A stretch of DNA of 64,000 bases from Narcine bancroftii (taxonomy: Eukaryota): the NCBI RefSeq assembly GCF_036971445.1, contig NC_091475.1, positions 15,624,001 to 15,688,000 of the forward strand, written 5' to 3'. The notes beneath the pieces are model-generated. The model was given only the letters and a program-made list of their open reading frames with translations, was not told where the DNA came from and made no database searches. This document shows positions 1 through 64,000 of the stretch, piece by piece (positions within the stretch are counted from its first letter, which is position 1; every line of letters starts with the position of its first letter). The translations under genes were made by a program, and so were the position numbers.

Positions 1-289
1 ATCTTCCTCTACCATTGGGCTCATTGCTTGAGAGCTGTTCCTGCAAGCCAAAGTATCTGTTCTCAATTCCTCATGCAATTTCAACAGCACCACACTGAAT
101 TGAGGCTTCAAGAACATTGCTCATGACAATTGCTTCATGATCACCTCAGTTAAGGGGATGTTATAAAAGCACAAATTAAAATCATTCCCAGAAGTTCAGA
201 AAATACAAGATGCTGAGAGCTTAAAGGATGGATTTAATCTTGCTGAATGAAAGACGTAAGTCTACAGACACTGAGATCATAATAAAAAC

Positions 290-760
290 ACACTGAAATG
301 GTGGTTGTGCAGCATCCACAGAAGACAAAGATATATTGCCAACGTTTCAGGCTGAGGCCTTCTTCAAGGAATAAGCAAAAAATAAACAGGAAATCTGTGA
401 GACAATGCTGGCTGGGGACGAGTCCAGACCAACAAAAAGGTGCTCATTGGATATGATGAGGATTGTCTGTGTGAAAGGAGATAAAAGGAAAAAGGGAGAG
501 AGACAGAGTTGGGGTAGGTGTCGGTGGTTGGGAGGGGAGGGGGGCGGTGGGGATTTAAATGAAAGCCAGCAAAGTTGATATTGTTTGGAGGGCACCCAGT
601 CGGAAGATAAGGTGTTGTTTCTCCAATCTGCGGGTGGTCTCAGTCTGGCAGAGCATGAGACCGTAGCCAGACATGTGACCAAGGAAATGAGATGGGGTAT
701 TGAAATGGGTGAATCCACGCTATTATGGCAGACAGAGCCGAGCTGCATCTAGCTGTCTGC
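290..760 (-). mobile_element. Penelope-like element 3' fragment
   Basis: Reverse-strand homology to 37400-37870, including the terminal repeat. Further fragments near 9330-9540, 16000-16350, 26110-26480, 27475-27615, 42480-42790 and 52015-52500. Confidence 0.75.
334..373 (-). ncRNA. Putative minimal hammerhead-ribozyme-like motif
   Basis: TATTCC-TTGAAGA-AGGC(CTCA)GCCT-GAAACGTT-GGCAATA, with palindromic AACGTT at stem III. Confidence 0.5.
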
Positions 761-1663
761 TCCATAGCCCAAGTTGACCAGATTTATTTTTCACACAAGT
801 GAAATCAGAAAATAAACAAAGTGAAAGGCCTTGCAAACAAAAGCATGGACAGTTGGAATCCAATTTGTTCACTAGTCCATTGTGGAGACAATCCACTGCA
901 CTGCAATATCCAAACACATTCACTCAACACCTGTCCTATCATTTCCTTCCCCACTATCCAGGGACCCAAACACTTCCAAGATCAGTAGTTCTCAACCTCC
1001 CCCCCCCACCACTCACATACCACCTAGAGTAATCCCTTGGTAACCACAGAGCACTGATGACAAAAGTGCTCTGTGGTTACCAAGGGATTACTTAAGATGG
1101 TATGTGAGTGGACAATAAAAACCTTGAGAACCTCTGATCGAAGTGAAGCACTTAGCTCATTTCCACTTCTTGGCAGGCTTAGACAGCTTTCATGTTTCAG
1201 CTTGGGACCTTACAAATTGAGACTAAACTGGAAAGAAGAAACAGCAAGGGGTGCGGGAGGACAGAGCTGGGAAGCGCCCAAGAGATTACAGGATGCTGGA
1301 TAAATGATGGTAGGAGAGGTGGAAACAGATCAGGGAGGGGGCGACTGGGGAGTGAAAGTAGGTAAAGGGCAGTTTTTGTTGCATGCAGGTCGTGTCACTG
1401 GGGTTTGGTAGAGGGACGGGCTCCTGCTTTAGGCTGGAGGCGGGAAAGCTTACAGTCCTTAGCACGAGCAAGGAAAACATTGACCGAAGGAGTGGAAGAT
1501 GAAATAGAATTCGGGTCTGCAGCAGGGGTTGGGGAGCGGGGGCCAGAGCTCCAGAGGAAGGGCTTGAAGAAAACCATGGGGTGTGCGGAGTGTGAGGTTG
1601 GGGGGAGGGATGAACACTGGACAGCAGGGCACAAGAATGGGGATGGGGCGGGGGGAGCGGGGA

Positions 1664-2830
1664 AGAACTGTGGAGCACAGGGCCTGGGATCGGGGAGGGA
1701 ACTGTGGAGCACAGGGCCCAGGGATGTGGTTAGGGGATTGGGGGGAGGGGGTGGTGGGGGAAGAGAACTATGGAGCACAGGGCCTGGGATCGGGGAGGGA
1801 ACTGTGGAGCTCAGGGCCCAGGGATGGGGTTAGGGGATTGGGGGGAGGGGGTGGTGGGGGAAGAGAACTATGGAGCACAGGGCCTGGGAGTGGGGAGGGA
1901 ACTGTGGAGTGCAGGGCCCAGGGATGGGATTAGGGGATTGGGGGGAGGGGGGTGGTGGGGGAAGAGAACTATGGAGCACAGGGCCTGGGATCGGGGAGGG
2001 AACTGTGGAGCTCAGGGCCCAGGGATGGAGTTAGGGGATTGGGGGGAGGGGGTGGTGGGGGAAGAGAACTATGGAGCACAGGGCCTGGGAGTGGGGAGGG
2101 AACTGTGGAGTGCAGGGCCCAGGGATGGGATTAGGGGATTGGGGGGAGGGGGTGAAGAGAACTATGGAGCACAGGGCCTGGGAGTAGGGAGGGAACTGTG
2201 GAGTGCAGGGCACAGGGATGGGATTAGGGGATTGGGAGGAGGGGGTGGTGGGGGAAGAGAACTATGGAGCACAGGGCCTGGGAGTGGGGAGGGAACTGTG
2301 GAGTGCAGGGCCCAGGGATGGGATTAGGGGGATTGGGGGGAGGGGGTGGTGGGGGAAGAGAACTATGGAGCACAGGGCCTGGGATCGGGGAGGGAACTGT
2401 GGAGCTCAGGGCCCAGGGATGGGGTTAGGGGATTGAGGGGAGGGGGTGGTGGGGGAAGAGAACTATGGAGCACAGGGCCTGGGAGTGGGGAGGGAACTGT
2501 GGAGTGCAGGGCCCAGGGATGGGATTAGGGGGATTGGGGGGAGGGGGTGGTGGGGGAAGGGAACTATGGAGCACAGGGCCTGGGATCGGGGAGGGAACTG
2601 TGGAGCTCAGGGCCCAGGGATGGGGTTAGGGGATTGAGGGGAGGGGGTGGTGGGGGAAGAGAACTATGAAGCACAGGGCCTGGGAGTGGGGAGGGAACTG
2701 TGGAGTGCAGGGCCCAGGGATGGGATTAGGGGATTGGGGGGAGGGGGTGGTGAGGGAAGAGAACTATGGAGCACAGGGCCTGGGAGTGGGGAAGGAACTG
2801 TGGAGTGCAGGGCACAGGGACAGGGATTGG
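1664..2830. repeat. G-rich minisatellite, ~101-bp unit, ~12 copies, in a DOP1B intron
   Basis: Repeating GAAGAGAACTATGGAGCACAGGGCCTGGGA(TC/GT)GGGGAGGGAACTGTGGAG...TTAGGGGATTGGGGGGAGGGGGTGGTGGGG. Explains the cluster of Gly-rich ORFs. Confidence 0.97.
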
Positions 2831-3104
2831 GGCAGGGGGAGGAAACCTGAAGCACAGGGCAAGGGTAGTAAGGGAAAAACAGTGTAGTGCAGGGCTCGGG
2901 GGTGGGGAAGAGAACTGGGAAGTGCAAAGTCCAGGGAAGGGGGAGGTGGGAAGAAAAAAATGGAGGGCAGGGCCCAGGGTGGGGCTCAGTGGAGCTTAAA
3001 CGCCAGGGGTAGAATTTCAGGGGCAGGAATGGATCAACTGTGCACTTTGAAAGGCCTGGCTGGCTGCGAATCGGGAGGCCTGGAAGTGAGGCCGAAAATC
3101 TTAC

Positions 3105-3224
3105 CTGACGCTGTCCACAAAAAGTCCCGTGACATAATCCCACAGGTAGTCAGTGCTCAGTGAGTTAATCAGAACATTCACTGTCTTGATAACTTCTGAT
3201 GTATTCTTGTTTTCTTTCATTTTG
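3105..3224 (-). CDS. DOP1B: DOP1B coding exon 10 (gene continues beyond window start)
   Basis: [39 protein letters not shown] (human [31 protein letters not shown]). 120 nt, after a 105-bp intron, |GTAAGA donor. Confidence 0.93.
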
Positions 3225-3329
3225 CTGGAGAGAGAAGGTAAAGATTTTCATTCTGGCGTGCGTGACGCCAGGAACTGGCACAACTGAACCCGTTCAATTC
3301 TACAATGATTCAACCAAATGATCATGCAC

Positions 3330-3444
3330 CTTAACATCTGACTTTCATTCTGGCTTGATTGGATGTCCAAATCCAGCAACTGCCTGCAGATGGAGTAAAA
3401 AGCTCTGATGACTTCTAGCAGCAAGTCTCCGATCACCTGTGGAC
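3330..3444 (-). CDS. DOP1B: DOP1B coding exon 9
   Basis: (G)[37 protein letters not shown](S) (human [21 protein letters not shown]). 115 nt. Confidence 0.93.
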
Positions 3445-4480
3445 CTGACAGAGAGACCAGCAATTAACCCAGAGGGCAAAGATCTGTTCTGGTAGCTCAG
3501 CAGGTTAAAGAGCTGCAGACCCAAATGATGACCCCCATTGCCCCACCATTGCTGCACTCCCCATCCACCAGGAAGTCAACCAACATCATCAATTCTTTCC
3601 TTGCCCCCACCATTCCTCCAGTATAACAATTTGTGTTTGCTCCACTGCAGCCCAATTTCCAGGCAGGCTATTACCAATGAATTCTTGTCAAGAACTTCCC
3701 ATTAATCACTTTAGGGCCCTTGGTTTACTTAAGAGTGTATGTTGCCATACATTTTTAGATGATTTTTTCAAACGACACCCATTCACATTAAATATTATTG
3801 ATTTCTTCGTTCACTATCAGCTGGGCATTTCTGTGTTCCTAGCCTCCCCTATTTCCTGCTTGGATTACACTATTTGGCTGTTGTGGTCATGAAAGCTGAC
3901 CCACAAACATGAGCCCAGGGCTTTCCACCATCAAGAACATCTATAGGGAACACTGCTGTCAGAGAGCATCAGCAGCTCTCATCAAGGACCCACACCACCC
4001 AGCACACGCTCTGTTCTCGCTGCTACCATCAGGAAAGAGGTAGAGGTGCCGCAAGACTCACTCCACCAGGTTCAGGAACAGCTGCTACCCCTCAACAGCA
4101 AACACAATCAAGGACTCATTTAGGGACTCTTACTTTTGCATCTCATTGATTTTTTTTTTCCTCCTCCCCTCTCTATATTGCAGTTTGCCTACATTTCTTT
4201 ATTTATTTACATGTATATGTCAAGTACAGTTTTTTTTGCCTGGCCCACAGAAAAAAGAATCTCAAGGTTGTATGTGCTCATACTGACAATAAATCAGAAA
4301 TCTGAATTACTGAGCAATTCCCTCTGCCCGAGAAGTAGTGCTTGTAACAGAGGTGCAACAACCTTTTTGACATCACATCTTCAGGAATTCTTTGTCTGTT
4401 CTGCTCTGGTTACAGCCCTGATCCAGCAGTGAAAAGCAAATCCTACTGGTGCCATTATTTATTCCCTCTAAACCTTGCAA

Positions 4481-4637
4481 AGGGTTGCCAGATTTGGCTC
4501 CTTTGGTGCCAAAACGAAAAAGTGTGGCGCTTTCTTGAATCGGTTCACGGTAAAAAGCGTCAATTGGAGGTCTTAGAAGATTTTTCGGCTGTTTGGCCTT
4601 TTTACAACTTTAAATTTTTTTAAAATCTGGTAACCCT
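4481..4637. mobile_element. Small MITE
   Basis: Terminal inverted repeats AGGGTTGCCAGATTT and AAATCTGGTAACCCT. Confidence 0.65.
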
Positions 4638-5169
4638 GCCTTAGCAGTCATTGGAAAAACCCCTGGATTTATAAGAACACGTGGCACCTTTAACCACTGC
4701 AGTGCTTCTGTCGAAGGTACCCCCTGCTGAGGAGGGAGTTCCGGGGATTTGGACCTAGTCACCATGAAGGACTTGGCTACGTATTTCCAAGTTCAAATGT
4801 TGTGGGACTTGGACTGAACCTGCAGGAGGTGGCCTTTCCATGCTCTTTCCCTTCCTTGTGGTAAAGGTCAGAGATTGGAAAGGTGCTGTTGGAGGAGCTT
4901 CAGCAACTGACAGATACATAGCCAGTATCTTCTGTAGCTGTGGACACAGCGATGCTTAATGAGCTGTATCAGGAGTCGATCTGTGTCACTTTGTCCCACA
5001 CGATGCCAAACGAAAAGCATCATACTGAAATTTCCTTCCATCAGGCCTGCACCTAATATACATGTAGGTTTCTTAAGAAACAACAGGAGTAGAGCATTTG
5101 GCCCATCAAGTCTTCTCAATATTTAACAAAATCCTAAATCTACTCCCCCAACTATTGAGGCTATGTCCC

Positions 5170-5816
5170 TGTAATGGAGGAGTAAAACCATGTACCCAGA
5201 TGCTTTTTGCTTATGTGGAACTGACGACACTGGGTCCACACGCAGGTCACCTTACTTTCAGAACTAGCAGATGTAATTAAACTCAGCCATGGGGACTTAT
5301 CTGAAGATACACTTTGAAATGGAATTCCACTGTGAGGCCCAGGGAAAGCAGTTGTCAAATGCAACACTCTGAAATTGACGAATTGGTCACAACCTGTCTT
5401 GCTCGAGAAGTTTTAATAAGTCTTTGTATCTACAAGATAAACCAGGAAATCATAACATCCTGGTTCCATAATAATTAATCTTCTAAATTGTAGAATGTAA
5501 TGTTCAGTTTTGATTTTGACTGACAAATATTAGAAGGAGTAGGCGCATGATTAATTGTTTTTGGGGTATATAAGCCTGTGGTCCTGCTGCTGAAGTTTAG
5601 ACTCTCCGAGGGGTGGGAACACCCCTTGTCAAGAAGGAAGAACAGCCAGAGTCCAAGCAACGTCCCAGTCAGGGGAGGTGGAGAAGCTGCTACCAGCGCC
5701 CTGACAACCTACTACAAGTGTGCAGTCGTTGCCTCGCTTCGGCAGTTGGGACCAGTCCAAGCGTTGATAAGTATAGTTGGGAAGGGCTTGCATATTGTAG
5801 TGTGAAATCAGCTTTT
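5170..5816 (+). mobile_element. 3'-truncated LTR of the same family, with a divergent U3
   Basis: Starts TGTAATGGAGGA. Region 5560-5816 matches the copies at 43.4 kb and 60.0 kb. TATATAA near 5568. Interrupts a CR1 fragment. Confidence 0.85.
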
Positions 5817-7723
5817 GTCTCATCTACTAGTGGAAACAACTTTCTAGCCTTGATCTTATCAATTCCTTTCAAAATTTTACGTTTCTATAAAGATCCTCTC
5901 TTATTCGTCTGAATTCAAGCAAGTAGAGTCCCCAAGAGAACAGATGGGCAAATTCCCTGAATCTGCCACCCATGAGGCAAGAAAACATCTGCAATCATCT
6001 GCCCAGAACTGCAATGGATCAGATCTTCCTTTCCAACAGCAGAACCCCTCCATTGCGCCTGCATTTAGGTGGTGTTGCTAACCTCCCTCCCATCTTGTTC
6101 ATTGGTGCTGCCAATTGTGCCTGGGGAACAGATCTGGTGGCATGGCCCAGAGGCCTTCATTGTCTATAGAAATGGAAGCAATCCCATTCAACAGGACTGA
6201 TCCATCTCAGTGCACTCCTAGGATCGTGTGACACCTTCCACCTTTCCCGCTGACAGTTGCCCATCTTTTACTCACTGCTTTCCCAAACCATGTTAATATG
6301 ACCACCTTGCAAGGTTTCATTTCAATAATTACCAGCCCTCCTTGCTGGTCAAACTCTTGCCACTTCCAACTCATTGATGGAGATTGATGGACAGAGTGTT
6401 CCTTTCTCTCACCTACTTTCCTGGAAGCAACTGTACAGGCAGTTGTACTAAACATTGTCCAGGTTACACTTTGAAGTATTGTGTGCAGAGCTGGTCACCA
6501 CGCCACAGGATGTGGTAGCGTTAGGAAAGGTGCAGAGGAGATTCCACAGCACATTGACTGGAATGGAGGGCATTACCTCCAAGGAGAAATTGGTCATGCT
6601 ATGTTCATTCTCATTGAAACACAAGAGGCTGAGGGGGTAACCTTACGGCAGTTTATAAAATCATAAAGGACATGAATAATCAGAAACTCCCCTATCCCCC
6701 CAATGAACAGGCTCCCAGAGGGTTGTAAACTTGGTCATCCCCATCATGCGCATTAGTCCTCCCTCCATTAAGGGCATCGTTAAGAAGCAGGACCTCAAAA
6801 AAGCAGCTTCTATCATCAAGGACCCTCACCACCCAGCCCATGCCCTTTTCTCACTGATACCATCAGGAAGGAGGTGAGCCTGAAGACACACAATGCTACA
6901 AAAACAGCTTCTTCCCCTCTACCATGAGATTTCTGAATGGACAATGAACCACAGACACCGCCTCACTTTTCTCCTTTTTACACAAATTATTTATTTTCTT
7001 TTAACTCTTGTATTTACGGAATTGTAATTTATAGCTATTTTGCACCTTGTAAAGAACAATACCGCTGCCGCAAAACAACAAATTTCATGACATGTTCGTG
7101 ACAATAAACCCGAATCTGATTTTGAAGTTTAAGTTGAGAGGCAAAAAAATGTCAAGATTTGTAGGGATACGTTTTTCCATACAGAAGGTTGGAGGGAACG
7201 CGCTACTGGAGTGGTAGTGGAAGCAGATATAATGTTTAATAGGCATTTGGATAGGTACTTGAATGGGGAAGAGTAGAGGATGATAGGCCTAATGTGGGCA
7301 AATGGGATTGGCGTAGATAGGCATCACTCTGGCCATGAATGAGTTGGGCCACAAGGCCCATTTTTTCTGCTGCACAACTCTCACTCCAAGTCATTCAATT
7401 TCCCCTTCCAGGGAAGAGTCTCATTATGAGGAGAAGTCTGAGTCTGAATACATCTTCTCTCGTCCAATATCACTGAACTACTCTGTTGTCGAGAGATCAA
7501 TCAACTCAGCTCCAGACCAGGGATCAGCAATATGGCTTTTTACATACGTAATTTACTAAAGGTTATGCACTTTTGATTATTATACATTTTGACATCGCTT
7601 TTATGAGTGAAAAAAAAAATGGGAACGAAATAAGTCAGGAAAGAAAATTGGGTTTGTTTCAATTCCAGGAACCAAATTTGTATGCCAAACACCTAACGGG
7701 ATAAAGAAAACATTCTGACTCAC

Positions 7724-7838
7724 CCAAGTCAGGTTTATCAAGCAGACTTGTTAGAATCCGAAATGGTTTCAGATGTGCTTGAGGTCCATGATCCTGGTCA
7801 AGATCAGGGTTCACCTGTTGCAAAGATTTTATCATTGC
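7724..7838 (-). CDS. DOP1B: DOP1B coding exon 8
   Basis: AMIKSLQQVNPDLDQDHGPQAHLKPFRILTSLLDKPDL(G), with the conserved LKPFR..SLLDKP motif. 115 nt, AG/GT flanks. Confidence 0.94.
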
Positions 7839-9172
7839 CTGCAAATAAAAGCAAATTGGTTGCAAAAAGCAATTAATTAATGGTCAAGTCTATTTTATGG
7901 ATCAACTATTACGACTGGATTTTAATTCCACAGCTTGAAAGAAGAAAACAATTCTCTACTTTCTTGCCAATGACCCATCTACTTCTCGCACTAAATTATT
8001 TTCCTTGCTTCATTTCATGCTGTAGAAGAATTAATGCTTTGCCTTTCATCAGTTAACAGCAAAATAACTAGATACGGTATATATCGGTGTATAATCCGAC
8101 TGGATAAGGTGAATCCCCCCAGAATTTCCACCTAAAATGTACGTTTTGAGCTATACTCCCTGTATATTACAGCGCTGACCAGTGGAGAGATGTTGCTAGA
8201 CACATTTAATATACTAATTCACAATATTTTAAAAACAAATTACCCAGTAAAGATTTACATTTTAAAATACACCACCGCCGGCTCCTTTAACAGACTGTTT
8301 AAAGCCTGTACTGAACTGACAGCAGTTGAACTGAGTGGATGGGCCCCACGGGGGAGCGCTAAGATTCCGCTGTTCCAAATTGCAACGGTTTTATGGTGTA
8401 AGATATGTTAAACAGATTTATAGTTTATTTCTATTCTTTTGATATAAGATTCTGATTTTACACTTGGCGTACAAGATGACCCTCGCTTTGGGGCGCCATT
8501 TTTAAGTTTCAATACCACCTTATACGCCGACATGTACAGAAGCTTATATACACTTCCCAAGGTGGTGGAGAAGGGCAAGGCCACCGGCCCCTTCTCGACA
8601 TATTGCAGGAGCATCAATGAATGTCCTCTCTGGCTGCATCGTTGGGTGGTACGGTAGTTGCAAAGTATCTGGCCACAATTCGATAGAGGGGATAATTAAA
8701 AAGGCCAAACAGATCACTGGGGTTTCCCTTTCCTTTATTGACAATGTTTACCAAGAGAGTTGCACAGACAGGGTTCAAAGAATTACTGAGAACCCTTTCA
8801 TCCAGCACATATTATATTTGACCCTCTAACATTTAGGAGGTACGGAAGCATCAAAATCAGGCTGCCAGGCTGGGAAATAGCATCTTCCCGTAGGCTGTGA
8901 GATTGAAGGTCATCCTACAACCTTTAAAATAATATGGATAAAGTATTCAAAGATATTTGCTTTATATTATTCATATGTGATTATTACATGTGTTTGTGTG
9001 TGCACTGTTGTCCAGAAAAAATCTATTGTTTTGTCTGGTTGTGTATGTACAGTTGGATGATGATAAACTTGGGGGAAAAAATGACATTTGAACCATATCT
9101 AACTTAGAGAGAGCAGGACACAAATCCACACATGACCTCACTAATAAACCCATCAGGCACAAATGTACTCAC

Positions 9173-9276
9173 TCGAACCAGCAAATCCCTGGAATGTTCA
9201 TCAAAGTAAGTCTTGCCTTCATCTTCTGAAGGGACGTTCGTATCTGAAGTCATCAAACCTCCTTTGATATCTGTTC
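9173..9276 (-). CDS. DOP1B: DOP1B coding exon 7
   Basis: (G)TDIKGGLMTSDTNVPSEDEGKTYFDEHSRDLLVR (human GSDIKG...YFFEKYSKDLLVE). 104 nt, |GTGAGT donor. Confidence 0.92.
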
Positions 9277-9406
9277 CTGAACAGTCCAACATGAACCATT
9301 ATTGTCACAATCACAGGGACCACAGCACATTAGCACAAAGCAAGCTCAAACTCATTCTTCCCTCCTCAACCCACCCTTTTATTCCGACACCTGCCTGCTT
9401 CTCGCT

Positions 9407-9447
9407 CATACCTTGATGAAGGGCTCAGGCCCGAAATGTTGGTTATG
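9407..9447 (+). ncRNA. Putative minimal type I hammerhead-ribozyme-like motif in a PLE terminal repeat
   Basis: CATACC-TTGATGA-A-GGGC(TCAG)GCCC-GAAA-TG-TT-GGTTATG: stem I, core box (U instead of C at position 3), stem II, GAAA, UH site. Confidence 0.5.
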
Positions 9448-10647
9448 TACTTTGCATCCTATGGACGCTGCTGGACCTGTTGAGTTTCTCCAGCACTTTT
9501 GTGTATTTATTGCAATCACAGTGTCTGCAGACTTTCTGTCCACTTATTTGGAAATCCTAATGAGTAAGCATCTGACAAATCCCGGATGCCAATTCCTAGC
9601 CTCCCTTTCACTCACGGGGCCACTGATAAATGTACCACTTCACCTTCTAATATCTCATAGTCCAGGGTTGGCACTAAATTCCGGAACCTTCAGATGAGTG
9701 TTAATTTTACTCTATTTGCTTTTGAAATTAGGCAGGCAAGAAGGATAACAGTGCAGGGTATTTCCATGTATCAACTATCCATAACTTAGGATCGTTAACA
9801 AGAAAAATTCAAAACTAGAATCTATAAGCAGCCCTCACGTGAGGATCGAGCACATGCTTAACTCAAAAAGAATTTTTTAAAATGAGAAATTAAATAAACA
9901 ACAAAAACGGAAATCAACAGTGATGAGGTGGATTTTCAACAAACTTGGAGTAAATATTACCAACAAACTGTCCTGGTTCAAACACATAAACTCTTCAACC
10001 AAGAAAGTGCACCGACTCCTACTTGCTCAGAGGATGAAGGAAATTCAACGTGCGTTTTGAGGTCTCTTGCCAACTGTTACTGATGCCACGGCAAGTATCC
10101 GGTCCTGGTGCCTCACAGGAAGTGCTCTGCCCAAGAGCGCAAGAGTCAAGAACGCAACTCACGCCATCGCACAGGCCATCCTCCCCTCATTGACTCTGTT
10201 TACACCTCCCGTAGCCTTGAGAAAGCTGTCAACAGTTAAACGTCCCATCTGTGCTTTTCTCTAAACCCTGCATTTTAATTTACTGTAACAATTTATTGTT
10301 GCATTTAATTTTTTTTAAATCAGAACTACACCGCAATAACAGGCCCTTCCGGCCCATGAGTCCACGCTGCCCCCATGTGACCACTAAACCTACTAACCCC
10401 GCATATCTTTGGAACATTGTAACACTCGGAGAAAGCTCACGCAGATCAAGGAAGAAGGTACAAACTCCTTACAGACAGCTGTAGATTCAAACCCAGATCG
10501 CTAGCACTGTAACAGCATTGTGCTAACCACTACACTGTGAGATAAGGTTGGAATGATTTGCTGAGAAAGCACACAATACAAAGCTGTTCACTGTTTCTCA
10601 GGACAAGTGACAATAAACAATTCAACATTGAAAAACTGATTTTATAC

Positions 10648-10771
10648 CCAATAGCCACGCATATAGTCGTCTATTCAAAGACATGTCCCTTCTCAGTATG
10701 GCATGAAGGGCATCAGCGAGAACGTGCACCATCTCCGCCCTCGTCATTGGGATAACAGATTTTGTTGGATC
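10648..10771 (-). CDS. DOP1B: DOP1B coding exon 6
   Basis: DPTKSVIPMTRAEMVHVLADALHAILRRDMSLNRRLYAWLL(G), containing the conserved RRDMSLNRRLYAWLLG motif. 124 nt, AG/GT flanks. Confidence 0.95.
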
Positions 10772-12280
10772 CTGGGAATAAAGGGGAGATAAAGAGGCAC
10801 AGATTTCACCAACTTGGCAAATTTGTCACACAAGTTTTTTTAAAAAAGAGTCTGATACTTTTATTTAATAAGCATCCTTAATTCCATTCAAACTTGGAAA
10901 AAAAGAAACTGAGCAAAGACTGGATCGCATGGGAGAAAACCGCTGAAGTTTCAGGCTGGAACCCTGGCCATTCTTTCCCCCTGCCCATGGATGCTGCCCG
11001 GCCTGAGGAGTGAGTTCCTCCAGCAGTTTGTCTGTTGGTCCAGAAAGTGAATGAAAGGACAACTTCAAATCAATGAGCTGAATGCAGTTCTTTATTGGTG
11101 GTAGTGTTTGAATGAGGAATAGAAGTGACAGGACATTAGCTTGGGAATGGAAAGCATATACTGGGTGGTCAAAACACAATGCCATCTCAAAAATAAAGTA
11201 CCATTGTCCATGCTAGCCTCCAACTGAACACCTGTTCTGTCATAAGTATAGTTGGAAAGAAGGGTAAGGCACACATTAACAAAGCTTACACTGTGAGATT
11301 GCTCAGCTAAATAAAATAGGACCATTACTCTTGAACATCACCATTATATTTCACATGCCTCCCTGCTTTTCACTCACATCTTGATAAAGGGCAGGCCCAA
11401 AATGTCGGCTATCCTTTACTTCCTGCAGATGCTACAAGACTATTGAGCTTCTCCAGCACCTTTGTGCACTACCCCGTTACTTATATGTCTGCACTGCAGC
11501 AAATCACAACCAATCACATCTTTTGCAACAAAACTAAAGGGCAAGTGGATTTTAATCTCCCAAAATTAAGCCACAATAAGACAGCAGGTTTTAAATTATC
11601 TGCACACTGACACGGCCCAAATCTTCTGACCAACCTCATATACTTGTATCAAAATCATAATGGTGGCATCAAATTCAGGTTTTGGGATAAAAATATGGAT
11701 TCAACAGAACTTGGTCAACCATACAATTCTAAACGGACCCAGTGTTTAATGAACATAGTCCTGGTCATAGCTTTCTTTTAATACAATAGGTCCCAGTGTG
11801 CAACTTGAACCGCCAAATAAAGCATCTGTTTATAATCCAACGGCCAATGGTTAATGCTAGGAGTACCACAACACTTCACATTTCCAGTATCTCTTGCAGA
11901 ATTCCCAGTAAGATGTGCTTGAGAACACAAACACACTGTTTCTGTCCTGCTGTTATCAGTTTCAAATGGACCTCTTATTTGGTATGGTGTCCTTACCCTA
12001 TTTTAACAGTACTTTTCTCTATATCCTGCAGTGTTTTTGTAACCGGACACCCTGCAGTTTTATTACGGTACTGCCTACTGCATTAAGTATGGGTTTACTT
12101 GCCTGGATAGCACAGAAAACAGAAGATTTTCACTGCACTTCAGTACAATTCAGTTTGTGATGACTGCTGTGAATTGCATCTTGTTACTTACTTTCTACAA
12201 GTTAAAAATGCTTTAGAATTGAAAGAGAAATTGTGTTGCAACAGAGCTCAGAATTTAAAACGAGCATGTTAAACTCTTAC

Positions 12281-12379
12281 CAGGCATGTGCACAGTGGAA
12301 AGAAGTAAAATAAAATTTCTAATGCGTTGCGTTGAACAAGAACATTCGAATCCTGCACAGAGGCACACAAGCCTTTCAT
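12281..12379 (-). CDS. DOP1B: DOP1B coding exon 5
   Basis: [33 protein letters not shown] (human [33 protein letters not shown]). 99 nt, TTTCTCTAG| and |GTAAGA. Not in the ORF track. Confidence 0.94.
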
Positions 12380-13769
12380 CTAGAGAAAAAAAAAATCAAC
12401 AAATTAGAACAGTAAAAAAAAAACCATGTTTTATCCCTTCCATTATTCCTTTATTTGTCCTGGGACAATTCCAGGGAGAGGGACGAGCTTCCAATCATAA
12501 TAATTCAGCTCCACACGTTGGGTGGTTCGAATCTGACTGCCCTTCACCTTACATTGCCATCGATAAGCTCACTGACTTTACCCAACTCTTTCTTCCCTTG
12601 ATTTTTTTTTTGTGTGTTTCCATCAAACTAGGGTACTGTCCCCTATCATAACCAATCCCCCTCCCCGCTTTTCTCAATTGTACGCAGGTGAAAAAAAATA
12701 AAGACAATGCTGTTTATAAACCAAAATGCACAGAAAACCTGCAAGGCCACTTTAGATTTATTCATTTCAACACAAATTATTTCTTTGTATCAACAAGAAC
12801 ACATTGGGCTGCAGTTGTTACTTATGTTAGATGCAAAGCAATTCAGACTTGATTCCACTTTTGGTTGACGCACCAATTCAAAAGGAAGTTATGTTGTACC
12901 AATGAATATCCTTTCATTTCTCTCAAGAACCAATATGTGGATTTCCAGAAATTTAAAAAAAAAATTTCTGTTAAAATTACAGGAAGCCTTATTACAAGGG
13001 CCCTCGGGGAAATGTTTTACAAAAGGCCCAAACTCTGAAGGACCCTTGACTGAATCCAGCTGATTTTTATTCCTTTCTGTAGGCAGCTGCCTGCAGACTG
13101 CCTCGCACAACGTGCACAGCGTGTGTGGGACACCATGCAACACGGACGCCATGAGAATGCGCGAGGGGGCAACTGATAAAACCCCCATCGAGAGTGGAGC
13201 ACGGGAGGAGCGGCTGTTTCCCCCTCCCTGGGACTCGCAGCTTTACTGCGCCTACTTTTATTTAATAAAGTGTTTGGTTTTTCAGTAGCTCTGGCCTCCT
13301 GTGCTTTCACTGACCACAAAGCACATACACTTTCCTTTTATAAAACCATGAGGGGCACAGACAAGGTAAATAGTCAATTTTATTGTCGTTGGATTGTACA
13401 AGTATAACTCGATGAAACGGAGTTCTCCAGTACAAAACATGCAGACACGCAACCGTACGCAAATAATACATATGCAGGACACATATTTTATCTATAAAAA
13501 TAAATAAATATTGATTTGTACAAATGAAAGTGTCAGAGTCTAGTCATAAGCCTCTTTCCCTTGGGTAGGGGAATCTAAAACTCAGAGGGAAGTGAGAGGG
13601 GACCTGTGCAGCATTTCCCTTCTCCCCCTCCCCCCACCCCCATGCCTTCCCACACACAAGAGTGTAGTGAATTTGGGGAACAAGCTGCCAGACGAAGTGG
13701 TAGAAGCAAGGACAACTATAACTGTTACAAAGGTATTTAGATAAGTATGTGGATGCAAAAGCTTTAGAG

Positions 13770-13975
13770 ATGGGGCAGTAGCATTAGCTCAAGGCCTATA
13801 CAGCGCCAGTGATCAGGACCAGGGTTCAAATCCCACGCTGTCCGTAAGGGGTTTGCACATTCTCCCCAGGGGCTCTAGTTTAAGTCCATTCTAAATGTAC
13901 CGGGGGGGTGTAGATTAAAGGGATGTAAATTGGGCAGCATGGACCCGTGGGCCAAAATGGCCTGTTAACGTGCTG
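13770..13975 (+). mobile_element. tRNA-headed V-SINE-like element
   Basis: B-box GGTTCAAATCC followed by CTGTCCGTAAGGGGTTTGCACATTCTCCCC. Copies near 10320-10535(-), 14755-14935(-), 16705-16845(-), 25645-25845(+), 31435-31665(+), 54240-54425(+) and 54735-54925(-). Confidence 0.8.
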
Positions 13976-14401
13976 CGCCAAGCGCAAGTTTGCTCAGCAC
14001 AGACAAGTTGGACCAAAGGACCCATTTCCATGCTGTAGCTTTTAATTTAAAAAAAAATCAGAAGTACTGCAGTACAACACCTATGGGGGATTGGTAGATG
14101 CCAGATAAGTGTATTATCTGGTTGCTTGAGATTGAGTGTTGTGTGTGATTGGCAAACTAACAAGGAAGAGCGCCAATTTTAAACTCCCGTATTTTTTTTT
14201 TAACCTATTTATTTTCCTCAATTTATTTTGCCGGATGCTCGAGGCTGCAAGTTGCTTGATTTTATTTGTACGTTATTGGAGATCATGGGATCTTTCAGCA
14301 GTTCTCAGTTCCAACTCCAAACCATTTACCTTTTTGTTTGCCAGGTCTGATCCACATAAAATGCAGTAGAAAGAACAGCTGGATTGGATGAACACACTTA
14401 C

Positions 14402-14591
14402 TGCAAGTCGGGTCTCTGAACCAAACACGTATTTCTGCTCTGTTCTTTCCCTTGATTTATTGATGTGGCTGACAATGAAGAGAGAGGCAGGGAGGCGAAT
14501 GGAAGGGCTCACAATGACACTGCCCCACAGAGCCCCATAGAAGACCTCCTGGCCCACCACCAGAACCAGCTTCTGCAGCAAGGTGTCAGTT
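14402..14591 (-). CDS. DOP1B: DOP1B coding exon 4
   Basis: [63 protein letters not shown]. 190 nt, |GTAAGT donor. Confidence 0.95.
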
Positions 14592-17379
14592 CTACATTGA
14601 GGAGAGGGGGGAGAACAAATAAAAAGACAGCAGAGTAAAATGTGTGACCTTGACGCACCATGAAATACTGGCACAAGGGCTCCGAGACTTCCAAAGGTTG
14701 CACTAGTAGGTTAAATACAGATTAATCTAAATTTTTATTTCCAAATTTTCCTTTAGATGTACAGCCCTTTCGGCCCACGAGCCCAAGCATCCAAAATACA
14801 CCAAGCCTGAACATTTTTGGAGGGTAGGAGAAACAGCTGGTCCTGGGAAGAATATACTAACTCCTTACAGACATCGCTGGATTTGAATCTGGATCACAGG
14901 CATTGTAATAATGTTGCGCGCTCCATGTTAACTGCGCAAATCTTAGTAAAAATTAGTTAATTTGCATACATCACTGCTACAGATTCAAAACAGCCAGTTT
15001 ATGGAAGTTGCCGAATACAGAATGCCGGGCCAGAGTTTTAACCCGTAACCCGAAAGTGCGCTACTACACAGAACAATGTGCTGGGCCCCAAAACCCACCA
15101 ATTCTTGCATCAACAGATTTCAGGCGGATTTCTTTCCTAATCCGTCACTTCTAAAATTTCTTCTTTTTCTGGGGTGAAAGTGCCCTCCCGTTAATTCAAC
15201 GTGTAACGTTGGAGAAAATTTTGTATGATAATGTCATGGGGAACAATGCAATATTGCAAGACAATTCAACACATTTTCCAACAAATTCTAGAATCTTGAT
15301 TGTTAAATGATAAACTAAGCTAAAATGTAATACTTTGGGGCCAAGTGATGGAGGTCATCTGGAACAGGGCGAAATAGTTGAGGTGTTTTGGACACAATAG
15401 GTAGAAAGGGGATCGTAGCCAGTCAAGAGGAGGGAGTTATATTGGGGAACATTTTGGATACAGCGACCATAATTCCAATCCCAGATCCAACTGTTAGTGC
15501 ATTCACAATTCCTAGCAAAGGAGGACACAACTATTTGTTTCTTGTGCTGCTTGATCACTGAATCTAGATGCATATATTTTATATACATTTACAGCTCAGG
15601 GAACAAAATATAGAAAAAAAAATAACTAAAGACTTGTACCTATCACATGAAGTATCCAAAATTCAAATAAAGCCCAAATGCAAGAAATTCCAACTGAACA
15701 TGTCCACCCCACTGGAATAGCCAATTAGTCCATTGGCCTCTTCAAGTTACACCTTCAATCATTGTTGCATCAGATACAGTGAAGAAGATATCACGGAAGT
15801 TCTCCTCTCTTCGAAGGGATTCTGTGAGAGTTTCACTCCCTGTCCCCCCTTTGTTATCCCCGTTGTTCTCAAGCTCGACAACAACGTGATCTCCCAGACT
15901 CGCAATATCAACCTCCAATTTCAGTACCCTTCTTCTTAAGTCCCTCTCTTCCCCTTACTCCAGCCTGTCCTCCTTCCTCCAACTCCCCTGAAGAGGAGTA
16001 AAACACAGAAGTCTGCAGGCACCGAGGCTGGAGTAAAACTACAAGGCTGGGGAAACTCAGCAGGGAAAACATTTAAAGATACAAAAGCGAAGTTTTGGGC
16101 TTGAGCCCTTCAAGAGATGAGCATGATGTAGGCAGGTGGCTGAATAAAATGGCTTAGTTGGCGGGGGGGCGGTTAAGGGGAGGAGCTCAGGCCCACAGGC
16201 TGGAGATAACAGGTGGATAAGGAAGGGAAGGTACAAGAGAAAACAGGTTGAGGGGGATGGCTCTGTGAATGGAGAGGGAAGGAGATGAAGAGCTAGAGCT
16301 GTGTTCCCCACTAGTCCCCAGCATCTGCAGATTTCCCTATTTAACGTCAGATATTGTCTGATTGAGTACAAAAATAAAACTCCCCTAACATTACTCAACA
16401 ATGGCTTTTGGTCCACCAACCCAGAAGAGCTCTCCCTAATGGATCAACATGACCTTTTCCCAATTCCCCCACACAGGTCACCCTTGGCACTGTGGACACA
16501 GGTGGTCTTCAATTGGAACTCCACATTCTGCAAATTGTGCCAAGGACGCTGTAACAATGTAATCAAGACTCAAAGTCATCAAATTCAGACCACGACATAA
16601 GAGCAGAAATAGGCCACTCAGCCCATCGAATCCTCCCCATTCAATCATGAGCTGAACTATTTTATCCCTTGGCCCCTCTACCCAGCCTTCTCCCCCTCAC
16701 ACGTTAACAGGTCATTTCGGCCCACAGGTCCGTGCCACCAAATTTACACAAGAGCCCCCAGGGAAAACCCACACAGACACGGGGATTCTGGTCCTGATCG
16801 CTAGCACCATAAAGGTGTTGCGTTAATCACTACACGAATTGTGTCTCCCCTGGCTAATCAAGAACCTATCAATCTCTGCCAAATGAATGGTTCTCACCAG
16901 CCGGGTATGCAAAAGAGCTCAGCCTTGATTCACAGGTCTACTCCTCGCTTGTAATTAAACAAACTGTTCCTGCTACCCCTCCGCCATCAGAATCGTAATC
17001 CACAAACTCTATCAGAGATTCATTTAAGGACTTTTACTTTGCACATTATTTATTACTGAATATTCTTTTTATTTCCATATTGCAGTTTTTTTTTTCATTT
17101 CTTTTTTGATTTACATTTGTATTTGCATCATTTTCTTGTGAACCATGTACGGTTATCGATTAGTAGAAATTCTGCCAGGCCCGTAGGAAAAAGAATCTCA
17201 GGGTTGTGTGAGATGTCGTGCATGTACTCTCACAAAACAAAATCTGAACTTTGGCCTTTGTTGTTTCCTTTCGACCATCTCTTTATTCTTCACTGGCTTG
17301 AACCCGTATAGTTCAAGCACAAGTTTCTGACCAAGTGGATGAATGAACTTTGCACTTGGGCCCCAGCCATTAAACTCAC

Positions 17380-17550
17380 CTGTCATAGATCTCCGACCCC
17401 TCCTCCAGCCCTGGAAGCAATCCGGTAATGAACGCCTGAAGGCTGGGGTTTAAGGACTTCTGAAGTGGTAGGTAGTATTTCTCGTAAAGTCCAAGCAGCA
17501 CTGGTTTCACGGACATTGCAGCATTGCCCAGCAAAGGAAACAGGCCTGAG
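17380..17550 (-). CDS. DOP1B: DOP1B coding exon 3
   Basis: [56 protein letters not shown](R). 171 nt, TTGCAG| acceptor and |GTGAGT donor. Confidence 0.96.
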
Positions 17551-19700
17551 CTGCAACAGAATAAACGGAAACAGAAACTCATCTTCAACTTCATTATGAC
17601 CTGACGGTAAAATACAAACAGCATTTGTCTGGATCACAATGCAAAGCATTTAATAACCATATAAAGATATAAAATAAATGTAAATATTTTGAATAATTTA
17701 GGCGACAAAACTATGATAGACATATACAGGGCAACAGATGCAAATACCAGAGTACAATTCGTTTCCGATTATTCAAAATCCTTGGGACCGGATGTTTTGC
17801 GGTTAACTGGATTTTTCGGATAACTGAGGAATTGCTTCAAGCAGCCCAGTAACATAAGCAGAAAACTTGTATCAGCGATTAAACAACAAGAAATAACAAT
17901 GGAAGGTTTTTAAACAATAATGTTTAATTCTCATCAAAAAAAATTATCTCTGCTTACAGAATAAGATAAATGCGTAAATTTGAGAAAAGATCTTTTTTTT
18001 TAAACTTTAAAAAATTCAGAATACTGAGAATTTTGGTTAAGAGGTTTCCAGATATTTGGACTGTATATCTGTATCGGGTTAGGGGAGGAGATGTCAGGGG
18101 CAAGTTTTTTTTAAAGTTTGCACAGAGAGTGATGGGTGCCTGGAATGGATTGCCAGAGGTGGTGACAGAGGCTGGTACAATAAGGACATTTAAAAGACTC
18201 TTAGACATGCATATGGATGCAATAAAAATAAAGGGTTATGAGTGTTAGGTAGGGAAGGTTCAAATTGTTAAGTAGGTTTATATAGAACGGCACAACATTG
18301 TGGGTTGAAGGGGCTGTACTGTATGTTCTATGTCTATATTAATTTACCCATTTCATTGAAGAGACCCAAGGTTACAAGATACTGTTTATTTCTCAGCCTG
18401 GCAGTCCTGATGCTTCTGGGCCTCCTTCCTGATGATAATTACCGTGTGATGGATGGAAAGGGTCCTCACTAATTCTCTGAGTCCTATTTAAGTTGGAAGT
18501 ATACGGTTTTGAAATGGATACAAGCAAGACCACTTATTGGACTCCATTGTTTGGTTCAACAGCAAGGAAAAACATGTAGAAAATTGGAAATTAGGCATCA
18601 TCTGGTGGGGGGGGGGGAATTAAATGTTTTAAAACAGGCAAATAACATGGCATTGGCTACACAGAGAATGGTTCATATGGAAAGTTCATTAACGTGAAGA
18701 AAGCACAGGCAGGTCGGCAGTGGAGATGATCCTCCAGGATGGTAACCACGGCAACGGACCAGTGAAGGCTCAGCAACTGAGGGGCCCACACAGGCTGTGG
18801 GTCGACTGGCGGTCCGGGAACCGCACAGGCTGAGGGCTGCTGAAGAATGGCCCACGGGAACCAGGATTCTAGAGGGCGCTGAAGGCAAGAAGGGCTCCCA
18901 AGAGGCCTCGCATGCCAAAGGCTTCCTGATTGTGGCAGAGGTTTGGATCTTGATCAAACAAGGGGCCTGTACTGCTGCAGAGGCTGTGGGCGCACTGGAG
19001 GAGAATCCACAGACACTCAGTGACTCTGAGGGGACTTTCTTTTGTTTTTCTCTCTCTCTCTCTTACTGCAAGGGGCACCGGACAACACTAAAGGCAACCT
19101 TTGTCTACCTTCTGGCAGGGCAAATACAATTTTATGTAAAGTTACGATCTGTACTATTACATGACAATAAGGAAATCTTGAATCACATGTCCAAAACTGA
19201 TGACATTATGCCTTGATGGGTGGCATACTTTGTCTATGCACATTTGAATAAAATTCAGTGCACTTCACCACCTGCCAGCTACGTGAATTAACAAATCCTC
19301 TGCTGCAAGAACTCAGCAGGTCGAGTCGCATCAGTGGGAGAAAAAAGAATGGTCAGTGCTTCAGGTTGGAACCCCTTCCCTCTGTTGAGTTCCTCCCACA
19401 AATTGTCCGTTGCTCCGGATTCCAGCATCTGCAATCTCCAGCGGAGCACCCGGATACAAATGCGAATTCGGCTCAACACCAGAACACTGCTTTATGGAAC
19501 TAGGCTGGGGGGAGGGCGGTGTAAAGATTTTTTTTTTTTCCGGTCTTAATATCTTCCAACAATTAAATCTAAATTAGATATCAATTTTCAAAACACATTG
19601 GAGTACCACAGGAGCCAAAGTAGCAATCAGCTCAAATGCAAATTATAAATTGGAAAATATAGCTTGATAAAATGTTTGTACAAATCTTTATCCACTGCAC

Positions 19701-19882
19701 CTGTAAAAGAACAAGTCCTTGGCCAACCATTTGATTCCAATGATCTTAAATATGATCTCATAGGTTTCCAGTGCTTTCAGATGGACGCCAATGGGCAGGG
19801 CTGGGTGCAGGCATTGCGCTAACCTCTTACTAATGATCAGACGTCTCGGCAAGAGAGAGTACTTCAAATTGCTCTGGAGGGC
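19701..19882 (-). CDS. DOP1B: DOP1B coding exon 2
   Basis: [60 protein letters not shown](S), part of the Dopey_N domain. 182 nt, AG/GT flanks, phase consistent. Confidence 0.96.
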
Positions 19883-20585
19883 CTGAGGGTTAATAATGGA
19901 CAAGGTTGCAATAAAACATTCAGGCAACAGCATTATTAATTCATAAATTCAGAATATCTCAAATTTCTCAAGGAGTGTGCAAGCAATAGGTAAAATGTTT
20001 TTTTTTAAATTTAGACATAAACCACAGTTACAAGCCCTTCTGACCCACAAGCCCGGTGCCACTCAATTACACCCACCTTAACCAATAACCCTCATACATT
20101 TTGAACAGTGGGAGGAAACCCATGCTCACAGTGCTGTTCTAACCGCTTTGCTAGCCGTTATTCAGCAAGCTGGGCAGAGTGGACAACTCTCATGAAAAAT
20201 GCATCCTCCCTTCTCCAGCAGCATCTGATGGACTGTAATTGGATTGGATTGTTCATGGTCATCTGTATTGAAGTACAGTGAAAAGCTAGTTCTGTGTGTT
20301 ATCCAAGCAAATCAGCCCATACTCAAGTACAGCAGGTAACACGATGACAGGGTTACATTAGGCAGCAATTCTGGTGGTGGTAGGGACACAAGAAGGTAGA
20401 TTGATTGTAATGCATGAATGTAGATGCTCTGCCAGGAGCAGCTTGTAAAATGTTGTCCTACTCTGGCACAACTGGTCAAGGCAGAGATGATGAATAGTTA
20501 ATGGATTATTGTGGAATTAATTCATATTCTGCAATCCCAGCCAAAATGTTCCAGTGCAGAACCAACACTGGCATCCACTCATCTA

Positions 20586-22239
20586 CAGAGCCCTCCATAA
20601 TGTTTCATTCCCCTGTGCTCCACCGTTTTAAATTTGAAATCAAACCTATCAACATGCTATGATTTATTCAAGGTTACTTGTATACATTTTGGTTTGACCA
20701 TGTAGAAATTACAGCAATTTTTATACATTGTCCCCTCATTTCAGGGCACCAGAATGTTTGGGATGTTTGCCTTCACAGATGTTTGTGAGTATTCAGATGT
20801 GTTTAATTGCTTCACTGGTGACAGCTGGGCTTGCTTCGAAGCTTTTGACCACTTTTGCCATTTTTCTACACGAGGACCAGAGTTGTGCCAATTAAAGTCA
20901 AAGAAGCCATTATGAGGCTGAAATAAAACAGTAAGAGACTTCACTCAAACCTTAGGATTATTAAAAGCAACAGTTTGGAATATCAGTAAGAACAAGTGCG
21001 CTGGTGAGCTTAGTCATTCCAACCTGAAGCACTGACCATTCTTTTTTCTCCCACTGATGCGACTCGACCTGCTGAGTTCTTGCAGCAGAGGACTGGTGTT
21101 CCAAGGAAAACCTCAACTGCTGATGGCAGAATAATTCTCATGATAATGAAGAAAAATCCCCAGACGGATCAGAAGCACTCTTCAGGAGGCAGGTGTCAAT
21201 CTACTGACCTCAGGAGACTTTGTGAACAGAAATACAGAGACCACACAGCAAGATGCAAACCATGGCAAAGTTGGTATACTCTGGATCTTGGACAGTTCCT
21301 TTATGCCTCTACAGTTTACTCTTGCCATCTCTCTAATACAGGTTAATCTTGGACTCATCTCATCTGTCCACAAGACCTTTTTTTTCTCAGAACTCTTCAG
21401 TCTCTTAAATATTTCTTGACAAACTGCAATATGGCCATACTTTCTGTAGCTAAATAGTGCGGCCTCTGTCGGGTATTTCAGTTCATGGTCTTCTGCAGTC
21501 CATATAATCATTGAACATTTCCACACATTCCTGCTGAAGAATGACTTCCCGTTTGGGGATTTTTCTTCATTATGATGAGAATTCTTCTTCCATCAGCAGT
21601 GGAGGTCTTCCTTGGAATGCCAGTCCCTTTGTGATTACTGAGGTCACCATTACGCTCTTTCCTCTTGATCATGTTCCAAACTCTTGATTTTGATGATCAT
21701 AAAGGTTAGGCGATGTCTCTTAGTGCTTTATTCTTGTTATTAAGCGTCATAATGGCTTCTTTGACTTTCATTGGGCAGAACTTATGAAAAAGAAATGGCA
21801 ACTCCACACTCCAAAGTTGATCAAAAGCTTCGAAGCAAGCCCAGCTCTCTTATACCTGCACTAATGAAGCAATTAAATGCACCAATGAGCAATTAAACAC
21901 ACCTGAGTACTCACAAACACCTGTGAAGCCAAACATTATGGTGCCCTGAAATGAGGGGACAATGTATAAAAATTACTGTAATTTTATATGGTCAAACCAA
22001 TACACATATAAATGCTGTATATGGTTATATTGCTGGTCAATGGGACTAGGAGGGTGGGGATTTGTTCTGGCATGGACTAGTAGAGCCAAACTGGCCTGTT
22101 CTGTGCTGTATATGGTTATAAATAACCTTGAATAAAATCTGCTATGTGTACTTTAAATTGTTTGATTATAAATTTAAAACTGTTGAGCACAGGGGCAAAT
22201 AAAAAAGCATCTTTGTCCCAAACATTCTGGAGGGATCTG
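20586..22239. mobile_element. Tc1-like DNA transposon derivative made of two inverted 5' halves
   Basis: TA|CAGAGCCCTCCATAATGTTT at the left end and AAACATTCTGGAGGGATCTG|TA at the right end. Transposase N-terminal remnants on both strands (PRKTSTADGRII on +, KKVLWTDE on -). Confidence 0.85.
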
Positions 22240-23888
22240 TACATGGGCAATACTGACAATGAGAGGGACACATCCAACCCAGCCAGGTGCCATCCAGCCT
22301 TCGCTCAAAGGAATGGAAGGTGTCATTAATGCTTCTATCAGAATATTTATCTCAATGTTCAATCTAGGCTGCGCTCTCTACACCCATTAACAAGGAATTC
22401 CAGAGGTGATGCAAGAGTGAACGCCCTGGAGCCGGAGACAGCTATTAACCAAGCGTGGCATCAAGGAACCCAGGTAAAAATGAAGTCATTGGGGCATCAT
22501 GAAGAAAGTTCTGCAATGGATGAGGTCAAGCATTCCAGAATAGAGTCCTGGAGCAAAGGATTCAGAGGGCAAGGGGGAGCTGATAGATATATGAAATTAT
22601 AAGAGGATTTTTCTTTCCCCCCCCCCCCTCCATTTCGGGGGTATCAAAATTAAGGTGAGAGGAACAAAATATAAAGGCGATTTGAGGAGATTTTAAAAAA
22701 GAAAGTAAACAGTGATTAGAAATCATGGTCTGAGATTGTAGTGTTAGATAAAAATCACATTTTTATGGGGTCCTTTCCTTAATTATTTTTAGAATTTATA
22801 AGATTATTGGATTCCATTTTACGGTTTGGTTGTCCTTTCTTTCATGTATTAATGGGACATATACGTTTAATCATAACCTCACAAGAGAAGGGCAAGATTA
22901 GGACAATAGTTTTTGTTTTATATACATTTTTGAGTTTTTTTTTGTCTCTTTCATATGTTGTTTACAGCTATTTGTTAATATATGTTTCCTTTGTTGAATA
23001 TATATTCTTGTTATTACCTAAATATGAGCATATGTAACAAAAAAAGAAATATTGGAAAGAGATAAAAATCACATTTATCAGAGATTTAAACAGGTTGAGA
23101 TGTGTATGGACCCAACATCGGCAAATTGAATTTGTGTAGGTGAGCAAAAATGCCAGAATGGACACAAGTGGGCCACAGGGAATGCACAACGGTGATTGTG
23201 GTTGTGGATAATGAATGAATCACACTGTAAAATACACCAAGGAAGTTGAACTCTAGTCCAATCGTCCAAAAGATACCAATACTCCACTTTTTAAATTAAA
23301 GAACTTGCTAAGTATAATTGTGCACACCGCACTGGGTAGATTTCAAAAATCTGAACAAACTATGACTGTAAACTGAAAAGAAGGCTAACTCATGACCAAT
23401 CCAAAGCAGAAAGCCATCTTATTTATTTGCCATCAACAGGAACACCATTGTAACCCATGTTGTAGTAAGCCCACAAGGAGACCGCCAGTGGACCAGCAGG
23501 ATCGCCCCCTGCAGGTGGGTGAGCTTCACCACAAGCGCACTCCAGCATGAGAAGGCAGAACTTGAAATCAGATAAGAGAAAAGATCTGGTTCAGTGAGAA
23601 GAATTCTTCTGCAAGCAGCATCACAGGTTATTTCTGACATTCATACAGCTATGAGTGGGGCACAATTTACAGAGAGCAGGAACGCAAAGAAAGATGGATA
23701 AGCACCAAGAGCAGCACATTAGCACTGATAATGGGGTTAGCTCCAGAATAAAAGTTTGGTACAATATGTCCCAATGCTTTAAACAGTTTATCTCTTTCCA
23801 GGAACTGAATGCACAGAGAAGTTGAAGCGGAGTTTAAAATTCCCAGCACCAACATCCTTATTTACCTAGCTCCCATTAATTCATTTAC

Positions 23889-24026
23889 CTTGTTAAGCTT
23901 TCCCAGTGAAGAGATAAGATCTGCCCATTCGGTGGATGACTCAAAGTTCTTCAAAGCTTTGTCGATTGTGGCAGAGTAACTTCTGTATCTGTACTCATTT
24001 ATCAAATTTAACTCTTCTTGGTCCAT
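23889..24026 (-). CDS. DOP1B: DOP1B (Dopey-2) first coding exon
   Basis: Translates [46 protein letters not shown], matching the DOP1B N-terminus (human [46 protein letters not shown]). 138 nt, donor GTAAAT, likely acceptor CTAAG| with the exon starting at 24055. Confidence 0.96.
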
Positions 24027-24640
24027 TTTTCTTTCTCATTGTACCTCACTTGATCCTTAGGATAAGAAACAATTCAGGTCAGCTTAGCGACATCACAATC
24101 AGATGGCGCATATAAAAAGAATGTTAGGTTTTAAAAGATTATATCATTTTTGGAAGCTCAATTAAGTAAACAATGAAATGCAAAACTTGTTATTGCCATA
24201 GATTTTAAACAGCCAATCAGCATTGCCAAACTCGGCCTCCTTACACACAGAGGTAAAACAGTAACCACATGACAGCATTCAGGGAGGGTAGGGTAGCAAC
24301 ATCTCTGCGATCACGCCCAACACTGGCCCTCCTCAAGGACGTGTACACAATCCCCTGCTATTCTGCCTCCACACCCACAACTGAAAGTGTAAATGCAAAT
24401 CCAGTCAATCCCAATTCCATCTTTTTCCCCTCATAGTCGACCCCATACAAGGGAAACATAATAACAAATAGAAGGATAAATATTCACAATTGCAAAATGC
24501 GATGTTACAAAGGCACAGAGAGAGGTGGACATGAAGTTTATTAATTCATTATAGAGGGTCAAAACAGTAAGCCTTTTTTTAATGTTTATAAAACACTGAG
24601 GTTCTGTGTGTTCCGTAAAGTACCTCATCTAAAGCAGTTG

Positions 24641-24990
24641 CAGTGGTTCTCAACCATTTTCTTTCCACTCCCATACTACTTTAAGTAATCCCTATGCCAT
24701 CAGTGCTCTGTGATTAGTAAGGGATTGCTTAAGGTGGGATGTGAGGAAAGGTTGAGAACCACTGCTCTAGACCCAATTGTTCCCAAAACATTTTGCTTGA
24801 CAAAAATCGTCCTTGGCCCATGTCCTTTGGAGTTATGAAACCGTGCACCTAATGAGTCAATGAGGTACGATTAAAACACTGGTTTTCAAACGTTTTCTTT
24901 CCACCCACACACCACCTTAAGCAATCCCTATGGCAGAGGGAATACTTAAAAGTGGTAGGTGAGGTGAAAGAAAAAGGTTGAGAACCACTG
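24641..24990. mobile_element. hAT-type MITE made of two TIR-bounded units
   Basis: CAGTGGTTCTCAACC ... GGTTGAGAACCACTG, with an internal copy of the ends at 24763 and 24878. Related single unit near 983-1136. Confidence 0.8.
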
Positions 24991-27789
24991 TTCTAAGTGT
25001 TCAACCCAACAACTGCTCCTCCACCCATTAATTCAACAAGAATTCAGTAATAAATCACGTATCACGTGTATTAAATCAATGAATTACCAGAACACCTTAA
25101 ACCTTCACCCACCCCAACCCACAGTATATTTTCCTGTATTAAAATGTGCTTCTGTAATAACAGTGGTGTCTGTTCTCAATGTAAGAGGCTCAGGTCTTTG
25201 CAGACAGAACAATGGCAGGAGTGTGCTTCAGATGATCCCTGAAGCACATTTTGTACTGAAGAAGGGTCAGGAAGGATAGAGCAGGCAGCCACGTCTCATC
25301 TTTACACCTCAAACCACAATGCAGCATGGCCTGTTGGGAAGTTTATTGATGAGGTCAAGGAGATTTGGCTGTGATTATCTCCGATAGTTCAGCCACTTCC
25401 AGATTCCAATTGGGGTGAGCAGGTAATGGCCATTATTGTAGGTTGCCATTCCTCATGGAAATGACGTCCTGCTCATGAAGAGGAGGAGAAAATGGGAAAG
25501 GCAGAGAATAGGTTTCAGACCAAGAGATATGGCTTCAGCTCAGGCCAGTAATGACGATGCCCTGAATGGCCTCTCTGGATCAGTATTCAGTAATAAATTC
25601 AATAAGAAAGAAAATCTGGAAGCAGTATTTATTTGGGCGTTATGGCTAGTGTAGGTTAGCCCAATGCAATTAATAGCACCGGAAACTGGTTCAAATCCGG
25701 CGCAGTCTGTAAGGAGTTTGTACATTACTCTCATGTCCGTGTGGGTTTCCTCCAGATGCTCCGGTTTCCTCCCACCCCTCAAAACGTACAGGGGTTGGAG
25801 AGGTATTTGGGCTGAAGGGCCTGTAAATGTGCTATATGTCTGCAAGGATACATTTAAATTTATTTCTATATGAGTTTTACTTCGAAAATCATCAAAAAAT
25901 TACCAGTGGAAAGCTTTATATCATTTGTAAAAGCACAAAAATGCTGGAGGAACTCACCATACACTTATAAGTGAAAAAATCATCAATGTTTCACTTTATA
26001 TCATTAGCTTTCATTTATTATCCCTGCTATGTGGCACATGAACACAATTTAAAATTCTTTAGGGCATGATAATGCCAGGAAGGCATAAATAAAATTTACT
26101 GAGAGAAATAAAAACACAAAATGCTGGAGGAGGTCAGTGCCCTTTTATGTCGCAAAGGTAAAGATACATAAACCAACGTTTTGGGCTTTAGTTCTTCAAA
26201 GTATGAGAAAATGCCAGGAGCCTTCCAAACATAAGAGTGGGAATGGGGGGGTGGGTGGCAAAGGCAGGAGATCATAGGTGGAGAGGGGACAGCAGGAAAT
26301 GAGGGGGAGGAGGGATGGCTGGGTAGGTGGAAGAACTGGAAAGACAGGAAAGGGGGAGGGAAAAGAAAAGGCGAGCAGGTTTAGTGGAAAGCTAAAGTCA
26401 AGGTTAGTCCCATCTGGCTGGAAAGTGCCTAGACGGAAATAAGGGGCTCGTCCTCCAATTTGCGGGTGGTCTAGGTGGGAGTTTGCATCAACTTTATGGG
26501 TATATTGGAAGTAAAGAGCACACACACCTATTAACATTGCCACAGACTATGCTCAACACCCAGTTGCTATCGACATTTCTTTTTAAAAATCGTGATTACG
26601 AAACTTTTGTGTACAATTGCTCAGAGTTAGAGCACACCCTACCATTTGCAACTCTTGACACCGAAGGAGAAAGTTTTGCCCCATCCAGTCTCACGGACCA
26701 ATCCCATTCCCCACTTAATTTCACGTAATCTAATCCCCTCACACTCCCATTCACTCCCTCTGGATTCTACCACTTGCCTACATAATCAGCGACCTACTAA
26801 CCCGATGAAGGGCTCTGGCCCAAAACACTGATCACCTATTACTTCCTATGGATGCTGCGTGATGCTCCAGCACTGTTGTGTACACCAATAAACCCAGCAT
26901 CTGCAGATGTTCTTATTTAGCATACTAGCCCAAATGTATTCAAGTTGAAAAAGATCAGAACACCCAGAGGTCACCCATAAACTTTTTTTTATTTAAAAAC
27001 ACAGCCGCTGTATTCCAGAAAATTGTTCCCAAAATTCCGGAATGTAGCCGGTGTAAAAGGTCCTGGACGATATTTTACCTCCTGGACCCCTGAAGAATGT
27101 CACAGAACGCCTGCAGTCTAAACACAACTGCAGGCGTTTGGCAGCAACAAAGGGAAGTTATTGATGATGCACGATGCCGTACGTTGCACATAGCTTAAAC
27201 ATCACAGTCGACGCGGTAGCGTCCCACGTAGACCAAAAGAACCACAACTCGGGTATTTAATGTAAATGCAAGGTGAGATCCAAATTTTTGACGTTCTGGT
27301 TTTTCCAGTCTAAATGGCCACTCCGGAAGGTAGGTGTGATAATTGGTGATGGGAAAATCCCCTCAATTATACAAAAAAACGTAACAGAAAGAAGATTCAA
27401 ACTCCACACCCTCAGAACTGCAGGTCCCCTCTGATTAAATGGACAAAACAAAAGTCAGGCAACTTTAGAAGTAAAACACAAAAGTCTACAGACACTGTGG
27501 CTGAAGTAAAAACAACGCTGGAGAAACTCAGCAGGTGAAACAGTGTATTTTATGTGGCAAAGATAAAGATACATAACCAAGGTTTCAGGCCTGAGCCCTT
27601 CATCAAGGTATGGACATTCCGATATTGCACACCCTGATTTGTGGATTTCCATCGTTATTGGTAAGGTGAGGCTTGCGTTACTGAGCATTGAGAAGTTCTC
27701 GAGTTGGAAAGTTCGAACTTGAGTACACATCCTGACAGTACACAAATACATCAAACAAGTAAGATATAAAAATAACAACACAAGAAAAT

Positions 27790-28565
27790 ACAATATTCAA
27801 TGTTTGGTGGTATTCAGTTCATGTATGGCTCTGGGGTAAAAACTGTTCTTAAGTCAATGGACCTAAAACATCTACCGGAGGGCAGCAGGTCAAACAGATG
27901 ATGACCAGAGTGGAAAAGGGTCTTTCAGGATTTTGGTTGCTCTACTAAGACAGCGAGAGCTGAATAAATCCTCCAAAGAGGGCAGTGAGCAGCCGATAAT
28001 CTTCCGTGCCTTATTGATGACCTTCTGATGGTCTCTCTTGTCTGCAGCCGAGCAGCTGGCTGAACAGTAGGCCAGCATACTCTCGATGGAGCAGCGATAG
28101 AAGGACACTAGCAGTTTGATTTTCCTGAGAATTCTCAAGGCATGGAGTCGTTGTTGTGCCTTTTTAACTCTTGCGGTGGCCAGAAACCTGAAAGCAGTTT
28201 CCCTTTCCACACAGTCCTTGTTGATATAAAATGAGTCTAGAACTATATTGTTCTTCCTGAGGTCTATAATAAGATCTTTTGCTTTTGAGGAATTCAAGAT
28301 GAGATTCCTCTCTGAACATCACGCTGTCAGTCTTTGGACTTCATCCCTGTAAGATGTCTCGTCTAAGTCCAATCACAGTTGTGTTGTCCACAAACTTGAT
28401 GATGGTATTGGTAGAATACGTGGAGACACAATCGTGGGTATAGAGGGAACAGAGGATGGGGCTCAATACACATCATTGTGGGGACACGAAACTGAGTACA
28501 AGGGGAGAGGAGAGAGAGGAGAGCCAATTTTAACAGTCTGGGACCAGTTCGTTAGAAAATCCAAG
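27790..28565 (-). mobile_element. Rex1/Babar-like LINE fragment
   Basis: NSSKAKDLIIDLRK...VKKAQQRLHALRILRK...SFYRCSIESML, with an RT remnant KFVDNTTV. Related pieces near 3900-4300, 8560-9070, 30680-31230 and 44540-45530. Confidence 0.75.
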
Positions 28566-28799
28566 ATGCCTGCATCAGCAGTTCCTGTTTCTCTGATCGT
28601 TTTGCCTTTGGCTGTTGATCATCTCAGGCAATTTTAGCTTCAAAGAGTCTTTCTACTTAATGAGCAATGCACTTCACTAATCCTGGATCCCTTTTGGGTC
28701 CTTAATTACCTGTTTACTAACAGACATCAAGCAACTCACATAAACTCTAATTGTGAGTGAAGCTGACCCCAGTACTGGGATTGGTTGGAGAGAAATTCC

Positions 28800-29310
28800 A
28801 GTAAAAACACAAAGAAATGCTGGAGGAACTCAGCCGGTTTGGCAGCATCCATAGAGAATAAAGACAGGCCCGAGCCCTTCTTCAAGGTACAAGCAAAGAA
28901 TAAGCAAAAAGCAGGAAATCTCAGGCTAGGGATAGTGCTAGCTGAGGCCAACATAAGGTTAAAACTAGATAGAAGGGTAGAGGTGAGAAGGAGACAAAGG
29001 GATAAAGGGAGAGAGACAGAGCTAAGGCAAGGCGATGAAGGAAGAAGTGGGGGGAGGGGGATGTGGTTTAAATGAAACCCAGAGAAGTCGATGTTAATGC
29101 CAGCTGGTTGGAGGGTGCTCAGTCGGAAGATGAGATGTTGTTCCTCCAATTTGTTGGGCAGGCTCAGTCTGGCAGTGCATGAGACCATGGACGGACACGT
29201 CAGCAAGGGAATGGGATGGGGAATTGAAACGGGTGGCCGCTGGGAGATCCACGCTAGTGCTCAACAGAGCGATCTCCCCGTCTGCGCCAAGTCACTCCGC
29301 TGTAGAGGAG
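28800..29310 (-). mobile_element. Penelope-like element 3' fragment
   Basis: Minus-strand KLEEQHLIFRLSTLQPAGINIDFS (typical PLE ORF C-terminus), followed by the terminal repeat. Confidence 0.8.
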
Positions 29311-32300
29311 AAATTACGGACCTTAATTCTCAATTGTTGAAATTTTCATGGTTTTGGGGAACAAGTTTGTGGTCAGACATCTGTCAGCTGAGCTGATGAT
29401 GGCAGGAATGTTTTTGGACAGGTTCTGCACAATCTTCGGAGCCCAGTTAAGAAATTTTATTTATTGTCATCTGTGCAGAGTTGCAAAATCACCAGAGTGG
29501 AGGAGAAAAAAATTCCAAACAATTATGCTGAGTGGATGCAGTGAAGTCATTTGTTTGCTTTAAATTGTATTCATTCAGTGAAGTCACATGTTCCTATTTG
29601 TCTCAGTGGATTAGTGTCTCTGTATCAATGGTTTAAGAATTGTATTATTTACTACTTTTCTCACATGAATAAATAGGATTCCCCTGGATACTCTGGATCT
29701 GTCCCAGTCAGAAAAATGAATGAGCAGGTTGGTAGATGAACAGGCTGCTGTTAATTTCCCCTTGATTAGTGGATGAGAATGTTGCAAGTATAAAATGGGG
29801 AGAATGTCTCACAACATCCATAGGATATTTGGCCCAAAACATTGGTTACATACATTTACCTCCTATGGATTCTGCAAGACGTCCAGTATGACTGTGTTTT
29901 TAAGCAGAGTATCTGCAGACTTTTTTGTGTTTAAAATAGGGTCAGGTTTTGATTCATGTGAATGGGTAAACATGAACTCAACAGGCCAAAGGGCCTGTTT
30001 CTATTCTGTGCGACTTTGAGTGTACCTGCATCTACTTAGTGAGAAAATTATCCATTTCCTTCCATTTAATTATTTACTTTGAAAGCTGGTTTTGTTAGTA
30101 CTGTACTTTTATCACTGGGACTTCTTTTGATAATGCTCTTCATGAAAAATATATTTTTCTCTTATACGCATTTAAAGTTCATTCTTTCTGAAACACTTTT
30201 CATAATGCTCCAAAGTTATTCAGGGCAGATTGGGTCAATTCTGAACTGCAGTCATTGTTGTAAAGTAGGAAAGTCACAGTGAATACCCAGCAATGTGAAA
30301 ATGGTATGTAATGGTGATATTCACCCTGTTATCTGACATATTGTTGTCTCTGCAGAGTAAAGGTGATTTGTAGAACTGGATGAAGGAGGAGAATGGGTAG
30401 GAACCTGTTGGGGGGGGGGGGGGGGGGGGGGAAAGAGGATTGAAGATTCAGAAGGTATTGGGGGATAAACAGATGGAGAGGGAAATGACAATAGGTGACA
30501 GGTTGAGAAAATGCAGAAGGAAAGCAAGAAGAACAGGGAGTGTGGATTATCCAACATTGGAAAATTCAGCATTCATTCTCCTGGCTTTTAGATTTACTCA
30601 GATGGAATTCAAGATGCTGTTCTTGTTTCCCTTCGACATCCTCAGCAGTGGATAATGATAACAAATATATTCTACAGAATCAAAATTTATTGTTGTGAAA
30701 TTCGGTGTTTTATGGCAGCATCTTAGTGCAAACATTCATTTTATAACCAAATAAAAAAATTTAAATAGCAGTGCATGAAAAGTGAGGCAGTGTCTTTGCT
30801 TCATTGATTATTCAGGAATCTGATGTCAGTGGGGAAGAACTGTCCTTATGCCATTGCGTGGTCATCTTTAGGCTCCTGTACCCTTTTCCCAATGGTAGCA
30901 AAGTGAAGAGGGCGTGGGCTAGGTGGTGGGGCTCTTTACGACACCACCTCATGTAGATATCCACGATGGAATGAAGTCTGATGCCTGTGATGTCTCATGC
31001 CAATTTAACAACCCTCTGGAGTTTATTCCTGTCCTGAGAGTTGGCGCCTCCATACAACCAGCCAGAATGCTCTCCACGGTACACCTATAGAGGTTTTCGA
31101 GAGTCTTCAGTGACACTCACAAAGTATAGGTGCTAGCAAACCTTCTTTGTAATTGCATCAACATGGAGACTCCAGGACAGATCCTCGGAGATGCCGACAC
31201 CCAGAAATTTGCAGTTCTTGACCCTCTCCACTACATATATTTAATAATAATAATACATTTTTACAAACACACATATACAAATGTCAAGCAATTCAATACA
31301 TATTTTTAAATATATGCAACTCATAATCTAAATTTGATACCCAGCAACAAAAAAAATACAATAAATTAATTAGTAAAGAAAATAGTCCAATTGGACTGCT
31401 GGTCAGGGAATGTTGTTTCTTCATTAAGAAGTGGTTAGAGTAGTGGTTGGCGCAACGCTATTACAGCGCCAGCAACCAGAGATCAAATTTGGTGCTGTGT
31501 CTATAAGGAGTTTGTACATTCTCCCATATATGCAAGGGTTTCCTCCGCGTTCTTCGGTTTCCTCCCACCCTTCAAAGCATACAGGGGTCATAGGTTGATT
31601 GGGGTATTGGGCAGCTTGGACTTGTGGACTGGAAGGGCCTGTTACTGTGGTCTATGTCTAAATATGTGGAAAATTTCACATTTAGAAACCGAGGGAATGA
31701 TCCTAATGCTGGGAAAAGATCATGGAATCCTTTCTTGAAGACAGAGTAACAAATAATTTTAAAAAATCAAATATAAAAATAGTTACCACAATTTACAGAT
31801 GGTCACACTTGGCCAACTTTTCAATAATATGGAAAGCAGAAGAAAATATTTGCTGAGAGGAATGTTTTGGACACAAGAAACTTGCCTCCTTCCCCCCCCC
31901 CACCACCCACTAAAATCTTTGACAATGGATCACAGCAGGAAATCAAAGAGTAAATAGCTGAAAAATAATCAGTCAAACAGGAAAGGTACAAAAGATCACT
32001 GCACAACCTTTGACTCTGCAATGAGAAAACAAGAGAATTGGAGGCAATACAAAGGGTATAGAAGAAATACTGAGCTCAACAAAGAGCAATGAAAATGTGA
32101 GTGAGAGATGCTGAAACTAAGTCTGAATAAGCATTTCTTCCTCAAATATGTCTGTCCTCCTGTTTGGGATTGAGAATGGAGCATTCACCAACAAAAGTGC
32201 AATTACAATCATGTTCAAACACTAATCAAAATATAAATAAGACTTCTGAAAAACACAAGCCAGATGTCCTTCATTAATAACTTTGAATACACAGTTCATA

Positions 32301-33479
32301 CATTTTACAGGAAGTGGAAATTTAAATTGTATAGAGTAAATTTTCTATACAACTGCAATGAAAGTATATTACAATTTTGCTTTTCACTTGTGCGTGTACC
32401 AAATTTAATGCAGACTTAGTAACAAAAAGTCATGCTTGGATTCGAGACATTGGAGTAAACTAATACAATCTGTCCAAGCAGAGTCAGTCTCAATCTGCAT
32501 TATTTTTAGATTTCAAAAGTAATTTAAGTGACAATTCACTTCACACAGATTATTCTTTAGTTAAAATTCAAAAAGACTTGCACTGCGAGATGAGTAAACT
32601 TGCGGAGTCAACTAAACACTTGTTTGGTTAAAAAAAAAACCCCACCAAATTTGCTGAAAGCATCACTTCCCCAAATGGAAGTAATTACGTCGCTCCTCTC
32701 GAAACACAAAATATTCCCAACCCAAAAAAGTCACTTTAATGTAAAGCATGGATTTTAAAGGAATTCAAATGTTTGGGGTAGAGCTATTCAGTGAGAGATC
32801 AAATAAAAATTGCACGTCGATTAATTTTAAATGTTACACTTAATATGACAAATTCCAAATTAAGGATGTAAAACCACAACCAAGGACTGGAATATCCACA
32901 ATTGAGATTTCAGAAAAAAAAAGATGAACATCTTAAAATAGAGAATTCAATTTTGCTCCAAGCTTAATTCGTTTCGGAAGCAAAAGATGACATCCACAAT
33001 GCTTTAAGAAAAATATAACCAAAATTGAAATAGAATGAAAACGTTCAATTAGTTCAAACTTTTAAAGGCTAATTACATACTTGCTGCAGCAAATGAATAC
33101 AAATGTATCCTTTCACCCGAGGAGGCCACAGAATTTTATACAAAGGTATATAAAATCACATGGGGCATAGATAAAGAACATAGTGATCACCTTCCCCCCA
33201 CCCCCCTGAAAACCAGACGGGCATTGATTTCAGGTGAGAGTGGAAAGGCAGAGAAGGGGCATTTTTTTTTAAATATCCAAAGTAGCAAATGTTCCAATGA
33301 CATTTAGACAGATACGTGGATAGGAATGTTAAGAGGGTTAGGGGCCTAAAGCGGTCGAAATGAGCTAGCTTGGGTGAATAACTGGTGGACATGCACAATT
33401 TGAAACAGCTCATCATTCCTGCATGTATCGCTTTAATGCGCGAATGTCAATTACGTGAACAATGTTATTTCAGCATGGA

Positions 33480-34730
33480 TCTCGGACGACAGCTCAAACT
33501 GTTTGCTAATGCCTTAGGAATTATCCAATAAGTGCTGTGTAAAGTCGGTCATGGCAACGCCGCCTTAAATATTAAACACTGAACGCCTACAATTCGACAA
33601 GAGATTTCGTTTTAAACCTCGTCCAAAAGAGAATGGGCAAGGAATTAAAAACGTAGAGCGATGGGAAACAACTACTCACCAGATCCACAGTGACAACCAC
33701 GGAGGGGTGGGCGTATGGGGACGGACAGGATGATATACTGTCTCCCCGTTTGGGAAGCGTCCAGAGGGAGAGGACAGGGAGGAACCTTACGTCACTAGTG
33801 CAACATTTTGTATCAACGTTCTAATGGAACGCTCCATTCCCGCTTCGAGGGGGTGCCCGCGATGTCAGTGTCACCAGAAGTCTGAAAGGTGGGGGGGGGG
33901 GGGGAGAGAAAGAGAGGAGGGAGGGGGCTTCACTACCACCGCCACTCGGAATTTCCATCAGACCTCATTCAAAGCCGAAGATGCCGCAGTTGAACGCCAA
34001 TTGAACAGGGTGGCTCCCAGTTCCCGCGGATGTGGTAGCGTCCAATGCCAAGCGGAGGGACTCGCGTTGACAAATCCGCCCAGGATTGAACATACAAAAC
34101 TAATCTGGGGGGAGGGAGATCTGGTTTGGAGCAGATTTCTCTCTGTTGCCCTAAAGAAGTTTTGTAAGCTCACAAACATCGCCACAGCCGTTCAGACCTT
34201 CCCGTTGCTTTGGATTAATTGTGCAATAAAACAAAATGTTGGAAACATTCAATCTGATGATCTCAGAGGAGCAAGTGGGATAAAATAAATGGCCAGAGCC
34301 ATCCTGTCCCCTCCACCCCTTTTGTTTTAACTTTCCTCTAAAGAGTTTCGGCTTGGAACTGCACCCATTTCTTTTCTCCCACCGATTCGGCTTAAGCCGC
34401 TGGTTTCCACCCGAGTGTTTGACTTCAGCGTCTGTGATCAAGATGCCTTTATTGCCACGAAGCTGGAGAATGGCAGGAAGAGGCGCCATTGGCCATCCTC
34501 AGCATCCCTCAACAGGGAAGGGACGCCCCTTCAGTCACTGAGCGGCCTTGGATTCGCCTCCATCGCTCCCGCGGCTTCTGTCGCCGATCCATCGGGAACC
34601 TGAGCTCCCAACGTGATCCGGCAGCTTCTCCTTGACACCGGAGGTGGGGCTTCCGCTGCCCTGCGCAGGTCCGCTGTAGTAAACAACCTCTTATCGTCCA
34701 CCACCATGTGTTAGGCGCCGCCATCTGGGG
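33480..34730 (-). promoter_or_regulatory. DOP1B: CpG-rich probable DOP1B promoter and non-coding first exon (donor after 33680)
   Basis: Locally raised CpG density. Strong minus-strand donor CTG|GTGAGT at 33680/33679, CRE-like TTACGTCA near 33788, YY1-like GCCGCCAT near 34717. The TSS cannot be fixed from sequence alone. Confidence 0.6.
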
Positions 34731-34778
34731 GTTTTAAAAAAATCGTCTCCTTTTACAGAGTGTAAAATTGGAAGAGCC

Positions 34779-35621
34779 ACACCTTGCCTCTTATGTCCCT
34801 CTTAAATCTTTCCTATCTTGTCTAGAATTGTTGACCTTGAGTAAAAAGACTGAGCATTCACTTCGTCTGTGCCCCTCATGATTTTATAAACCTCTTGAAG
34901 ATCACTCCTCAGCTTGAAGGAGTAAAGACCCAGCCTATCCATCCACCCATAACTCAATCCCTCCAGTACCAGCAAAAAGAGAGATTTCAAGATCACTCCT
35001 CAGCTTGAAGGAGTAAAGACCCAGCCTGTCCATCCACCCATAACTCAACCCCTCCAGTACCAGCAAGAGAGATTTCAAGATCACTCCTCAGCTTGAAGGA
35101 GTAAAGACCCAGCCTGTCCATCCACCCATAACTCAACCCCTCCAGTACCAGCAAAAAGAGAGATTTCAAGATCACTCCTCAGCTTGAAGGAGTAAAGACC
35201 CAGCCTATCCATCCACCCATAACTCAACCCCTCGAGTACCAGCAAAAAGAGAGATTTCAAGATCACTCCTCAGCTTGAAGGAGTAAAGACCCAGCCTATC
35301 CATCCACCCATAACTCAACCCCTCGAGTACCAGCAAAAAGAGAGATTTCAAGATCACTCCTCAGCTTGAAGGAGTAAAGACCCAGCCCCATAACTCAACC
35401 CCTCAAGTACCAGCAAAAAGAGATTTTGCTGGTACTGGAGGGGTTGAGTTATGGGTGGATGGATAGGCTGGGTCTTTACTCCTTCAAGCTGAGGAGTGAT
35501 CTTCAAGAGGTTTATAAAATCATGAGGGGCACATACCAAGTGAATGCTCAGTCTTTTTCTCAAGGTCAACAATTCTAGACAAGATAGGAAAGATTTAAGA
35601 GGGACATAAGAGGCAAAGTGT
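34779..35621. repeat. Inverted duplication of a CR1 3' fragment enclosing a ~91-bp tandem array (6 units)
   Basis: About 34779-34976 is the reverse complement of about 35424-35621. Units beginning GATCACTCCTCAGCTTGAAGG start at 34900, 34991, 35079, 35170, 35261 and 35352. Confidence 0.93.
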
Positions 35622-36879
35622 CACTCAGAGGTCAGACGTCTCTGGAATGAAAGTACCAGAGGAAATTGTAGAAGCGGCCAAAATGACTTTCAAGTGTACC
35701 TTGCTGGCCTATCCAGCCAATTCACATTCCATATCATTGTACTTACCCCGTCTTAAAGTCCTGAACCCGAGTCTCTGAATTAATAATGCCACTTTCCAGC
35801 AAATTCCCTCATTTTAGGGGCAACACACAAGGTTACCAATTTATCCTGCTTCATTGCATCACACCCATTCTAAGATTGCCAGTCCTCTCATTGGTTCCGC
35901 AACATATTGCTCAAGCAAATGTCCCTCCATGGTATTGCTAAGTTTGGTTGTCCCAATGTACATACATATTAAAGTCACCAATAATAACGGCTGTATCTTT
36001 ATTGCATGTTTCCTTATTTGTTGCTTGATGTCAACCTCAATCTCACTACTACTGTTTGGTGACCTATACATGACCCCCACTGTTATCCGCTCTCTGAGTT
36101 CCACAACTCGACCCATGCAGTTCCATCTCAAATAAGCCAATGCACTTCCTTAGAATTGGGTCAACTTCCTCCTTAATGAGCAATGCTAATCTACCACCTT
36201 TACCTTTCTATCATGATTTGAACAGTGGAACAGTGAATAAACAGACACAAATAGCTCTTAAAGTCTAAATCAAGGGAGGGCAACCGATGGCCTATGGGCC
36301 AGATCTGGCCTGCGATCCAAATGCATCAACAGCTCCATGTGCGTCTCTCCCGCTCTCTGCACGTTGGACACTCTCCCTGCCCTGTTGTTGACACACCCCC
36401 TCACCTTCTGCACTAAAGATCCCTCCACTGCACAAGACTCCCCCCCCCCACTATCTGTGCATAAATCCTTCTCTGTCACTTCCTCGCTTTGGATGTGACT
36501 CATTCTCTCTCTGCGTGAGAGCCCCCTCTCTTTATGTGAGGCTCACCTTCTCTTCCTGTGACATTCTCTTCCTCTCCCCCCCCCCCCCCTCCTCTCCCCA
36601 CTGCCATCTGTTTTGGGGTTATTTTCTTTCCTTTTTGCCTTTTAGGTTTTTTTAAAAAATGCGTCACGTTAATGAAGATACCTTCCCTGACCTGAAATGT
36701 ATCATTGAATGTATAAATAAATGGAATGAATGCAATGTATCTATTTATTTATTTCACTTATGGTAGAATCAATTGGCCCGCCGTTCAACCACTGATACAC
36801 CATCTGGCCCATGCATGGTAAAAGGCTATCTGCCCCTGGTCTAAATGTTGAGAATCCTTGAATATTACATTCCAGTCCA

Positions 36880-37875
36880 GATCTTCCAAAATGTCTAACT
36901 TCTTCCACAAATGTGGCTTCCCCTCCATCACCATCAACTCAGTCCTCACCCCCCACCCACATCTCCTCCATTCCTTGCTCATACACCCTGGCTCCCTCTG
37001 CCCCTAGATGCAACATAGAATCCTCCTTATTCTCACCTACCACACCACCAGCCTCCAAATCCAACACATTATCCTGCAAAATTTCTGACACTTACGACAG
37101 GATCCCTCCACCAGACAGATCCTCCCCTCTGCCTTCCATAGGAACCGCTCTTTCGAGCCTCCCTCATGCACTCATCCTCCCCACACCAACTGCAACCCCC
37201 CTGGCACTTTCCCTTGTGGCTGTAGGAGGTGCCACACTTGTGCCCACACCTCCTCCTTCACCACGGTCTAGGGCTTGCAGAATTCACGTGTATTCACAGG
37301 ATTAAATTACTTCATCTGGTGCCTCCTTTATGGCATTCTCTACATTGGAGAGATTGGGCAAAGATTAGGAGACACAGTATGTTCTATCCACACTAGTGAT
37401 GGAGACCTCCCAGTAGCCATTTCAGTTCTGTGTCACATTCTCATACTCACATGTCTGTCCATGACCTTACGTACCATCCCACCATGACCACCCATAAATT
37501 GGAGGAACACCACCTGATTTTCCACCTGGACACTCTCCAGCCAGATAGCATTAACATCAACTTTATCGGCTTCTTCTAACCTGCTCTCTTCTTCTCCCTC
37601 CCCCCCTTCCCTTCCCCTTTCCAGTTCTCCTCACACCCTTCCCTATTTACCCAGCCATTCCTCCTCCCCTTGATTGCTGTGGTCCCCTCCCTCTCTTGTC
37701 CATCTTTCACCTCCTACCTTTGCAACCACATCTCCCCTTCCCTTTTTGTTCAGACATCTTCCAACACTTTTCCATACCTTGATGAAGGGCTCAAGCCCGA
37801 AATGTTGGATATGAATTTTTACCTTTACTATATAAAGGACACTGCTTGACCAGCTGAGTTTCTACAGCATTGTTT
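36880..37875 (+). mobile_element. Penelope-like element 3' part (GIY-YIG remnant plus terminal repeat)
   Basis: YFIWCLLYGILYIGEIGQRLGD resembles a GIY-YIG endonuclease. It is followed by a pyrimidine tract and the TTGATGAAGGGCTCAAGCCCGAAA...CTGAGTTTCTACAGCA terminal repeat. Confidence 0.82.
37773..37813 (+). ncRNA. Putative minimal hammerhead-ribozyme-like motif
   Basis: CATACC-TTGATGA-A-GGGC(TCAA)GCCC-GAAATGTT-GGATATG, directly downstream of the GIY-YIG remnant. Confidence 0.48.
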
Positions 37876-38109
37876 TCACTGGTCACACTGATGCAATGTC
37901 TCAGTAATCCCACTTTTGATGCCCAAGTTGCTCTTCCACTGTCAATGGAAATTCAGTGTTAAGTGATATTTGAAAAAAATTCTTGCACCTGATCATGAAA
38001 CAAGTCACAATTCAGCCCAAGTTTTTAATCAAAATTGTTCCTATTCAGTTGCATTTAATTTCTCCATTTCCTAACTTGAGTAAATTCAAAGCAAAATCTC
38101 TCGCAGATA

Positions 38110-38625
38110 GATTGGCTGTACCTAACCACAGGAAAGATATCAATAAGGTAGAAAGTGTGCAGAGAAGATTTACTAGGATGCTGCCCAACCTCAGAAACTG
38201 AGTTACAGGAAAAGGTTAATTAGGTTATGACTTTATTCCCTGGAGCATAAAAGAATGAGGGGAGATTTAATAGAAGTATTTAAAATTATGAAGGGTATAG
38301 ACAGAGTAAATGCAAGAAGGCTTTTTTCCACTGAGGGTTGGTGAGATACAAACCAAAGAACATGGGTTAAGAGTGAAAGGGGAAAAGTTTAGGGGGAAAC
38401 TTCTTCAGAGAGGTGGGAGTGTGGAAGGGGCTGCCATCTGAAGTGGTGAATGCAGGCTCAATTTTAAACATTTAAGAAGAATTTGGACAGGTGCATGGAT
38501 GGTAGAGGTATGGAGGGCTATGGACTGGGTGCAGGTCAGTGGGATGAGGCAAAAAAAAATGGCTTGGCACAGATGAGAAGTGCAAAAGGAGCATGTTTCT
38601 GTGCTGTAATGTTCTATAGTTCTAA
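38110..38625 (+). mobile_element. CR1 LINE 3' fragment
   Basis: RKDINKVESVQRRFTRMLP and a CR1-type 3' tail. Similar fragments near 6455-6670, 7135-7375, 18080-18340, 33120-33420, 39860-40190 and 46215-46690. Confidence 0.88.
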
Positions 38626-38679
38626 ATGTACTCACATATTGGTCTTCATATGAAATCATTTAACATTTTTAGTGTATAT

Positions 38680-39735
38680 AAATGATTTGAACGACTAGGG
38701 TATCCATGGAGAGGTTGTGAAATTGATTCAAATTGGCTGTGTGGGAGAAAACAGAAGTGATAGTGTATGGTTGCTTCTCAGACTGGAGGCCTGTGACTGG
38801 GGGTGTGCCTCAGGGATCTGTGTTGGGACCATTGTTTGTTGTTTATATCAATGATCTGGATGATAATGTGGTAAACTGGATCAGCAAGTTTGCTGATGGC
38901 ACAAAGATAGGATGTGTTGTGTTCAGCAAGGAAGATTTTCGAAGCTTGCAGAGGGATCTGAACCAACTGGAAGAATAGGCCACAAAAAAAAATGGCAGAT
39001 GGAGTTTAGTGCAAACAAGTGTGAGGTGATGCATTTTGGAAGGGCAAACCAAGGTAGGACATACATAGTAAATGGTATGGTAGAGATCTGGGAATACAGA
39101 TACATTGTTCTACGAAGGTGGTGTCGCAGATGAACAGGATTGTAAAGAAAGCTTTCGGCATCTTAGCCTTTATAAATCAAACCATTGAGTATAGGAATTG
39201 GGATGTTATGTTGAAGTTATTTAAGACAATGGTGAGGCCAAATTTGGAATATTGTGTGCAGTTCTGGTCACATAACTACAAGTATATCAACAAGATTGAA
39301 AGAGTGCAGAGATTTACTTGGATGTTTCAGAATCTTCAGGACTGGAGTTAAACAGATTAGGACTTTATTCCTTGAAGTGAAGAAGAATGAGGGGAGATTT
39401 GATTTACAAGATTACGAGAGGTATAGACAGAGTACGCTTTTTCCACTTAGATTGGGGGAGATAAATATGAGAGGTTATAGTTTTAAGATGAAAGGGGAAA
39501 GATTTAAGGGCAACATTAGGGGAAAGTTCTTCACAGAGAATTGGGAGTGTGGAATGAGCTGCCATCTAATGTGGTGAATGCAAGCTTGATCTTAAATTTT
39601 ACAAATAAATTGAATAGATACATGGATGGGAGAGATCTGGAAGAATATGGAATGGGAGCAGGTCAACAGGGCTTGTGTAATGATTGGCACAAACTAGGGC
39701 TGAATGGCCTGTTTTCTGTGCTGTAGAATTCTATG
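38680..39735 (+). mobile_element. CR1 LINE 3' part (RT)
   Basis: GVPQGSVLGPLFVVYINDLD..ISKFADGTK and VRPNLEYCVQFWS. Tail ...CTGTGCTGTAGAATTCTATG. Confidence 0.92.
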
Positions 39736-40895
39736 GTTTTGTCTTTGAACTCGAAACAAAAGATTAACAAGGAATTTATTTTTTCCATTCTACTGAAACC
39801 ATCCAAACAAAAAATTCCTTGATTATCAAAAAAATGAAAAAGGTCACAAAATTGAGAGAGGATCCTTTTTTGAGGTCTAAAAACTCGTGATGGGCATAGA
39901 TAAGATGACTAATGACAGTCTGTTTCCTGAAGTGGGAGAATCTAAAGCAAGAGGACATAACTATAAAGGTGTGGAAGGGATGTGATTTAGAAGGGACTTG
40001 AGCGAACATTTATTCATTGAGAAGGTGATGGGCACATGAAACAAGCTTCCAAAGTGACAGTGCCAGGTATGTTAGCTTCCCTTATGAAACAATTGTATAA
40101 TTATGTGGATGGGAGGGGCTTGGAGGGGTGCAGAACTAAAACATTGTTCAGCATGGACAAGCTGGACCTTTGTCTATGTTGCATGACCATGATATTGCAA
40201 ACAGACAGTAATATTCTTACTTGCCGTAGTTGACTAACTGATCTAGTGCCATTTGACAAAATGCCATTCTCTTTTCCCATTCTTATCCATGTACCTGTCT
40301 AAATGAGGAAAAGATGAACATCTGATAGGACATGCCGTTCAGGAGCCTAATCCCCAAGGGCAGGAAACGGTCACAAACACAACTGGGTTGTTGATACCAC
40401 AGGGTCAGGTTGGAGGAGCAGAAAAATGGGAGAGAGGCAGAGAAAAGACGCAATTAAAACTAAAATTAGTTAAAATAATGAGAATTTATTTTCATATACG
40501 CAAGTACAATGTATGGAAAAAAGTTTTAAGCAATAAGGAAAATCACAACTAAAATTAGAGCAGAATTTCATCATGGTATCCTGTGTCACATACTAAATCA
40601 ATGACCTAATTTTCTGCTGCTATTTTGGGACCCTAATGTGAATACAAACCAACTCACATCTGCACGAATGGCACAATGTTCATGAGAGAACCATGACATC
40701 AATCCACAAAACGTATTCCTCTGCTGCCCTGCTTTTCTTGTCACTTAAAGGATGAAATTATTAATTTTTTTCTGAACAAATTTAAGGTTAATAAATTCAC
40801 TGAATAAGCAAAGTATCTGCAAGAATTATGGATGATATTTGAAACGGGGAAATCATCAATTTTTACCAAGTGCCTTTTATCGAATCCTGCAGTTT

Positions 40896-41332
40896 TTACC
40901 ATTCCTGAACAGTTTTATTGGTTACATACTTTCCCTGTGGGGCTTCTGCACCTGCTGCAAGAAGGGCTAAATAAACTGGGGTCACAGCACCTTCTTCTGC
41001 AGTGCCAGGGGCATTGGGACCTGCCATATCGGTTTTCACCCAACCAGGACAACAAGCATTCAAGAGGATCTTGTCAGCTGGCCTCTCTTTATTCAGCTTT
41101 CGGGCAAGGATCATTGAGAGGACTGTAACACCCAACTTTGTCACCCCATAAGCATGAGAAGGCCACCCTTTTTCAGGGTGTACCCCATTTTTAGCATCTT
41201 CAACAAACTTTTTCATCAGTTCTACCAGTTCTTCCTCTGTGATCGTAGAACTGCGGAATTTCTCTTGGAGTTCAGAGCTGCAATTCTTCAGTGCTCTAGC
41301 GCCACACATGCTGGATACATTCACCACTCTCC
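40896..41332 (-). CDS. CBR1: Carbonyl reductase 1-like, copy A, exon 2
   Basis: GRVVNVSS...AYGVTK (catalytic S and YxxxK)...NACCPGWVKTDMAG...VQEW*. 437 nt including stop. Joined CDS is 831 nt, 276 aa, intact. Confidence 0.96.
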
Positions 41333-42109
41333 CTGCAGATTTTACAGAAAATGTTAAGTGGTTAATAAAGGACACAAAACAAAACACTGAACAGTTTTCT
41401 CCTTCATTAATTATATCCTCTTTGTGAAAACTTTCTCATAGGAAGAAATCGTTTCAAGTTTGAGCAGGAAAACTGTGAAATCAACAGCAATTTATTTTGC
41501 ATTAAGATCACATCTCTGATGCTAGAGAAAGAGCTAATCAGCTTCATTCCATTTTCCTGCTCTACAAATGCAGATCATGGTTTTGCAAAGGACACATCTT
41601 TGTATTGCTCAAGTACCGAGTGTCTGCTTCTGCCAAACTTTCAAGCGAAGGGTTCAATGAAAAAAAAATTCTTTATGTTCCCTCTAATTCTTCTACAAAC
41701 AAATCAGTTTACAGTAAGCAGATTACTGAGCAAAATCACAAACAAAAAAGGGTGTAAAATCTAAAATGCAATTATTTCTACCTTTAATATACAAGAATCA
41801 TTATCCACAACTCTCTTGTGCAGACTATTTAAAGATGTATCACACTGCAAGAGAATAAATTCAATTTCATTTCACACAAATGGTGAATTCCTATTATACT
41901 TCCTTGTCCGCATAATCAACCATGGCAATAGCCTCAGAATCAACAATAACATAACTTCCAAAAGTATAGGCTCAATTTACTGAAGCCGTTAGAACTGCTG
42001 CCACACAAATCCTGCTGAGTTATTCACCAACAGTTCCTTATTCATGTCAATCACAATCAAATCATTCCTTGAACCTGTGATCTTGCACACATCAGGCATC
42101 ACACTTCAT

Positions 42110-42255
42110 CTTCTTTCTTTCTTCTTTGGCTTGGCTTCGCGGACGAAGATTTATGGAGGGGTATGTCCACGTCTGCTGCAGGCTCGTTGGTGACTGACAA
42201 GTCCGATGCGGGACAGGCAGGCAAGGTTGCAGCGGTTGCAAGGGAAAATTGGTTG
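42110..42255 (-). mobile_element. RTE-clade LINE extreme 3' end
   Basis: Minus-strand FPCNRCN..CLSRIGLVSHQRAC zinc-finger-like end, followed by GCCAAGCCAAAGAAGAAAGAAAGAA tail. Confidence 0.75.
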
Positions 42256-43367
42256 TTATAACTTCCCCTAAATGCTCAAACACTTAAGAGGCTTGCATTC
42301 CGCTTACCCTTAATTATCATACACTACTTAGCAAAGCAAATGGAATAAGTGGAGAAAGAAACTATTTAAAAAAAAATCAATTATTAGAAGTTTTAAAAGA
42401 GATAAAACAAGTGTTGTTACCGGTAAAGGGACAAAAGGAGAACTTACAAATGAGGTCTGTAATAAAAAACATCTGACATTGAAACAAGACCAAGTTTCTC
42501 TTTTACTTTCCCAGTGTCTCCTTTCCTCTCGCTTCGCTCCCCTCCCTCTTCCTTCTCTTTCCTTTAAGAGTTACCCCCCCCCCATCACAACTCAAGCTTT
42601 TTCTCTTCTACCTGTGGGCCTGCACTCTTCCCCTGCCACTCCCTCCCTGCTCTCCTCTCCCCACATTTTTACTCAGAGGCCTGACTGGCTTTTGTTCATA
42701 CCTTGATGAAGGGATAAGGCCCAAAGTGTTGATTACCTGCTCTTCCTACAGATGCTGATTTTTAATCGGCACTTTTGAGTATTGCACAATCACAGGACTT
42801 GTTCAACTGGAAATACTCAGAACAGGCACCAAAAGCAGAGAGAACATTTTTTTGGGGGCTCAAGCACCTTTCACTTGGAGGAATTGTGTGGAGTTTGAAG
42901 GGCTTTGAGAAAGATCATGAATACAAGTAGAAATTGAGCAGTTGAGGGGTGAAAGAATAAAGGAAAATTAGAAAGCAATATGGGACCAAAAATTGGGCTG
43001 GAACTAATAAAAACACAATGTTAAAGGAACTCAGCTGGTCAAATTATGTATTTTACGTAGCAATATTACACAGAGTAGGCTGTTTAATCAGCTGAGTTTC
43101 TCCAGCATTGTTTTTTAACTCCAACCAGAGAGTCTGCCGACTTTCAGGTTTTACCTCAATTATCTTTTGTACTCAAGAAAAAACACATCCACAAAAGAGA
43201 GAAATGTAAAGAAATAAAGAAATATAAACAAACTGAATGGATGGATGGCAGCTGTTTCTGAACCTGGTGCTTCTAGACTTGTGGCACCTATACTGCTTTC
43301 CTGATGTTATTAGCATGTCGTGGGTGGTGTGGATCCTTGATGATTGCTGCTGCTCTCTGACAGCAGT

Positions 43368-44487
43368 TGTCCTGGGTAAACTTGTACCTCTCACTTTGTT
43401 CGTTTTAGATTGGTCAGTGTTTGAGCTACCGAAACACCGAGAGCAGTTCAGTTTATACAAATGTTTATTACAAATTCAAAAGCTGATTTCAAACTACAAT
43501 ATGCAAGCCATTCCCAATTATACTTATCAACGCCTGGACTGGTCCCAACTGCTGAAGCGAGGCAATGACTCTTGTACACACTTGTAGTAGGTTGTCGGTG
43601 CGCCGGTAGCAGCTTCTCCACCTCCCCCGACTGGGACGTTAGCTGGACTCTAGAAGTTCTTCTTCTTGCTGAGAGACGTTCCCACCCCTCAGAGAGTCTT
43701 CACTTCAGCAGCGGGACCATGGCTTATATTACCCAAAAATTGTTTACTCATAGTTTATCTCTTTGAATAAATGATTTAAATATCTTCAAGGTCTCCTGAC
43801 AGTCTGCAACCAACAAAAGACAACTGCATCTCTGGGCCTCATGGTGGAATTTAGATTATGTCTCCTGATGCAACTGCATCCCTTCTTGCATAAGCTGGTA
43901 TAAATCCTCCATTACATTCCACTCCTTGGTCGCAGCCTGTCACTTACGAGACCTTACAAGCATTTGAGTACAGAAGGAACGGAAAAGAGAAACTAAAATT
44001 ATAATAATCACAAAAATAAGCAATAATGCGAGCAACCAACGGAGAATATTGTGGTCCAATCCCTCAAATGTACCAGCGAACCATGAAAAAGGATTTCAAT
44101 CAAGGCTCAAACTATCCTTGTGGGCCACAATACCCAGACGCTGAAGCTCACGAACAGATTTTGAAAAATACTGAACCATATCAGATATATTAGTGGATAC
44201 ATCGGGCTGTGTCCCCCCCACGGGCAACTCCCTCGGAACGTCCTCAACATTACAAATCCAATTGCTGGCATCAAAGCAACTGTTAAGCCAGATTAGCAGG
44301 AGCACAAGACTATGTCTTTATGATGCTGCTGTGACCAACAAAAGACAACTGCATCTCTGGGCCTCATGGTGTAAATTAGATTATGTCTTCCTATATTCAA
44401 CAGCATCCCTGGGCCCCATATTGGAATTTAGATTATGTCTTCTGATGCATCCCTTCTTGCATAAGCTGGTCTAAATCCTCCATTACA
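43368..44487 (-). mobile_element. Internally deleted LTR element (ERV-like) with 5-bp TSD GCAGT
   Basis: TG...CA ends and GCAGT on both sides (43363-43367, 44488-44492). Partial 5' LTR, internal fragment, purine tract AAGGAGTGGAA, then a full 3' LTR at 43916-43368. Confidence 0.88.
43940..44305 (-). pseudogene. Env/TM-like membrane protein remnant inside the LTR element
   Basis: ...NISDMVQYFSKSVRELQRL...LD*NPFSWFAGTFEGLDHNILRWLLALLLIFVIIIILVSLFRSFCTQMLVRSRK*. Amphipathic helix, aromatic membrane-proximal segment, TM helix and short basic tail, ending just before the purine tract. Confidence 0.6.
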
Positions 44488-47351
44488 GCAGTGTATCATG
44501 GAGTGATACCCACTCAGTGGAATTGGTGCTCCTCTCTCCCCCCCCCCCCCCCCAAACCAGGCGGTAAAGCAGCTGGTCAGCACTTTCCATTGAAGTTTGC
44601 CAAAGTTTCCGATGACATACCGAACCTCTGCAAACACCTGAGGAAGTAAAGGCGCTAACATGCTTTCTTCACGATGATGTTAGTGGGTCCAGGAAAGGTC
44701 CTCTGAGATGGTGACTCCCAGGGATTTAAATTTGCTCACCCTCTCCATTTCTGATCCCCCAAATATCATTGCATTGTACACCTCTGGTTTTTCCCTTCCT
44801 AAAGTCTACAATCAGCTTCTTGTTTATCGGGGGCATTGAGTGAGAGGTACACCATTCAGCCAACCTTTCTATCTCCCTTCTGTATGCTCGCCAGAGCCAC
44901 CCTCACCAATCCTGGTCAAAGTCATGAACATGTCATGAAATTTGTTGTTTTGCAGCAGTTTCACAGTGCAAATATTTAATATAAACCACCTGGCTAAATA
45001 AATAAATAGTGCAAGAAAAAAATCAAAGTAAGGCAGTGCTTGAGGTTCATTGTTCATTCAGGGATCTGCTGACAGCAGGGAAGAAGCCGTCCTTGTGCCA
45101 CTGAGTGCTCATATTCAGGCTCCTGACCCTTTTTCCCGATGGTAGCAGAGTGAAGAGAGCATGGCCTGGGTGGTGGGGGACTTTGAGGATAGAGGCTGCT
45201 TGCCCAAGACACTACCTTTTGTAGATATCCTCGATGGAGTGAAGACTGGTGTCTGTGATGTCGCAGGCCAAGTTAACAACCCTCTGGAGTTTTTATTTCC
45301 TGTCCTGAGCGCTGGCATCTCCGTACCAGACAGTGATGCAACCAGCCAGAATGCTCTCCACGGTATATCTGTACAAGTTTACAAGTCTTCGGTGATATAC
45401 CGAATCTCCTCAAACTCTGCACCAAGTATAGCCGCTGGTGAGCCTTCTTCCAGATCGCATCGACATGGAGGCTCCGGGACAGATCTTCGGAGACGTTGAC
45501 ACCAAGGAATTTGAAGTTCTTGATCCTATCCAGTTTTTTTTTACAGAAATAAAGGCCGAGAAAGTAGCATCTTTATAAATCTTATGTGACCAGTTAACCA
45601 GCAAGTCTTCAACATAATGCAAGGTTCAGGAAGCTGCATTTCAAACAGCATGGATCACACTATATACAAAATCATAATTTTCATATTAATTGTTGGCATT
45701 TTTACATTTTTGTCAATAAAAAATTGCTTTGAAAACATGTCAGATTCAATTTAAAAACATCAAAGTCCCCCACATTTATGCAAACCTAGTATTTGCAATG
45801 ATCATGTCCCCTTGCTGATATTAAGTTGATTCATAAAATAAATTAAAGGGCTCAACATGCTGGCAAAATACCCATTGCCTCTCATACAACCACTCAAGCA
45901 TAAACATAGACACTTTTGTTTAACCAATGTAAACTTGTACAATTATTTTTGTCTTAATCGAACATTATATTTTTGTTGTGGAATATTTTAGTAAGGGCAA
46001 ATTCAACATTTATTTCAATGCATACAGCAAAATTGATCAAATAGCCCATAAATTTGTTGCATTTAAAGCAGAAGAATGTGCATACTGAACAGATAATTAA
46101 ATGTAATTGAAGTAAATCAATTGATAACCTGAAATTCATTTTTGGGAAACACCCATCTTTGTTTTCACTCCAGACTTTGCATTGAGTGCAGGAGCAGGGA
46201 AGTCACAAAGCAAATGCACAGAACAATAATGAGACTGCATTTGGTCCGTTATGCAGTTTTGGTCACCCAGTGAAGGATATCATGAAGCTGGAAGGTGGTG
46301 GGACTTTTCTCCCTGGAGCAAAGAGTTTGGGGTGGGGGCAGGGCAGGAAACCTTGTAGAGGTTTACAAAATCAGTAGATAAGGTAAATAGCCATATCCTC
46401 CACCCCCCCCCCCCCCCCCACCACAGTTGGTGAGCCTAAAATTACAGGGCACAGATTTAAGGTGAGAGCAAAGATTTAAAAAGGATCGGAGGGGCACCTT
46501 CTTCACACAGAGGGTGGTGAGTACATGGAATGAGCTGCCAGGGGAAAATGATAGCAGTGGGATAATTATTATATTAAAAAGACAGATACAAAGATAGGAG
46601 ACGGTTAAAGGGATATGGGCTGAATGCGCGCAAATGGGACCAGCTTGGTCTCCGAGAACAAGGTGGGCCAAAGGGTGTGTTTCTGTGAATAAGAATACTA
46701 TGACTTTTCTGTACTTTAGTCAGATTTTGCTGATGAGAAGTAACTTAATCATGATCAGATTAAAAAGATAATTACATTTGAAATTCAGAGTGCAAATGAG
46801 TGGTCCTAAGATGTTAATTTCCAAACACGTTTACTTTTTATTTTTATGATCCAATTTAGCATTTAATGTTCTTTATTGTAAATGCCTTGTTATTACATAT
46901 TGAAAATGTTGAAACATCTTTCATTGGACCATCTTGCACTGCAAAGGACTAAAATTCATGAACATTAGCATCAGAAAGTCCTTCTTGTATAAATTGCTTT
47001 GTTGTACAGGTACTGGTTTTAGGATTGAGATTTCTGGACAGTGCCATTGACCCAGACTAAAAGCACATCAAATTGAAATGACTGACAAGATCCTATCCAC
47101 TGTTGAGCCCCTGATAAGGACTGGTTCCTGATACGTGGTCCCCTCCCATCAGCCAATCCCCAGCAATGTTTCCTGCCCTGTCTTATCCCAGGCACCTCCT
47201 AATTGGCGAGGTGATGTTTTCGCACCCCCCCCCCACCCCCCTCAGTTTCCCGGCACCTGTCCCTTTCAACCTCCATGATCTTGGCTACCCGCCAAGGTGT
47301 AAACGATGGACAGTAGGACCCCGTGGAGGACTGGAAGCCCGCTCCTCTACT

Positions 47352-47690
47352 TTTTTAAAAAAAACTACAAACTTTATTCAAAACTCCAAATTCCAAGGCA
47401 CAAACCACACACACAGAGCTACAACCAACCAAAATTGCGAGAAGCAGTAATCACCTTCACCTCTCTGTTCCACTGTATTCAGGTCAAATTAAAACACGAT
47501 TTTCAGCCACAATCACACACGCAATCCCTTGGGATGCCCACCATTCCCGGAACTCGGCCACCGACCCTTCGCACACCATGTGCTCCCTCTCCAACAGGCA
47601 CAGGCCCGGACGTAACGCCGAAAGAGGGGCAGAAAGTCAGTTCGCCCCCTCCCCTCCTCAATCGCCCTGCGAATAGCCACCCCCCCCCCC
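47352..47690 (-). mobile_element. Tx1-like LINE 3' end
   Basis: Minus-strand RTDFLPLFRRYVRA C-terminal remnant, then AATAAA and an A-rich end. Confidence 0.55.
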
Positions 47691-48200
47691 CTCATAGAGA
47701 TCCCGACCCCCCCACACTTCCGCACTGTGCGACCGGAGAGCGGGACTGAAACGCCGCGCAGCCAGTGACAGGCAGCCGGGGTGTTGTTGAACCGGCTCAA
47801 GAAGTGGTTACACCGCACGGCTTGGCGCCATCCAACCCCCCACCGCCCCCCCCCCCGCCCCGAGTTCCCGCCACCATGTGCACAAACGAGCCGAAAGGCA
47901 GCACAGAGACAGCTTCTTCCCCTCTGCCATCAGAATGATCAAGGAACCGAATCTCGGGCTCCAGCCCGAAACGTTGGGGATGGATCTTTACCTTTGCTGT
48001 CTGACCTGAGTTTCTCCAGCATTCTCCCCCCTCCCCCCTCCCCCTCCCCACCCACCCCAACTTAACCACCGGCGTCCACAGAATCCTGTTTTACCAAGGA
48101 ACCAAAGAAAGTGCCTTACTCTTCATGCACTTTTGCTTTTATATTTCCTGCTGTCAGGTGGCACCATGATGCTGCGGCCGCACAACACCGACTTGCTCAC

Positions 48201-48797
48201 GACCCCCCGACCCAAAGGTCGCCCGAGGCTCTGCATTTGGACCCCCCCGACCCAAAGGTCGCCCGAGGCTCTGCATTTGGACCCCCCCCGACCCAAAAGT
48301 CGCCCGAGGCTCTGCACTTGGACCCCCCCGACCCAAAGGTCGCCAGAGGCTCTGCATTTGGACCCCCGACTCAAAGGTCGCCCGAGGCTCTGCACTTGGA
48401 CCCCCCCGACCCAAAGGTCGCCAGAGGCTCTGCATTTGGACCCCCGACTCAAAGGTCGCCCGAGGCTCTGCATTTGGACCCCCCCGACCCAAAAGTCGCC
48501 CGAGGCTCTGCACTTGGACCCCCCCGACCCAAAGGTCGCCAGAGGCTCTGCATTTGGACCCCCGACTCAAAGGTCGCCCGAGGCTCTGCACTTGGACCCC
48601 CCCCGACCCAAAGGTCGCCAGAGGCTCTGCATTTGGACCCCCGACTCAAAGGTCGCCCGAGGCTCTGCACTTGGACCCCCCCGACCCAAAGGTCGCCAGA
48701 GGCTCTGCATTTGGACCCCCGACTCAAAGGTCGCCCGAGGCTCTGCACTTGGACCCCCCCCGACCCAAAAGTCGCCAGAGGCTCTGCACTTGGGACC
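48201..48797. repeat. ~40-bp GC-rich minisatellite, ~15 copies, at the 5' end of the CBR-A intron
   Basis: Unit GACCCCCC(C)GAC(C/T)CAAAGGTCGCC(C/A)GAGGCTCTGCA(T/C)TTG. Confidence 0.97.
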
Positions 48798-48823
48798 GAG
48801 CGTTTGATTTCAAAGCTGCTCAC

Positions 48824-49217
48824 CCAGAGGCTTGACGATGGGGAGGAGTTCGGTGCACATCTCCCTGGTGCTGAAGAAGTTGGTTTTCATGGTCACTTCA
48901 GCTTGGACTCCGAACGGGGCGGTGTCCGCCACTTTGAAGGCGATGCCGGCGTTGTTGACCAGGACATCGATGCCTCCGTAGTTCTTCAGCATGAACTCGC
49001 GGAGCTTTCGGATGCTCAGTGGATCGTCGATGTCCAGCTGGTGGAAAAGCGGCTTCAGCTGCTCCTGCTGCAGCTTCTGCACCGCCTGCTCCCCGCGGCC
49101 CTGGTCCCGGGCCGTCAGGAAGACGTCGCCGTCGAACTGGCGGCAGAGAGCCCGCACCACCTCCAGCCCGATGCCCTTGTTGGAGCCGCTCACCACCGCC
49201 ACTCGCTTGCCGGTCAT
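48824..49217 (-). CDS. CBR1: Carbonyl reductase [NADPH] 1-like, copy A, exon 1
   Basis: MTGKRVAVVSGSNKGIG...LDID...GGIDVLVNNAGIAFKVADTAPFGVQAEVTMKTNFFSTREMCTELLPIVKPL(G). SDR Rossmann motif GxxxGIG and NNAG present. 394 nt, donor GTGAGC. Confidence 0.96.
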
Positions 49218-49229
49218 GTTCGGCTCTTC

Positions 49230-49730
49230 CTGAGAACGCGCGCGCGGAGGCGGGGCTTTGGAATCGAGCCTGCCGGGCGGGAAGGCGCATGCGCGCCGAC
49301 GTCTGGGCGGCCCCGACGCGAAAGCGGAGGCCGCTGGGCTGGATGAACTCGGCAGGTTTCCCGCCGCAGCGCCTGTGGGGGGGGGTAAAGACACCCCTCA
49401 GAAGGATTAAACTTTATTCGATATAAACTATGTTCAAAGGAAAACCACGTGCATGAAAGTCTGCGGATACCATGATGGAAGCCATTTCCGATCGGGCCTC
49501 CGCCGCTACGTCATTTCCGCCTCCGGTCCCCTCGTTCAGGGGTCTGCAGCCCGCGTCTCTCACTCATCCCTCTGCCGTGGAAATCACGTGCATGAAAGTC
49601 TGCGGACACCGTGGTGGAAGCCATTTCCGTTCGGGCCTCTGCCGTCTACGTCATTTCCGCCTCCGGTCCCCTCGTTCAGGGGTCTGCAGTCCGCGGCTCT
49701 CTCTCATCCCTCTGCCGTGGAAACCACAGT
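49230..49730 (-). promoter_or_regulatory. CpG-island promoter of CBR copy A
   Basis: NRF1-type GCGCATGCGC at 49285-49294, GC boxes, and a ~140-bp direct duplication. Each duplicated unit carries CACGTG and TACGTCATTTCCG (CRE half-site plus ETS core). Confidence 0.7.
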
Positions 49731-50429
49731 AAATGTCTATTTTATTTAATTTTTTTAAAAGTTTTATCAATACAATAATTATTAATTTCGAGGATTAAGG
49801 TGATCTTGTAACATTAAAACGTCAATTAAAATTTGCGTCACAGCCCTATAGTGGTTGATACCACTGTATGCATTGCCTGTTGCCACCCGGCGTGACCCAT
49901 CCCCACCCCCCTCCCCCTCCCCATCCCCCTCCCCATCCCAACCCCCACCCCCCTCCCCATCCCCATACCTCCCCATCCCCACCACGGTAAGCTAACCATG
50001 CATCAATCCCAATAAAGAACTCCGACGAAATCTGCAAATTCAGGTAGTTTTGTGGCCAGGCACGGTGAGCCGTTCACAGATGGGGAAATTGGTTATCAAG
50101 ATATCAGAACATCTATTCTCAGACTTCAAAAACAACCATATAACCGTTTACAGCGCGGAAACAGGCCATAACGGCGCTTCGAGTCCGCACCAGTTCACTA
50201 GAACACCTCCACTAGTACTCCCCCCCCACTTCCCACTCTCCGCCCATAACTCCCCAACCCCCTCATATCCAAGTACACATTCAACCTTCTCTTAAATGAC
50301 AGACAGGATTCTGCCGCAACGATCTCTGGAAACTCATTCCATTCTGCCACCACGCTGAGTGAAGCAGTATCATCATAACATTTTTCCTAAAGTTTTGCTC
50401 CCTTACCCTTATGCTCTCTTGTTCCAACC

Positions 50430-52014
50430 TGATGTATGTGATATTCAGCAAATAGCGCAATTATGCAGATATGTGAATTCTGCAGGGCCACAAGAAGAAA
50501 TCATTGAGTTGATACCACTTTAAGGCCCAACATGGGGGGAGTGTCAGTGGCTACTGATGGGGTACCATGTATGACAGGAGCACAGAAGGGGTTTGGGACT
50601 AATTCAGAAGTCGCTAGATGGAAAACTGCTGATGTTTCACTGCATCAAGAGGCATTGTGCACTCAAACGTTTCCTCTGGAATGCACAGAAGTAATGAATC
50701 TTGTCACACAGATAGTGAACAAAATAATGGCAAAAGAATTAAACCACAGACAGTTCAGTTCATTATTGGAAGAAATTGTAAGCATAATGTCTGGTGGCTG
50801 TCCAAAGGGGAGATGCCGAAGTGGTTTGCAGCGTGCCTGGAGCTTGTAAAAACTTTCCTGGAAAGTAAAGGGCTCACCTTTCCGGAGCTAAAACAGCCAG
50901 ATGGGCTGGAAAAGCTGTACTTTGTGGTGGATGTGACCGTGCACCTTAAAATGCTGAACAAAAGTCTTCAGGGAAAAGGAGGCAATGCAAACTGCGTTTG
51001 GGGAAAGATGCTGTGAGTTCAGAGAGGAAAAATACTTTGTCCTTCCCTGTCACTCCTCTAAACATCGATTTATCCCTGTTGAATATGACTGCATTTACAG
51101 ATGTAAGTCAACCTGATCTTGAGATCTAACTGGCTGATATAAGACTTATGGATGTCTAAGTTCAGAAGCTTGACAGCTGATCTTGAAGATATAACTCATT
51201 CTTGCTCAGAAGCACAAATGGAGTGAAATTGAAAACCTCCCCAAACCGGTCAAGCGTATTCTAAACATGGAATTCAATTCCCGACTCTTATATGAACATG
51301 AAAAAAATATGCATTCGGAGTCCTGTCGATCTTCAGATCCACAGACTTATGTGAGCAGGTTTTCTCCAGCATGAACTACATAAAAAGCTAGCGCCTCACG
51401 GATGACGTCATGCAATCTTGCATGAAGATCAAAGTGATATCTTACAGCCCTGATAATGATCAGCTGTGCAGTGAGGTTCAGGAGCAGAAATCATATTAAT
51501 CTGGTGAAATAAATAATTGAATGAGTTATTATTTTGCAAATATACATTTTGAAATTGGAGCCTGAACTGATGTAGTTGTGATTTATATTTAGGTTGGCGG
51601 TTGGCTGCTGTAGCTACGCGACTGAGGAAATCAACAGATGTCGGCAACCTTCAGAATAAAGTACACACCGGCATTTTTTTGTTTGCTCTTTTTAATTAAA
51701 GCAAATTTTTTTTTAAAATTCCACAACTAAGGGATGGACTCAACCAGGCCTGTATTATGTATTTTTATTTGAAACTTATATGTGCTTTGTTACAAACAGA
51801 AACAAAATGTCAGTTGTTTTATGTTTGTAGTTCCTTTATTTCATAAATATGCTATGTATGTAAGGACTATAATTTGTTATAAGTGTAATGAAACTATATA
51901 TGCAGTCTTTTCTTAATTTTAGGGATCAAGCTGATTTTGTGGCTCCAGATGGGTTTTATTTGATGGGAAACAGGCCCAAATAGCTCTTTTAATTCTGAAG
52001 GTTGCCGACCCCTG
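50430..52014 (+). mobile_element. hAT (Charlie/Buster-like) transposon, decayed 3' part
   Basis: Frameshifted transposase motifs SVATDGVPCMTG, LHQEALC, VWWLSKG and STDLCEQVFSSMNYIK (hAT dimerisation domain). Terminal AAGGTTGCCGACCCCTG TIR. Confidence 0.88.
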
Positions 52015-53422
52015 CCTAGTTTTAGCTTTCTCTTCCCTCTCCTTTCACAGGACCAAAAATCACTTCTCACCTTTCCTCTTGTTTGTTGGTCTGGACTCCT
52101 TCCCCTCCCATTCTTCCCTTTCTCTCTATTGAGACATCCACCTGTTTTTTGTTTTTGCTTATACAGTACTTTGAAGAGGGGCTCAAGCTCAAAATATTAT
52201 TAACACATCTATCTCCTATGAATGCTTTTGGCCATTATGTCTGGACAAGCTTCTACTCTCTTCCCATATCAGGTCTTAGTTTTTTCCTCTTCCACCTGTT
52301 ACCTCTTACCTGTTAGCCTGTGTTTCTTCCCCTTTCTCTCCTCCTCCCCCCACTATTTTATTTGGGTGTTGGCCTGTTTTTTTTCCTTACTCCTGACACA
52401 GGACCCAGGCAGGCCCAAACGCTGGTTACCCTTTTCTTCCCGTGGATGCTGCGTGACCTGCTGAGTTTCTCTAGCACATTTGTGTATTTCACACCACCAT
52501 CGAGCCTCCCCCTCTATCTAATTCAATTTCTGGTAGATTATGAGGGACTGCCTCTGGTGTTAAGGTATTTATAGATTGAAAACAAGAGTGTCATAAAATT
52601 TAAAAATTAATTTGGAAACTCACTCTATGTATTCATCACTCTGCATGAAAGATATTCCCTTCAGGCCCCCTTTTGAAAATCTGCCACCCTCAATCCCCTA
52701 CACTCTAGTAAGTAACAATCAAAACCTATCATTGTTGTGAATCTTTACTGCACCTTTTCCAGTTTTGTAACACACAAACCCACGCACTAATTCCATTTAC
52801 CTGGTCATTATTCAATTCAGTTTTTTGTCTGTAGTATTCAATACCTTGCTTATTCAAGTGGTTGTTTGGGTTCTTCTTGAATGTTACAAGAGTATTTGCC
52901 CCCACCATGTGCTCAGGGAGTGATTTTGGATTATCAGGAATAAAACATAGAACACAGATGCTGCAGGAAAGAGTAGCATGAACAAATTGAATTAATGCTT
53001 TATGATTAGTTCAAAGGTTTTTAAGCAATGAAGAAAGATCTAATTGAAATTAAACCAAAGTTTCTTCATGACATTAGATGTCTCACACAAGCTCACTGGC
53101 ATACTTCATTGTCATGGTTTTTCAAAAGTACATGCACATACATGTGCAAACATAGCTCAGTGCCTTGAGAATCTGAGCTGCTAATCCATTTCCTTTACTG
53201 CCTTGAAGAATTGCTTCCTGGTACTGTCTCCAGAGAAAAGAATAAAACCACAATAGGTAGGATTAAATGATTAATCTTTATTGAAAAATCAAGGCAAATG
53301 AATTGAGTAAACAAAGTTATAAATCAGTATGAATCAAAGGATCTGAGTTAGTAAATAAAGAATATCCTTAAAACTTTGTACTCTCCATTTATTTTTAGTG
53401 CCCTTTGCTTCACCCTGCTGGT

Positions 53423-53859
53423 TTACCATTCCTGAACAATTTTATTGTACACAAACTCTCCATGTGGGGCTTCTGCACCTGCTGCTAGAAGGGCTAAATA
53501 AACTGGGGTCACAGCACCTTCTTCTGCAGTGCCAGGGGCATTGGGACCTGCCATATCAGTTTTCACCCAACCAGGACAACAAGCATTCAAGAGGATCTTG
53601 TCGGCTGGCCTTTCTTTGCTCAGCCTTCGGGCGTAGATCATTGACAGGACTGTAACACCCAGCTTTGTCACCCCATAGGCTGAGGAAGGCCAGCCTTGTT
53701 CAGCGTGTACCCCATTTTTAGCATCTTCAACAAACTTCATCATCAACTTCACCAGTTCTTCCTCGGTGATCGTAGAACTGCGGAATTTCTCTTGGAGTTC
53801 TGAGCTGCAATTCTTCAGTGCTCCAGTGCCAGATTGGCTCGATACATTCACCACTCTCC
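53423..53859 (-). CDS. CBR1: Carbonyl reductase 1-like, copy B, exon 2
   Basis: GRVVNVSSQSG...AYGVTK...NACCPGWVKTDMAG...VQEW*. 437 nt. Joined CDS is 278 aa, intact. Confidence 0.95.
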
Positions 53860-55637
53860 CTGCAAGTTTTTTTTTAAAAAATTGGATACAATGAACATTC
53901 ACAATCGAACGAGAGATTGTCTTTTCCATTCACTTAATCCTATTTTGACTTTCCTAATTACAGACATTTAACAAATAGAGTTCTTTGACCCATGCCAAAC
54001 AAGCCAGTTCTGTTTGCCTGTATTCAACCCATATCCTGTTGAACTTTTCCTATTCATGACTAAATGTCCTTTAAATATTCAACCATTTCCTCTGGCAGCT
54101 CATTCCTTGGACTTGCCACCCTCTGTGTGAAAGGTGCTTCTCAGAATATACCATTCCACTTTCCCAGTTCATCTAAATCTTATTGTAATCAGATTTTCAC
54201 TTCACTGTCTACTATATCATCGATCTAATAGCAACATTATTATAGTGGTTCAAATCTGACACTCTCTGTAAAGAGTTTGCATATTCTCTGATATGTGAGG
54301 GCTTATCCCCAGATGCTCCAGTTTCATTCCACTCTCCAAAGCCTATGAGGTTTGGCAAGTTAATTGGGTGTATTGAGCAGCAGAGTTTCATGGGCTGGAA
54401 GGGCCTTCTACCATGTTGTATCGTTTTAAAAAGATTTTATGTCACCAACTTACCAATCTTGCCAACTACATTCTCATCCAAATCAATAATATAAATGACG
54501 AACAGCAGTAGCTAGCACCTATCCCTGCAGCATATCACTTGCCATTGGCCAATGTTTTGAAAAGCCTCCACTACCACCAAACCAATTGTGCATCCAATGG
54601 GTTAGCTCACCCAAGTGAGCTTACCCACCACACCTGGTCAAAAGACCTACTAAAATCCATGCATTTAACATTTACCACCCTGCCCTTATCAATCCTCCAG
54701 AGAAGTTTTCAAACAAAATCAAAAGTCATGATTTAATTTAAATATACAGCATGGTAACAGGCCTTTTCAGCCATGAGCCCGTGCCGCCCAATTACACCAC
54801 AACCACGGTACATTTTGAAGGGTGGGAGGAAATCTGAGCTCCCAGGGAAAACCCACACAGACACAGGGAGAACATACAAACTTCCAGTGGTGCTGTAACA
54901 GCGTTGTGCGAACTGGGCTGCCCCATTTTCCAATGCAGTCATGTTGACTGTCTCAAATCAGCCAAGGGCATATGGATCCTGTCTCATTTGACCTGATTTG
55001 AGAACAATATAGTTTGATTTTATCTTATGAACCAAATTTATTGTCACAAGAATGGAGATACAGTAGAAAAAAAATTGTTTTGCATTCTGAAAAAAATGGT
55101 AGTCGTCAAAACCCCAAAGTATGAAGTTACAGTGAAAAAGTTTTGTACAAACAGTACCAGCGTAATATCATTTTACTCATGAAGCCGAATCAATCATCAG
55201 TAACAACACAGAAGCAGTCAAACTGAAAGCATTAAAGATTTAAAACATTTAAAACCAACATAAAAGTCAAGCACATAAAATTGAAGTGATATCCATGAGA
55301 TCTGTTACCAGTTTAATGTTTTAGAGGTTATACATTTGAATGAGAAAATATTAGGTGTTTCCCAATAAATGTGTGCACTGGAGGCTGAGTTTTTAACTAT
55401 AATTTTAATGAATTTAACACAGATCTGTGTCTCCCAATTACACAAATATATTGGTGCTGCAATAAATGATCCAAGAAGACAGTTAGCAGTTAATCATGGT
55501 TCTATCAAAGGTCATTTCACAATTGCATGGTTTCATGCCGTATATTTGCTAAGGATTAGCAAAGATAAAAACTTAGCCAAGGAAAATAGGGCAGAGAGCA
55601 AGGGAGGGGTAGGACACTAAAATCTGCAATCTCCTAC

Positions 55638-55814
55638 TGTATTGTACTGACAATAACCACACCAGCAGTGAGAGTATAATTTAATAAACTAATATGTACA
55701 CTAAGAGGTCTTGTCTCTCTACAAGATTAACCTGGAAGTCTAGACTGTAGCTCAGGACTGCTTTATATACAAGGTCACCGGGATGACCTCATGGTGTACT
55801 TGCATATCACCACA
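55638..55814 (-). mobile_element. Possible short solo LTR
   Basis: TG...CA ends with minus-strand TATATAAA and ATTAAA in LTR order. No TSD found. Confidence 0.45.
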
Positions 55815-56145
55815 GATGTAAAAACACAATGTTGGAGAAACTTTGCAGGTCTAACAGCGTACTTTAGATAGCAAAGACAGATAGGGCTTTGAGCCCTTCA
55901 TCAAAGTATCTCCAGTAATGCATTTTTATTTTTGGCCTGGGGTCAAGTATTCAGCAGCGTTCTGGAGGGGTCGTGGCGACTGGAATACAATGGTGAAGCT
56001 TTGCAGAAAATGCATTAAATGGTCAGAAAAATGAGGGACGTCTAAAGGAGAAAGCACAAAATGAATGTAGTCCAATCAAAAATAAAGGCAACTAATGCAG
56101 CCCTCTGGAACTTTATGTGATAATCACTACGGCAAAGCTGCTCAC

Positions 56146-56545
56146 CCAGAGGCTTGACGATGGGGAGGAGTTCGGTGCACATCTCCCTGGTGCTGAAGAA
56201 GTTGGTTTTCATGGTCACTTCAGCTTGGACTCCGAACGGGGCGGTGTCCGCCACTTTGAAGGCGATGCCGGCGTTGTTGACCAGGACATCGATGCCTCCG
56301 TAGTTCTTCAGCATGAACTCGCGGAGCTTTCGGATGCTCAGTGGATCGTCGATGTCCAGCTGGTGGAAAAGCGGCTTCAGCTGCTCCTGCTGCAGCTTCT
56401 GCACCGCCTGCTCCCCGCGGCCCTGGTCCCGGGCCGTCAGGAAGACGTCGCCGTCGAACTGGCGGCAGAGAGCCCGCACCACCTCCAGCCCGATGCCCTT
56501 GTTGGAGCCGCTCACCACCGCCACTCGGCTTCGGATCGTCGACAT
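56146..56545 (-). CDS. CBR1: Carbonyl reductase 1-like, copy B, exon 1
   Basis: MSTIRSRVAVVSGSNKGIG...IVKPL(G). 400 nt, donor GTGAGC. Identical to copy A from RVAVV onward. Confidence 0.95.
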
Positions 56546-56599
56546 GGTTACACAGCCGCGCCACCGAGGTTTCTACGCCTGGAAAGAGCAGACTGAATC

Positions 56600-56760
56600 A
56601 TTCAATTCAGATCTATTGCAGTCAAGAGCGCAGACGTAGAGTGAAATTTCTCTTTCCCCGCCCCTCCCCGAGCCTGCTTTAGCCAATCGCCCTGGAGTAG
56701 CAATTGGATACAAACATGTGGCAATGATTGTTTTATCCAATCAGATTCCATTATTCAATG
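56600..56760 (-). promoter_or_regulatory. Proximal promoter of CBR copy B
   Basis: GC box CCCCGCCCC near 56656 and three CCAAT/ATTGG boxes (near 56683, 56703, 56737), 110-200 bp upstream of the ATG. Confidence 0.6.
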
Positions 56761-56856
56761 CTGTGTACCTCCTCCCCTTCCCATTCCCCAATAAAGGCGA
56801 TTTCGCCCAGTCCCTCCCTCAGTACAAGTCCTGGAATAGGGCTAGCAGAGGGACTA

Positions 56857-57378
56857 CGAGCCCGACTTGTCGAGCCCGACTTGTCGAGCCCGACTTGTCG
56901 AGCCCGACTTGTCGAGCCCGACTTGTCGAGCCCGACTTGTCGAGCCCGACTTGTCGAGCCCGACTTGTCGAGCCCGACTTGTCGAGCCCGACTTGTCGAG
57001 CCCGACTTGTCGAGCCCGACTTGTCGAGCCCGACTTGTCGAGCCCGACTTGTCGAGCCCGACTTGTCGAGCCCGACTTGTCGAGCCCGACTTGTCGAGCC
57101 CGACTTGTCGAGCCCGACTTGTCGAGCCCGACTTGTCGAGCCCGACTTGTCGAGCCCGACTTGTCGAGCCCGACTTGTCGAGCCCGACTTGTCGAGCCCG
57201 ACTTGTCGAGCCCGACTTGTCGAGCCCGACTTGTCGAGCCCGACTTGTCGAGCCCGACTTGTCGAGCCCGACTTGTCGAGCCCGACTTGTCGAGCCCGAC
57301 TTGTCGAGCCCGACTTGTCGAGCCCGACTTGTCGAGCCCGACTTGTCGAGCCCGACTTGTCGAGCCCGACTTGTCGAG
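56857..57378. repeat. Perfect 14-bp tandem repeat (CGAGCCCGACTTGT), ~37 copies
   Basis: No variant unit seen. Produces the 14-aa periodic ORFs SSPTCRARLVEPDL and GSTSRARQVGLDKS. Confidence 0.98.
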
Positions 57379-59166
57379 TCCTTTGCCCAAGCCATCAGGA
57401 AGGACGAGGGCATGAAGAGGAGAACACCTCATCCCCAGAGCTCTCTAAAAAACATCAGGACTTGGCCTAGCTGTCGGTGAGAGGAGCCCTCCCAGTGAGA
57501 TCCTTCCTGTATGATCAGAACATCACCCTCAACGCACTCTGCCAGGTAGCAGAGGCGCCCAGGTCAAGGCTTCCCTGGACATGGACGATGTTGCTATCTT
57601 CTTTTTGGACATGTGATCTGTCTGGAGATGGACCAGACAATTTGAGTCTGCCTCGGGTGCCAGGGTCAACCAAAAGAAGAGCGAGGCAATGCTTATCGGT
57701 AACTGGCCTGACCAGTCCACCATTCCCTTCACCTGGGGATCTGGTTTGGAGGGGCTGAGGCATGCACGAAGAATTGGACGGAGTGGATTGCTAAGGTCTG
57801 CCAAAAATTGGGACTGTGGGGCACGGGTGCTCCCTCTTGATAATAGGAAAACACTTGGTCATCAGGTGTGAGGTGCTTTCGGTGCTGCTGTATGTGGCGC
57901 AGGTGTGGTCTATCCCCTGCACCTGTGCCTGGACAATTACCAGAGCAGTGTTCCGATTCATTTAGGGCTCCAAAATGGACAGGGTTGGAAGAAGCGCCCA
58001 TGCGCAAGTTACGGGAAAATGAGGGCAAGGGTGTACCCAACATGGCACTCATCCTAATGACCATCTTTGTGCGTGGAACCAAGGGACGAGGGCATCAAGA
58101 GCCACTACTTGCTGAGGTTCTACCAGTCGCAGGTGTTGCGAAGTATAGGCATAGCCTGGCTGCTGCGCAACGTTCCAGTTAGCTGGACAGTGCCGCACTA
58201 CCTATCCTTGGAAAAGTTCTTCCAGGACAACATCTTTGACTACAGGGTCATTAGAATGTCCTGCAGAAACTGAAAGAAGAGGACTTGACGGATCCAGTGG
58301 GATGGTTCCAGAGCAGACTGCCTAGATCTGGCAGAACTCCTCATCCCCAGAGCTCTCTAAAAAACATCAGGACTTGGGCTTGGCTGTCGGTGAGAGGTGC
58401 CCTCCCAGTGAGATCCTTCCTGTATGATCAGAATATCACCCTCAACGCACTCTGTCCTTGGGATGGCTGCGGTGGGGTGGAGACCATCGCCTACCTCTTT
58501 GCCATATGCAAATTCACAAGGAGAGTGTGGAGAGGGATGTCATGGTTCATCCCTAGCGACAGCGTGACAGAACTCCCTGATTTATGGACTGTTCCCAAGG
58601 ACCCACTCTGAGTCCAATGTCTAGAACTGCTGGAAGACCATCAACTCGGTAAAGGACACGCTTTGGTTGACCCGAAACCTGTGGTCTTTCAGCATCCTGA
58701 GATGTCGGTCAGGGAATGCTGCCACCTGGCACATTCCAGGCTGCAAGACTACGTGCTGAGGGATGCGCTGAGGCTTGTTTCAGCCAACACCAGGTCACTG
58801 TGGAGAAAGTGCATTGTTTAGAGCCTCTCCCCTCCCATTGCCGGGCTCTGAGGGGCTGACACTGAGGGGAAGCTCCTTAAACTAATGGTATGGTGGGGGA
58901 AGAAACAATAAGATGCCATAGGTGTGGTGACTGAGTATTAAGGCAACAATTTTAAACATGGAATGTACATACATTGATGAGATGACTTTCAGAATAGTTT
59001 TTTATGTACTATAAATAACATACTCGATATGAGATAACTGATAACATGTAAAAGTTTGTAAATATCTTACTCAGTAGGATTGAGATTATGAATGTAAAGT
59101 TTGGAATAGCTTTTGGTCTTGTATTCTACATAACTTATTGCAAATAAAGTTTATTTTGGGGGAAAA
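57379..59166 (+). mobile_element. Tx1/L1-clade LINE 3' part, decayed
   Basis: C-terminal zinc motif GALPVRSFLY...CPWDGCGGVETIAYLFAIC, with AATAAA and an A-rich end near 59143-59166. About 125 bp duplicated (57420-57543 versus 58333-58455). Confidence 0.82.
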
Positions 59167-59168
59167 AT

Positions 59169-62051
59169 ATGACTGGTCTTATGGTAATAAAAGCCTGTCA
59201 TAAAATAACTCCAGTCTTTTGGTGTTTATTGACAGTGCATCAATTTAATTACCATAAAGTTTTTTTTACCACAATAGACAAGTTGCTGAGGCTGGACAAG
59301 CTAGATCCACAATCACCCAAAACTCCAGTCGGATTCGAGGTCTGGCTACTCTGTTTTAATGACTTTCTGCACACCTCTGCACAAGCCCTGGGTTCTGACA
59401 ACAACAAGCTACACCTGCTACGATCACATTTTGGCCACCGCACCTACAGGGGCTGCAGGATGTACGAGGAGACCATGAACATGCTCCAAAGCTGGTATAG
59501 GCCCAGGACAAATGCAGTCTATGCAAGACATCTGTAATGGAAGATTTAAACTGTCTCTTTTACTGCAAGGCTGAGAACTTGCTTGTTTTTTTTTAGAATC
59601 AGCAGACATAATCTAAATTCCACCATGAGCCCAGGAAGCATATTTAGTAAACACCCACCATGGGGCCCAGGATGCAGTTGAATAGGAAGACATTATCTAA
59701 TTTACACTTATGAGGCCCAGAGCAGTTTACATTTGTTGGTCGCAGACTGTCAGGAGACCTTGAAGATAATTAAACCATTTGTTCAAAGAGATAGGATTTG
59801 AGGTAAACAACTTTTGGGGTGATATGAGCCATGGTCCCACTGCTGAAGTGAGAGACTCTCCAAGAGGTGGCAACATCTCTCAGCAAGAGGAAGATAATAA
59901 ACCATTTGTTCAAAGAGATAGGATTTGAGGTAAACAACTTTTGGGGTGGTATAAGCCATGGTCCCACTGCTGAAGAGAGAGACTCTGGAAGAGGTGGCTA
60001 CATCTCTCAGCAAGAAGAACTTCAAGACTCCAGCTAACGTCCTGGTCAAGGGAGGTAGAGAAGCTGCTACCGGCGCCCCGACAATGTACTACATGTGTGC
60101 AGTCGTTGCCTCGCTTTGGCAGTTGGGACCAGTCCAGGCATTGATAAGTATAATTGGGAAGGGGTTGCATATTGTAGTGTGAATTCAACTTTAGATTAGT
60201 AATAAAGACTTGTATAAACTGAACTGCTCTCGGTGTGTGTGTGTCTATTTTCTTTCGGTAGTTCAAACACTGTGACCAATCTAAAATGAACAAAATGAAA
60301 GGTATGAGTTTACCCAAGACAACATCTGGCCACCTGCAAGCAACAACCCAGTGAGTCCCTCAAAGAATACTTTGGGTCCCACATGAACTTGGGCAAGCCT
60401 TCAGCTGAAGGGATGTTACTGCTGAGGTCTACACAAATGAACTCATTCAGGACACCTGTGTAGCAGGCATCTGATCAGACTATATCCGCAAGCAGCTGCT
60501 GGAACTGGATGAACTGACCTTGCAGCATGCTTTCAAAATGTCCAAAACATTGGAAGTAGCCCTCTGGAACATGGATTCATTCTCCTCTGATAACGCAAAT
60601 GCCTCATTTGGAACGTGGGCATCACAATCTTGGGACACGGGTTCCCAGGCCACCTTCATGCAAGTGCACCTGACTTCACCTTCGCCGCCACCGAGTGCTA
60701 CTTCTACGGCCAACAGAAACATCCCTGGAAGTGTTGCCCAGCCAAGGAATCAATGTATTCAAAATGTTGGAAGAAGGGAATCTATGCCAAAGTCTGCAAG
60801 TCCAGACCTTTCCCTCTCCCTAGCAGCGCTGCATTCGGGCAGGCGCCACAATGGCCAGTCTCATCTTCAGTGTCACTTCTGCCCCCGAATGACAAAACTG
60901 CATGCAGGCAAAAAGGGCCGCCATCTTGGCCGGTGTCACTTCTGGCACTCTTTCCACCCCGAGCAATATCACCATGTGCGTGTAATGGAGATGCCATCTC
61001 ACTAGCCTGGGTTGCGGGCACTGTCTTACCAATCTGAATCAGACAGCAATTCCAACAACAATCAAGTACTGATCAATTGTATTCGACTAGGACAGCCCCC
61101 ATCAACTCATCTGTTCAATGATGGAGGTTGAAGTAAATGGTCACCTCACTAATTGCCTAATCGAAAGCGGGAGCACATCAAATCCAAGTGCGGGACTACT
61201 CCCTTGCAGTGAGCCTGGCAAATTGCAAGATCTCCATGGCTTCCAGGTCCCAGTCAGCAGAAATGTGTGGCTACTGCATGGTAACGCTGACAATATGTGG
61301 CACAACCTATGAACATTTTAAACTTAGTAATGCCATAACTCAGTGTGCCTGTGATACTGGGGTTGGACCTCTAGTCCCAGCTCAAGAGTGTCACTATGGA
61401 ACTCAATGGGCCCCCTCCCCATCTCATGGTCTGAAACCATTAATTTTTAAATCATCCACCATTTCTGCTGCACATGACCAAGCATCCCATCTATGGGCTG
61501 TCCACCCTCCAGATACTCCCCCCCCCCGCCATCACTGTTCACCAATCTTACCCCTGACTGTAAGCTGGTGGCTACAGCATTGATATGGGTGATACAGCAT
61601 TGGGGGCAAGGCATTCTTGAGGTTGGATGTACAATGGCTTCTGGCCGAGGGAGCCCCTGGAGAACCCAGGTCGTGGTTGTCAATAATGGGGAAAGACTCT
61701 CCACATAGTGGTTGATTTCAGGCAAACCATCAACTGTTTCACGCAGCTGGATGCATACCCCATCCCCTGTATTGCCGACGTGGTAAACCATATTGCCCAG
61801 TACCAGGTTTTCTCCATCATAGATTTAAAATTGGCATATCATCAGCTTGCATCCACCAAGTGGATTGCCAGTACACTGCATATGAGGCAGATGGCTGCTT
61901 CTACCATTTTCTATGGGTCCCCTTTGGAGGCACCAACAGCCATGTCCTGCAGGTCCACGATGAAAACTTAGAATAATTCCTCCGAATGGCCAAGGCACTC
62001 AATCTCACTTATAATAAAGACTAATGTGTGTTCCGCACATCATGCCTGGCC
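59169..62051 (+). mobile_element. Decayed Gypsy/Ty3 LTR retrotransposon (LTR end, gag, protease, RT)
   Basis: gag start DKLLRLDKLDPQSP, Zn-knuckle remnant CYFYGQQKH...KCWKKG..AKVC, protease-like NCLIESGST, RT VDFRQTIN..TQLDAYPIP...FSIIDLKLAYHQL. Confidence 0.88.
59533..60321 (+). mobile_element. Solo LTR of the same family, inserted in Gypsy gag, TSD ACATC
   Basis: TGTAATGG...AAGACA flanked by ACATC (59528-59532 and 60322-60326). AATAAA near 60201 and an internal ~128-bp tandem duplication. Confidence 0.92.
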
Positions 62052-62790
62052 ATCAAGTTAACTTAAAGGATTCCAAAATCAAACCATTCGTCAATACTCT
62101 AGCTACCGGTTTACTATATACTATTAAAAAAAAGGACCAAACTTAAATTTCTCCAAAACTTTAAACAAAAAATTCCATTCAACTCTATCAAATGCTTTTT
62201 CTGCATCTAGAGATATCACCATCGGATGATCTGAAGATTGTCAAAATCTATTAATCAAACTAATCACACACAAAATGTTATCTGAAGCATATCTATTCTT
62301 TATTAAACCTGTTTGATCAATATGAATCAACATAGGTAAAAATTTAGCCAATCTATTCACTAATATTTTAGCTATTATTTTATAATCTACATTGAAGATA
62401 CTTTCAAAGGATCTCTATCTTTTTTTTGGAATTACTGTAATTAAAGCACTAGAACAAGAGTCAGGTAATTCATAATGTTCTCCAACTTGACGTAATACAT
62501 CCCCAAACACTGTAGATAAATCATCATAAAAATTTTTATAAAATTCAACCGAAAATCCATCATCACCAAGCGATTTACCGTTCGGCATTTCCTGCATGGC
62601 CATTTTAATTTCCAAATCAGTAAATGGTTCTTCTAACTCCTGTATATCTGCATCCTCTAATATTGGTAAATTCAACTGTGATTAAAAAAAGATCAATTGA
62701 TCCAGTTTCTTGTTTTCCTTCAGATGTATATAACTTTTTATAAAATGAATAAAATTCATCATTAATCTCACGAGGTTTATAAGTAATAAG
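62052..62790 (-). mobile_element. L1 ORF2 fragment, inverted 5' segment
   Basis: Minus-strand YKPREINDEFYSFYKKLY..., [41 protein letters not shown] and TNGLILESFKLT. Confidence 0.9.
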
Positions 62791-62806
62791 ATAATTATTA
62801 CTTATT

Positions 62807-64000
62807 ATCAACTCGTCAAGGTTGTCCTTTATCACCAGCTTTGTTTGCGTTAGTGATTGAACCTTTAGCACAGTTGATAAGACAAAATACACAGATACAA
62901 GGTATGAAAGTTTTAGACAAGGAGTATAAAATTAATTTATTTGCTGATGACGTATTGGTGTATTTAATAAACCCAGCTCAGTCACTTTTACACTTGAAGG
63001 AGTGTTTAAATCAATATGGACGTCTTTTTGGATATAAAGTTAATTGGGAAAAAAGTGAAATATTACCAGTAAATGAAGGAGATTATTCAGTTTATAAGAA
63101 TATTATTAATTTGAAATGGACTGATCAAATTAAATATCTGGGTATAATTTTGAATGTTAATTATCAATCTTTATATAAATTAAATTATGTTCCGTTAATG
63201 AAAAAAATTAAAATTGATTTGATCAAATGGAAAGATTTACCTATTAATTTAATGGGTAGGATAAATACAATTAAGATGAATATCTTTCCGCGTATACAAT
63301 ATTTGTTTCAATCTATTCCATATTTACTTGATAATATTTTTTTTTGAGATTTGAATAAAATGGTTAGGGAGTTTTTATGGAGGGGTAAAATTTTGAGAGT
63401 AGCTTTGAATAAATTAACTTGGAAATATGAGTTAAGGGGATTACGTTTACCACATTTTCAAAATTATTATGAAGCAGCCCAACTTAAATTTATTAGTTCA
63501 TTGATGGATTTGGTATGGCCCCCTAGTTGAGCTAAAATTGAGATGGCAAGTATTTCTGAATTTGAAATACATCAATTTTTGTTTAGATGGAATATAAATT
63601 TGTTACAACAATATAATGTGCCTATACTAAAACATTTAATGAAGTTATGGATAAAGAAAAATAAAATGACAGGCTCTAGGGGTAAATTATTGGCTTTGAA
63701 TCAGTTGTATAATAATCAACTTATTCCTTTTTCAATACATAATCGAAGTTTATTGCATTGTAGATTTAAAGGTGTGAAAAATTTGGGAGATTGTTTTAAA
63801 GAGGGTAATTTTTTATCTTTTAATCAGATGAGGGAAGGTTTTGGTATTGATAAGAACTCTTTGTTTCTTTATTATCAAATTTGATCTTTGGTAAAATGTA
63901 TGTTTGGTAGAGAGATGATTTTACCTGAAATGACTAATGAGACTTTTCTTATGAAGATACCAGAGAAGGGTTATATTTCATCTATGTATCAAATATTACA
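62807..64000 (+). mobile_element. L1 ORF2 RT region, sense segment (runs off the window)
   Basis: STRQGCPLSPALFALVIEPLA...INLFADDVLVYL...KYLGI...MNIFPRIQYLFQ, with scattered stops. Confidence 0.93.

Follow-up and report, generated by a model that had tools for sequence, protein, structure and literature searches.

Two tandem CBR1-like genes of the ray Narcine bancroftii share an identical first coding exon, probably kept alike by gene conversion up to the first intron

The closest described relatives of the genes analysed here are human CBR1 (SDR21C1) and CBR3 (SDR21C2), which like the ray pair lie in tandem, share an ungapped one-to-one numbering and the residues Asn113, Ser139, Tyr193 and Lys197, and differ from each other at position 141. 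The roles of these four catalytic residues in CBR1 have been described, enzymes of the CBR type are monomeric, and position 141/142 is an experimentally probed specificity position (PMC2741203). The substrate site of human CBR1 is lined by Ile140, Met141 and Trp229 (PMC1073692). The ray paralogs are 94% identical compared with 71% for human CBR1 and CBR3, and the ray gene has two coding exons as opposed to three. Mosaic concerted evolution is itself a known type of process. For BMP8A/B, DDX19A/B and TUBG1/2, the accessible text of PMC2720389 describes exons that group by species next to others that group by paralog, raised GC3 in the concerted part and exon-group boundaries that are conserved across species, all of which resembles the ray pair, where, however, the GC3 contrast coincides with a CpG island. 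The main text and five text supplements of that article name no CBR gene. In the literature searched, gene conversion or concerted evolution of carbonyl reductases was not found described, and the article that combines CBR1/CBR3 with gene conversion mentions the pair for expression only; subscription journals and most supplements lay outside this search and may list CBR1/CBR3.

The window, i.e. the whole 64-kb stretch of Narcine bancroftii DNA that was analysed, contains the following features:

56857..57378, no strand: perfect 14-bp minisatellite, 37 copies, about 310 bp upstream of the gene B ATG
56146..56545, minus strand: coding exon 1 of gene B (the upstream copy), 400 nt from the ATG, N-terminus MSTIRS; protein model of 278 aa (NCBI XP_069745072.1, P0121 in our set)
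56133..56527, minus strand: gene B copy of the identical tract, 382 coding and 13 intron nt
53860..56145, minus strand: gene B intron, 2286 nt, GT..AG
53423..53859, minus strand: gene B coding exon 2, 437 nt, variable-pocket type with QSGTG at residues 140-144 and S191
48824..49217, minus strand: coding exon 1 of gene A (the downstream copy), 394 nt from the ATG, N-terminus MTGK; protein model of 276 aa (NCBI XP_069745073.1, P0007)
48811..49205, minus strand: gene A copy of the identical tract, 7322 bp away from the gene B copy
48203..48793, no strand: G-rich minisatellite in intron A, 39-40-bp unit, about 15 copies
41333..48823, minus strand: gene A intron, 7491 nt, GT..AG
40896..41332, minus strand: gene A coding exon 2, 437 nt, conserved batoid type with MCGA at residues 140-143 and Y267
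40936..41075, minus strand: near-identical patch in exon 2, codons 218-264, flanked by two difference clusters
40466..40895, minus strand: gene A 3'UTR, loosely alignable to that of gene B
10643..23990, minus strand: Dopey_N-encoding exons of a DOP1-family downstream neighbor, on the same strand as the CBR genes

A SETD4-type upstream neighbor (PF09273) had no match near the 64-kb window, and the genome holds two CBR genes only. Both are CBR1-like (SDR21C): phmmer aligned residues 2-276 without gaps to structure 1wma (E=1.5e-126), the second structure match was 2hrb (E=6.9e-114), and Pfam assigned PF00106/PF13561. Homology to CBR1 extends over the full length and includes the N-terminal glycine-rich Rossmann motif. 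In human CBR1 numbering, catalytic Asn113, Ser139, Tyr193 and Lys197 are present in A and B, and the two-helix insertion after the catalytic Ser is probably retained, as this region aligns to CBR1 without gaps. Since both proteins carry the CBR1-type Trp229 and Ala235 and lack the CBR3-type Pro230/Asp236 substrate loop, neither copy is a CBR3. The earlier note had treated exon 1 as the cofactor module and exon 2 as the substrate module. This division proved too simple because Asn113 is encoded by exon 1, while Ser139, Tyr193, Lys197 and a loop at 226-244 that includes Trp229/Ala235 and is the same in A and B are encoded by exon 2, which thus holds catalytic as well as cofactor-loop residues.

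Direct comparison established that 48811-49205 and 56133-56527 are identical over 395 bp, synonymous sites included, exactly as the earlier note had stated; the tract has zero differences and cannot be extended by even one base on either side. Both edges are as sharp as described: on the minus strand identity starts at codon 5 of gene A, an R preceded by MTGK there and by MSTIRS in gene B, and it ends 13 nt into the intron. The intron A minisatellite begins 17 bp beyond this end and intron B is devoid of it. Exon 2 differs at 42/437 nt and, as had been noted, at 17 residues, including 140, 141, 143 and 144 next to the catalytic Ser and 191 near Tyr193. The contrast between 0/382 and 42/437 differences is highly significant (Fisher p=1.5e-12); at the exon 2 rate, zero synonymous differences at 91 exon-1 synonymous sites have a probability of 1.9e-9, and the longest identical run in the spliced coding sequence is 401 nt compared with a maximum of 276 in 20000 permutations. 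Exon 2 yielded dS 0.229 and dN 0.070; the ratio of 0.30, which the earlier note had proposed to compute, gives no overall excess of replacement. Within exon 2, the patch at codons 218-264 has 2 differences in 140 nt, both synonymous. The earlier description of the flanks also held. The 3'UTRs aligned with a score of 76 (60 shuffles: 31+/-3.8, maximum 46), and introns and promoters appeared unrelated: 400 nt at either intron end and 300 nt upstream scored no higher than shuffles, and self-BLAST of the introns returned a single 62-bp match, a dispersed repeat. The gene A 3'UTR is 93% similar to a retro-fragment on contig C5. Exon 1 is indeed rich in GC (62%) and CpG (o/e 0.86 vs. 0.21-0.32 in exon 2). 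With a GC content of 47-49%, exon 2 is not AT-rich overall as claimed; the contrast lies in CpG and in GC3 (0.87 vs. 0.41-0.45), the latter being confounded with the CpG island. Relative to run X10, the tract showed a GC skew of 10:3 (p=0.09).

Sequencing runs X5, X6, X7, X9 and X10 (five of ten listed) were compared with the locus. Runs X5-X7 were taken as RNA from their spliced joints, the index having recorded none as RNA. Run X9 has a different organism label, yet matches at 0-1 letters and was used as an independent sample rather than as an outgroup. Runs X6 and X7 showed a single letter at every exon-1 position (1% threshold), together with A-type and B-type flanks and spliced joints, although Logan contigs may lose isolated variants, such that a few SNPs between the copies are possible in other individuals. 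Both exon-2 types were present in runs X5 and X6, and the gene B joint 53858-56145 occurred in contigs of both. Hence both CBR genes are spliced or expressed. DNA run X9 contained a contig with 0 differences whose first base coincides with the tract edge, and the A-type and B-type intron starts lay on contigs of their own. An assembly artefact is an unlikely source of the identity, given that contigs of other samples join both flanks to a single exon-1 sequence and that splicing or expression is seen for both genes.

Run X10 stems from another, related species. It differs from exon 1 at 22/322 nt (of the 16 codons listed as different, 12 are synonymous) and from exon 2 at 18/324, and it contains a B-type 3'UTR, a B-type intron end, a second acceptor flank and an A-type 5' flank, with one exon-1 contig per position only. 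The A-type contig of X10 follows exon 1 as far as 49100, continues with 28 letters that do not match, and was kept out of the analysis. The further batoid comparisons were made at the protein level, with the exon boundary taken from the intron position of Narcine bancroftii. Six of eight batoid species have two gene models, Leucoraja and Amblyraja have three, and in 8/8 species with at least two copies one carries MCGA at 140-143, a motif present in 0/15 shark proteins. Within species, ten batoid pairs differ at 27 residues in the first and at 121 in the second half. Between species, nine shark and ray proteins differ equally in both halves (means of 23.2 and 23.1 residues). The pair count left out the Leucoraja third copy, Amblyraja XP_032888323, two near-identical Scyliorhinus torazame models, three Logan proteins and the single Mobula hypostoma model; P0001 and P0005 are fused models and not separable. 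At this level, residues 140-149 account for 44 of the 148 differences, 0.44 per site and pair as compared with 0.02 at residues 5-93; between species, too, variability is highest there (0.34). At 106-131 the pairs differ at 0.015 per site vs. 0.143 between species.

The earlier note had predicted that exon 1 would cluster by species and exon 2 by paralog. This was borne out in skates, where exon 1 groups by species (Rhinoraja 100/99; Amblyraja copies X1 and X2 97/96) and exon 2 by paralog (96/92 and 96/86). With groups chosen after inspection of the alignment, an MCGA clade in exon 1 was rejected (p-AU 7e-31), and by-species grouping of skate exon 2 was not (p-AU 0.072). In Narcine bancroftii, sawfish and stingrays/devil rays the prediction failed for exon 2, which groups by species; exon 2 has therefore been homogenized there as well, with the exception of short patches. 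Even where the rest of exon 2 is identical or almost identical (Mobula birostris, Hypanus, Pristis), an MCGA copy stands beside a varying partner. Amblyraja XP_032888323 differs from both neighbors at 14-15 exon-1 residues, the Leucoraja copies differ at 6-8, and Amblyraja copy X2 is an apparent chimera inside exon 2 (B-type at 140-144, A-type at 266-270). Unalignable intron ends and promoters, the A and B flanks in X10 and skate exon 2 indicate that the duplication is older than the tract; outside skates the age is carried by the motifs only. It is likely that the duplication predates the split of skates and other rays; outside skates, orthology of the paralogs depends on two short motifs, which separate duplications could also have acquired by convergence.

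In 13 placental CBR1/CBR3 pairs, 4-7% of residues differ at 5-92, 29% at 93-131 and 35% beyond, and the paralog is nearer than the mean ortholog in 12 of 13. A CBR3 clade received 100/100 for residues 93-276 and was rejected for 5-92 (p-AU 0.012; groups chosen after inspection of the alignment). N-terminal homogenization is thus common to both systems, ending near codon 95 in placentals and reaching codon 131 in rays; the two duplications are likely to be independent. Amniotes have an intron at about codon 96, as seen from models in which precisely residues 97-132 are missing or a break falls at 96 (P0074, P0212, P0097, P0056), and Narcine bancroftii does not have it. Two teleost CBR pairs are without N-terminal homogenization (14/88 and 18/88), and in some rodent CBR1-like pairs exon 1 is more different than the last exon. 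As rays and mammals differ in the position of the first intron and the end of the homogenized part shifts accordingly, gene architecture rather than selection for an identical cofactor module appears to set it; the sequences point to a tract end that follows the first intron and not a protein module. CBR1 and CBR3 are functionally very different, so that mammalian divergence from 95 onward could also be selected.

We consider it probable that the two spliced CBR1-like genes descend from an old duplication, that exon 1 has been kept alike by repeated non-allelic conversion up to the first intron and that selection guards the pocket residues of exon 2. Conversion of exon 1 follows from the age of the duplication and from the variation of exon 1 between species (22/322 nt in X10); together with the skate trees and the MCGA copies, this upholds the old duplication with exon-1 conversion put forward in the earlier note. 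What is established on recombination suggests that, after a break in the CpG-island exon 1 of either gene, the other copy, 7.3 kb away, would serve as repair template. Copying would stop where homology is lost, before codon 5 on one side and 13 nt past the exon-intron junction on the other, matching the observed pattern. Such conversions would be cost-free in exon 1 and so could become fixed, and GC bias would help to hold GC3 at 0.87. Exon 2 would be homogenized in patches, differences persisting, as observed, at 140-144/147, 184-191 and 264-272, while selection would remove events that overwrite pocket residues. The predicted outcome is a conserved enzyme (copy A type, Cys141) beside a second (copy B type) whose pocket varies among lineages, the two differing in substrate range. 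The C22 fragment gives a weak hint on the direction of conversion. Conversion from spliced mRNA was considered, as identity continues 19 nt into exon 2, and dropped: 13 intron nt are shared and the 19-nt motif (codons 132-139) is invariant between species, so that this route is not needed.

Purifying selection alone was rejected because exon 1 evolves freely between species. A subtler explanation, in which selection itself keeps the N-terminal NADPH-binding module identical, with conversion as its tool and function setting the tract, draws on the fact that the homogenized part in rays and mammals always holds the Rossmann glycine-rich motif and the strands to about residue 94, and Carson and Scherer discuss the maintenance of binding regions in the accessible text of PMC2720389. 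It is nevertheless improbable: the tract end lies at about 95 in mammals and at 131 in rays, in step with the intron, free change between species means that no particular sequence is preserved, monomeric enzymes (PMC2741203) need not match, and identity at synonymous and intron positions is of no benefit to the protein. Just as improbable, in our judgment, is a neutral divergence threshold, with conversion wherever homology is high and exon 2 patches escaping by drift without pocket selection. Conversion slows with divergence until escape (bioRxiv 10.1101/135152), synonymous differences occur across exon 2 codons 138-217, the low dN/dS fits, and 140-149 is the most variable stretch between species too. 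Random escape, however, would not land on the same ten residues each time, nor keep MCGA in one copy of all eight species beside a varying partner, even in near-identical exon 2.

A simple recent duplication was rejected in view of exon 2 dS, unalignable introns and orthologous flanks in X10. Repeated unequal crossing-over, or independent young duplications with exon-1 replacement, could account for the variable copy number (three models in Leucoraja and Amblyraja) and the chimeric look of Amblyraja X2. We regard this as very improbable, since both tracts lie between unique, non-homologous flanks, so that two or more crossovers would have to fall inside 400 bp, an outcome equivalent to conversion; moreover, this genome has just two genes and orthologous flanks persist in X10. 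That an assembly or polishing collapse made the copies identical is hardly credible. Perfect identity in a GC-rich exon adjoining a minisatellite would invite it, X1-X4 possibly derive from the source sample and isolated variants can go unseen in contigs, but the other samples (X5, X6, X7, X9) yield the same lone exon-1 sequence with both flank types and largely dispose of this concern of the earlier note. The pattern also recurs in independent assemblies of seven other batoids, and a retro-fragment elsewhere in the genome exactly matches the last 64 coding nt.

Repeated conversion of exon 1 between old duplicates is therefore our preferred reading. Going further, we lean slightly towards viewing the vertebrate CBR locus as a recurrent first-exon conversion system, with separate duplications in rays and placentals (the latter including the drug-metabolizing pharmacogenes CBR1/CBR3) and the CpG-island exon 1 in concert for >100 million years, in which the extent of the shared part depends on where the first intron lies and not on what the protein does, and loss of an intron in rays added 36 residues. 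If true, which we rate a little above even, the ray intron loss is a natural experiment in which architecture sets the residues at which duplicates may diverge. The locus offers a replicated, testable case of long-lived conversion between duplicates bounded by function or by intron-set homology. Judged from the alignments, it is residues 140-149 that probably switch specificity among ray carbonyl reductases, one copy with Cys141 having been retained across rays and skates. For exon 1 of CBR1/CBR3, trees, dS-based dates, short-read genotyping and expression counts can mislead; CBR3 is named among poorly covered genes in the accessible text of a targeted-sequencing paper that states no cause there (PMC6547602).

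What is new here in relation to known systems is the N-terminal homogenization of placental CBR1/CBR3, ending near codon 95. Differing from the pairs in the accessible text of PMC2720389, the concerted part of the ray pair is a CpG-island first exon whose end shifts with intron position between lineages. Red/green opsin exon 5 under the Teshima-Innan model, as given in the accessible text of PMC3924837, resembles the ray pair in its short difference peaks at function-defining residues within homogenized duplicates, and the concentration of protein-level differences at 140-149, recurring across species, resembles a peak of this type. In opsins it is the introns that are homogenized, whereas the CBR introns are unalignable and exons alone still exchange. 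The BEX/WEX/GASP genes also have a 5' exon that evolves in concert by conversion, with raised G+C and apart from the rest of the gene, but according to the accessible text of PMC1274310 that exon is a non-coding 5'UTR in a 20-gene cluster, whereas the ray exon encodes half an enzyme in a two-gene tandem.

The window holds two tandem carbonyl reductase (CBR) genes, gene A downstream and gene B upstream, which together with two small fragments on other contigs (C5 and C22) constitute the CBR content of the genome:

Gene B, minus strand: exon 1 56545-56146; intron 2286 nt; exon 2 53859-53423
Gene A, minus strand: exon 1 49217-48824; intron 7491 nt; exon 2 41332-40896
L006 1065-1642 (contig C5, about 62206100-62206670): processed fragment of gene A, truncated at its 5' end and 92.6% identical
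L003 1501-1609 (contig C22, about 11810296): small retro-insertion flanked by direct repeats of about 15 nt

Exon 2 of gene A is a 100% match to an NCBI model named Narcine bancroftii carbonyl reductase 1-like, whose cluster includes both the A and B proteins. The closest solved structure is human CBR1 and the alignment is gapless, so that residue numbering is common to both. A DOP1-family gene lies downstream of the pair on the same strand, which presumably corresponds to the human order CBR1-CBR3-DOP1B.

As the earlier note had described, the 395 bp at 48811-49205 recur without a single change at 56133-56527; on either side the very next base differs. This tract comprises 382 coding nucleotides, starting at codon 5 of gene A, and 13 intron nucleotides. 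In exon 2 the copies show 42 differences in 437 nucleotides (dS 0.229, dN 0.070) and 17 unlike residues, the number counted before. Such a contrast between the exons is extremely unlikely by chance (Fisher p=1.5e-12); the longest identical run was 401 nt, and runs did not exceed 276 nt in 20000 permutations. The description of the surroundings also held: the 3'UTRs, called loosely alignable, show distant homology, and for the introns and promoters, called unrelated, the portions of A and B tested, at the intron ends and upstream of the genes, gave no alignment above shuffles.

A minisatellite in intron A starts 17 bp beyond the tract end, a CpG-containing 14-mer occurs in 37 perfect copies just upstream of the gene B promoter (56857-57378), and a 140-bp tandem duplication (49442-49727, 92%) lies in CpG-rich sequence upstream of gene A. 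RNA contigs of runs X6 and X7 are continuous from exon 1 of gene A to at least 49440. G-skewed tandem arrays are also found at 1599-2941 and 34779-35621, the latter with an inverted copy.

Of ten listed sequencing runs, five from other samples were compared as contigs (X5, X6, X7, X9 and X10), none of which spans both copies and in which isolated variants can be hidden. In X9 (DNA, separate study), a contig without differences begins exactly at the tract edge and A-type and B-type intron starts lie on separate contigs, as expected of an assembly graph at a true exact repeat. Contigs of X5 and X6 cross the splice junction of intron B and include both types of exon 2. In X6 and X7, exon 1 is continuous with the A-type 5' flank, without differences and with a single letter throughout at a 1% threshold. 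Both genes are present and expressed in other samples. An assembly artefact as the source of identity was rejected on the basis of the X9 edge and flank contigs and the X5-X7 expression contigs. Exon-1 divergence on the scale of exon 2 is excluded in other individuals; a few SNPs between the copies are possible.

The duplication is an old one, and exon 1 does not evolve slowly. Compared with X10, which represents another species, exon 1 has 22 differences in 322 nucleotides and the exon 2 body 18 in 324, figures that measure divergence between species and not the likeness of the two X10 copies; 12 of 16 codons with listed differences are synonymous. The X10 contigs carry the B-type form of both the 3'UTR and the intron end, the A-type form of the 5' flank, and also a second acceptor flank. 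If both loci predate the X10 split, about 26 differences between A and B are expected over 382 nt, and 0 were observed. Both exon-2 5' contigs of X10 carry A-type letters at codons 138-143 (window 53827-53840); the QSGTG motif of gene B (140-144) may be young, or the species of X10 may have converted these codons. The C22 retro-insertion consists of the final 64 coding nucleotides of exon 1 (100% identical) and the start of intron A, followed by an A-rich tail, and lacks 3 nt of the 13-nt common intron start. This gap could preserve an older gene A junction, hinting at B-to-A conversion, or reflect slippage.

Exon 2 has a mosaic structure of its own, with clusters of differences at codons 138-144, 168-172, 184-217 and 264-272; codons 218-264 form a quiet patch with 2 differences in 140 nt, where the synonymous deficit by itself is not significant (p=0.08). 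The C5 fragment, the last third of exon 2 plus an A-type 3'UTR (93% like gene A over 580 nt), has gene A letters at 6 of 7 differing sites of the C-terminal cluster but gene B letters at both synonymous sites in the quiet patch; hence, when it arose, the two genes were probably identical in this patch and already different C-terminally. Ile140, Met141 and Trp229 of human CBR1 surround a substrate-site inhibitor (PMC1073692), positions 141/142, 229/230 and 235/236 set CBR1 versus CBR3 specificity, Ala235 is close to the cofactor and Asn113 belongs to the catalytic set (PMC2741203). A and B differ at 140, 141, 143, 144 and 191 and share the entire 226-244 loop. From this site map and the shared loop, the earlier assignment of cofactor binding to exon 1 and substrate binding to exon 2 stands only in part: the differences do map to the pocket, yet both exons contribute catalytic residues and contacts to the cofactor.

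Across species, the comparison was made at the protein level. Each of eight batoid species has two or three CBR models, and in 8/8 one copy carries MCGA at 140-143, a motif found in 0/15 shark proteins. Partner copies are variable at this motif (QSGTG, MAGTG, TSGSE, MAGSR, TESKG, TLSKA and others), and Tyr267 is linked with MCGA in Narcine bancroftii, sawfish and skates. In 10 within-species pairs, 27 differences fall in exon 1 and 121 in exon 2, 44 of the latter at 140-149; between 9 species both protein halves are equally divergent. The tree of residues 5-131 paired copies by species in Narcine bancroftii, Pristis, Mobula, Rhinoraja, Amblyraja X1/X2 and two sharks; the two stingrays fell together without resolution, and one of the Amblyraja copies was placed with Leucoraja. 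In the tree of 132-276, skate copies grouped by paralogue over three genera, by-species pairs remained in Narcine bancroftii, Mobula and sharks, and Pristis and the stingrays were unresolved. The prediction that exon 1 would cluster by species and exon 2 by paralogue was therefore borne out in skates, but not for exon 2 in Narcine bancroftii, Mobula and sharks. With groups named post hoc, an MCGA clade was rejected for skate exon 1 (p-AU 7e-31) and for exon 2 the test did not reject a Rhinoraja pair (p-AU 0.072). Counter-cases are Amblyraja XP_032888323, with 14-15 exon-1 residues unlike its neighbors, and the Leucoraja copies, unlike at 6-8 exon-1 residues. Amblyraja P0014 and P0018, recorded as isoforms X1/X2 of one gene, differ at 4 and 17 residues in the two halves and are probably two merged genes, X2 apparently being chimeric inside exon 2. 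The sharks Cetorhinus and Stegostoma (P0134/P0135, P0023/P0136) have two copies each, grouped by species for the N- and C-terminal halves alike, reflecting either young duplications or complete homogenization of an older pair.

What was observed is a tract of exact identity that ends sharply at non-homologous DNA, recurrence across species and difference peaks at pocket residues. Such a pattern would arise from break repair templated on the neighboring paralogue, starting in the CpG-rich first exon, with GC-biased fixation of copied tracts and selection against conversion of 140-149; A and B would then differ in substrate range, and the intron A minisatellite may be an additional barrier to conversion. 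For dogs and birds, recombination at CpG-island starts has been reported (PMC11703093); we found no literature report of it for cartilaginous fish.

A comparable case is provided by mammalian CBR1 and CBR3, which in human alignments are near-identical over about residues 28-83. Thirteen placental pairs were compared, of which 11 each came from a single species, one from a single genus and one from New World monkeys. Residues 5-92 showed 1-9 differences (mean 4.5), compared with 29% unlike in 93-131 and 35% in 132-276, and the paralogue was nearer than the mean orthologue in 12/13. The 5-92 tree paired CBR1 with CBR3 in hedgehog (100/99), gerbil, porcupine, bat and pika, and a CBR3 clade was rejected (p-AU 0.012), whereas the 93-276 tree placed every CBR3 in one clade (100/100). 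One difference in the middle of the homogenized region, with Asp in CBR1 and Asn in CBR3 at residue 84, is kept in 10/13 pairs; 3 CBR1 have the CBR3 letter there. This residue is a candidate single selected site. Two pairs from teleosts, and some CBR1-like pairs from rodents, do not show the homogenization pattern. Fixed CBR1/CBR3 differences start at 95-97, and certain amniote models skip exactly 97-132 or break after 96, which locates an intron there; Cbr3 is given three exons in PMC12206219. Narcine bancroftii CBR genes have no intron at codon ~96 and batoid pairs are alike across 106-131. Because mammalian divergence starts at the intron and batoid pairs are alike through 131, we conclude that homogenization runs as far as the first intron in both groups.

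No paper on such homogenization in carbonyl reductases was found in searches limited to an open-access library. The identity of exon 1 between A and B is real, and the process is textbook: mosaic concerted evolution (PMC2720389) and divergence peaks under conversion (PMC3924837) are already known. The 395-bp ray tract is compatible with estimates for human gene conversion, which is GC-biased with a mean tract of 250 bp and detected tracts of 880 bp (bioRxiv 10.1101/135152). Carbonyl reductases are a further case, whose interest is lowered by the familiar process and by cross-species support at the protein level, and increased by the CBR1/CBR3 replicate and the contrast in intron position.
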